Below, piece after piece: positions 1 to 64,000 of a stretch of 64,000 bases of DNA (position 1 is its first letter; the number at the start of each line of letters is the position of its first letter). Source of the stretch: Phoronis australis (lineage: Eukaryota; Animalia; Phoronida); the NCBI GenBank assembly GCA_002633005.1, contig NMRA01000882.1:28579-92578 (forward strand), written 5' to 3'. The notes under the pieces are model-generated. The model saw only the letters and a program-made list of their open reading frames with translations. It was not told the DNA's origin and did no database searches. A program made the position numbers and the translations under genes.

Positions 1-689
1 TTTTGGCCCATTTTCAGCATAGCAGAACCCAGTCGATATCAAAACCTTTGGTTTGTTCAGATATTGAATAATTTGCTGTGTTGCATAGGCTAACATATTC
101 TACAGTTCTTTTTAGTACATAGTGTGTCTTTAACCTTCTTTTCAGTGAGGGTTAAAAAACAAAGTTGATAAATTGCGTAACGAGTACCAGTTTTATAATG
201 AACCCTACCATTCCTCAATGATTAATCACTACTTCATCTAAGTGAATACAAAAGTGACTCAAATTGTTCCCAGTCGTATCAAAGCAGTTGCTTACTTAAT
301 AAAATGCATTTCTTTTCTGCTGTAGACATTTAAAAATTGTAATTTTTAAAATGGCCACACGTAACGCAAAAATGCAAGAAATTCATAGACAAAAACATGC
401 ATACATTTCTCAAGCATTGTCCGAGTTTTTATTTTCACAGCTATACAACTCTTTGCATGAGACTCGGTTGGCATTTGGTGAGTGTCCAACAATTTTATTT
501 TTTGTCGGTAACACAGTCTCGAATATGGGTCTTGATAGTGATTTACCCGAATGCATACATGCAAGCCTAGTACATGTCGGTGGCTTAGCACTTCATCTAG
601 ACCGAGGTCGAGTGCCTGGCATCGAGTGCCCTAAAATGAAAGCAGTTAGTTTGTTATTGGTAAAATTTGATAGTACACTTGCAAGGAAG

Positions 690-930
690 CGAGTCCTTTA
701 TCGTAACCCCACTTGTGTGCTTGGTCGAAGTGCGATTCCGTGAAATGTGTCGAACAAAGCGTGGCTCCCGACTGAATCGCATGTTCCAAAATGACATTCC
801 ACACTCTCGTACGGACGATAAACCGATGTCATTTCTGTTCAACTTTCACGTATTTTTGAAATATGAACATCCAGGGAAGTTCTCAGTCAAGTTGCAGTCA
901 CTACAGCCTCCACTAACACACCTTTTAATA
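690..930 (-). pseudogene. THAP zinc-finger relic (Kolobok-like family), frameshifted
   Basis: Minus-strand frames join as RCVSGGCSDC...FIFQKYVKVEQK*HRFIVRTRVWNVILEHAIQSGATLCSTHFTESHFDQAHKWGYDKGL, showing the THAP C-x4-C and LCSxHF motifs; homologous to the THAP at 54600-54850. Confidence 0.7.
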
Positions 931-1699
931 TCTACAAAGATAGTTCTCCGCCAACTTTCCTCCAAACTCAGTTCCGCACTGGTGAAAACTACAACGATTG
1001 ACTGTCTTCCAGTCACTACTTACATTTGCATGGACATGCACAACAACAATCATAGAAAAAATACAAAAATGTTTTGCTTGTTTCCTAGTAACAGCTATAA
1101 TAAAGGCTACTATATGCCTTCAGATGTATCAATAAAAATATTTTTGAGACACAGGGTCTTGGTTGAAACTTATTATGGACAGTGAAATAATGAAATTTAA
1201 TTAATATTGCCTGCAGAAGGTGGTGACCATGACACTCTGCACCAACCTATACTTTGAACTTTTTTGTACCACAAAGACAATAAGACCTCGACACCAGAAA
1301 GAAAAGTAAGAGCGATATTTTTACTATTCATGTAAAGTTGTCTTACTACACATACTGATATGCAACCCAGTTTTAATTCATTAACAACAGGGACATCAGC
1401 ACTCTTTTCAAGAAAAAGTTAGTCTACCAGTCTTAGACCCGACGTGAGGTGGTCTGTCACCATCGAAGGAAAATAAAATAGGTCAACTTCAATGAATTGA
1501 AGGTGAAAAGAGCCACGTTTCTGTTGCTAATTAGAGTCGTGGAAACTAAAGTAAAGTAGAAATGTTACTCAAATTGTAAAACCTAAGAATGATTTGTTTC
1601 ACTGAATTCCCCCCAAAAGGGATTTTTCGGATGCCGGTGTCTTTTTTAACGTTAAATCATTTATTCATATCACTTACGACGACGCGGCATCTCTACACC

Positions 1700-2760
1700 T
1701 CTGCACAATTTCCAAGGGAAACACCGGTGCCTTTACTTTAGTTAGTTAGCTCAAATCTCCAATATTCTTAATCGAGGTGCAATTTCTTGCTTGCTCCTGC
1801 ACCTACATGTACATGTACCAAACTTCCAGACATCAAGGTACTGTTTCATTATCTTTGGCAATACACACAGTTCCTCTTTCATAAAAAAGTGTGCTAATTG
1901 CACGTCACAGTGACTTTTGCCGTTTCCGTATATGTACATACAAATGTGTAGGCCCGTCCGTATGCACAGCAATACGTTCGTGAAAGATAAAACTTGCTCA
2001 AACATTTCAGATGTATATAGCAATTGCCATCTATCGTAAAGTCGTTTGTGTTTCACGATTTTAAAATTAAAGTCTAAAATTTTCCAACATTTCTGGACAG
2101 TACACAGATACATGTAGCTATTTTTCAATCCAAATGAAAGTTTGAATTACCGGATTTATTTAACTGATTTGAATGTTTCACATAACAATCTTCGATTTTC
2201 CAATCTAGCGTATTTTCGATGCATCAAAATAAGTTCCCTACCAATTTCCCTAGTTGTCGTTTTGTTGCTCAGGCACGTTCGTGCAACTTCCAGGCTGCCG
2301 AACAACGCGTTCAAAGAACTTGTGGCTACTGCAGTTACAGCAAATTTAGTTTTTGGTTCTTTAAGTAAACCATAAAATCTTAAAGTGGATAATTTTATGT
2401 TGAGTCCACGTAAATAAAGAAACGGGAGTGTCTTTACTAATGTTAGCCCAACTACTTCTCTTGTGTATAAGTGCCGGCGAAAAGTGGTTATGCCCTGACC
2501 AGGACATATTTAAAAAACATTTTTTTAAACAAGCATAAGACACACTGTGCGTATAGGGGTATCGAAATATTGCAGGGTTTATAGCTTCACCAAAGATTTC
2601 GCGGTGCTCAAACGAACGAAACCTTGTGTATGCAGTTTGTGGTCGACCTTAGTGCTCCACACTCTGTATAAAGGTTTGCGTTTAAAAGTCACCTGAGTGA
2701 TGCAAATTGTTTTCAAAACCGTGTGCTAAAGTTGTGGTCTCAACATCTGTAATGTTGACA
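1700..2760 (-). pseudogene. Degenerate MULE (Mutator-like) transposase, copy A
   Basis: Fragments such as RTGLHICMYIYGNGKSHCDVQL..MKEELCVLPKIMKQYL and the upstream P.LHLHG..AVATS.FNALFG block resemble animal MULE transposase core motifs; many stops and frameshifts; family call by eye. Confidence 0.45.
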
Positions 2761-3784
2761 AGGGACTTTGTGAGAATTGTTGTTGACGCTACATGTACAC
2801 GTACGACTCAATGTACGATCGATAGTGAAAACACTGAGGATCGGGATGTGCTTGTGCGGAGTGGCACATTATTAAGAAACTTAGGCTGTAACTGTATTGA
2901 CACAAAATAACAGTCTCAAATATATTTACTGCTCAATGAAACTGACGAAAACAGTGCTTGATAGTTTTGAAAACAGATTTCACCGTGCTCACAACGAAAA
3001 CACAATTCACACAAGGCATAAAAAATATGATGCTAGTTTTCAACCACATTGCCGAAGAAACTGATTGAATTATAACACAAAATGTAACCACTAAGACGGT
3101 TGGAATTATATCAGGTCATTCACTTAAGGTTATGAAGTGTAACACGAATAAATATTTTAATAACAAACGTTACTCAAAAGGCGATTGCTTGTTTCATATA
3201 TTTACCAAAGGAGTTTTATAACTTCCTTCTTCTCCAAAGAATACATTCATTCTAAATATGATGGGAAGTGTCATGTTCAACCACTCAAAATCTCACAATT
3301 TGAAACCCCCAAACTGCACTTCTCACTGTATTGTGGAAGTTCCAGCAAACTCGTCAAAATCACTACGATTCATTTTCCGTTTAAACATATAATAAATGTT
3401 TTGAATTATGACTTTGTCTCATCCTTTTCGAAAATAAGAAATCATTTGTTCATTCGTTTAGGTTTTTATGTTTTGTGGAGTGTACACGCTGTTTTTGACG
3501 CGCTGTGTCTTGAATAATGTCGTGGTACCCGAAATAAGATTGTCGTGTGAGGGGTGAACCAAACTTATTGGGTGGGTCCAGACTATAGTGTTTACGTAAT
3601 CTTTAATTTTGTGGTGAAGATCCACAAGACCACGCATTGTGATTTAGTCTTGTCACTTTTATCTAAATTTCAACCGTCGCATCAACATTTTTTGACACGG
3701 AAATTCACAAGTCGTGCAGTGTAGTACTTGATTATGATCAAACGATTGCAATTTCTAAAAAGACGATGAGATTTGACACTTTTA

Positions 3785-3925
3785 CATGGGCGGCGCAGCA
3801 CTAAAAAAAAGTAGGGGCAAAAGGGCCCAGACCCCTGTGGTGCACCGCAAATAGACCATGGGTGGCGCAACTTTGAAAAAGTGGGAGCTACAACACCCCA
3901 GCCACCCGTGGTGTGGCGACCGTGA
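3785..3925. mobile_element. Short GC-rich MITE-like insertion (also 14226-14365)
   Basis: CATGGGCGGCGCAGC...GTGTGGCGACCGTG imperfect inverted ends with an internal duplicated CATGGG.GGCGCA..AAAAAGT motif, in AT-rich context. Confidence 0.5.
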
Positions 3926-4381
3926 GATAAGTAGAGAATGGGAATAGCTATTGAAAAGGAGTGTAGGGAATATTTAGATAACCAAACATTCCATGCCGCC
4001 TGTTGGTTTGATCGCAAAAACAAGGAACTCTTTTATGTACTCTGTCAGGGTACATGTATATCGGATAGGTATATGCGTACACTCTAGATTATACAGGTCC
4101 ATATCGATAACTTGTGATCGATAGCTTTGGCTTGCAGCTAAATCTCAAGTCAAGTCAGGATATATCTGATACCGAGATGATATATCGAATTGGACCTAGT
4201 TTGCTATTACCGCAACATATTGTGATAGGACGCAAATTTGTGCGTAAACACGATTGACACGGAACAAGTTGAAACCATTTCGACACCTGCTTGAGAAGTA
4301 GACTGAGTTGCACTCCATCAGTAACTCTGGAGAAAGACAGTGATAACATACGTCAGAATTTGATTGGCACACTTATCTTAC

Positions 4382-4480
4382 CGTATTGGGAGCTGTGGCA
4401 TCGGCACCCTTTTTTAGAAGGAGTTCAACAACATCTAGCTTGCCATACATAGTCGCCATGTGCAGGGGCGTGTCGCCTTT
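4382..4480 (-). CDS. Ankyrin-repeat exon KGDTPLHMATMYGKLDVVELLLKKGADATAPNT
   Basis: 99 bp, open, TTGTAG acceptor and GTAAG donor, phase 0/0; canonical GxTPLH..A...G...VV.LLL..GAD. Confidence 0.9.
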
Positions 4481-5044
4481 CTACAACGAGCATTAAAAGC
4501 GACTGACAAACCATCAACATAATTACACCATTTCCATGTGTTTGGTGAACAACTCGTGTAAATGAAAACGAGGTTGACCTAATTAAAGTCAAAATGTCAA
4601 AGAATATTATCAAAACTAAAACTGAGTTCAACATGAAGCAGATATGATATCAAACATTATATGATTATTTTCATACACATTGTAAAAGCAAAAGGGAAAT
4701 ATTTTAGAAGATTGTAACAACATTTTGAAATCTCGTGCTCAAGATCGATAGGAAATAAAATATGATCATATTGTGGGAACCATGGTTTTGGTATCAACGC
4801 ACCTTTCCTTCTTTCCTAAACCTTAATAACGATATGTTATATGACTCAAATAATGAAAGCTACGTAAACCGTGAAAAATCAAATTCAGCAGTTCCCTTAA
4901 TGAAACCCAAATGTGTGTGTAAACACGAGTGATACGGAACAAGTTGAAACCATTTTGACACCTGCTTGAGAAGTAGAGCGAGTTGCAATCCAGAGAAAGA
5001 CACTAATGACAGACCTCGCAATTTGATTGACACTCTTATCTTAC

Positions 5045-5143
5045 CATATTAACAACCGTGGCATCGACGCCCTTTTCTAGAAGAAGTTCAACAACTGCTA
5101 GCTGGCCACGCCGAGACACTACGTGTAGGGGTGTGTCGCCTTC
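5045..5143 (-). CDS. Ankyrin-repeat exon EGDTPLHVVSRRGQLAVVELLLEKGVDATVVNM
   Basis: 99 bp, open, TTGTAG/GTAAG splice sites, phase 0/0. Confidence 0.9.
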
Positions 5144-5723
5144 CTACAACAAGCATTAAAAGTGACTGACAAACAATGAAAATAGTAAAACCAGTTCCAT
5201 TTGTTGAATGAAGAACTCGTGTAAATGAAACATGGTTGACCTAATTAAAGTCAAAGTGTCAAACAATATTATCAAAAATAAAACTGAGTTCAACATGAAG
5301 GAGATATGATATCAAACACTATATGATTATTTTCATCAACGTTTAAAAGCAAAAGGGAAATATTTTAGAAGATTGTAACAACAACATTTTTGAAATCTCG
5401 TGCTCAAGATTGATAGGAAATAAAATCTGATCATATTATGGGAGCCATGGTTTTGGTATCGACGCACCTTTCTTTCTTTCCTGAACCTTAATACCGATAT
5501 GTTATATATGACTCAAATAATGAAAGCTAAGTAAACGGTGAAAAATCAAATTCAGCAGTTCCCTTAATGAAACCCAAATGTGTGTGTAAACACGATTGAC
5601 ACGGAACAAGTTGAAACCATTTTGACACATGCTTGAGAAGTAGAGTGAGTTGCAATCCAACAGTAACTCTGGAGAAAGACAGTGATAACTTACTTTAGAA
5701 TTTGATTGGCCCACTTATCTTAC

Positions 5724-5822
5724 CGTATTGAAAGCTGTGGCATCGGCACTCTTTTTTAGAAGGAGTTCAACAACATCTAGCTCGCCACGAATACACGCGA
5801 TGTGCAGGGGTGTTGTGCCACA
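5724..5822 (-). CDS. Ankyrin-repeat exon CGTTPLHIACIRGELDVVELLLKKSADATAFNT
   Basis: 99 bp, open, TTGTAG/GTAAG splice sites, phase 0/0. Confidence 0.9.
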
Positions 5823-7573
5823 CTACAACAAGCATTAAAACGACTGACAAACCATAAACATAATTACACCATTTCCATGTGTTTGGTGAACAACTCGTGT
5901 AAATGAAAGCGAGGTTGACCTAATTAAAGTCAAAATGTCAAAGAAAATTTTCAAAACTAAAACTGAGTTCAACATGAAGCAGATATGATATCAAACATTA
6001 TATGATTATTTTCATATATTGTAAAAGCAAAAGGGAAATATTTTAGAAGATTGTAACAACATTTTTGAAATCTCGTGCTCAAGATTGATAGGAAATATAA
6101 TCTGATCATATTATGGGAACCATGGTTTTGGTATCAAAACACCTTTCTTTCTTTCCTGAACCTTAATAACGATATGTTATATATGACTCAAATAATGAAA
6201 GCGAAGTTAACGGTGAAAAATCAAATTCAGCAGTTCCCTTAATGAAACCCTATATGTACATTAACAGGGTTGATATCCACAGTTCTTAGACATTCTTCAT
6301 AATACGGAAAATGGACAACATTCAAAACCCAAAAAACAAGCGTTGTGCATGGTGAGTCAAACAGACGCGGTACAGGATGGAAATATCAAGGCACTAACAC
6401 TTTTAAAACAGTGTTATGTAATACAATCACGTGACTCGTGTTCATGTCACAGACAGGCGGGCGGTTGTTTGGAAACTTTCGTCACGGTGTACCGTAACAT
6501 AGGCGTCAATCCTCAGTACCTGAAGCACCATCAAGCACATTTTTTTCGATTATGTGCCAAACAAAAACCACATAGTTACCCATAGGCGTTCTGGTGACAA
6601 CTGATGGACCGACGGTTGACCAGATTGATGCTGCCATGGGTTTACAATATCGATTGTTGTCGCGTCAGAACGTTGATTTGCATCTTAGCAATACATGTAC
6701 CTGGATCAAATATCAAGCAAAGCTCGGTCTATACCCCGCCAACTAAATTCGGTCAACTTTTTGTCGCAGTGAGAATAGCCATCAGGAATCAATCTCTTGC
6801 GTTTCAGTAATACACAACATGCACTCAGATTTCAACTGAAATTTATTCGACCATCTGAGCATACACTGTATGCAATATATTTATTGAACACATTGCAATG
6901 AACATTACTCCTAAAGATGAACAACCAGAACGAACATTTGTAAGAGCAGAAACATGTAAACCATTGCAGATCAGTGGACTGCGACGCGGAATCAGGCACT
7001 TGCTTCTATATCTGCTGTTTGGAAAATACGGACATTTTCCAACTGAGGTGGGTCACATATACACGCATGCCTGGTGTTACAGTTGCTAGCGCGGGTAGAT
7101 ATCCTGTGTATAAGTAGATGCGTTTTTTTTTTGTGTTTCGTAACCATTTAACTCAACGCAAGGTTGTAAATACGCTCAGATACAGTGCGATGAATATATA
7201 AGAAACCCCAAGACACATTGTCCAGTTCTTAGATGTTTTAAGTTTGTATAAGGAAGCCAATAAAATCTTTACTGACATCACATTCATTGTCTCAACTGTA
7301 CAAAATGCTTCGGATCTTTCTGACAATAGTCTGTTCCCACGACAATCTTAGTGTCTTTACATACAAGCAAGCCCCCTTAATCACCACCGACATGGCCATG
7401 TGCATTGTCAATGTTATTTTGTGGCCTGCAATGGAAATGTATCAGTAAAAGAACCGTTATACCTCCATTTGAAGAGCACACCAAAATTGAAATGTTAAAC
7501 AAATTTATGTAATTTTATGATTTTTGACATGACGATGTGCCGTAGCACAGTTTCGCTGACTTGCGTATTTAAT

Positions 7574-7630
7574 CTTATTGAGAAGCGTGGCATCAGCACC
7601 ACTCCAAGCTGCTCTCTTTGAGTTGCCAGC
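7574..7630 (-). pseudogene. Eroded ankyrin exon with internal deletion (AGNSKRAAWSG/ADATLLNK)
   Basis: CCCGTAG acceptor followed by the N- and C-terminal parts of an ankyrin repeat fused at G; GADAT..N matches the array exons; no GT at the expected donor position (ATTAAA). Confidence 0.5.
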
Positions 7631-8469
7631 CTACGGGAAGTATAAAAAGCGGTCACTTACACAAGCACTGCCTCAGCAACTTTTGTATTGCCATGATCAA
7701 CAGGATCGCATAAAAGTAAAAGAAGAGCGGTGCAGCAAGAATCAGGGAAAATTTTCCATTCATGTGTTTCATTTATATATGTATCCCTTATGCACTCCTT
7801 TGTAAGTGCACGTATACATGTATTTCCTTCGGATTAGTGCATGGTTGTGCGTGTTTATGTATTTTGGTCTAGGCTTTGACGTAAACGCGGGCTGATACCG
7901 TCAAGTGAAATGCCAGTCACTCTGGCTAACCTGTGGACGGAAATCATTAAACACGACCAAACTTTTAAAGAAACTACATTACAAGGAGAGAGTACAACAC
8001 TAGAATACAGTTCGCTATTTTTGCAATTCACGTGTGTTAGATCGTCACAGTCAAAACTCAGGTAAAAACCTTTAATGCAAAACCGGCGATTAATCAAAAT
8101 TGATGATAAAATTGACATACAATGTATTTGACGCTAGTTATTAAAATATTTTTAATGAAAGATTTTCAGCATAATCATAAAAGCTAATACATTTGTGCCC
8201 GGTGGCAACACGTGCATCTCTGAATACTTTCAATTCAATAAATGCAAGTGGTGCTGACAACTTTTGTTAATTAAAGTGTATGCAAACGTAATAAAAAGCA
8301 TTGTGCCAGAAACCATTGATGCATCTCCATTGTAAATCGAAGTAGATGTTTAGGAAATGTCAGTCACTCAGCAAAACTCGATTACACTGCATAACATGAA
8401 TTTTCTTAGTTTCCTGCCAAATGACGTAAAGGGTGGAAGACGGCATTTGGTTACAAGACAATCAATTGC

Positions 8470-8810
8470 AATGAAAGAATACATCAAATTGGAAGATGAG
8501 GATTTTGAGTGAGAACTGGACAAGTCTTATGCAGACACAGAGGAGAGTGGAGACAAGCATTAAACCGAAGTACCATAAGAATCAGAAAATGAATTTGACT
8601 TCCAGTCAGCGAGCTTTAATCGGCTTTGGGGCCGGCTCGGCCAACTTGCAGCAGAAATAATGCAGTCATATGTGAGCCCCAATAAACTGAACCAAGGAAT
8701 GGTCAACATTAACAAAACAGACACTCAGTAATCACTGGCGAGGGTTACAGTAAACCTGTGTCACTTGTGGTTGTCATGACAGAATGAGAACGGCGAGGCT
8801 AAAAACAATC
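8470..8810 (+). pseudogene. Kolobok second-ORF (KolX / P2X7-C-terminal-like) relic
   Basis: MKEYIKLEDEDFE*ELDKSY..ESENEFDF parallels 54336 MTESREFESNDDYEQELNEYY..ESENKFNV; followed by MQSY.EP and CVTCGCHDRMRTA, resembling the PYxFEP and WCxCGxCxxMxT motifs. Confidence 0.4.
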
Positions 8811-9049
8811 AGCCAAATCACTATCACGGTCCATATTCAGTGGCAACTTTCGATGAAGTGTGAAGGTTATCAAATAACTGTAAAATCTGGGTTGTTCTAA
8901 AGTACCGTCTTCCAAGGTTTGTAATCTATAATATTTTTGCACAAAAACCACCGAATAAAATTCCATAACCTAATGCATCACAGTTGTATAAAAGGGTACG
9001 TACACTACAACTTCTGGTCACAGCTCATTTCTATCATGCAACAATACAT

Positions 9050-9600
9050 GTACATAAGGTTGCGGTTAATTGAATACCTTCTTGATCAGATTGAGGAAGT
9101 ATCAGATATTAAAGTTGTTCAAGTTCTTCTAGACGGTGATACATTGCATATCTTAACACAGTATAATGAGAACTTCTTCTTTTGCAATATGATTCTTACA
9201 AAAAGGAAATGGCAAGTTGCTACTTTTTCAAAAACTTTATTGGTGGTCTTTGCCCAGTTTGTAATACATTCGTCAGTTGGTCAAAATAGTTTAGCAATGC
9301 TGGGCCCAGTGTTCAACTTGGGAACAGTAAAAAATAGTACAATCAACTTTAAATTTGACTGAGTTACAAATGTATGGGATGGTCTCGAGTTTTGTGCTGC
9401 ATCTACTAGTTTGTATGTTGCAAGTTGTCTTGAGAGGTAGAGAAAATTCCTCTGTAACATCAGTTGCCACGTGGCGTGTTTTGTAGGATGTTACTGGCTA
9501 AAACCTGTGTGTCATTTTATTACCAGCGAACTTGATAATGTCCATTGCTTTTTGTCATACTGGATGCATTTTGGAAATACCAGTATTCAGTTCATGAGAA
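9050..9600 (-). pseudogene. Possible MULE transposase C-terminal (SWIM-like) relic
   Basis: Frameshifted ..QKAMDIIK..YKLVDAAQNSRPSHTFVTQS/KFKVDCTIFYCSQVEHWAQHC resembles the pre-SWIM region; weak. Confidence 0.3.
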
Positions 9601-11159
9601 CAGCGGGTATGTAAAAATACTTGTGGGCAATACTTTATAGCAGAGGGGTTGAAGGTACGTACATGTACACTACACGGGTTTACGTACACTACACTTCAAC
9701 CACTTGTCAGGTTAATAAAAATTCCTTACAATATACTGAGAGTTCATTTACCAAATGTATTCAGAGAGAACAAATAAAAAGTACAGCATACACGTCCATT
9801 TCTGTCTGTCATTCTTTGAAAACAGGCACATGTTAAAATATAGGAGTAGTTGCACTACATAAATCCTAATATTTCACTCAAAACAAATGTATTTGTAAGT
9901 AACACCCTTTAACCTAGCTTTTTAATTGAGGAAGCTGCCTGTGACAAGTGTTGGTTACTTACCGTGTATTGTTTTTGCTTCATGGTATATGTTCACATCG
10001 GGGTACGTACAATACATGTCAATGACATGTCAGGTTTGTTACGAAATACTGATAAACTATTGATAGATAGCTGATTTACTAAGTCAATTCAAAGAGGAAA
10101 AATAAAAAGCACACATATCTGCCATACTTTGAAAATCAAAATAATGGGGTATGTAAGCTGCACAAATGCTAAAAATTCACTCAAAACAAATGTATTTGCA
10201 ATACACACCCATTCAACCTAACATTTGAAGGAAGGACACTGTGTATAACAAATGCTTCTCACTTACCAATTTTAATTTCATGGCATTTGTAAACATTGGG
10301 GTACGTACACACTTTTCTGCATAACATGGTAACCCAATGCTGTATGACCATTTATTTTTCTTTGGTGATAATAAGCACCATGTTGTTATTTAAAAGGCAA
10401 TAATTTTATTTGAAATGACCATTTGTGTTACTGAATTCCACATGGGGGTACGTACACTACATTCTTTTACTAGCTTTTTGGCCCATTTTCAGCATAGCAG
10501 AACCCATTCGATATCAAAACCTTTGGTTTGTTCAGATATTGAATAATTTGCTGTGTTGCATAGGCTAACATATTCTACAGTTCTTTTTAGTACATAGTGT
10601 GTCTTTAACCTTCTTTTCAGTGAGGGTTAAAAAACAAAGTTGATAAATTGCGTAACGAGTACCAGTTTTATAATGAACCCTACCATTCCTCAATGATTAA
10701 TCACTACTTCATCTAAGTGAAAACGAAAGTGACTCAAATTGTTCCCAGTCGTATCAAAGCAGTTGCTTACTTAATAAAATGCATTTCTTTTCTGCTGTAG
10801 ACAGTTAAAAATTGTATTTTTTAAAATGGCCACACGTAACGCAAAAATGCAAGAAATTCATAGACAAAAACATGCATACATTTCTCAAGCATTGTCCGAG
10901 TTTTTATTTTCACAGCTATACAACTCTTTGCATGAGACTCGGTTGGCATTTGGTGAGTGTCCAACAATCTTATTTTTTGTCGGTAACACAGTCTCGAATA
11001 TGGGTCTTGATAGTGATTTACCCGAATGCATACATGCAAGCCTAGTACATGTAGGTGACTTAGCACTTCATTTAGACCGGGGTCGAGTGCCTGACATCAA
11101 GTGTCCTGGAATGAAAGCAGTTAGTTTGTTATTGATAAAATTTGATAGTGCACTTGCAA

Positions 11160-11405
11160 GGAAGCGAGTCCTTTATCGTAACCCCGCTTTAGTGCTTGGT
11201 CGAAGTGCGATTCCTTGAAATGTGTCGTGCAAAGTATGGTTCCCAACTGAATCGCATGTTCCAAAATGACATTCCACACTCCCTTGCAGACGATAAACCG
11301 ATGTCATTTCTGTGCAACGTTCGCGTATTTTAGAAATATGAACATTCAGGGACGTTTTCAGTCAAGTTGTAGTTACTACAGCCTCCACAAACACACCTTT
11401 TAATG
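11160..11405 (-). pseudogene. THAP relic, copy B
   Basis: KRCVCGGCSNYN... followed by frameshifted ..VWNVILEHAIQLGTILCTTHF; paralog of 690-930. Confidence 0.65.
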
Positions 11406-12199
11406 TCTACAAAGATAGTTCTCTGCCAACTTTCCTCCAAACTCAGTTTTGCACTGGTGAAAATTACAACGACTAACTGTCTTCCAGCCACAACGTATAT
11501 GTACATGTACATGCACATCAACAATCATAGAAAAAATATGAAAATGTTTTTCTTGTTTCCTAGCCTCAGGTATAATAAAGGCTACTAAATCCCTTCAGAT
11601 GTATTAATAAAATTGTTTTTGCGACACAGGGTCTTGGTTGAAACTTATTATGGACAGTGAAATAATGAAATTTATCTTATATTGCCTGCAGAGGGTGGTG
11701 ACCATGACATTGTGCACCAATCTATACATGTACTTTGATTTAATTGTACAAAAAAGACAATAAGACCTCGACACCAGAAAGAAAAGTAAGAGCGATATTT
11801 TTACTATTCTTGTAAAGTTGTCTTACTACACATACTGATTTGCAACCCAAATTTAATTGATTGGCAACAGGGACATCAGCACTCTTTTCAAAAAAAAATT
11901 AGTCTACCAGTCTTAGACCCGATGTGAGGTGATCTGTCACCATCGAAGGAATATAAAATAGGTCAACTTCAATGAATTAAAGGTGAAAAGAGCCACGTTT
12001 CTGTTGCTAATTAGGGGCGTGGAAAATAAAGTAAAGTAGAAATGTTACTCAAAGTGTAAAACCTAAGAATGATTTGTTTCACAGAATTCCCCCCAAAAGG
12101 GATTTTTCGGATGCCGGTGTCTTTTTTAACGTTTCATCATTTATTCATATCACTTCCGATGACGCGGCATCTCTACACCTCTGCACAATTTCCAAGGAA

Positions 12200-13230
12200 A
12201 ACACCGGTGCATTTACTTCGTTTAGTTAGCCCAAATCTTTAATATTCTTAATCGAGGTGCAATTGCTTGCTTGCTCCTTCACCTATCAAACTTCCAGACA
12301 TCAAGGAACTGTTTCATTATCTTTGGCAATACACATAGTACTTCTTACATAAAAAGTGTGCTAATTGTACGTCACAGTGACTTTTGCCGTTTCCGTATAT
12401 GTACATTCAAATGTTTAGGCCGGTCCGCATGCACAGCAATACGTTCGTGAAAGATAAAACTTGCTCAAACATTTCAGATGTATATAGCAATTGCCATCTA
12501 TCGTAAAGTCGTTTTTTGTTACGGGATTTTAAAATTAAAGTCTAAATTTTTCCGACATTTCTGGACAGAACACAGATACATGTAGCTATTTTTCAATCCA
12601 AATGAAAGTCTGAATTATCGGATTTATTGAACTGATTTTGAATGTTTCAAATAACAATCTTCGATTTTCCAATCAAGCGTATTTTGGATGCATCAAGATA
12701 AGTTCCCTACCATTTTCCTTAGTTGCCGTTGAATTGCTCAGGCACGTTCGTGCAACTTCCAGGCTGCCGAACAACGCGTTAAAAGCACTTGTGGCTACTG
12801 CAGTTGCAGCAAATTTAGTTTTTGGCTCTTTAAGAAAACCATGAAAACATAAAATGGATAATTTTATGTCGAATCCATGTAAATGAAGAAACGGTGATAT
12901 TTTTACCGATGTTGGCCCACCTAATTCACTTGTGTATAAGTGCCGGCGAAACAACGTGGTTATGCCCTGACCAGGACATATTTAAAACACACTTTTCAAA
13001 CATGTATAAGACACACTGTGGGTAGAGGGGTATCGAAACATTGCAGGGTACATTGCTTCACCAAAGATGTCGCGGTGCTCAAACGAACGCAACCTTGTGT
13101 ATGCAGTTGGTGGTCGACCTTAGTGCTTCACATATTGTATAAAGGTTTGCGTTTTGATGTCACATGAGTGATGCAAATTGTTTCAAAACCGTGTGTTCAA
13201 GTTGTGGTCTCAACATCAGTAATGTTGACA
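12200..13230 (-). pseudogene. Degenerate MULE transposase, copy B
   Basis: ITTLFRRHLYTSELGGPTSVKISPFLHLHG..AVATSAFNALFGSLEVARTC..KEN and IGEG...L..EY.RFGL mirror the order of MULE core motifs (TT.YRH, P.FLHG, AFGTD/E.AL, C..H..N, GEY.L..EY). Confidence 0.5.
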
Positions 13231-14979
13231 AGCGACTTTGTACGTACGACTCAATGTACGTTCCATAGTGAAAACACTGAGAATCGAGATGTGCACATGA
13301 AGAGTGGCACTCTCCTGGACTCTCGTGACATTATTACGTGACTTAGGCCGTAACTGTGCATTGACACGAAATAACAGTCTCAAAGATATTTACTGCTCAA
13401 TGAATAAAGTGCTTGATAGTTTTGAGTCGAGATTTCACCGTACTCACAACGAAAACACCCAAGGCATCAAAAATATGATGTTAGTTCTCAACTACATTGC
13501 CGAAGAAACTGATTGAATTATAATACAAAAATTAATGTAACCACTTAGACGGTTGTCAATATCTCAGGTCATTCATTTGGGGCTATAAAGTGTAACGCGA
13601 ATAAATAATTTAATAACAAACATTACTCAAAAGGCGATTGCCTGTTTCACATATTTACCAAAGGAGTTTTGTAACTTCCACCTTCTCCACAGAATACATT
13701 CATTGTAAATATGATTGGAAGTGTCATGTTCAAGAACTCAAAATCTCACAATTTGAAACCCCCAAACTGCACTTCTCACTGTATTGTTGAAGTTGCAGCA
13801 AACTCGTCAAAATCACCACGATTCATTTTCCATTTAAACATATAATAAATGTTTTGAATTATTATCATCATTTTCGAAAATAAGAAATCTTTTGTTCATT
13901 AATTTACGTTTTTGTGTTTTGTATAGTGCACACGATGTTTTTGTCGCGCTGCGTCTTGAATAATGTCGTGGTACCCGAAATAAGATTGTCCTATGAGGGG
14001 TGAACCAAACTTATTGGGTGGTTCCAGACTATAGTGTTTAGGTAATCTTTACTTTTGTGGTGAAGATCCGCAAGACCACGCATTGTGATTTAGTCTTGTC
14101 ACTTTCCAATTGTCAACCGTCGCATCAACATTTTTTAGACGAAAATTCACAACTCATACAGTGCAGTACTTGATTATGATCAAACAATTTCAATTTCTAA
14201 AAAGACATGAGATTCTACACTTTCAAATGGGCGGCGCAGCACTGAAAAAAGTGGGGGCAAAAGGGCCCCAGACCCCTGTGGTGCATCGCAAATAGACCAT
14301 GGGTGGCGCATCTTTGAAAAAGTGGGTGCTGCAGCACCCCGGCTACCCATGGTGCGGCGACCGTGAGAGATGTTGTGAATGGGAATAGCCATTGAAAAGG
14401 AATATAGGAATATTTAGATAATCAAGCAATCCCAATTTTAGTTAATAACCAAAAAAACAAGATTGGTTGACCCTGATGATGACATCTCTTTTGTTTGAGA
14501 ATTATTTTGTATTTCAGCATGGAAGGTTTGCACTTAACCAATTTGCCACCAGGTGAGTGTTCTACTCAAAAACACGTCCAATACATTAGGCCTATGTCTA
14601 CCTTCTAGCCTTCGTGGCATTTTATTTGAAACACAGTTGGGGCAAACATCTGACTACCCTTGTTGTAAAAACGGAAAATTTGCTATAATAATGAATTTCC
14701 AAAAGCTTTCCCAACAATCAAATTTTAAAGACACTGAACTGTTAAATTTGTTCTTTCAGAGGACACATTGGCCAAGGGTCTATAATGTTCACATCTACGT
14801 CACACACAGTTGTATTGGAAGGTGACAAACGTTTCCATTCCGGTCAACGTCATGATAACCCGTTTATTACGCAGCCCACATCTAATATTTTCCCAACAAC
14901 TTTTACCATCAGAAATATTTAGTCTTTGAATCATTGTTTCGAGGGATGTCGATAATTTTGTCATAGGGTAAATGTTTAC

Positions 14980-15033
14980 TTCCCGCAATAAATATTCTAG
15001 CAAACTTATGGCCTGTGTAGGAGTGTTTCCATC
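14980..15033 (-). CDS. Partial or capping ankyrin-like exon DGNTPTQAISLLEYLLRE (3' extent uncertain; frame stays open to 14800)
   Basis: CTGCAG acceptor then phase-0 DGNTP; a possible GTAAAC donor follows. Confidence 0.45.
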
Positions 15034-15572
15034 CTGCAGTAAGAGAACAAAATTTCGGTCAGCAATACACATAGCGACTCGGGTGGATCAACAGTGCGTT
15101 ACGTTTTACATGTATATCTACAGTTCAAAACTTCACTATCACCTGCTTACTTATGAAGTGGTTGACTCAACAGAGCACGACTACATGTGCACTGGACATT
15201 TAAACTCGAGCGAGATCTCTTCAATGCCGGTCTGACTTGGTGTAGTCACGTGATTGAAACGATGACTCTAAATATCACAACTCGGTGTTATGTATTACAA
15301 AAGAGAGACATTCATTTCGTGTAGTTAGCTCTATGAAAATGCAAGTAAATACCAACCCATTGTACAACTCCAGTTTTTAATTGTTTAAAGTCACGTGCAC
15401 GTCACGTCACGCGCGGTGGAGTGCAACAAGAAATGTCAACGTTAACAACAAAATCACATATTGGTTTTTAATTGATTTAAACATCGAATAATTCAGCCTA
15501 GCCACGCGTTGTACGTTCATGTTCGTTGTATAACCACTTGTTCAACCAAACGACCAGTTTGTCATTAATTAC

Positions 15573-15671
15573 CTGATAACGGAAATTCACGTTGGCCCCG
15601 TGTTGGATGAGACACTGTACGACGGCTGTATGACCCTCCTCTGCTGCCTTGCGCAGCGGTGTAAAGTCAAT
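15573..15671 (-). CDS. Ankyrin-repeat exon IDFTPLRKAAEEGHTAVVQCLIQHGANVNFRYQ
   Basis: 99 bp, open, TAG acceptor and GTAAT donor, phase 0/0. Confidence 0.9.
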
Positions 15672-15992
15672 CTACATGTATGTAATATATAATGGAGATG
15701 TGTGAATGGACGGGGGAATGTGAACTTGCAAAGTGACATAAATGAATCATTACTGACCCCTCTAAGACGCTATAATACTTGTAATGATGTCTTAGTTTTA
15801 GAACAAACAACACAGCGTGTTCAGTGTTTCCAGTCTTTGAATGCACAAGCATGTAAAGCAGACGATATTTAATTTGACATTGTTTAGCGACATTAAATTG
15901 TGAATAATATAAACAAAATGTTACTTTATAGTTTCAATATTCTTTTATTTAAGCAACTAGTTCAACCAAACAACCTGCGTGTCACTACTTAC

Positions 15993-16091
15993 CTCATCAC
16001 GTACATCTACACTGGCCTTGTTGTCCAATAATACCTCCACTGTCTGTGTATGACCACCCTGTGCTGCCATGGACAGCGGTGTCTCGCCATC
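15993..16091 (-). CDS. Ankyrin-repeat exon DGETPLSMAAQGGHTQTVEVLLDNKASVDVRDE
   Basis: 99 bp, open, CATAG acceptor and GTAAGT donor, phase 0/0. Confidence 0.9.
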
Positions 16092-16628
16092 CTATGTAAT
16101 ATATAATGGAGATGTGTGAATGGACAATCAACGTTTAGAGGTAATTAACATACACGGGGGAATTTGAACTTGTAAAGTGACATAAATAAAACATTACGGA
16201 CTCCTCTAAGACACTACAATACTTGTAATGAATTGTTACAGGTGATTTTAAAACGTTGCACTAACAACAGAACATGCTGTGGACGTCAATGCAAGAAATT
16301 ACTCAGCGCCTCCATAACTTCTCAGCGAAACCTCTATGTTGTGTTTATAAACATCTTTACTGGCTTCTTTTTTATTATAAAGTTGTTGAATGGACAAAAT
16401 GAATCACGGTGAAGCTGACAAATACGTTGTCGACGAGATACAAACCTCATTGCTTCTTAAGACACAAACACTGGGTACAGATTGAGAAATACATGTGGAA
16501 ATCACGAGCAATAAAATGGGTCTTTACACAGCATATTTTGTTAAACTTCTGATAGCTTACAACTTTTGTAACAAAGATAATTCTGTCTTACATGTATTTT
16601 TTAAATCTTCCCAAATAGTTTCTATTAC

Positions 16629-16727
16629 CCGATTTCGCACGTCTACATGGGCACCATACTCCAGCAGCAGGCTCACCACCTCCGTTTTGCCCCGCTTTGC
16701 TGCCTCGTGTAGTGCTGTCTGGAGGTC
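16629..16727 (-). CDS. Ankyrin-repeat exon DLQTALHEAAKRGKTEVVSLLLEYGAHVDVRNR
   Basis: 99 bp, open, TTTCTGCAG acceptor and GTAAT donor; visible within ORF 16557-16841. Confidence 0.9.
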
Positions 16728-16893
16728 CTGCAGAAACAATGAACAAGTTACAACAAGCTTCTCAATAATTAATTTTGCCGTGAATCTTAATTGCTCATCA
16801 CGGAAACGTTGAAATAACACATTTGCACATGAACTTTCCAAATCTACTCTTTGATTGCCGAGTAATATATCACTCTCGGGTGGGATGGATCAC

Positions 16894-17033
16894 CTTTTTA
16901 TGAAGAAGGTTGCGTTGCCCTTGTACTTTGTTTGCTAGTGTCAATAGTGCAACCAGTAATTCTCTGAGCAAATACGCGATATGTTTATTAAAAATATTGA
17001 CACTTTTATCAAAGTCCTTTAGACTGGTTGTAC
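16894..17033 (-). CDS. Candidate upstream exon of the ankyrin gene (TTSLKDFDKSVNIFNKHIAYLLRELLVALLTLANKVQGQRNLLHKK)
   Basis: TTAG acceptor, AAG|GTGA donor, open for 140 bp, ends in phase 0 matching the first ankyrin exon. Confidence 0.4.
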
Positions 17034-17890
17034 CTAAGACGGGCTATCGCTCTCATTCAACGTGCCGTTTATATTCACAGTTAAATATCATACATGTAGT
17101 TAAGAGACCAATTTCAGAAAAGAAAACAATTGAATTCGTTTTTATTTCTTAACTAGCTAAATGGGAGGAAATTTAAATATCTGGAAACTCATTTTGACAC
17201 AAAATATGATGTAAGAGGCAACAACGTTGAAGCCAAGTGTACCAAAGCTGCGACTATATACATAGCTAAAAATTTTGTAGCCATCCGGTTCGTACTCGTT
17301 AGCAGATCTATTCAAAACCAATCCTTGTCATCCTTCTTGTGAAGATTTCTGTACAGAAAATCAACTAATCATGCAGTTCCAATTTCGACGCAAATCCAAG
17401 CTCACGTAGGCTTCTAAAACTTGAAACGACGAGGCAGTGGTCTGGACAGGCGAAGCGTTGCGTTTGAAAAGAGCTTTGCCAGCCAGTTTTCACGTGTACA
17501 CGCGATAAATTGATACATTTGCCTGTTCTTGAATATATTTCAGGGGGCATTTCCTCATCACAAGCCACCAATTAAAGACACCATATCCAATCTTAAAAAA
17601 GTGGCTGCAATTCGAATTTGTTGACATTCGTTTGACTCCTTTTACGCGCAGGTGTTTAAAATGGTGAGTTTCGACATTGATTCCAGTTTTATTCTGTAAC
17701 AGAAAGTTAGAGACGATTTACCTCATTCAACATTTCGTTTTACATGGATGGTAAAGAGGCCACATTCTCATTCTACTTACATGTAACAGCAACGTTGTAT
17801 GAATGTTTAAAAGCAAAATCTCGAATTCGTTCCATGCCTCAGAAGAAGCGACACGCATGACGGGGTCACGTGACGTTTCGAGGCTGACAT

Positions 17891-20556
17891 CAAGGAGTGT
17901 ACGAGAGTTCACTCCGCTTTTTTACCATTCGCCGCAATGGTTACTGGTCGAAACACTAGCGCTCCAAGCGGCGAATAATCAACACTTAGTTTGGCGCGCA
18001 GTCCGAACAATGTAAACGCTCAAAAATTCATACTTTAATGACATTCAACGAGCAATAAAATTACTGTGATTGAAAATGGTTAGAATACATAAACTAACAT
18101 CCACTTACAATAGAATGAGAAAGAAAATGTGTATTTTATTCAATATTAAAATTCATCATGGTTTTGTTTCATGTTTGAGTTCTTAACACGGCAATTATCG
18201 TTCCTTATAGCAGTTCATACCTCCACGGACTGCATAATTTGAATGATTGCCCCTGGGGGTTTAGAGGGGAATTCCCCCCAGGTGCCAGCTAAGGGGGTAC
18301 CTGGCAAAAACCGGCAGGTAGGCACCAAATGGGGGGTTGACCCCTCCCAGGGGGTGTTACATGGGAGGAGTGCTAAACGGGTAAAAACCAATGGGTAAGT
18401 ATACCACATGGGTGTGGAGCCCCTCCCATCGTCACACATTTTGGTTGCTCCCCTGACCCGGCCATTGACAAACATGTTGCTCCCAGCTCACTGCCGGTTT
18501 CATCTCCACCCAACAATATCGCATGTGTTCTCTATTCAATGCATGAGTCTACTGGCAATGCAGACAATTGTTTTGTGCAGTGGGTGTTACACAAGTGAGA
18601 AGAAGAAAGCAAGGCAATTCATCACTACCACAAAATCGTAATGCAATTTTAGAACATTCCATTATTTCTTAGACATTCCAGTATAGGGCTCAATCCCACT
18701 CTCCCAATCACCAACAGTTACAAGTCACTTGCTAATCTGTAGAATAGCTCACAACTTACAAAATGAAGTAACATTGAGTATATCATCACCCATAACTAGT
18801 CAAAGTTCAAAATATCATGACAAAAATTTAAGAGGTACTAAACAGCAATCAAAATATTCACTACCCACATAACTTCATACAAAATTGAATTAAAAAGACT
18901 TGGATGATAAAACCAAAATTTTATTTTATATGCCCACTGTTCCTATTAGTAAATATTTCAGGTAAGTTAAAGCCAGACCACAATATCATATCTGATACCT
19001 AGCCTTAAATTAATCACAATCTCCAAAAACATACAAAACAGGCAACACATACAGCAACCAATACAACAAGAAAATCTGACCAACCTTGTCACTTTCTATT
19101 AATTCACTAGCAAACAACAACACTTTTCGCCAAAGAAATGCGTTCTAAATAAAGCTGAAAACTAATTTACTCACAGAGGTCTTTGTCATCGAGAATGATA
19201 CGGATAGCTTGGGTTTAACAAAATTTCCGCCTACCACTCAGACTCTGAATGATCCATCAGTTTCACTTTGGCTCTCTCAAAATCACAGGCTAACCATTCA
19301 TAAAATGTTTCAATCTGATCAACCTTAGTAAAATACGAAAACCAGATTTTGCGGACTAATTGTCCTTTCTACACGTGATGTTCCAGTACTTGCTTTGTGA
19401 GACGATAATCAGAAATGCAAAAAAGCCTATTCCAGAGCTGTAATATAATTTCTGGAGAGCTTTTTGACCCTGACATCTTCATTGTTGGTGGATTGGGGAC
19501 ATCAAATATTGTTTGGGCACTGCAGTCAATACCAGCTTGTTCTTCATTCATGAACGTGGACTCTTCGAAGTGATGAGAACATAACTTGCGGTTCTTGGAC
19601 AAATAGGCTGCATCTCTATTCATAAGGTCAGCTCCCAGCGCTTGCACCTGAACAGAAATCAAAGACTGAGAGACTCAGGAACAAAGCTCATACTCACTAT
19701 GTTCACAGAAGACTGGTAGCCTACACTGAAGTACACTGCACTACAGAATTCCTGTCGCACTATGATTGTGATAGAGACAAATGCGTTTTGGTGTCAACTG
19801 AAAAAACTCGGACTCAAATGTTGATCCACGGATATTTTAACAGGGCCGCGCCCCCGCATCATTGACACATAGAATTAAGTTTTCAATGACGCACTGCTTA
19901 ACTTAATTGGTCCAACTGGCACATTAAAACTATGTTCGGATTTTTCACCTTTTCACCGAGAACCACAGATTCGCTAACTTGACTCATGACAGACTTAGTG
20001 GCCCTGTGGCTGTGATTGTGCCATGGCTGTCATGTCACCAGTCATATTACTCATGGCCATCATGGGCATGGGTATGTTTTCCTAAAATTGTCCCTGCTAT
20101 CGTACGGGTGACATTTGAATTTGGAATTGATGGACTGCAAGTATTCAAAAAGCTGACGATCACATCGTACGTTCATCATAGTCCATCCGCCGGCAGCCCG
20201 GTTGTACAGTAGGCATAGCCTACACTGCAGACAACAGAACAGTGTCAGCGGCAACGGGACTGTGATCGACTTGTCTAGACACAACCGTGAACAGAACACA
20301 AAAATTGAAAGCCAATGTATCATTTTATTGAATAACAGATAACCCTTACCTTTCGGGATCCTTAGGAAACCTAAAAAATGACACGTCTGGAGTTTTCGTG
20401 GATGAATTCATGAAATTTATCGCACTGCAAAATGCGTCCTTCCCCATTGTTTTGGCGCTTCCTGGTTGAGAGTTGCTTGTTCACCACTTGGCGGCGCTAG
20501 TAGTAGCGGTAACAGCGATCTCGCAAGTGAACTCTCCTATACTACTACACTCCTTG
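17891..20556 (-). mobile_element. Non-autonomous P-superfamily DNA transposon
   Basis: TIRs CAAGGAGTGTA..GAGAGTTCACT (17891) and AGTGAACTCTC..TACACTCCTTG (20556); exact 7-bp TSD CTGACAT on both sides; internal THAP. Confidence 0.85.
19480..20447 (-). pseudogene. Two-exon THAP domain of the P-like transposase (exons 20350-20447 and ~19480-19647), frameshifted
   Basis: MGKDAFCSAINFMNSSTKTPDVSFFRFPKDPER|CKRW..ADLMNRDAAYLSKNRKLCSHHFEESTFM..TIFDVPNPP; GTAAGG donor and TTCAG acceptor. Confidence 0.8.
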
Positions 20557-21049
20557 CTGACATATACATGTAGATATAAAGCACATATTCCGTGATAAAG
20601 GAGCAAACTCAAATCACGCGATAATGGAACCCACACGGAATGGGTATTACATTGAAGTTTTAAATTACGAAAAACTAACGACTGACAACGTAATCAGCAT
20701 AAGAAACATTTTTTAAAATTTTCACTGAATTTTTTACTGACTATTTCATCTTAAGAAATTGAACACAGATTGAAGATACAATTTCTGCCACATCATCGAT
20801 AACATTATATGCAGTCAGGTTCAACACGTCATTTGGTTAGGAAAACTTTTCGCGGAATTGTTTTCCGACAAGATATTTTCAATCGTTCGAGTGGCAAAAT
20901 TTAGAGGAAAACAGCTGGAGGGTGTTTTCACTCATAGTTATCTATGTTTGCTTCTTTAACGAGGATGATGACAGTCATATGGCAGGTTATCATTAGAAGA
21001 GTCGTGAGTAATCTTTAATGAATATATTCTTCCATTTGACAATAGTTAC

Positions 21050-22959
21050 TGGAAAGTACGTGACGGATAAAGAGCACTATTCCAGCTTTCACGTCGTGAA
21101 CTACACTTGTAACTACTTCGTTAAACTCCTGAAATGGTATGTCATTGAACAGTAGACCTTCATGTACAGGTACATATTTTGCTTTTTTATATTTTTATCT
21201 ATTTGGAAATATGTCATTTGAACCTCACCGTTAAGCGCGTGGATCAAAATTCAAATCCTTATCAACCTATTGCGACTTGTTTCGGGACATTTGAGATATG
21301 TCTTATAAGAGGAATTTATTCCGAAAAGATTGAGGTCAGCATAAATGTAAACTCTGAAAAGTTCACACACAGTTTTCAGATTTTTTCCCGCTTTTGCTGC
21401 AATGGATCTGCCTACATCGGTCGAATTGTAATTGTTTTAAACATCACTGGTCGTGTGCGTTATTTGTTGTTGCGGACCCTAGAGGCTGTCGACGACATGA
21501 AGGGCAAAATTAAAAGCATTCCATGCCATATTGATAAAAACAAACTTTTAATGATTGGTTTTCCTGACTAGGCGAATGGCGACAACATTGTAATCATTGA
21601 TTATCTTAACTTGCCTTTTTTCCAATCGTATAATAAATTTAATACGTATTACTCCGTCATGATTTCAACATATGAGTGTTTTGTAATATATTAAAGTGGA
21701 CTACAAACAAGTATATTCGTAATATATTTATAATTTGCTTAGCTAATGTACACATTATCACCGTCTCCATCGTTTCTACGATAATTTCTGTTAATTTGTT
21801 GCTCAAAAATAATTTTAATTCGAATTTGGGGTTCTAATTTGATCGAATGTACTTGTCTAAACTCATGGAAAAAATGGTTTACCATGTTCAATATAATATT
21901 TTTCATGGTGCTTAACAGTCTGGGGGTATGACAAAAATCTTTGGTAACGGTAGGATCAGTTTTACTACATACAACATGTGTACAACCAAACAAAGCGAAC
22001 ATAAACATCTTAAACACTAGCCTCACAACAAAACTGTGTCAGTATTACAATTCAGGGCTAGGCGACTGCTACTTGGACCCGTCGCTAATATAAATAAAAA
22101 AATGGCTTATTTAATGACAAAACACCGCGAGAAATAATCAATAATAGCATCGATCAATAAAACGATAACAAATACTGTAATGTAAAGCATTTGTTTGAAT
22201 GAAAACCATCCTTTTGTTAGTGCCACCTCACCTCAAGATACAGGTGTGAAGACTATTGCATGCACGTGGAAGCCAACAACAAACAACTGTTGGAATCTGA
22301 AACTTTGGCTGCAGCCAATGGACCACGAAATGATGTAATCGACTCATCTTCTTACATGCATAAATGTTTAACATGTTAGATTGATGGCATATATAACAAA
22401 TACAATATTAAACAAAGATAGTGGCTTTCAACCTTTAACGCAACAACTGTATAAACACGATGTTTTCAGGGTTACATTGTAGGTTGAGATCAGCAGATTG
22501 GTCATGTACTTACGAACTCGTCCAGTGGCTGGTCGACGTCCCATCTACGTTGTATAAATTGCCATACAGTATCCTGAGGACAGTCGTCATATTTGATGGC
22601 TCTTTCAATCTGAAAAGAATGACAATTAAGTATGGATTACACATCACACACTGTACATGTATATGTAATATAATTATGTAGTCCTAGCAGTTTCAGATTT
22701 GCCAGTAACTCGCAAACTACTTGAACTTCCCTGCATTCCTGTTAATAGCTCATGCAGCTGGTACATGTATATGGATTGTTCCTTAACAGTGAAAAACGTA
22801 GACATAATTTTAGGCACATTAAGCCATTTTGCCGGTGTAGAAACTTCCATTCATTTTCCCCAAACCTTAATTGACTGCACAGGAAGCGAAAAGTACTGGG
22901 ATTTTCCAGACGCTCGAACTATACAGCGATATTCACCACGCCAAGTACATCCGAATTTC
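21050..22959 (-). CDS. Three candidate small exons (22866-22959, 22514-22609, 21050-21128) of an uncharacterised gene
   Basis: Each has a TTTCAG acceptor, a GT donor and an open frame, with mutually compatible phases; the first contains an Ig-like GEYRC motif. Confidence 0.3.
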
Positions 22960-25189
22960 CTGAAATAGTTGATAATCTCAAATTTTTGCGTAACAGGTAC
23001 AGTCGAGAAAAGAAAGACTGCGAAATACGGATAACAGACAAAATTCAAGAGAACATTTAACAACTCTGCAGCACTGCATGGTTTACCTTTTGAGAAAATA
23101 GCCAATACATTGTCGTTAGGGTTTCCACTTTTGCATCACAGGTCGTCTAAACGCACTTGAAAACGTTTACGAAATCAATCATACATATATTTCGAAAAAT
23201 GGAGAAAGATTATTAACCTAAGCTTTTGCGGAGTGTACTAACTTACTGGATTCTTAAATTCAATCAGTCAATTTTGCGAATGCAAAACTATAATTTTCCA
23301 GATGCCACTCTCTGGCAAACCTGGGGGATAACTGAGACCACTTTCTCGAAACTATATATTACTTGAGAAAAATTGATGACTTCAGAGATAACATCATTGC
23401 TGCCCATTTCCCGATATTTGAAAATATAGATGTTTTCTTATTTAGGAACCCCGCCCTTTAAGGAGGTTATTGATGACATTCAAGTGGCCACCCTTTTTGT
23501 GTTTTTATTGACAAATTCTTAAGGGGCCACTCATGGAAAGAGGGACCAATGTTGGAATCGATTTTTCTTTTTTTTGTGAAATCATGCAACCGGCTTTCAT
23601 GTTGAAGGAGGTCACTCCCTGCACTGTCACTCTTTTTCTGATGTTTAGCCTTTCATCTTTTAAGAGGTGTCAAATTTCAGACAGTACCCTCTCTCGGTGG
23701 AGCAGTCTGGGGGAATGTCTCTATGTCTCTCTATACATGTTAAATCTGACATTGCCATGTATGCGCGATGGAATTTAAGATTCCAAATTCACCAAAAAAT
23801 AAACAAAAATTGGGAACAGCACAGCCATTTGACCCGAAAAACCAAAACTGTGAAAAATACAGTAGGATTGCCACCATCGAAAGGGTGGAATTTTGAGAAA
23901 CGTGAAGACCACTATTTTTGAATTACACAAAAGGACTTTTTCCGATGGTTAGTTAAAAATAGTGTTACTGTTTAACTTAGAATCACAAGAATAGTATCTT
24001 TTTCGAAGATGGTTACTATGAGTTCTTTGTAAGGAATTCCAACATGTGGAAAACACTGCTGTCTAAACTACTATTTCCGATGACTGTGTACATGTCAAAA
24101 GGTGTACTCAAAGAACTTTTGCAATCATAAACAAAGATTTCAGCGTTTTCTTTTTTGTCAATAGAGATCGAGTTTACCTCGTGGACAGTTATAGGTACCT
24201 CTGATCGAAATGAGAAAAATACACCTTAATACGAATGCCACGTCTCCCATAACCCCCAGTTACCCGTCATATGTCTGCAAGCGTGCTTGCGGAAATCGAT
24301 TATAGCATTTCGTTTTGATACACAAATTCTTTCATTTCTGATTTATTTGTTCATGTAGTACGAAAATCGATAGATTCATAGATGGTTTTTGCCAATTAGA
24401 CGCTAATCCTGTAAGAATTGATGGTGATTCAGTGAATTTAATTGCACCTTGAAGTTGGAAAAACTCTATCATAAGATCCCTAAATAGTAATGTACACTTA
24501 TAGACGATTTTTGAATAAATAAGATTAAACTCGTTGCTTGGAAAGGTTGTCTTTGCACTTACTCGGTGCTCTGAGCTTCCAGTAGTATTGAGCAATGAAT
24601 TTCTGTTCAAAAGTGAATTGATTGCTTGTCCTGATTCGCGTGCACGCCATGTCTTGCGTATCTACGTTAAAAATAAGATGTAAAACTGCAGTAGGCTAGC
24701 GCAGAGTCTCAATGATCCAAGAGAACTGAATTTGAACTCCAGGCGTTCAAGAAGTGTGTCTATTTTTTAAACAAACTATCATTTTCCCCAATCACCAGAA
24801 AATGGACTACCGGTCGTGTTCAAACGATAGCTTTTGAAACAGCCCCAAGGAGACGACTTTACCAAGGACTTCGGGGCCTCACCTATTCAAAATACTCCTG
24901 AAAGAGTGACCAAAAGGAAATAAAGTTTTCCTGAAACTGGATCACAATGAAACGAATCTTGACCTTAAAGCGAGCGCAGATGGCCGGTGTGAGCTGCCTG
25001 TCTCAAGTGAATCACAGCTTAGCTGACCAGCAACTAGCTTTTGTTCATCGGGATTTTTGTATTTTCACATTGTTAGATCTCGGCTATACTGTAGCTAATT
25101 GAGGCAGCTAATCACTACCGGTCAGTTTACTGGTCCTCGGCCCCGTTGCTTCACGGCTACTCAACTCTTGATGGCTTCATCAGTGGGAC

Positions 25190-25520
25190 TGTTCCAGAAG
25201 CGGATTCAGGATTTTGTGTTGGGTGAGGGGGTATTTGCCAGGGTTTTACCCATCAGAAATTCGCATCCCACAACTGCCAACTGGAATCTGGAAGAATTTT
25301 AGGGAGTCCACACTGGAATCTGGGAGAATTTTAGGGGGGCAATAGCCCCTTGGCCACTCCTAAATAAGTGCCTGTGCCTCCAACCTAGGGCGGACCTGCG
25401 AGATTCGGTAAAATGTGGTGGTATTGTGAGCATGGTGGCGATGGGGGTGTGGTCGTTTGACAAAGTCGAAATGGTTTGCGCCCCACCCCCAATAATTTTT
25501 ACCTTCCTAAGGGCCTGTAT
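25190..25520. mobile_element. GC-rich MITE-like repeats (family shared with 35631-35780)
   Basis: GCGGATTCAGGATTTT...GGGAGAATTTTAGGGGGGCAATAGCCCC, also at 35635-35775. Confidence 0.55.
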
Positions 25521-27729
25521 TCTGATTATATGTAATATCTTGGACGGAGGTACCGAAGGTGGCGTGGTTGATGAAGTTTGCGAACATGGGAAGAAAATAA
25601 ACTGACTAAGAGTTCGAAAATAATATTTCGAAGTAAATCCATCACCTAAGAAAATAATTCGTTACTTGTTCTAACATAATTCACAATACCAAAACCACCG
25701 TTTCCGAGACCGCTGTTGCAGTCATTGTGATCGTCAATCTTCACCTCAAATAGTTCGAACATGTGACATTCATATTAATACTTCGTACGCTCGATTTTGT
25801 CTCTATTAATTAGGACGCTAAGATCTCAAGCTAAAATAGTTCGTACAGTAGAAAGAACACTGCAATGCATATTACATTGAACCACTCCTCTTACATGTAT
25901 GATACGGGTAATGTTAGTGGGAGATGTTTTTGCTCTGTTGAAATATTTTCAACGGGACAAAAGTCAAAAGATGGACATTTTTAATCCACACTTCTTCTTG
26001 TATAACATTTTCTTCCCATTGCAATAACAGTGCCACGTGACCAAGAAAACCTTTAGGGATTATGGCACCGATAGGTGGAACGGTTAAGATGCGGCTGTAT
26101 GAAGATTTCTGTGGCTTAAATTAAAGTTAATTTTTAGCTTATAGTGACCTTCCTTAGCTAAAATAGCTGCTTTGATTGATAATGAATAGCCTTGAAATTT
26201 ACTAAATCAGTGAATAATTGTGAATGCATCAAGACCCCTCATCATCAATATACCAGTGCATTGTATGCCAACAGTCACTCACGCGGTACTCCACTGTCAA
26301 CAAAATGCTGGTAAAATTGTAGCGTCTCCTGAGTGAGACAAAGGGCGGGTTATTGTTATGCTCTACCAAAAACAATGTCAACTAATTGTTCAAAAGTCCT
26401 TGATGTCCAGAGCACACACTAACAGTCTGGTCAACATCAAATCAAGAAATACTGTTGGTATGAGTCCTAGTGTTTCTGTCCCAAAAATCACAACAGCTTC
26501 AGATATAAAGGAGAAAGCACAAAACATTCATCACCCTAGGAATACTAGAAGCATGAGTTTAAAGAGACTAAATTGTTTAACTAATAAAACAAAGCGACCA
26601 TTTTACTCCAACTTTTGTAAAACCCAGTATTAGCAATGTCCTTCCCTCCCTAAATATAAGTGCAAAAAGTATACAGATTTTTTAACGATTCTTCCCAAAA
26701 CGCGTAAATTAATCCTGGATCAGTGAATCATGAATGTTCCATTTTTCACAGTTCACTGCGAAAATTTTAGGTTGGTTTTACTGTGATTAAGAAAAAAGGC
26801 AAGTTGGGTTTTAACCAATTTTCCAATTTTGGGTTACCTCAGTGTCGCCAATAAATATTATCCATGACCTTGAGAATATCAACTCTTGCCTGAGGATAAT
26901 CTAGTATGTATAGTTGCAGCAATCTAGTTCATAGTTTTGAACCAAATTCCACTTTCCACAAATAACTACTATCTCTGAAATAAATTCCGAAATAATGTTA
27001 CAGGGTACAGCTTCTATATTGCCGTAAAAATAATGTTACAGGGTAGAGTATCTATATCGGGGTAAAAAGCTGAAGTGCATTATCCGGCCTATGAAAATTG
27101 ATTAAATTCACAAGAATGTTTTCTCAGCGAATGCTTTTTTCTCAGTGAATATTTCAATATCTATAAAATTCACTGCAAGGGTCTCATTTCTCTGACTTAA
27201 TTTCATAGTCAACATCATTGTTCATTAAAACTCTCTAGAAAAAGAAGTGACACAACTCAAAAATGACCCAAGACCCCGCTGACTAGAAATTAATTTAAAA
27301 TCCCTTTCAACAAAATGAGTACCCTGCATATAATATTGCTTACTACTAATATACAATATGTTAACCATTGTAAAAATGAATAGATAATTTACACTTTTGA
27401 CCTTTGGCATCCACACTTCACACACGTCAGCATACAAATACATAAACAAAACGAAAGGTATAGTTGATAACAAATACTACATATAGAGACTAGTTCAAAT
27501 TTTCTATAGTCTAAGCTAATTTTTGATTACAAATCATGAACTAACAAATTTCACCTTGTTTTCAAACATATTTCACATGTGGAGTAAACCAAGTAGCTCT
27601 AGTAAAATACTCCAAAACTCAAATCCTACAAGCTTAAAGGTATACCGAAAGCATGTTAGTTACGAATTACCATGTCTTGAACCAGAATGGATCACAAAAC
27701 TAGCAGAACACAAAATGAGAAAATGAAAG

Positions 27730-28460
27730 AATAAAGTTCATTTTAATCGTGGTGTCAAATACTACTTGCATGGGCTTTGAACACTCAGCATTAGGGATGG
27801 ATTTGTATCTCAAAAGAAAATCTTTGTTACATTCAAATCTATTGTGATACATGCTAACAAACACTATTACCAAGAGGGCACTTGGTATGACAACGTTAGT
27901 TAATGGCAGTTTACCATGCAAAAATTGTCTTCATTTGGTTTATTCGATTTTGACTCGTTGCCTCGGCGGTATCTGTATACCTGAGCAGTGTACTCGATCT
28001 TATTTTAGACGTTAGCGACATAGTTCGCACTGGTAGACGATTTTTGACGTTATTCAATTATCTAATTTAATGCAATTCACAGCCAGGACACAAACATGGT
28101 TCTTGTATTTTTAGTTCAGCATCCATCAATACATGTAGGTAGAGCTGGTGGTTAACCGGAGTGGGCCACGAGTTGGGTACATTTTAGGAGGCAACAGTTA
28201 GAGGAGCTGGTTTGAGAATGCGGAATGTTCGCTCAAGATATACAACGGACTGCTTCATATGTAATATTCTCGATGAAGCTTTCGCTCGCCATATCACATT
28301 TGCCACGTTGTTTTCGTCAGCCAGGATCGTGAACTCTCTCTCACTAGTTCGAAACCTTTTTGTAGTTGAAATTATACTTACTTCCTTGTTTCATAACAGT
28401 TACATTGTTTCCAGTGCACTGATGTGCGTAACAACATCAACATCATCCAAATGTTAATTC
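27730..28460 (-). pseudogene. Possible MULE-like transposase C-terminal relic
   Basis: Interrupted frame ..QFLHGK..CNKDFLLRYKS..SKPMQVVF weakly resembles the C-terminal domain of animal MULE-like ORFs. Confidence 0.2.
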
Positions 28461-28944
28461 ACTGCAAGCTTTCAATCGCTGTAAAAAATCCTCGGTGCAT
28501 ACGTTGATAGGCCTACGTGTCGCCACGTTTCATCAGAACTCACAATTACAAAACATTTGATTAGAACCCGTGACCTTATTTATTTACAACCTGAAAGTAA
28601 ACATGACATGTTCCCAAATGTAGAACAATATGTAGGTAAACTAAAAGCAAAACACCCAGCTCACTCTGCGTCATCTAAGTGCTGTCTATAATTTATGTCT
28701 CCATCACCACAACTTTAAAAGGTTTAAGCTTTTATTAGAAATTGGCAATCACAAAAGGTGTATTCTCAACAGTGTGCATCGCATGTACCAAAAATAACAA
28801 ATGGTGTTTCATTAGTCTGTACACGAAAACTGTAAAGATGTAATCCGCACAACGTCACGGATTATTTAGCGAAAGAACACGCATGACAGAGGGAAATTTT
28901 GTTTTCATGCTAGCTATAGGATATGCCGATTGAAACTGACACGA

Positions 28945-29870
28945 AACACACTATCCGGTAAATCACAATCAAGGTCCATATTCGAGAGTCGACTCTGTTA
29001 CCAATGTCAACTGAACCTCAAATGCAAAGAGTTATTTAGTTGCGCAAGTTAAAAATAATCATCAAACTTGGATAGTGTTTGGGAAACTTATGCATGTTTT
29101 TGTCAGTGAATTTCGTTTATATTTAGCTTACGAGTGGCCATTTTAAAAAGTTAAATTTCCAACTGTCAACAGTGGAAAATAAAGTAAGCATTTGTTTTGA
29201 CATGACTGCAAATAACTCGATTCACATTCAGAATCACTTAGATGAAGTTGTGCTCAATCATTGGGATATGGTGGGGTTCATCATAAAACAGACACTAGTC
29301 AGGAGATTGTAAATTCTGTGTTGCTAATCCTCATCTACTGTAAAGAAGGCTATAGAGAACTGCAGAATATGTTACTTAGGCAACACAACAAACAATTCAA
29401 TATCTAAACAAACCATTTAAAACTTGGATATTGACTAGGTTCTGCTATGTTGAGAAGGAGCCGAAAATGTAGGGTAGATACACTGAATTCAATAACAAAA
29501 ACGATGATTGCAAATGAAATTATTGCATTTTTAATAACAAAATGGTGCTTATTATCATCAAAGAAAAGTAAATGCCCCTACAACATTATGTTACCATATG
29601 ATGCAGAAACAGTGATGTAGTGTACCGTGTACATACCCCTTTTTATAGTGTACGTACCCCTTTTTGTAGTGTACATGCCCCCATGTTTACAAAAACCATG
29701 AAATTAAAATATTACTTGGTAACTGAGCAACATTCGTCAAAGAAATGTTATTTAAAACGAGTGTTTATCACAAATATATTTGTTTTGAATCAGATATTAG
29801 CGTTTGTGTAGTGTACGCACCACTATATTTTAAGATGTGCCTATTTTCAAAGAATGCACATTATGATGTG
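28945..29870. repeat. Inverted, more diverged copy of 9800-11035 (and of 1-560)
   Basis: GTGGCCATTTTAAAAA (~29135), CACTTAGATGAAGT (~29235) and GTGTACGTACCCC (~29648) are reverse complements of motifs at 10820, 10705 and 10445. Confidence 0.85.
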
Positions 29871-30699
29871 CTATGTTTACTTTAAGTCTGAATAGATTTT
29901 GTTAGTTAACTAACTCTCAGTAGATTCTTGGTATTTAATCACAAACCTGACATTCGTTTGTGCAAATAATTTACTGTTCATAAGATGAACACAGTGCATT
30001 TATCCCAATGTCCAAGGGATACCATTCTGCCCACACTGCCCTAGGCCTTACTCATTGTAAAAGAAAACAGTTGGGATATCACCCTAGTACAGCCCTTTTG
30101 TATAGCTCACAGTTGCCACGGATCTTTACACTCCTGAATAAGCCTCACAGTGTTTTTCTTGGCTTGCTGGGGTTAACAAAAGGTGTTCAGTGACAGAGCT
30201 ACAGGTATTTGAAAAAGTTGACCTAGTCAGTGTGGTCTTGTTTACAGCATACCAGATTATAGGCACTAGATTTTAGAAGTTTAGGTTCCACTATTGTGGC
30301 ATACACCCATGCTTAAATATTTCTTACTCTCGTACGTTTTTAAACTGCAGCCTGGCAGTATGTTTAAGAGATGATTTAGAGGGATGAATAGTCCGGGACT
30401 ACATTTCCCCTAGTTGCCACTCTTATAACTCACCACACCAATTAAACACCCAAGCGTTGGCATCCAAATAAAAATTTTGCAAAAATGGGAGAAAAGAAAA
30501 AAATTCCAGTGATCAGTATGTGAAATGAATAGGGTGGGGGAAGACTTTTAGGCAGTAGAGGAACAGGGTGGTATGGGTGCTTGGCCTAACAGCAATGGAC
30601 GCTTTTTCAGTCGGTGCTACAGCCACTGACTACTACCATAAGCGTAGATAGTGTTCACTGTCTAAAATGATGCATGTATCCATACTTGCAGACAGGCAG

Positions 30700-31141
30700 G
30701 CCTACACAATATTCCGAAAAATAGATAGTGGTTTTCTCCATCCCTGCTGAACTCTGACGTTAGAAACTCTTAGTGTGAAGCTGTTTGGACTGCGTTACGA
30801 GAGGATCTAATTGAAAATTTCTTTTTGTCTACGAATATTATTATTCTCATAATATAAAGTGACATGCGTCGGGATCTCAGAAGGTTTGTAACGTAATATT
30901 ATTCCCATAAGTTCAAAAACCACTAATTTGCATATATTGTGGACATAACGCACACCGTTAAATAATCAAACTTCGATAAACATTTTTTTCCCAGCATAAA
31001 CTATCAAGCGACGGGCGAAGGCCCAAACAGAAACAAAATGTTTTCTGCCTTATGTCTTTATTAATGTACAATTTAAACTCTTACCGTTTCCAATTCTGCC
31101 TCGCTGACAAGTAAATTTCCCAATTTCTTGTTAGAAGCCAT
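30700..31141 (-). pseudogene. First exon MASNKKLGNLLVSEAELET (31085-31141) plus a disrupted second exon; possible Crypton/DUF3504-type N-terminus
   Basis: ATG...GTAAG donor with CpG-rich sequence upstream; second exon ILS*RSPNS..LSIF/EYC carries a stop; family guess is weak. Confidence 0.25.
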
Positions 31142-32816
31142 ATCTAAGTCTGGTCCTCAGAATCAGTTGTTCTACAGCCAGTGATTGTTACGCGTATAAA
31201 AATACACTGGTGGATTTTACCAGAAATTTCCGTGAGTCATTGCTAAGTAGGTTATCGACGTCATCAACAAATGGCGGGTTGCGATAGGCCAAGTACTTGA
31301 CCTATATTCTGCAGCTACTGACGTCTCACGGATGGCGCGATATGTAACTGGTCACCAGAGTTCATGAACCAGGAAATAGATGTCCCTGGCGAGTGGCCGT
31401 TGAAAAGTCTTTGTGTCTGGCGTTGAATCAACTCTTTGTTTAAAAACCCTTTTTGCAATATTTATCAATAATACAAATATGTACAGCGCTGTACAGTATG
31501 AGTGAAGGTGACAGCGGTCAAAATGTCTGAAAACCTTTCGCTTGTTGCTCGTCCTAAGTGCGGGTGTATTCACAGCAGCATGTGACAGTCACTATGGTGA
31601 CCGGCATCTAAGTTAATCAAAGAAGCCGATTTTGCAGTTCAATCGTCTAATTTATCAGCCAACTCATTGTTCAATACTGGCCAATTTATCGTTCAACCAA
31701 TAAACAATATCATTTCACCATGCAAATTCAGCGATATAAGTCTTGCAGTTGTGGCAAACGCGACTGAAGATTAGTGCCCCTATTTGAAACCTGGTGAATT
31801 TCGATATTGGAAATTAATGCTTCATGTCAAAATACATGAAGAGCTTTGATAATTCACGTTTAGCTGTAATCCCCTGTACTGTTGAGATCAAACTCTCTGT
31901 CGGGTGTTCTTCAATGAGAAATTTGTACCAAGCTACGTGTAATTCAGCTTCTGTAGTTAGGCAGAGCTGGGTGTGAAATGAATATTCCAACAATGTTGCA
32001 AACTTTTAATTAGTGCATGTAAATACTGATATTGTCATTATACCAGTTTGTGAATCGGTTATAAAACCGGTAACTCACCAGCCATTCCGAAATCGATATC
32101 AAATTACGTCTTACTTGGATTTGTGACAGCTAGGGCGTAGGCAAATTCAGGATTTCAATATGGGGCACTTCAAGTGATTATTTTTTGAGACGTGGGGTCG
32201 AGTTCAATAATGGCATTCTGATAGGAGAGCAATACTTTGAGAGATATTGCAGCGTATTTTCAACTTTATTAGATCACGTACACAACGTAAATTCTAATTA
32301 GCATGTGTCCCTATGCAAAACACGGAAAACTGGTTATTGATCAATGCAAAAACAAAATAATAACCAAATGAAGATAAGTTTCCTACCACCTACCTCACAT
32401 TTAGGACGCGATGGGCCTTCTCATTTGGACCAATTCTCTTCTTACCAATTCTATAAAAGCAACCCTTTCGACAGTTCATAACAGCAAAACCAAATTCTAA
32501 CAATGGAGTTATTTTATCCAAAACCATGGGAAACTTACTGAAGAGAAAAATACGGCATTCACATGATGAGCCATATCCTCGGTGAACCGAATGGGCAAGA
32601 TATGAAGTGCAGTTGTAAAGGAAATTAAGGCAGCTCTCGTTAGAAATGGCTTAGTTAGAATAATGATGATGCCTGTTCAATCTGTGAGGCAAGAACTTTG
32701 CAACTGTGCTAAAAATTATAGGCCATTTAATCCAAAAAAGTTTGTTAAATTGGGTAGTTGACATTATCTAACGATCAGTAAAGCCGCGATCTGCAATAAC
32801 AAACGTACATGTAAAC

Positions 32817-32970
32817 AGTGCAGAATTAAAGAGGGGCCAAGGGGCCATGCCCCCCTTACACGTTTCCAGATTTTATTGGGCAGTCCGGGGGTGCCAATAT
32901 CTGACTGCAAAATCCGGGCTAATACTCTGTCCTGCCACCACCCNAACTAAACATCCTGGATCTATCCCCT
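32817..32970 (+). mobile_element. Partial copy of a GC-rich MITE family
   Basis: GGGGCCATGCCCCCCT..CCAGAT..GGCAGT.CGG matches 35385-35450. Confidence 0.55.
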
Positions 32971-34302
32971 GGTAAAAGCTACGGATATTTCGAGGTTTAT
33001 ACAAAATTACTTTGCAAATACCACATGCACTTACTGACACATGAACGGAGCCTAGAAAGTAGTTTTCGAACACAGATTCAAAACTTATCCAATCACTCTC
33101 CAGGATCGAATATTAGTTTACAAGTTGATTTTGGATGGTATTTAAACCCTTGGTTCTCTTTGGCCTGCAAAACAAATTTATTGTACATGACATGAGTACT
33201 AATTATGAACATGTCAGGTTACCTACATGTATCATCTAATCAAAGGCTTAAGCAAACAGTACAGTTGGACTTCAGCATAACTGAATGATATACATTCTTT
33301 TCAAGTCGTATGACAATCTAAACCTAAGAAACGAAATGGTGAGCTTATGAAATTGTTGGCAACTGCAATAAACTTCAGTTCCCATTTTTTATCAACTTTA
33401 ATTTGTTTACGAGTTTAGCATGATGGCAATGCAGAAAATTTACATAATGAGCAGCGCTGGATGTCATTCCAACCAGCAGGTGGAGCGCAGCCCAGCCATG
33501 TCACCTTATTATTGCTATATGGAGATTCAATCTGCGCAACCACGGTTAGTATTCAAATTTTAATCATATTTGTGTTTCTGCGTTTTAAAACTTACAGCAA
33601 AACGAAGAATCTCTACATTGGCTTGACTAAATGGCAACAAGAATCTGTGAGCTTTTCATTAAAGCCTACTGTTGAAGCACATTGGCTAAACTAATTAGAT
33701 TTTGATCTTGTTTCAAATTCGAACCTTGATAACAGCCCTAGGCCTATTAAAACGTAGGAATCAACAACTGGTCGGACTTCAAGATGTTCTGCAAGACCAA
33801 TTGGCCGTACTTCAGAAGTAGCTGACAATAGTGCAAGCAACTTAATTGACCGGAGGGAGAAGCAAAGTCATGCAAGTCTCCATAATATTTGATGCGCATT
33901 AATACCAGACCAAGTGACTACAATAGCACAGTTTACGAAGTCGATCCTTACGTACATGTACATGCACATGTAGACCTAAGAAAACATGTCCTTGACAGCT
34001 TGGGAAAGGGATCTTTTCAACGCAGCTGAACTCGATCACACGGTCAAATCCCACCCACCATAAAAATCATGACATTGAATGCTTTGAATTTTAAATAAAA
34101 CGAGTTAAGTCCGAAATTTCAACTTTGAATGTCCAAAACTATGACCACGTATTAGAATTCTACAGCCAGATATAAATTCAGATGAGGTCATAGTCCCAAC
34201 TTTCCAACAGGGTGTATGTTTCCAGTCCGTGGCTACTTCAGCGGCCAACGGAAACTGTGGATCAAGCTTTCTCCAGATGTTCAGCAAAATCTCAAGAACA
34301 CT

Positions 34303-34541
34303 CAGTGGCAGATTAATGTTTTCAGTAAGGGGGGGGGGGTAGGATTAGAGTGAATCCGAGGCGCTTAGCACCGAGCGGAAGGAAGGTCGTGAGGAGGTTT
34401 CCCCCTCCCGTGTAAGATTGTTTGTGGTCCTTTGTAGCTGATTTTTTTTCTGGCGAATTTTTTTTCAACTTTATATTTTTGATCCTGTCCCGAGGGGGTT
34501 GGGCTTGAACCCCCGTACCCTCCCACTGTATATCCGCCTCT
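34303..34541. mobile_element. MITE-like element
   Basis: Inverted ends CAGTGGCAGAT and ATCCGCCTCTG with G/C runs inside. Confidence 0.55.
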
Positions 34542-35351
34542 GATATTCTTGGCACGTTTATTCTTAGATTAAAGTCATATGATCCGTTTTAGACGTTTTA
34601 AAACACCGTGAATCTGCATAAAAACCATTGAAACATACTCTCTGACACTTAATTAGAACTTTTCGTAAGTATGTGTCGATCTCCTGCCTGCACATAGTGT
34701 TTCTTTTATTTTTTATTTTCTTAAAATCCGCGTGATCAAAACAACCGAATGTTGCCCATAATGCCGTGCGGTTTGACCTTTTGGCAACTCGAGACAAATA
34801 GTCAGCTGTTGCCGGTACTGCTTCGATGAAGAGAAGTTCGCCTTAACCAGGTAATTTATTTGTTTCTTAAACATTTTGAGGACGATATTGCTCCCTGTAT
34901 GAGCTGAACAGTCTAACTATTACTCTTAGAATTAGATGAAACCATTACCTGTGGGAAAATTACCTACTGAATTCGATAGTAATCGTTGTTCTCTGGTCGA
35001 GTCTGCAGTGGTACCCTAGCCAGCCAGCTAGCGGTATCAAAATACAGTCAGGTACCACTGTGTGTTTTTCTTAAATAGACCCCGAAATTCACACAGCCAG
35101 GGTAATGTATTTAGTATACAGATTTGTATCAAGGCTAGCCCTAATCCTGGGTCTATCAATGCTGTGACTGAAAAAGAGTGCAATGTTATTGTGGTTGGAT
35201 AGACCCTGTTTGTCAATCTATGGTCGTGAGTTGAATTTCTACCTGCTGGCAGTTTTCAGACTTTTGCAAAACTATTCGTGGTTTTTCATTGCCATAAGAA
35301 AAGCATCGTCTATCACCAGGGACTCTATACTCTACTTTTACATTGTACTAC

Positions 35352-35780
35352 CAGGGGCACATTGGAGGATTTAAGGGGGGGGGCAGGGGGCCATGGCCCC
35401 CCTAAAATTCTCCCAGATACCATTTGGCAGTTCGGAGTGCGAATTGCTGACTAGCATATGCCCCTTGAACAAACCCCGTTTAAAGTTTATGTTTGTTTAG
35501 GAATAATGTCCACAAACCCAAAAATTTGACAGGCCCGCATACCTATACATAAGGCTGGGCGCGCGCATGTCGCAAAATTCTGGTTATTCCTGTGCCCTGG
35601 CCCCCCTAACTCAAAATCCTGGATCCGCCCCTGGGGCAGATCCAGGATTTTGAGTTGGGGAACAGGGCAGAGTATTAGCCAGGATTGAGTTCGCCACACA
35701 TTTGCACCCCCCAACTGCGAAATGGGAGCTGGGAGAATTTTAGGGAGGCCATAGCCCCCCCCTCTAAATCCATTACTGAC
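35352..35780. mobile_element. Two adjacent GC-rich MITE-like elements
   Basis: 35352-35633 is the reverse complement of 59965-60224; 35631-35780 matches 25195-25375. Confidence 0.65.
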
Positions 35781-36716
35781 AAGTCAGCTAGCTAGTCCAC
35801 TTGAACACAACCCACCGGATCAGCGATGAAGCCTCGGATTGAATGCAAGCACACTTGGGAAGTGTAGATAGGCTGAAGCTTGTTGCGAGAAAAGTGAGAA
35901 CATACGAAACCATGGTTTGGAATGGGATGCAACAAATTTGATGTCTGGTATTCAGCGAAGAAATCAGTTTCTCAAATTGCAGGACACTGGGAGTGGTTAC
36001 ATTATTACAGGACAATATACTATGTATGGGACCTCCTCAAATGCAAAATGGTATAAGCCAAAGGCAGATCAGTAGGAGCATTAATAAATATCGAGCAGGT
36101 TACATCTTGTATTATCAGTGGTATGGTCTCGATTGGGTAAATGAAGGGCTACGGACAGGGGAAGTTTAATGACAGTGCTTGCTTTTAACTAATGCACCTT
36201 TTCTTGGACTTTGAGTGTGCGACTAGGCCCTTGCAGACTCACTTTATCAAGAACACAATCCATCAGTTTACATGGCAGAGGGCCTAAAGAGTGCTTCGAA
36301 AATCACCTATCCTCCTTGAATGTCACCTGTTACAGACTTCTAGCATCAGTATTGGCAAGTTAACACAGGAACTAAACTTAATTATTCTGGAAACAGGTAG
36401 AACACTGAAATTTCAATTTCAGGTACTCTCACACTTTTGCGAAAATGTGTATCCTTTGGAATGCATTTATCAATGTTATCTATGTACTGCTCATATTGGC
36501 ATTTAATGTGATTATCGTGTTTTTAAAGGTTCATCGTAATGTGCATCACCACTGTACCAACAATAACAATATTCAAGCAACAGTGTTGAGTTTTGTTTAT
36601 TGTTTATCTGAAATTTAAGTATAAATACCAAAATAGTCATAACAATGGATTGCCAACAGTACATTCTATAAGGTATGTATAAATAAATCCTTTTCAATAA
36701 GGTATGGAAAAATGTC

Positions 36717-36901
36717 GCAAACAGCTTGTCCCGTCAGCACGCCATGTTTTGGTCACATAACGTGACCTAATGAATATCCATCCAAAAATATGTCTGCCCC
36801 CGTCCTTGTCTAGGGCAGAAATGTTTTCGGACATACAGTACATTCATTAGGTAACGTGATGTGTCAAAAAGGATGGCGTGCTGACGGGACAAACTGTTCG
36901 C
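36717..36901. mobile_element. Fold-back MITE
   Basis: AACAGCTTGTCCCGTCAGCACGCCAT and ATGGCGTGCTGACGGGACAAACTGTT inverted arms, with pairing continuing inward to a ~10-nt loop. Confidence 0.8.
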
Positions 36902-39900
36902 ATTCTACAAGGTATTCAGCTTTTGAAGTACACTGTCTAGTTAATGAAGAATTTTTTTCTCTTATACATGGCTACGAAGAAAATTTTATTTTTATTTTTA
37001 TTTTTGATTCAGGACTTTCGGTTTCTTCGTCATAAATGAGGAACTGGCAACAGTCTACTGTAATGAATGTGCTGGCTTTCGACAAAGGTACCAACTACAA
37101 CAAAAGGCGCCTACACCAACATATTTTCGCAATGCAAGGGTTGTGTCATAAATCGTACTGCTTTATATACTTTGCTTGCGGTAAAACAAATTATGTTACT
37201 TACTCAGGCACCATATTTTATGTGTCTAATGCACATATTTGTTTTGTCTACTACTTAGTACTCAGATTAATGTGATTTCTCTGTGGTACTAATATACAAA
37301 ATTTATGCCCAATAGCATTTCTTAGTTTCATACTGAAAATCGGATGAAGACTTAAATATAATGAAACAGAACTACATGTAGTAAAGTTGCTACCAACCAA
37401 CACTCCATCAACAATAAAGTAGCTTTTAATTTATACCATTTTCCGCATCAGACCTCCTATCAGCAAGTTTCTTTATCCAGGCGAGGATGGGTTTCTTGGC
37501 TTGTAACAAATTCACGTACAGAAAATGACAATATGTGTCAAGGCAACTTGATAAACTGAGGTTTGAGCTATAACAAACTGTCAGTTCTTTCTAATTACAG
37601 GAATCACTAGTACTTTGAGTAAGAAATGGGCCAAGACAAGAAATAGCCAAAATCAAGAGTTGGTTTAATTGAAGGAAGGCAGGTTTATAGCAGCTTTAAC
37701 AGCAATGGCATAATCAAATTAACGAACAAAATGGATTTTCACTGCCGAAGTTTAACCTGTATAACATCAAATGCATTTCACTGCAGTAATTCTCAACACA
37801 ACAGAAATGTAAATGCAAACAAGAGTTGCTGCATGACATGTAATTAATCGAAATGTGTTTGAAGTCATGGACACTTTTATTTTAATTACGTAGTCAATTC
37901 GCACTACCACGTGGATCAACAGAAGCAGATGATGATGGCTGATAGACTCAACATGAACCAAGTTACAAGAGCACTTCAATTAAAAATCAGGTACTGTATC
38001 ACAGTTTTGGAGTCAAATGCAGGCAAACAGTGGTCAAGGATTGTTGGTTTACTTATATAAAAAATAAAATGTCAGACTTTTATGCTGCACGTTAAATGAG
38101 TAAGATCAAAAATATAGTCGTGTCCTTTTGTGTTGACAACAGTCTGTATCCACGTCAAGCTACTATGCCAAGGTAACTTTAAAATTAGTGTCAAATGTTC
38201 ACTGAAGCAGTGATAGTTCTTCTGATAGATCAAATAACATTTGTTGTCATTGCAAAGCCATTGGTCGTCAAGGCCGTGAACTGGGTGGCCCCTGGAAGTC
38301 ATATGTCAAGTTTGTGCACGCCTTGTTTTTCTCTCAAGCCTCCGCTAATTATGGACACCGGTGACACTGGAGTATAGACCTTTCTTATCCCTTGACAGCA
38401 GTTCTCTTGGATTTCTCACTGAAGTAGCTATTGAGCCTGTAAGTGTAAAATATTGTGAAAGTTAAAATATAATTGAGCCCTGAAACACTAAAACCAAAGT
38501 TACAGTGCAAAGAAAACCACCATTGGGTACAAGTAATGATAACTGTATCTATACCACCAACTGAATGCTAGTATCAACAAGTGTGAGAGGTTGCATGTTA
38601 GAAAGATGGTGCAAGAACTAATGCACGTATTGCCATTTGACTCTGTATAAATCTTCATCGCATCATAACTTTTGATGGCAATTGCAAAACACTTTGTGGT
38701 TTAGGTGGATCCTAGAGTTCTAAGACAAGAGATTGAACTCATGGCAACATGGTTATGTCCCAAGTGCTACTGAGCAGCCGGTCATATTATCATCGTCTTT
38801 TAACAAGCAAAAAGAAACCTACATTGAGAGATAATAGAGTTGCATTTTCACAGAAAATTTTCTGTGGATATAAACTCTGCTATCCGCGCAACATAACTTT
38901 TGATTTTAACTACTTTCATCATTCAGATGAGAAATAGGTTTTGGTCTTGCAAAGAACTGCCAGTTCATTATGGTTGTGACCATTTCAGGTGAATGAAATG
39001 GCATGCTGTTACACGTCAACCTATAGAAACTCTCAAGTAGTAACAGATTGCTGGAGATTTTCAAGCCCAAAATTCACACCTATTTATATCAAGGAACAAT
39101 TCGAGGTCAATATCATACTAATGGTACATGGTCTAAATGAACAGTTGGTTTTCGTGACATAAGGCATGCCTATATCTACTTTAAATTCCAATACAGCACA
39201 GAGCCTTCACAAGAGCAGACACAAACCTTTGATCCAGATTGTGATAATGCAGGTGACAAAGAAGATAAGGACAAGAGCGAACAACAGCTCTGAATCCCTG
39301 AAAGATGACAATAGTGGCATTTGTAAGAAGACATTCAGTTTAAAATTTATTCTGGGGCCTCTACACTGAAAACTCAGACGTGTATATATGAATCTGAAAC
39401 AGTGACATTGAATCGACAGATGGAATCGTAGAAGGGCAAATTTTCAAAATAAGGTGTTTAGAAAGCGTAATAGCTCCCCATACCAAACATGATGCACAAA
39501 ATTTCAACCAGCAGCTGAAGTTAATTTGCATTTATACTACAGCTGTAAGCGAACTGAAAATTTTCACATGCAAATAAGTTACATCACAAATGTTCTTTGC
39601 TCAACTGGATATTATCCAAACACAGATACATTAGAATAAAAACATCACATTGAAGAAGGGTTTACAACCTACTATAAATAACTCAAATGAAACAGTGTTT
39701 CGTGCATTTCAATGTGTATTTTCATGTTTTAATATGGAACAGCAGTGACACCATCATCTGCGAAGTGCACTCATCCTTCAAAAATATCTCTAACATTTGT
39801 CTGGTAAGCTGCTTGGCTGTATTCATAAGTTTATGTGAAAAAGTCTAGGTCCAAGCATTTTTTTAGTAAAAAAGCTCGCTACAGAGGTTTAGTTTAAAAA

Positions 39901-42785
39901 CGCAGATGTAAACGTTTTGATCTATGTATTTTTGTGTGGGGAGTTGCTGGTGCACTGCAAGGTGGTAGGGGTAATGCATTGCCGGAATCACAGACATCCC
40001 GAAATATTGGGAACCCCATTTTGGACACCCAATTTTTGAAATCCTGGGTGAATCCCTTAATAGAAATTGAACAGGCTTTAAACAAGGCATGTTTAAATAC
40101 TGTAAACAAAACAGTGATATCTTTTATTAGGATTGTGAGTTGTGAGTTGAATAAAATGTGAAATGTCACTCCATGAGATTTTAAGGAAATGAATGAAACA
40201 ATACCTTAAGGTTTCTTCAGGTGATGACCAGTATGGGACTCTTGCAAATAAGTTTGTAGAGGGCGTTATCTAAACCACTCATTCTGAAAGTACAGATGAT
40301 GAAGGAGGGTTTAAATACAATTTGACTCATTTTACCAGGAGAAATCACAAGATTTAAGAATGTACTTTCAGTCAATTTGTCACACCTTTATGCTTAAAAC
40401 AGCTTTGATTTAATTACCAGAAGGCAAAATGTGTAGCTGAGATAGCATTATTCTAAACTGACAGCGACTTTTAAGTCTCTTAAAAGAGACTTATAATTGA
40501 TGAAAATTCCGGCTTACGTTAAAGCTCATAGCCTAATCTCTGTATTCGATACACAACTCGAAAATTGAGCAATTCCATGTCATGAGCAAACCTAAGATTT
40601 GCACTCCAATCACGTGATTTGACTGGCTAATTTTTTGAGCTTCTGAGTTCAAGTAATGTGCCTGGACGACGCAGATTGCAAGTAACCATTTTCTCCTAAC
40701 CTGCACAGTCTAAGATGAAAATACAGAGAAAAGTGGCCAGCAATAACTGAATAAATTTAGCACACCTATTCTTTATATTAAAACTTAATGGAATTAGAAA
40801 GATCGACTTACGGTTACACGGGCCCCTGTAGGTGTTCAATATTCTCCTAACTGGAAAAAATAAAGCAAAACTAAGACATTCCAAGTATCGACCAAGACTT
40901 ACCCCCACCCCCACTGTACTCAGTATTACCAACACTGATATGAGCTTTCTATTAAAGCTATTGGCGTGGCCAGGTGAAGTCGTTAACACATCCTACAAAC
41001 ATCTCCGCCACAATTCTTTATACAACCTGATACATTGTTCTGCTAGTTGAAAACTATCTAAAAACCCTTCTGTACTCGGTCTGAGCAGAGTGTCGACACG
41101 AACTGCGAAGTTAATTGAACCGTTTTTACCGGCTTCGGATCTCTAAATAAACTGTAGCTGACGATGTTGTCATCGAAGTTATTGCAACGTAGTGCAGATG
41201 CAACACTTGTACACCAGGATTTTTTAATGTTATAATTTGGGAAAATTGACATGTGCTAATGGACACAAAAACCTGTTTCTAATTCGATTAGTGACTATTT
41301 GAGCAAAATATGAGCAGCTTTTAGCGACGACACTACCCTGTAATTGTCGATGATAGCAGTGGCCACTGACAATAACTTCTTCGATGTAACCGAAGTGTAT
41401 CATTCATACTACCGTACATCACAGCATCGACGCTCCGCTTGTCTACTGCGAAGTCAACTGGCACACTTAACTTCGATTCAGGACCGAAGTTAACCCTCCG
41501 TACTGATTGTAACTCCCCAAAACATCGCCATGTTGACGTTAAAATGAAAGGGCCTTGGCAGTTTTAACTACCTGTTAAAACACTAACACGGTGTGACTAG
41601 TCCGGGTCAGCGTGAGTACTACTAGAAGTATTACTCACTATTAGAACAAAAACTGAACAGCTGATCGAATTGAGGCTCTTCAAAATGATTCGGGTCCGAC
41701 GTATGCTGACTGAGATCAGTTACCCATCAGTGAATGCTCTAACCGTGTATACATGTACGAGTCATTGAACATTTCACAAACAGCACACTTACTAACTTAT
41801 ACGTGTCCATCGAAAGCCTGGTATTGTTCATTTGTTGTAATGTAAAAACCTTCACGAGTTTGAACATTCCGTCTTGTCCTCATTGTTCCTCACCTATCGA
41901 ACAAGTCGCTTACAGGTACACGGTTTGTTGCAATGCCGCTTTTTGTACTGGCTAACACGTCTTTTTCTGAATCTCGTAGAGCAGGACGACTGCATTTCGC
42001 CTCCGGAAGTACACTACGTAGACCTACTAGACTCCGTCAATTGTATACATTCTGCTGACCTCTAGATCTGTGGCTGCGCATGCGTTGTTTTAATGTTTAT
42101 GATATGTTAAGCATCCCGGATACTAATTTTATGTACACATTTCATTAGTTTGTAGTATTTACAACGATTTTTTTCAAAATTTTTGCACGAGTTGAAAGTT
42201 AATAACTTTTTGAACTCCATGTCACATCAAAAAACCGGCTTAAACGGCGTTAAGATGATTTTTTTCTTCTATAACTCGGACCATTGACCTTAAGGGTTGG
42301 AAAAAAACAAGCCTCAAATATTTTGCTTAGCTACTAGGTGTTAGAGCAGTCTCGGTATGGTCATAGCAGCCTATGCTACACTAGTATTTTGTGCTTACCA
42401 TTTCAAAGATGTCTGGGTCCTGAATTTGTTTAGGGTTCTCAAACCAAACAGGAACTTTGTGCCAGCTGTGACACTGCTGAATTATTATACTGAGTGCATG
42501 AACTAATGAAACAACAGTAGACTGTCAAAACGTTCTGTCCGTTATTACATTCACGTCTAGTATTCTACTAACACTTCTGAGCACATTTTCTGGAATTTAG
42601 ACACATGACCTAACACCTGTCGTGATCAAGTCAACTAAGGCTACTGATGTAATAAACTACTAGATCCAATTTGAGTGCAAGAAAAAGCTCATTGCTGATA
42701 ATTTTTTCAGCCAACAACTTAAGTTTCCAGCGAAAAACTTAAGTCCATTTTTGTAAGGGAGGGCATAACGCTTAATCGTCGTGAG

Positions 42786-42825
42786 AGACCGTCCCGAGTT
42801 GGTATGGTGCAACTCGGGACGGTCT
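42786..42825. repeat. Perfect 16-bp hairpin
   Basis: AGACCGTCCCGAGTTG-GTATGGTG-CAACTCGGGACGGTCT. Confidence 0.9.
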
Positions 42826-45800
42826 GGGGTCTACAGAAAACCATAGTTCAACTGTGAGTCTACACCAATGTGATAAACGAGAGTAGTTCTACTTGCTGCG
42901 TCAGCTGCTGGTATGCTTATCTCTTTTATGATACACAATGTGCGACTGGGCAAAGCGTTTTCAAAATAATGTGGATAAATCAGTGGAGTGTGAGACCCCT
43001 GAGGTCCCTGTCAAGTCCTCACGGCAATTTTACGTTATGGGATTGTTCTAAAACGCCTAGACCCCCTTACTTCACGACCCTTTCGATACACGACCCCTTC
43101 GACAAACAGCCGACGACCCGGCACGACCAACCCTCGACCACAACCTCCTCGATCCAGCCCGGCGACACAAGTTCGACTAGATCTAAGCATGAAACAAGCG
43201 CTGACTTGCACTACTAACGTGTCGACAATCGATTCTGCAATTTTAACTTTTTGTGACAAAACAGAACTAATCTGTCAGAGTCAGTGTCACCAAAATTGAA
43301 AGCTTCATTTTTTACTTTGGTTAAGAAAAATTGAGTAAGTGCTGAGCCTAGTACCTTGTAGTTCGAAGTTGTCAGTTCCGTTTAACAGTATTCAAAGAAA
43401 GAGCCACGTGCAGCTTTCATTTGTCAGAAAACAATGTGCAGGATTATAACGTACAGACTCCCTCCCAAACAATAGGAATTCCATGTCCACGTTCATTCAA
43501 ACGGAGACTAACCCAAACACATGTACAACACGTGGTGCATTTTTCTATGTACAGATAACTAATAGCATAGAACTCAAATACCGGAATGCCAACTCCCTCA
43601 TGTTGCCCATGTATTCTAGTGTAAGACCTTGAATTTTCACCAGGCTTTCCGTGATACGTGTATTTTGCAATGTGGCAATACGGCTGTATGGTCGATTCAC
43701 ATTTGACCGAGTCTTGCAGTTGTCAAATCAATTACACAAGCTTCATTGCTTCAGGTTGTCATTTTTGTTCCTGACAGAATATTCAAGCGGAACTTCCGGC
43801 ACGGTTCTACGTTCAGATAATCAGCGGTTTCTGGGCAAAACTACGTGTAGTTTTTATGCTCGTCAATTACACTGCTACATTGTTCGTTTTTTGCACGCAC
43901 TCGTGGCCCTGGTTAATAGTCTCGGCTCGGATTTTATTGAGGTCCAACCGCGGACACATTTTCAAAAACCTATCAAAGTATATCTTATGAGTTGTTCAGG
44001 AAAAAAATTTGGTGTTAAAATCATGTTACAGAATTTTACAGAATGAAGTAAAATTTGGTTTCTGAGTGTTTATTATGCAATTACTGTATAAATGAAAAGT
44101 TTAGGCCCTACAAGTGCAGATGTTATAACCTTCGGAGAACTACTCAGTCGTGTATGCGTATCTAAATGTGACGCGTGCGGGTTCGTAAGCTTGTGTGCGT
44201 ATGTACGTACATGTACACATACTATTACTGTTTTTTGCAGTTCCTTGGTTTATTCAGTTTTACAATGTTCGTCTGCTGCACAGATATTTTATATTGATCT
44301 CCGAGAAAAAACATGATCTGTAGTTCGTACCTATAACCGTGGAATGAAATAAAAAAGTGAAACCTTAGCTTGTAAAATAATCCAATACAATAGCTATCGT
44401 ACAGTAGTGTGATTACGCACACGCCATTGCATTATTTCTCCGATAGACTAAAATAATTAAGCAAGATAATTTATAACTTTTTGCAGCACCCGCAATTTCC
44501 CACTCCACTCAAAAAAAGCCATCTGGTGCTTTGTGTGTAGCGACGAACACTTCACTCTTCGGTTCTGGCATTGGCCCAGAAATGTCCTGGTGTCACACGC
44601 GGTAGACATTATAAGCATCAAAAATTTCAGCTTGAATGAGTTTACTTCTAAATTTCTATGAGAATTCCAAAGTAATGGACTTTGCACAGTATAACTGAAA
44701 GCTACACAAACGATATCGGCCCATTTTCACATTTTTGTAAATGTCTGTGCGTCTTGCATTTTTAAAGTAAGAATGTAATTGTATTGGACGACACTAACGG
44801 CCCAACTAATGAACAAGCATAATGATGTATAACATTCAATGAAAGCCTTACTAAATTTCTTTCCTGAAAAAGTGAGCAATTTATGTTCTAAAAATCTTTT
44901 TTATATATCCAGTAGAGCTCCTCAGAATCACTGAGACTATTTCCTGCCGATTTAATCACATATACAAAACATCGTATTTCTTTTGTTGTTTTGTTGTCAT
45001 TCAACCATAAATTGATTGACGATACAAATTACTTAGTTTACTAATTAGTTAAGTAAATCTGTCTATTAGTTCACGAAGAATTTCATTGTTACACTGTGTT
45101 GATTTTTGCATTTTGATAACACTCTTGACTTTTTGAAATGAAATTATTTTTAACCTTGTCAGGTATGGAGAATGATAACTTATGAAGAAATTTAATGTTT
45201 TGTTTTGCTATAATCGTACACCATCACGAGGTGTTGAAGGGATGACTAATGTCATGACACATGTGCAGTTGGTACAAAAAAAGCTAAGTGGCAGTAAAAA
45301 GGTGACACTAATCTCGTTAACCTGGTGTCGCAGTAGAGCTCAGGTGGTGATTAACCATGTGGATAATTTCAAACATAATGTATTGCATTTTAATTTCTTT
45401 ATACTACGCCTACCAGAAGAAGTACACATGGCCGGATTCCTGAATCGCGTAATCGCAGATGAACCTTTGTTTGACAATGTTAGGGCCGATTAAACCGCAA
45501 AATACTCTTAACAGAAAGACGTTATTTGTTCCAAAGTCTTGGGTGACAAGAATTTTAAACGTTCTTTGTTCGTACTAAACAAACGTTCCAACATAGTAAG
45601 AAGAAAGTAATAATTGGAAAATCACGCACCCAAATGGTGAGAACCCGACAAAACCGAAACAAACTAATGCAAACTATTCCAGCACGGTAAAAGCTTAGCC
45701 GAGGGTCATCGCAATTGTCCTTCCAGTTGTCTAAACTCCATTTGCAAGTGACAATCCATCACCAAAAAGTTTGTCGTTATCTGACTGAATTCGAAATTAT

Positions 45801-46965
45801 GAGTTTTTTCGAGGAATCTCAACTGCTTGAAATGTAAGATGGGAGCTGGTCACAGAAGGCGATTCTCGGTATATGAATGTCTGAAAATCACGAACGGGAA
45901 AATTCATGCATATACGGTCGAACCACGGAATGCGAGAATACAAGGGACGACAATTCGTAAACAATCTTTCTCGAACCTTTGGTTGAAGTTTTCTTTTAAA
46001 TACAGGTGTTGCACTCACGAGAGTATGCAGACACAGGCGGAAGGATCTCTACCACCACCGCATTCCCTTTGCCTACCGTGGAAAATAAACAAATGAAATG
46101 GAGAGAAGAACACCGGTGAAAAGTAGATCTTTGACACCCGCACACGAGCTCACATATCTCCGCACTTGGGTGTCAGGTAGTCTCACCGCCATCCTCAGTG
46201 TTCATTAAATCATCTAATCCCGGAGCACCACAATTTCCCTTGTCTACTGGTGGAAGCCAAGGTCAACATAGCGCTTAGAAAAATCGCAACCATGACTGCG
46301 TTCAGAACAGCAAGGCTCTCACGAGAAAGACTCTAGGGTGATCACGTATTTCGTTAGTAATGCATGTCCAGCGTGCATTTCAGGATTACATCTCCGACGG
46401 GCTTCACGTTAAATCATGTATGGCATTGGCGAAGTTACGAATCTTAACATTCACAACAAAGTGTATTTCCCACACGTATTACGGGTCCCCTGCCAAGCTG
46501 GACAATGAACATCATAAAAGCTAGAAACTAATATATTCCCAAAATAACATTACATTCATGTGAAAAACATACGCAAAGAGTGAAACACTTTGAAATATTA
46601 GCAAAGGCAATCAGTGGCCGTAAAGGTATTCCGAGTGGCTTGAAATGACCTACCAAAGGCGATAGTCAAAATGATAAAATGTACACATACAACACCAAAG
46701 GGTATTCAAAACTCATATTTACCGAACAGTTACTCCAAATTCACTGAAACGACTACTGGTGTTCAAATACAGCCACACAATATCAAGGTCACCTAGCGGA
46801 TCTAAAGAAAAGAGGTTCATGTCACACTCTAGTTTGAACATATTACACAAAGTAAATAGTACGATCGAAAGCTTATGTTAGTGTTGTCAAAGGAGCGACT
46901 GCGTAAAATATTTGTTCTACTGTCATCCACACATTTAAATGAACATAAAGGACATGTTGTAGTTG

Positions 46966-47641
46966 TCAGGTCCATTTGTACAGATTTAGAGTTCCCTCGC
47001 GCGTACGTACAATACTGTCACCATAGTCTTTAAAGCGACTACTCAACTGAGCTAGATATACTTTAAATAGCCATCACGGTGGTACGACCGCCACATTATG
47101 CACTCGCTTGCATTCAGTTGCGCATGCTCATAGAAACGACCATCGGTGCCAAGTTTATAAATCACTGAAGAGTTGTTGAACTGGGGCGTCACATAATATA
47201 ACTGATCGCCAGCTTCAAAAAATGTTGCATATCCGTTGCCACGGTTGGGCAGAGTTTCTAAGTAGTCAAATCGCCTGGCTGTCTGATTCCACTTGAAAAT
47301 GGTCGGTGACTGTTTAACACTGTCATCAGTGACAGCCATGTATCGGACGTCGCTCTTAGTTCTAAATGTTGTTGGAGCAGTTTTTCCGCCAAAAATCTTG
47401 GGCATCGTTTGATAAGTACTCCATTCTGGAATGAAAATGGTGACGTCACATAATAAGTGTCACTTTTAAGAAAACTAGTTCTGTTGAGCCGTGAGAACAC
47501 ACAGGCGCATACCAGTGTTTCCTTGTCCAAACTAAGTAAAACTCTCATCTTGTAAAAAGTCTACTCGCAACATTTACGCAGCTTGACATATCTGGTGCCT
47601 GTGCTGCCATCTTCGGTGTAGATACCAAACAGAGAGATGGC
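46966..47641 (-). CDS. EAR/EPTP-repeat (TSPEAR/LGI-like) protein, 3' exons 47578-47641 and 46966-47425, with a 2-bp frameshift near 47057
   Basis: The spliced frame AISLFGIYTEDGSTGTRYVKL-Q-WSTYQTMPKIFGG..SPTIFKWNQTARRFDYLETLPNRGNGYATFFEAGDQLYYVTPQFNNSSVIYKL.. fits the EAR pattern S.IYKW...F...Q.L...G....F...G..YL; the phase-1 junction is consistent. Confidence 0.7.
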
Positions 47642-48423
47642 CTGAAATACAGCTCAGCTTGAGTAGGTCCCATTGGCAAACAAAGACTGAGGGATTGCAT
47701 GTGGTCTGCAGCAATTTTGTGAGGTTTATGACCACATACAATAGCGTCTCAAACACTTTTCGACAAAATGCCAATTCAAAATATTGTTTTTGACAAAATG
47801 TTCTCGCAAAAGGGTTAATTTGGGAGGTGAAAATTTACAAAGAATTCAAAGGATTTTCACACAGCTACGGAATTCTAGAGGATTTTCAACATTTTTGCAA
47901 TGTCTTGCTGAACTTGTAAAACTCAATTGAGATGATTTATTTTGTCAACATGATGCATGTACATTTTATCGAACTTTCCTAGAATTCATTTGAAACGACT
48001 AATAAAAACCAGCGCCTACCGAAAGGTGACATCTCTTAAACTAAACTAAAAATGACCACACTTTTAAACGTATTAATTATCGATTACTCCCCATGGACGA
48101 CGAGAAAACAATTCGTTTAATATTTTTCCTAATTACTTAAATTTCGCTTTATGTTCTCATTTTGCTTTGTCGACGTTATCATTGTGTTACTGAATGATGT
48201 CTCTTAGGACATGTATCACGCCTTTCGTAACACATGGGACATCTTCCTAGCTTCAAATTTCCTTTAAGTGGTGATAGTTATGTGCCTATGTCCGACTTTC
48301 AGTAATGAAACAAATCATTCCCAATAGAAAGCCACGTGCCTTGCTGTTTGACTGAAGTTTACTTGCGCGCGAAGGAAAGAATTGAATCGAAGGAAATACC
48401 AGAATGTTCGAAATAACGCACTG

Positions 48424-48830
48424 AATGCACTACATGTAACTAGTGAATGGCTATACAGACAATGCATTAGATATAAGAGGTGAATGGCTATACAGACAAT
48501 GCACTAGATTTAACCGGTGAATGGTTATACAGACAATGCACTAGATAAAACCAGTGAATGGTTATACAGACAATGCACTAGATTTAACCGCTGAATGGTT
48601 ATACAGACAATGCACTAGATATAACCGGTGAATGGTTATACAGACAATGCACTAGATATAACAGGTGAATGGTTATACAGACGATGCACTCGATATAACC
48701 AGTGAATGGCTATACAGACAATGCAGTACTTATACCAGTGAATGGCTGTACTGACAATGCACTACATCTATGCAGTGAATGGCAAACAGAAAATGCACTA
48801 CATTTAACCAGTGAATGTCAAAAACAGACA
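48424..48830. repeat. 37-bp minisatellite, ~11 copies
   Basis: GTGAATGGTTATACAGACAATGCACTAGATATAACC(A/G) units start at 48443, 48480, 48517, 48554 and onward. Confidence 0.95.
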
Positions 48831-48871
48831 AACTCCACGGGAAGTGATCGCGAAAGTTTACTCGAGGTTAA

Positions 48872-50197
48872 AGGCGAAGGCAACCATTTTTCATGTCACT
48901 TTTAGCACAAATAAGATTCGTTGATTATCCCAGACACATTTTTCACTTAATTACAACTTTTCGTAATTTGATTAATTTCTCGTCCTCTACTCCGGAAGTG
49001 TCGTTTTGGGAGGCAAGAGTTTTGCGCCAATTTCTTTTCATTATAGTCTGACTGTGAGAGCTGTCGAGTCAGTCATTGTTCTACCTCGGTTGTGATAAGT
49101 TCGGTCGTCGTTTTGCTTTTGCTTACGAGTCAGTCAACATGCCACGCTGTTGCTGCGTGCCGGGATGTACTCATTATCTTCTCACACGCGCTTTGGGTAG
49201 CTTGCATCGCTTTCCGAAGGATGACACACTTCGCCGTACTTGGCTAGCTCGTTCATGTGAAGAACGCAGCGCTACACGTCCACGCAACGTACAAAGCAGT
49301 GGAGGGTTACCGAATGTGTGGCAAGCATTTTCTACCGTCAGATTACGACAGAGATATGTACGCTGAATTGATGAAGGCCCCTGCGAAACAACGCCTGAAG
49401 AAGTGTACCACGTCGCTGTTGATTCCCGGCAGTGCCCCGTCGCCAACCCCGAGAAGTGAGTTTTTGAAGCGAGAAGCCTCGCCAGCTGTGGCCACTATAT
49501 ACACTGTACAGTGATTGGTGGCACTTCATCTACTGTCAGCAGTGCCTCCGAACGTACCCCATAACGTGCAATTCCGGGAACTAGCAGTGATTTGCCCTGT
49601 GCTGTTGTCTCTAGCCCAGAGCATGTAAGCAGCCCTGCAGCGATGGTCAGTAGTGGGAGAGAGGCCCAGTTCGACACCCAGTGAAGAGGACAGTTCGTCA
49701 TCCAATGAACAGATCGGTGAGCCTAAGTTTCATAAGTTTATTGTGGACTTGTATTGGAGCTATTTAGAAGGCGTCAGGTGTGTGGCGAGGTAGTCACACG
49801 GTGGGATGTAAACTGTTTGGGTGCTGAGATCACCCTCCAGTTGAAGTGTGTTGCGGGACACTCGGGCAAGTGGGACAGTTCTTCCTCTGTACTTTAGACG
49901 ATAATAAGTATGCAGCAACAGCGTGTCATGTTGACTGACTCGTAAGCAAAAGCAAACGACGACCGAACTTATCAAAACCGATGTAGAACAATGACTGACT
50001 CGACTGCTCTCACAGTCAGACTATATGAAAAGAAATTGGGGCCAAATTCTTGCCTCCCAAAACGTCACTACCGGAGTAGACGACGACTAATTAATTAAAT
50101 TACGAAAAGCTGTAAATAAGTGAAAAATATGTCTGGGATAATCAACGAACCTTATTTTTTTGCTAAAAATGACATGAAAAAAGGGTTGCCTTCGCCT
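48872..50197 (+). mobile_element. Non-autonomous Kolobok-like DNA transposon with ~290-bp TIRs
   Basis: TTAA|AGGCGAAGGCAACC ... GGTTGCCTTCGCCT|TTAA; TTAA TSD, purine-purine termini and an internal THAP match the Kolobok superfamily. Confidence 0.85.
49139..49440 (+). pseudogene. THAP domain, frameshifted
   Basis: MPRCCCVPGC..SLHRFPKDDTLRRTWL / YRMCGKHFLPSDYDRD..RLKK, split over two frames. Confidence 0.85.
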
Positions 50198-50712
50198 TTA
50201 ATGTGCAGTTTTTACTACATTAACGCATTTGTAAGTCGAAATTTTGTTTCAATGAAGGTAGCTCCATATTAAAATAATCCCATGGCCGATTTTAATGAAG
50301 ACTTCCCAATTTACCTTAAAAACGCTCTTAAGAAAGTTCTATTAATAAGTTGGTTTTGTTTTTATGCCAAATTAACTTCCCAAAACGTAAGGTATTTTTT
50401 TGTAAAAATAGCAACCAGTTCCATTTATATAACGGAAGCATAGGCCACCTAGGCACATAAAAGGATAATCCTACTATCGTTTTAGAGATAGTTGAATAGA
50501 TATTAAGTTTAGAAAGATGCAATAAAAGTCACTCAGCCATTCTGAAGAACACGTGTTCCTAACTTCCAAATAGTTCGATTTGGCCAAACCGAAAAAAAAA
50601 ATTAAAAAGTTGCAAGTATGCAAAGTCTGAGGGTTATCACTTACTTATCAATAATGATATTGCTGGCGTACTAAAAGTCCCAATATATGTAAATATTTCT
50701 CTGCTGCCTACG

Positions 50713-50823
50713 TCAAGAACTTTCTATATTTTTTGACATCACCACTCTCCTTCCTGTCACGTCGCTCGAGTCGTGGAACTCGTAACATTCCTTCCCACAG
50801 ACATCGTAAGCAGTTTTTCCTTT
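50713..50823 (-). pseudogene. Possible ankyrin C-cap exon (KGKTAYDV...)
   Basis: TTTTACAG acceptor then phase-0 KGKTAYDV, typical of the GKTALDxA motif ending ankyrin arrays; stop at 50713. Confidence 0.3.
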
Positions 50824-51159
50824 CTGTAAAAGTTTAATCCGAATCAAAGTTAAACCTTTGCGAATGTAAAGTATACCATTTTTTAGTTTCCGGATGAAAA
50901 TATCAATAAGTCTACCATTTTGTATATTGCCTATATTTACTTGGTGATCTTCAAGTTTGCCAAACTTTGTCTTCTCGATTCCGTTCAAAGTTATAACGTG
51001 TACAGGATTAGGAAAATAGGGAATATGGCCCGTCCGTGTACTATGTAATTCTATGAAATTTTTGAAAGATAAACTGCTGACGTTTGACCAGTAGATGTCG
51101 CCATGTATTCACGAACATTCAACTAAATTACCCACGGCAGCATACCGTCATTGAGGCCT

Positions 51160-51690
51160 CTTTACTGGCCTCTAGGCTCAGCAACTCATGATATATTGGA
51201 TACACTAACTCCTGCATTGGCCGCCAGGATCGCACATACAAGGCCCCCTCTTTATGATGAACTCGCGATACAAGGAATACATTTCAAATCCTGATCTCTA
51301 CTTACCACTAGCTAAGGGTCTATTATCAGAGATTTCCCCACTATCTTATGTTATATTGGATACACTGGTTCCTTTATTGGCCGCTAGGCTCGCACACGAA
51401 AGACTTCCTCATTATGAGTAATCCACTGCATAATATTAAATATTCTGATCTCTTTACATATCACCAGGGCAGACAACCAGTGATTGCACCAAAACTCGTG
51501 TTTTATCGGATACAGTGTTTCCGGAATGGCCCGTAGGCTCGTACATGCAAGACCTTCTCTTTTTGATAAACTCGAAATAAACCAGAAACAGTCCACATTC
51601 TGCTCTCGTACGTTTCCACTAGATTACCATATTCTACCAAGTAACTTGCGATATACCAGAATCATTCCATGATTTGATCTTTTAATTTGC
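51160..51690 (+). repeat. Degenerate ~150-160-bp tandem repeat, ~3 copies, apparently once protein-coding
   Basis: AT(T/C)GGATACA..GGCC..AGG(A/C)TCG at ~51195, 51355 and 51505; translates as ILDTL.P.LAARLAH.RP.LYDEL. Confidence 0.6.
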
Positions 51691-52144
51691 CGCTAGCGTC
51701 GCTAATGCTATAACTAAAGTTTTTCGCAATTCCGGAGTTTTTTAACTGAATTGCAGAAGTGAGTCTTTAGTAAGTCCATGATAAGGTATGATTATAGTAG
51801 AACCAAAAATACATAATCTAATACTCGTCATTTCTCATACCTGACTGTATCGGACAGGTTCATAAATATTATTTGTTACCAAATTGCGAAAAAATGACAC
51901 GGTGTAACAGTAACATTAAAATGGAAATGAACCAGAGAGGTTATATGAATGACTTATTAAACCAGCAAGAGAATAAATTCAATGATTCAAAAGATTTCTA
52001 CCCTATCACAACATGCATGTAGATTACGGGTCCCTTACAGTTGTGAAGAATTTGGTCACTCATTCATCCAAAGATATACATCTTCATATATTATTTTGGT
52101 TTTTCGTGCCGTTTGATACAGTTCTTCAGTAAAAAGTCAGGATG

Positions 52145-52803
52145 NNNNNNNNNNNNNNNNNNNNNNNNNNNNNNNNNNNNNNNNNNNNNNNNNNNNNNNN
52201 NNNNNNNNNNNNNNNNNNNNNNNNNNNNNNNNNNNNNNNNNNNNNNNNNNNNNNNNNNNNNNNNNNNNNNNNNNNNNNNNNNNNNNNNNNNNNNNNNNNN
52301 NNNNNNNNNNNNNNNNNNNNNNNNNNNNNNNNNNNNNNNNNNNNNNNNNNNNNNNNNNNNNNNNNNNNNNNNNNNNNNNNNNNNNNNNNNNNNNNNNNNN
52401 NNNNNNNNNNNNNNNNNNNNNNNNNNNNNNNNNNNNNNNNNNNNNNNNNNNNNNNNNNNNNNNNNNNNNNNNNNNNNNNNNNNNNNNNNNNNNNNNNNNN
52501 NNNNNNNNNNNNNNNNNNNNNNNNNNNNNNNNNNNNNNNNNNNNNNNNNNNNNNNNNNNNNNNNNNNNNNNNNNNNNNNNNNNNNNNNNNNNNNNNNNNN
52601 NNNNNNNNNNNNNNNNNNNNNNNNNNNNNNNNNNNNNNNNNNNNNNNNNNNNNNNNNNNNNNNNNNNNNNNNNNNNNNNNNNNNNNNNNNNNNNNNNNNN
52701 NNNNNNNNNNNNNNNNNNNNNNNNNNNNNNNNNNNNNNNNNNNNNNNNNNNNNNNNNNNNNNNNNNNNNNNNNNNNNNNNNNNNNNNNNNNNNNNNNNNN
52801 NNN
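52145..52803. other. Assembly gap (N run)
   Basis: Run of N bases. Confidence 1.
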
Positions 52804-54132
52804 CGTGAAGCATGAGGAAATATTGAGTTCGGATGGGGGGGGGCTCAGACGCGGACAAGCGGTTCCCTTTTTTTCGTAGTCCACGGATAGACTTTCTGAA
52901 CAGAAGGTCCACATCCCTCGGACCCCGCAACTCGGGGCCGCCCTCTGTACATATAATCGGTCTTTGCCCAATTCCCCGAGGATGTTAGGCCACCTCCTTA
53001 TGGTATCCTAGAACCGCCATTGTCCTTACATAGCGGGTTTATACTGCCATATCCTTAGTGCTGCGGTGCTAAATTTGGACTGAGTCCAAGTTACCGGTTG
53101 TATAAAAAATCCCTAACAGGGACTAAACTGAGTTCCTCAATTCTTTTACGTATTTGTTCATAACTCACATGAGAAATATTTTTCTATCATCTTGATTATG
53201 AGCTATTCTTTGGCGAACAATTTCTAATAACATAACTAAAAACTCACCCCTTGATTCAATCAAACTAAGTAGGGACTTTTTACATGAATTACAAAAAAGA
53301 TCCTAACCTTTTTACAATAATACTGAGAATCTGACTATTGTCCACACTCTATTTGTATCGAAACTAAAATTGGGTTAGTGTCTGATATTCAAACAGCTCT
53401 TAAAAGAAAGATTAGTACTCAGTGTTTTCACAAACCCACACATTTGCAGTAGACTTAGGGAACTTTTAGGGGTGTTTCGTGCAACCGCGCGCTGGGTATC
53501 AAAGCCGACGACGCTCACTTGCATGTACAACAGAATTTGAATTGGTGAATAATCTTAAAATACCATGCAACAACGTGCTTGTTTTTTTTGCACCAATACA
53601 CAAGTAAATGTTGACGCGTTAAAATGCAAAATCTATTACCTTTGTTACTTGTTATTGTCAATTTTTTGGTCTCCGAACTCATTCTCAATAGTGTACGAAT
53701 GCTGATAATAAAAAATATCTGCAAATTACAATATGAATAAGCACAAACTATTTACTTTACAGCCTAACGTCATTTGTGTGAAAGAAAATGGATAACTTGG
53801 TGTAACATATATCCGACAATAAAATATTCCTAGAATCACGTTTCTCAAATCCACACTCAATACTACAGCCACAGAATGTGCGTACATGTATGTGTATTAG
53901 TTTTGATATATACAAAATGAACTAGTTTCTAAAATATTTTGGAATTAGAACACATTTGACACTCAGTTTCGCTCATGGCTGTATTCTCCTGCAAATCAAC
54001 TCAACTCACGACTTCAAGCTTATCACAGGGTAGAAGAAACAAATAGACCACAAGGCCCACACTGTCAACATACTATGTAGCTACATGTATGTGAACCCAC
54101 TTTGCCATCTGTCTCCACTTTTCCTATCTTAA

Positions 54133-55090
54133 ACAGTACACACCATGGATTTTTGCACATTTTGAATTACCGGTGGCCACAGACTAAATATATGGGTAAA
54201 TTTTAGCTAAACCCATGTTTATTTTGTGTAATTAGCTCGAAATTTTTATTTTTCTTTCAATTTTGCCAATTTTCACATTTGCCGCCATGTGACGTCATGG
54301 GTTGAACACAAGAGATCAGTGACTAGCATTCGACAATGACGGAGAGCAGGGAATTTGAAAGCAACGACGATTATGAGCAAGAATTGAACGAATACTATGA
54401 AGAAACGTACGGGAATAGTAGCCAGGATGAGGAAATGGGGTTGCACGAAAGCGAGAACAAGTTTAATGTGCTTCCGGCTGCGTACTTTTCTATTTTGAGT
54501 CTTACGAACTGGATCCTCTCACGAGAGAAGCAGCCTCGGGCTCAGAGAGTCAACTCAGTCATCAGAGATGATCCTGAATTAAGAGCTGATGTTTCTGAAC
54601 GATAAATATTGTCCTTTATTGAACCAGGCCTTCATCGTAACGTTTCCTGTGACTGGAGTCGAAACACGAGTCCTCAAAGTGGGCAAAACACAGAGTGGCC
54701 CCGGACCGAATCGCTTGGTCCACGATGACGTCCCCCACTCTCCTTCAGCGCACGAAGCGATGCCACTTCTGCGCAACTTCGGTGTCCTTCGGGACACCGA
54801 GTCGTTCTCCGCCTGGCTGCTGTTGCTGCAGCCCCGGAAATACATCTTTTGATCCCTCTACGAACCTTCTCGACGCTAATTGTACTTTGCTTTCACTTCA
54901 CTCTATACACTTTGTTTCTGATCCGAACAGTATGGCGAACGACTTGGGTTCAACCCATGACGTTGCACATAATTATTATTTTTTCAATTTTTGCGTGTTT
55001 CTTTATGAGTTGTGCACTAAAGGCACTGAAATCAAGTAAGGTATAATAATAACATTTATTTTGAGGTACTATAATCATGTTGTGTACACT
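54133..55090. mobile_element. Internally deleted Kolobok-like element with two convergent ORF starts
   Basis: TTAA|ACAGTACACACCATG ... CATGTTGTGTACACT|TTAA; inner inverted repeat ACGTCATGGGTTGAAC.CAAG at ~54292 and ~54962; acidic ORF from 54336 (+) and THAP (-). Confidence 0.7.
54600..54850 (-). pseudogene. THAP domain relic
   Basis: GCSNSS.. / PKDTEVAQKWHRFVR*RRVGDVIVDQAIRSGATLCFAHFEDSCFD. Confidence 0.8.
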
Positions 55091-57589
55091 TTAAAAAGCG
55101 GGACGTGGAAAAAATAAAAAGGGCGTGCTGCGTCAATGTCAACGTACACGATAACCTAAAACGTTTTCTAGAGGTTTTAATATTCTTATTGGTAATGGGA
55201 AAACAGTCTTACATGTTAACAGTGGCCAGCTGTAATGAAGGTATTCAAGGACAAACAAAATGCGGTAGACTAAAAATTAGAAAGTCACTACAATGAGATA
55301 ATGAAAATTTTCCCACTTTTTCCTTTTCTTCATCACTCAGGTAACGGAGTCCGCCAAATTCCTCATTTGCTGACATCTTGCATCAAAGTAGCTATCGTTC
55401 CGTGCCTGGTTTAGCGACGCGGTTGTTTTTTCCGAGTTTCGATTTGTCGTTGTAAAAACGCATTGACGTCATACTGTATGTGTCACCATTAGAGAGTTGT
55501 GTTTGACTAGCAATGAACCGCGCAAGCAAGTCTATACCTGATATGTACAGGGATCGAGGAAAGCGTAGTTGGTCTGCCGTATTGTTTGTAAACGAGGATC
55601 AAATTAAGTTCCCAGTTCACCCTGGCCTACATAAAGGTATCATTTGTGGAGGGCTAGGACAAATATCAGATTGTCCACTATGACCACCATGGATACAATC
55701 CCCCTCTGTTGTCACTAATCCTCACGTTGGCTGTCGTCATTTTGCATCCCTCTACTCATCACACTTCTTTAATACATGGCCACTATGAGTTATGTGCTGA
55801 CATTAACAGCCACCATGGAACCCAGGGGCTACGTTTTGCCTAGTTAGTGACCTGATGGTTTATGTAGTTACAATATAATTTCCCCTATCCACTTATTCAG
55901 TTTCTTCGCCTTTTGCTTGTCTCGCGTGTTCAAGGTTATAAGTTATCATTTTTAGTTTTTTTCAAGATCTTCTTCGATTGCGTCCACTTTGCAACTTGTT
56001 TTCATTTCCAGGCTTCGTTCCTTTGCGTTTGGTAGTCCGAACAAATAAGAGAGGGTTGCTTTTTCGGAAGAACTTTTCACGTCCACGGCGAAAGCAAAAG
56101 TGCAGATAACTCCACTATTTTGCTTAAACGCACATTTCAGGCCACGTGACATGGCATGTTTGTATTAGCCGATTTAGCCTATAGATTCCAAGTATTGAAA
56201 ATTTATTATGAATTCATTTCCTTCATTCTGCCGTCCTTTAGATTTACAAAGTTGCTTTTGGTTTTTAACATCTTTTTTCCTATTCGGAGTGTTTATTTCG
56301 TCAAGAGTCATGAGTTTTTGCACATAAGTTCCATGAGAAGTATAACCGTAAGAATCCGACGTCAGATGTTTTAAGTTGCGTTTGAAAAGCGAGGAACTGT
56401 CTTTGGTATCACGAACCTGGAACGGTATTTGAAAGGGGACTTTACAAATATATACAGTTGTAAAGAGACAATACCAGTCAACCGCGTGGATAAAACATGT
56501 GCGCACCCGGGGGGGGGGGGGGGGGTTGCATGACCTCCCTCCGTTTGGCACAGCGGGCAAAAAGGTCCATCCCAGAAAGACAAAAAATACGAAAAAAAGG
56601 AGAAAACTAAAAAGGTAGGAGTTTGGCGAATGAACGAATCTTCTTTTTAGTAAAATGTCTGCAACCACAAAATTTTTTGCAACCCCTACATTTATGTCTG
56701 GGTGCGCGCATACAAGAGAATTAAACAAACTTGCCACACAAACTGTCACACGACCACGAGCGTGTTTTAACTACAGAGAACGATGATTCAAGTTTTAAAC
56801 CATTGACGTCGTGAACACTAAAAAACAGGCTATGCTGACTTTTTACTGTGCCAGTGGGTGAACCTTATGTACAAGATCGCCGAACTGGGGAAAACACAGA
56901 CTCATCATTCATCTAGTATATGAAAGATTTTGTAATCTAAAACTCTGTAATGTTCGATTTAAGGGTCGCTATTCTGCATACCGTGTTTGAGGGATTGTCA
57001 CTTCAATAAATTGATATACAAAAAATATATCTGATCTAGGACTAATACGATTAAAAAAATAACTCTCATCTAATATGGCCAGTCTTGTTTAATAATCAGT
57101 GTGGAAAATGATTTTAATATTGTATAAAATGCAGGAATTATATCAAATTCATTTTTGTTAACCCCAGGGCCACAAAGGCATTAATCGCAGTGAATATATG
57201 TAATAGTGATGAACTTCGAGGTAACAACGAAGCAACAAGACGGGCAATCTACTGTAGAACTGGTACATGTAGGGTTAAACAAGATATGTTTAAAATATTT
57301 TGAGAAATAATGCTGAATCGGTGTTAATGATTTTATTACATAAATGTTTATTATCATTGATAAACATGTACAAAAACACAAACGATAAACATGCGAACAC
57401 ATATTACATATTCACATGGAATGACTAGCCTTGTAAAAAGTACGCGACTGCTGCTACGTGGAATTAACATGAGCAACAATTTTCAGAAAAAATGTCACAC
57501 AAAATCTTTATAAGCAATTAATTTTTTGGCAATATTCTACTCGAGAGTATATGTAACAGACTTTTTGGCTGGAGGTTGCAAATTTTCAA

Positions 57590-58710
57590 ATGAAAATAAT
57601 GAGATTTGTGTCACTCTGACATAAATCCTATTATTTGGGCAAATACCATTAAACAGTACTTCATGCTTCACATCCAACTCCTAGCTATCTGGGTGAGGTA
57701 AATGCCCAGCCATTATAAAAACGCCTACCTTTTCTGCTACGCAAGTTAACTGTTCCACCGCAATACCAACAGTTGTGCATAATCTCTTGACCTGAGCACA
57801 TACATGTAGGAACCTGAATGTCAGTTATCTTCGGCTGAGCTACCCTAGCTCGTACACGGTGTATTAGATTCGTAATAATCCCGGGGCACTAAACTTGGGG
57901 GTAATTAAATGAGCCCTAAACCGGCTGGATTTCGCCAGGATATGCTGCGATATGAGTGAGGGTGAGTTGGGTTTTGGGGGCAGTTTGGTCCCGGGGAAGG
58001 CCCGGCCGGTGGCACCGTACCATGCGATGCTCGGGTGGGCACCACTGCAGGTCCTCCAGGTACGTTTGTGCCTGCACCGTTATGTCGTGCAATTTCCCTT
58101 GTACTTATGACATAGCAGTGTCTGGTAGGTGGTGTGGTGTTAGTAGAGGTACCTGTAATGTACAACAACCACAACTCCGCCTCTATCGTCGACCAAGTTG
58201 TGGCTGGGTTTCGAACTTTGCGGGAGCGGTACTGCTCATCGTGAGGTATCGATACTGAGCCATAAACCCACGTTCCTTGCAATATCTCTTCATCACTCCG
58301 GTTGGTCTGCTCACTCAGCTTGTACGGAACCTGCTTTGCAGCCGGGTTGTTATAGCCCAGTTGGCTGTTTGATGTACACACTTGGTACTAAATACGACAT
58401 TTGCCCATTTGGCAGTTTGTACCCAATTGGTACTTTTTATTGAATTTGCCGTTTTGCTTGACCCACTTGGTAGGTAATCGGCCATTACCCATTTGGTATT
58501 ATGTGCCCATTTGGTACTAAGCTTACCTGTGCCATTTATTATCCGATATTCAATTACAATTTGGGTATCGGAAATGTGAGTGTTATCTCTTGTTATTAAG
58601 GAACCCATCTGGTTCCTTCTGTGAAATATTTATTTGTAAGTCTGTGACCCTGAAATTCCCAATGCAACATAAAATATATGTTATTCTTGTTGTTTTATTT
58701 GTCCCCATTA
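57590..58710. repeat. Local duplication copy 1 (partner 59940-61100)
   Basis: 58255-58710 matches 60634-61100; 57595-57690 matches 59941-60295 once a MITE is removed; the interiors differ. Confidence 0.8.
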
Positions 58711-59939
58711 AAAGGTCTCATCAAGTTCAAGAATAACGTGTTTATGAGGAAAACAATTGAGAAGATGCATGTGATAATTATGAAATAGATTTTCGAATTC
58801 CTTTCAAAATTCCTCTTCAGGGCGACAACCCCAGAAAGGGTGTAACAGCGTCTGTGGAGCTTTATTATAAAACGAACAAAAATAAAATCCCGTGATTGTA
58901 CTGTGACTAAAAACTTTTTGTTGCAATCTGAATCTTGTTTATCATAACAAAGTGGAGCCATTTAATGTCGTGATTCTTTTATCCGCAATTTTTCTTCCTA
59001 TGTAAACTTTGTAAACTCTGTAGTTCCAGTTTAAACTCCGGTTTCTTCCATGCCGTTGAAGAAAGAACCAATATGTCTACACCCCTTCATTACTTTTTTA
59101 AGTGGGAAATTGCTAGGAGAAAAGAACTTACTTTAAAAAAGACTTTTTTGAAATATTCTTAGAACAGAAACAGCACCGATGCAATCTGCAAAGTCGGTTG
59201 CCACGTCGGATCCGTTTACCATACGGTCTATACTAACGAAATCACAATCAGAGGTATACATAACTCAGATGAATCTTAAGCTTTTACATACCATGGCTCA
59301 TAAAAACACTTTTGTTGCTGATTGCCAAGTTACTATTAGCCACAAAGTGTGGTTCAATTTTTTGTATTCTGAACTATTTTTTTCTTATTCAAAGCTTCCT
59401 CTCTATCTCCTTCAGCCATCTCTGTCCCTCTTTCCGCGTACATGTATTTTTAAAAGGTATAAAAGTGAAGTAAGAAACTTTGTAAAATCGTCAAGAAAAG
59501 CTTTTAAATGGGAAAGTATGAGAATTAATCGGATATCGAAAATACATGGGTATGTATTGGAAATCAGTGATCCCTTACGGGTTAACACCAAGAACTTTTC
59601 TTTATTTATTTGCTTTCATGTGAACTCCAGGTCACTAAAGTGGTTGTCTTATACCGTTTTAGAATTAAAACTTGCATTCTGAAATTGCAGTAACATTTAC
59701 TTATCGTTAGTCCTCAGTGGGCCTACGTGTACGTTGAGCGCATTAATACTGTAGGCTTCTACACAGACATCAAGAATTCCCGACAGTAATCAGCACTTGC
59801 AAGTCTATGAGAACTATAAACAGTTCATACACGCTTTTCTAATAGCTATATTGGATAAAAACAAATGACGTTCTTGGAATTATTTGGAAAAAGTAGAGAT
59901 ATTTTTATCAAGAATACGGAATATTGCTGTGTAACCCAC

Positions 59940-61100
59940 AAATAATGAGATTTATGGCACTTTGCTGGGGCTGATCCAGGATTTTGGGTTAGGGGGGACC
60001 AGGGCAAAGGAATAACCAGAATTTCGGCAGATGCCCGCGCATTGCGAACCTTTTGACTGAAAAAAAACGGTAAACGGTATTTTTTCAGGGCCTATGGACC
60101 CCGGAGTCACCCTGGTTGAGCTCATGTGCTAGTCAGCATTTCGCTTCCCGAACCGCCAAATGATACCTGTATCTGGTAGAATTTTAGGAGGGCATGGGCC
60201 TCTTGCCCCCCTAAGTCCGCCACTTCTCCGACACAGATCCTATTACATGTCACTATTCTACAGCCTTCAAGCTTCATATTCATCTCCTAGTTAGTCTCTA
60301 TCTAGTCCGATGGTTGCGCTGGTTGTTCTTTCTCCCTACCATCCGGCTGGCCCAGCCTCAAGCAACAGTATATTCACTCGTAACTTTTTCCCATTTTAAC
60401 AATTTTATACCTCTCCCACCCTGTCTACCCCGGCTTAAACAGAATCTCATCCAATTCAACAGCTTTAATATCAATCTCACCCTTCCTACCCTGTGTTACA
60501 GGCACTGCTGGTAGGCCTACCTCCTTCAAGCCCGGATTGTGTTGCCGTCAAGCAAGAAAAGACTTCATTGGTAAACGACCAGAACTGCACTATGGATTGC
60601 CTCTCTCCACCCCGCTCACTGCTCTCAGCAGGAACTGAGCCACAACACCACTTTCCTTAATATCTCTTTTTATCACTCCGGCTGGTCTGCTCACTCAGCT
60701 CGTCCGGAACCTGCTTCGCCAGGTTGTTGTAGCCCAGTTGGCTGTTTGTGTACCCACAGAGTACAATATACTTTATATGATACTTTCCCATTTGGCAGTT
60801 TGTACCCATTTGATACTTATTTTTATTGAATTTTCGGTTTTGCTCCACCGGCTTGGTAGGAAATCGGCCACTACCCATTTGGTATTATATACACGTTTGG
60901 TACTTTACTAACCTGTGCCACTTAGTGTCCGGTACTCAATTACACATTGGGTATCGTAAATGTGTGTGTTATCTCTTGTAGACTAATTAAAGTAACGATC
61001 TGGTATCTTCTGTGAAATAATTATCTGTAGAGCTGTGACCCTGAAATTCCTAATACAACCTTTAATATGTATTAGTCTTGTGTTGTTTGATTGGTCCTCA
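59940..61100. repeat. Local duplication copy 2, containing a MITE at 59965-60224
   Basis: Partner of 57590-58710; the MITE is the reverse complement of 35352-35633. Confidence 0.8.
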
Positions 61101-61695
61101 ATAATCGTCCTCAGGTTTTTCAAATCCTCAAATGTCCTATTTTCTATATGTTCTGATTGATAGAGTGATTGTTGTTTTCTCTTGACCTACTTTTTGCCAT
61201 GTCATTACTTTTCTGAAAAATTAAGTGCTTGAAAATGGGAAGTTGAAATTTAGAAGGAAACACAACTGTTTAATGTTGTTGCAGGGACAATGATAAGTGA
61301 CTCAAAAACCGAGTGCCTTATAAAGAATGTGATTCTTAGCTCCCTCTGTTGGCTGGTGCAGACATTTTTCAGGAGTCCTGAGATTAAAACCATGAGCATA
61401 ATGGCGTATGTAAAGAGCTTAAACTCAAACACAAAACAATCACGACAATAGTGATAGCAAAAGTAATACTTATAGTGAGAAATTACCATAAATGATCATA
61501 AGTCGATTTGTGCTGAAACAAAATCCAAAGCAGTCACTGTCTCATATTTCTATTTAGTCACTGTTGTGGAGATACTTAGCATGTAAAAAGGCATTGCGAC
61601 ATGATTAAACACATAGACATTTGAAAATCAAGGATAATTTCGACACACGTGTCGGATAATGCCAAAAATGGCGCATTTTTCAGAGATTGTATGTG

Positions 61696-62280
61696 TTACA
61701 ACAGTTTTGCAGGCCCAAGGACATTCAAATGACAAAACTGTTCAGGTAGGCTGTTGATAATCTCTCGGTAAGATATCCGCTTTCTGTGGTTTCTCCTCCG
61801 CGGAGTTCCCAAATGGCAGGCGTAGCGTACAGGGTTGGTGCCTAAATGCAAGTATATCACGTGAATAGCTAGTGTCAGTGACAATGTGATTCGCTTCAAC
61901 TGAATGGCGATATCTCGCAAAGATTTGTCCTTGCCTTTTCACGAGTGCATTGCATTTACACCACAGATTCCCGAGCTGACACTGCTTGCGCGACCCGTAT
62001 TCGTTGTACCGAGAAAGTGGAGGTTTCTATTTGTCCAGGTGCAGAAAGTCTAGTCTCATTGAGTTTTCACCACATGGCAACGTCTATTGGAGGGGACATC
62101 AGCCAGGGTCGTCGATGAAAGAGAAGATGAATCAGGCACTTAGGATGTAACAATCGCAACCGTCTTTACCATGTAGATAAGGTGTGAGAATGGAACGTTC
62201 GAAAGAGAAGAGCGTCCAAAAGATCTGCCGAGCAACAGTTTTACCACCAGTGACGTCAGTGAAGTTCGAAATTTATGTCC
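61696..62280 (-). pseudogene. Possible decayed rhodopsin-type GPCR
   Basis: IFWTLFSFER (TM3 ERY-like) and LKRITLSLTLAI..GTNPVRYAC..RKRISYREII (TM6/TM7 NPxxY-like) appear in the expected order, with stops and frameshifts. Confidence 0.25.
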
Positions 62281-64000
62281 CTGCAAAAAGACAAATGTGA
62301 AAACCATATGAAAACTCAAAGTTCTTCTCTGAGATACTGGCTTGAATAAACCTTTGATGCGCGTGACATAGCATGCTTTCCAGGTCGTGCGATGGTCATA
62401 ACCTTCAATATCATCGCACGCCACGGCCGCTGTCTCCATAGTCTTGTGAATATTTTTAGGGGAGTTATGCAAACATCTAAACAAATACAAAAATGACTAA
62501 CTAAGCAAGAATCAACAAGTAGATTATAACCATCCCCATCAAATAAAACTGGGATTTCGTGGGTTCACTCAATATCCAGCTGCATGTGGGACAGTGTCAA
62601 AGTTATGAAGCATGCAGTCAGGTGAACCACTTTATCTGCAGATCAACACCTCATTTCATGACTTGTATTACGAATAGCGAGCGAGGCTGTGATCATGCTG
62701 TCTTTATCATAACCTAGATCTCTGACCTTTGACAAGTACAATGCCTTAACAAGATTGCCATGGAGACGTTGTGTATGCTATAAATTAATTTAAAAATATG
62801 TTTTATATTTTTAGTATAGTTCCTTAATACAAACGATGTTCTTGGACCAGAACGAGGATATTCCGCTCTCACCGAACTGTTATGTAAAAACAAAATGATA
62901 TGTAATGTCCTAAAACTTTCAGATTGTAAACAAACAGTTTGGTCAAAGGTGAGTTTAACAATGAATATTTTGGTATTACAATGTCCTGTCGGATGAAGGC
63001 TTAAGACAAAATACACAAAGTATTAATTACAATACAGTAATTTTCACACTTGACATTTGATCACGGTTATTGCCCGATCAAATGGGCTTTAAATACATGT
63101 ATGTGTAAGAAATGTATAATGAATAATTACAATATTGAACATATCACGAAAGAGAAACACACTTTTGAAAAATACGACTTTGGCCAGAATTTGAAAAATA
63201 CATCATGGGTCTGAAAGTTTAAAATTACGAATTTTTTACGTGTTAGTTGTTTCATCAGTTCATTTTCTAATATTGTGTAATTGGTTTCGTATTTTAGTCG
63301 TGTGAATAACTTGATCGCCCGTTCTAGAACATTGATGAGCGTGGGGTTTAATATTAGTAACGGGAAGATTTTCGATAAGTCCTATGTGACGTTGAAAATT
63401 GCATTTTTCAGTAGTGCCAAATGATGGCTCTGTATGACCTTATTGGTAAGTCCGGCCAGTCCACTCAGCAAATTATCTACAGAACTATAACATATTTTAA
63501 GCAAGTAAAAGCATTCATTAATGAAAGTAAAAAAGTCTACCGAATTTGATTTTTATACATATGTGCCATTGACTGGGTCCCGTGACCATGCCTTTCATCG
63601 CAATTTAACAAACTATATACCGTACATCCATAGCAAAGCAACGACATTAAAATTCCAACAAGTTCCAGCGTTTACGGTGAAATCTGAAAAGAAAGTTGTT
63701 ACTGTTTGCTGTCTTATTATTGTTTAGTTTTCGTTGATGCAGATTTCTGTAAAATCTCAAAAAAATCATAACCCTGCGGTACATCTGGACTACTTTAGAC
63801 TGAACAACTCCGATCACCGAGTATAATGTTGGTTTCCCAACGTTGATTAGTGAGAAAGTATTTTTCAAAGTATTCCAAATTGTGGCATTTTCCTTAAGTA
63901 TGTTATGGCTCTAAAGTCTAAGAAATTTAGTGGCCCTCGACCTGCCCTCCACAGTCACTCCAATTGTCAACCTGCCACGATCGTCGCAATCCGCAACCGG

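Follow-up and report, generated by a model that had tools for sequence, protein, structure and literature searches.

The closest described systems come from brown algae and fungi. In brown algae, the ROCO (LRR) and NB-ARC-TPR genes are diversified by exon shuffling, and the accessible parts of the reports describe positive selection on the ligand-binding face and regard the genes as candidate immune receptors (Zambounis 2012, PMC3341825; Teng 2024, PMC11378527). In fungi, the ankyrin domains of NLR proteins undergo concerted evolution, and selection has been located at sites of the inner helix and the hairpin; the same paper, in its accessible part, gives ankyrin repeats of high internal conservation as rare in metazoans (0.8%) (Dyrka 2014, PMC4986451). 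An artificial parallel is found in DARPins, and in one library, according to the available portion of its description, positions 2, 3, 5, 10, 13 and 14 are randomised and position 33 is counted off the binding surface (PMC3308923). Finally, the MaSp2 silk genes of Argiope consist of repeated exon-intron units, whose near-identical introns were proposed, in the part of the paper at hand, to aid recombination between units (PMC9779670). General background is provided by the available parts of PMC5100051 and PMC8229355.

The locus described here lies in a 64,000-nt stretch of Phoronis australis DNA (hereafter the window). Similarly to the brown-algal genes, as far as the accessible parts of the reports describe them, it has one repeat per exon, with exons of equal length and the same phase, and inactivated exons in its introns (here two clear cases and two weak remnants); the likeness to brown-algal exon shuffling, already pointed out in the preliminary description, now extends to these dead exons. 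Unlike in the algal LRR and TPR genes of these reports, the repeat is ankyrin, the organism is an animal, and whole intron-exon units have been duplicated and homogenised; moreover, neither ROC-COR nor NB-ARC was found within the window among ORFs of at least 42 aa. The fungal class of high internal conservation is delimited, in the available part of PMC4986451, by more than 85% repeat identity over at least 100 residues, and the array exons lie below that (58–73%). In addition, unlike in the fungal NLR proteins of that source, each repeat has an exon of its own, homogenisation concerns the intron, and no NACHT or NB-ARC domain was seen in the window. The locus is placed with neither the fungal nor the brown-algal systems, its repeat identity being below the fungal 85% and no signalling domain having been found in the window. 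With DARPins, judging from the accessible parts of PMC3308923 and PMC8229355, it shares a constant scaffold and variation at positions 2, 3, 5, 10, 13, 14 and 33; some transcripts of the array exon class also appear to close with a cap-like exon. Unlike DARPins, the array is natural and also varies at positions 12, 16 and 18, and its product is a predicted binder. In the silk genes the exons are homogenised too (PMC9779670, available part), whereas the binding codons of the array escape homogenisation.

Diversifying ankyrin sensors are known from fungi and exon-per-repeat shuffling is known from brown algae; what this locus adds is the exon-cassette format with RNA support. In the open-access full-text literature, a scope that leaves most subscription papers outside, no description of this combination in an animal was found. 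An animal locus joining both features would add a route to diversify binding proteins without antibodies.

Cassette anatomy of the array and the dead exons around it

The window is eukaryotic sequence of approximately 38% GC with two N gaps, one of them at 52145-52803. Comparison of the window with itself revealed three head-to-tail copies of approximately 670 bp each (Table 1). Every array exon is preceded by AG, followed by GTAAG and open in phase 0 on the minus strand, and all three pass the curated cut-off of the Pfam Ank family (PF00023; 21.1 bits). The organization reported earlier, three head-to-tail units of ~670 bp with one 99-bp phase-0 ankyrin exon in each, was recovered by both self-comparison and Pfam. 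Pairwise, the array exons have 19–24 of 33 residues identical (58–73% protein identity), and in the U3 exon Ser replaces the usual Gly27. All six live ankyrin exons of the window (6/6) are 99 nt long, in phase 0 and bounded by AG..GT. The array is a natural locus with introns and not an artificial consensus design. Residues are numbered by what we take to be the ankyrin convention, which places TPLH at 6–9. The register of the array exons was checked against DARPin chains, and the putative binding face was assigned by this register together with published position sets.

Table 1. Features of the locus (positions in the window).
Feature	Positions	Strand	Evidence or remark
Tandem unit U3, intron-exon-intron cassette	5572..6250	-	Self-comparison; DNA-run contig joint 6250 to 5579
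Tandem unit U2	4905..5575	-	Self-comparison
Tandem unit U1	4230..4908	-	Self-comparison
U3 ankyrin exon, 99 nt, phase 0, AG..GT	5724..5822	-	Pfam Ank 36.1 bits
U2 ankyrin exon, 99 nt, phase 0	5045..5143	-	Pfam Ank 32.4 bits; U2-like exon ends/starts in RNA loose ends
U1 ankyrin exon, 99 nt, phase 0	4382..4480	-	Pfam Ank 41.2 bits; RNA of exon class
Upstream ankyrin exon A1, 99 nt, phase 0	16629..16727	-	Pfam Ank pass; presumably same gene as array
Upstream ankyrin exon A2, 99 nt, phase 0	15993..16091	-	Pfam Ank pass; spliced end in RNA
Upstream ankyrin exon A3, 99 nt, phase 0	15573..15671	-	Pfam Ank pass; older copy of the A2 cassette
Decayed array-type ankyrin pseudo-exon, 11-nt deletion, in 4-kb duplicate	11860..11943	-	E 5e-5
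Decayed array-type pseudo-exon, 11-nt deletion, no AG acceptor, in other 4-kb copy	1379..1463	-	E 1.5e-7
Possible exon remnant, weak	7566..7600	-	11.0 bits; best of 10 shuffled windows 8.3
Possible exon remnant, weak	14106..14154	-	10.1 bits; best of 10 shuffled windows 8.3
4-kb intronic segment after upstream exon cluster	10476..14432		90% identical to 1-3992
Second copy of 4-kb segment, after array, cut by window start	1..3992		Self-comparison
Cap-like exon, 36 codons to stop	50713..50823	-	29/30 letters vs X7 read consensus

The upstream exons A1–A3 share 42–51 of their 99 bases with the array exons. A2 and A3 differ from each other at 40 of 99 exon bases, and the acceptor-side intron differs at 12 of 119 positions plus indels (p = 2e-7); these two exons form a second, older cassette pair with the same exon-over-intron signature. 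The two clear pseudo-exons go back to one decay event that was then duplicated. The 3' end of the gene is presumed to lie beyond the segment at 1..3992. A candidate seventh ankyrin exon from 15033 onward was rejected, as it has no Pfam match and little RNA.

A Pfam scan of all 324 of the 324 N-free minus-strand ORFs of at least 42 aa revealed no effector or signalling domain (ROC-COR, NB-ARC, NACHT); three ORFs match ankyrin, one matches EPTP, and no other ORF has a match. The cut-off of 42 aa passes over short exons, since the array exons themselves lie in ORFs of 35 aa, and the gene extends past the window edge. A THAP element is also present in the window; together with the spliceosomal introns and the EPTP exon, it is what marks the sequence itself as animal.

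Rate excess at binding-face codons and the patchwork of U2

Three phased unit copies were compared (n = 3: U1, U2 and U3). As in the preliminary description, the set of six binding codons was fixed beforehand as positions 2, 3, 5, 13, 14 and 33, which we take to be the randomised set of the original DARPin library. Between U1 and U3 the exons differ at 17 of 99 bases, with one synonymous codon and nine residue changes (positions 3, 5, 10, 12, 13, 14, 16, 27 and 33), and position 2 is altered in U2; our recount agrees with the figures first given. The earlier estimate of ~4% intron divergence holds for the acceptor side (18/425), but the donor side is more diverged (12/152) and the whole intron reaches 5.2% (30/577). 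Exon and whole-intron divergence of this pair differ with Fisher p = 1.1e-4.

In the six binding codons 11/18 (U1/U3), 12/18 (U3/U2) and 9/18 (U2/U1) bases differ. The corresponding values are 6/81, 15/81 and 15/81 for the other 27 codons and 11/199 (5.5%), 29/186 (15.6%) and 28/187 (15.0%) for the intron up to 100 columns from the exon. The binding codons are above the local intron rate in every pair (Fisher p = 2e-8, 8e-6 and 1e-3, in the same order; for the 11/18 of U1/U3, a binomial test on the intron rate also gives p = 2e-10), whereas the 27 scaffold codons are indistinguishable from it in every pair (p = 0.47–0.59). In all three pairs, change at the binding-face codons has outpaced that of the adjoining intron, as had been proposed. 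For U1/U3, 11 of the 17 base changes fall in the six binding codons (permutation p = 4e-4). The variation of the array exons is enriched at the randomised positions but not confined to them, as positions 12, 16, 18 and 27 vary too. Of the nine U1/U3 residue changes, five fall on the six binding positions (3, 5, 13, 14 and 33) and three (12, 16 and 27) are outside the randomised face. At the level of the whole exon, pN/pS for U1 vs U3 is 0.21/0.06 and not significant (p = 0.06–0.22), and in both U2 pairs pN (0.23–0.26) is lower than pS (0.29–0.31). Whole-exon dN/dS was accordingly rejected as proof of selection, being either non-significant (U1/U3) or below 1 (U2 pairs).

The introns had been described as homogeneous, which is true of the distal intron, where all units are similarly close to one another (4.8–6.2%), but not of U2 near its exon. 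Here the exon together with approximately 100 nt on either side forms a block that is 15–16% divergent from U1 and U3 (proximal block vs distal intron: p = 8e-5 and 1e-3), and within this block the binding codons are 3–4 times more diverged than the flanks. U2 thus reads as an older exon-plus-flank block within a homogenised distal intron, a patchwork to be expected if the breakpoints of exchange lay in the distal intron.

The positions that vary might merely be those most tolerant of change in any ankyrin repeat, the array being a young exon duplication under relaxed constraint. Among 694 generic ankyrin repeats, taken from 108 of 152 fetched proteins, the eight positions of highest entropy are 2, 3, 5, 10, 13, 14, 17 and 33, largely as in PMC1261162, where natural repeats are, in the accessible part of the paper, most variable at 2, 3, 5, 13, 14, 17, 32 and 33. 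Moreover, 38% of the differences between 693 similar generic pairs (from 35 proteins) fall on the same six positions, and the proportion seen for U1/U3 (5 of 9 changes) is averaged by only 1 of the 35 generic proteins. Since generic ankyrin pairs share the position pattern in part, the pattern alone was rejected as proof of selection, and the informative signal is the rate relative to the intron and not the location of the changes. Dead exons in the locus and the loss of Gly27 in U3 would also fit relaxed constraint. Relaxation, however, cannot beat the neutral rate, and the binding codons differ by 50–67% against 5–16% in the intron; in addition, all three exons retain frame and splice sites, and the exon class is spliced. 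The rate relative to the local intron largely refutes this explanation, which we consider very unlikely.

The changes could also have been copied from templates with no selection at individual sites, if short tracts from older paralogous exons or pseudo-exons were pasted into the first half of the exon while purifying selection preserved the scaffold. Five U1/U3 codons carry two or three changes each (p = 0.035 against scattered changes), and the first five sites unique to U3 are consecutive. Furthermore, the U2 block is visibly imported or older, and both donor exon classes and dead exons exist. Such copying should, however, bring in silent and scaffold changes as well, yet among the 24 codons of U1 and U3 that encode the same residue only one differs, and the scaffold changes at the intron rate. 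Even in the old block of U2, the excess of the binding codons over the flanks persists. We therefore regard template copying as rather unlikely, and it is selection, rather than tract copying, that would account for the multi-base codon swaps.

Sense transcription and splicing of the exon class

Four DNA runs of one sample contain 25–36% of the array words, and three raw RNA runs carry the same species label; four of the eight listed runs were placed on the locus. RNA was placed on the region 4270-4590 at 80% likeness, using 11–13 million records per run, and 23, 9 and 33 reads were recovered in the three runs (65 in ~35 million records, i.e., low expression). Depth is limited to 4380-4480, apart from at most 1 in some flank bins, and all reads on the U1 exon region are in the sense orientation for a minus-strand gene. 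Like exons are spliced to one another, as shown by joints with a backward step of exactly 99 bases (two reads in X5, five plus four in X7). The exon use for which RNA evidence had been called for is thus documented as coverage, sense orientation and exon-to-exon splicing of the exon class. In the bin with the U3 exon, opposite-strand RNA is present too, at a depth of 1.4–2.1 vs 0.5–3.7 for sense.

Expression holds for the exon class or family and not for the U1 copy, because every read and contig covering 4453 is unlike U1 and because nine reads (four in X6, five in X7) depart from U1 at 4422 into a second half that is absent as a live exon in the window. These reads that switch in mid-exon also imply that related exon classes are the source of part of the RNA variants, and all nine X6 reads are less than 90% alike. 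Array-like exons have several different neighbours in the RNA, and short reads do not separate paralogs or alleles from isoforms among them. Transcription from the minus strand was likewise seen for the upstream exons (region 5576-20000), with spliced neighbours unlike those of the window. In X6, four reads run from the end of an A2-type exon straight into an array-like exon, which suggests that the upstream cluster and the array belong to one gene.

The consensus of 11 loose ends that follow an array-type exon in X7 (agreement 0.75) matches the start of the cap-like exon, the single match in the window (0/100 shuffles). This exon copy lies upstream of the array, although an exon of identical start follows the array-type exon in X7; the order being wrong, its assignment to the gene copy that holds the array was rejected. 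It is likely to belong to a paralog, or else the scaffold may be misordered near the gap at 52145-52803.

The variants of reads and contigs are unphased. Among the 40 of 64 variants listed, 34 are in the exon; 30 of these are non-silent as single changes and 20 are on the seven codons 2, 3, 5, 10, 13, 14 and 33. As a held-out check, 10 letters of DNA contigs that are absent from the three window exons were found, among the variants listed, in codons 10, 13, 14, 16 and 33; none is silent as a single change (hypergeometric p = 0.004 for the seven-codon set and 0.03 for the six-codon set).

Haplotypes or paralogs stitched head to tail during assembly could in principle mimic such an array, and the N gaps and the cap-like exon on the wrong side of the array would be in keeping with this. 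A DNA contig of X1 (depth 25), however, spans the junction between units, from 6250 back to 5579, and RNA joins like exons directly, so that the array is not the haplotype chimera whose possibility had been raised. The summed DNA depth on the unit (317.6 in the unit bin vs a median of 59.9, ~5 times the non-repeat bins) also counts against an artefact, but it was rejected as a measure of copy number because the ratio rests on 11 hand-picked low-depth bins of 30. We find an assembly artefact hardly credible.

A proposed route of diversification

The reading we prefer, with a probability of roughly 0.6, is that cassettes recombine in the shared intron, that diversifying selection acts on the concave face and that the product works within the cell as a binder of variable non-self proteins. 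In this scheme, unequal crossover or gene conversion in the near-identical introns would add, exchange and remove in-frame one-repeat cassettes. Gain or loss of a 99-nt phase-0 exon leaves the reading frame intact, from which we infer that recombination in the shared intron is the engine; it would at the same time homogenise the intron, and the homogenised introns likely act as recombination handles. Diversifying selection would drive the residues of the concave face, one gene would extend across the upstream cluster and the array, and its product would bind, inside the cell, variable proteins of foreign or rival origin, such as ligands of a defence type. The gene thus likely makes a fast-diversifying recognition protein, for which an immune role is possible.

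The same cassette mechanism might instead serve another target, i.e., recognition of self and non-self, of gametes or of symbionts, or the countering of a selfish element. The sequence signature would presumably not tell these conflicts apart, and the variable-repeat receptors of fungi include allorecognition genes (PMC13449251, accessible part). Within the window, past whose edge the gene extends, neither a signal peptide nor a membrane anchor nor a partner came to light, and a non-pathogen target appears unlikely to us.

Beyond the preferred reading of shared-intron recombination with selection on the concave face, a more far-reaching one, which we hold to be doubtful, is that the locus is a germline library of interchangeable exons, live and dead, that yields stand-alone ankyrin-only binders by shared-intron recombination and combinatorial splicing, perhaps also in somatic cells. 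If that were true, a few repeats with a short cap exon and no signalling domain would amount to a natural DARPin repertoire, an ankyrin counterpart of the cassettes of Dscam or lamprey VLR. The design of DARPin libraries could also draw on ankyrin faces shaped by natural selection.

Protein comparisons yielded no close relative. With A2, 2 of 11 candidates matched, both of them generic fungal ankyrin proteins; with the EPTP ORF, 0 of 34 and 0 of 4 candidates matched. Two metagenome pattern scans for the unit gave no match. The best 150 of 199,425 matches to a profile of the three exons are long generic arrays, with a best identity of 20/33 to any exon. In the PDB, the top match of the exon profile is a DARPin, as are most of the 60 matches listed.

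RNA joints at the upstream ankyrin exons

At the upstream ankyrin exon A2 (15993-16091, minus strand), RNA joints jump back from 16041 to 15995, being carried by 9 reads of the RNA sequencing run X5 and by 10 reads of run X6. Such back-going joints suggest that the exon type of A2 is present in tandem in other alleles or paralogs. According to the RNA runs, the first residues of the expressed neighbours of A2 and of another upstream ankyrin exon, A3 (15573-15671, minus strand), are unlike those found in the window. A separate RNA joint, intronic and on the strand of the gene, omits 447 bases at 15788-16236 (53 reads in run X7).

Further ankyrin-related sequence

The ankyrin-like start (see table) has little RNA cover and is possibly a degenerate or cap exon. 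Within the ankyrin exon of array unit U1, 4 of the 15 X5 reads display a one-base gap at position 4451, which is either an alignment artefact of a multi-base codon change or the mark of a transcribed copy with a frameshift.

Other features and repeats

Additional features of the window
Feature	Position	Strand	Remarks
Ankyrin-like start, motif then lost	14908-15033	minus	begins after AG acceptor
ORF with EPTP/EAR repeat	47055-47459	minus	Pfam PF03736, E 5.8e-7
Minisatellite, 37-bp, 10.7 copies	48424-48817		adjoins THAP-fragment element
Element with long terminal inverted repeats	48868-50201		repeats ~290 nt, 91%
THAP-domain fragment	49058-49363	plus	inside the terminal inverted repeats
460-nt copy pair	58254-58711 and 60634-61104		80% identical, 2.4 kb apart

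Two protein searches with the EPTP/EAR ORF returned no homolog; it is probably an exon of a different gene. The element enclosing the THAP-domain fragment is likely a non-autonomous DNA transposon. For the two 460-nt copies, minus-strand ORFs gave no Pfam match. Self-comparison of the window revealed that 29003-29953, a dispersed repeat, copies in inverted orientation and at approximately 70% identity the repeat-rich portion of 9810-10950 and 1-475.
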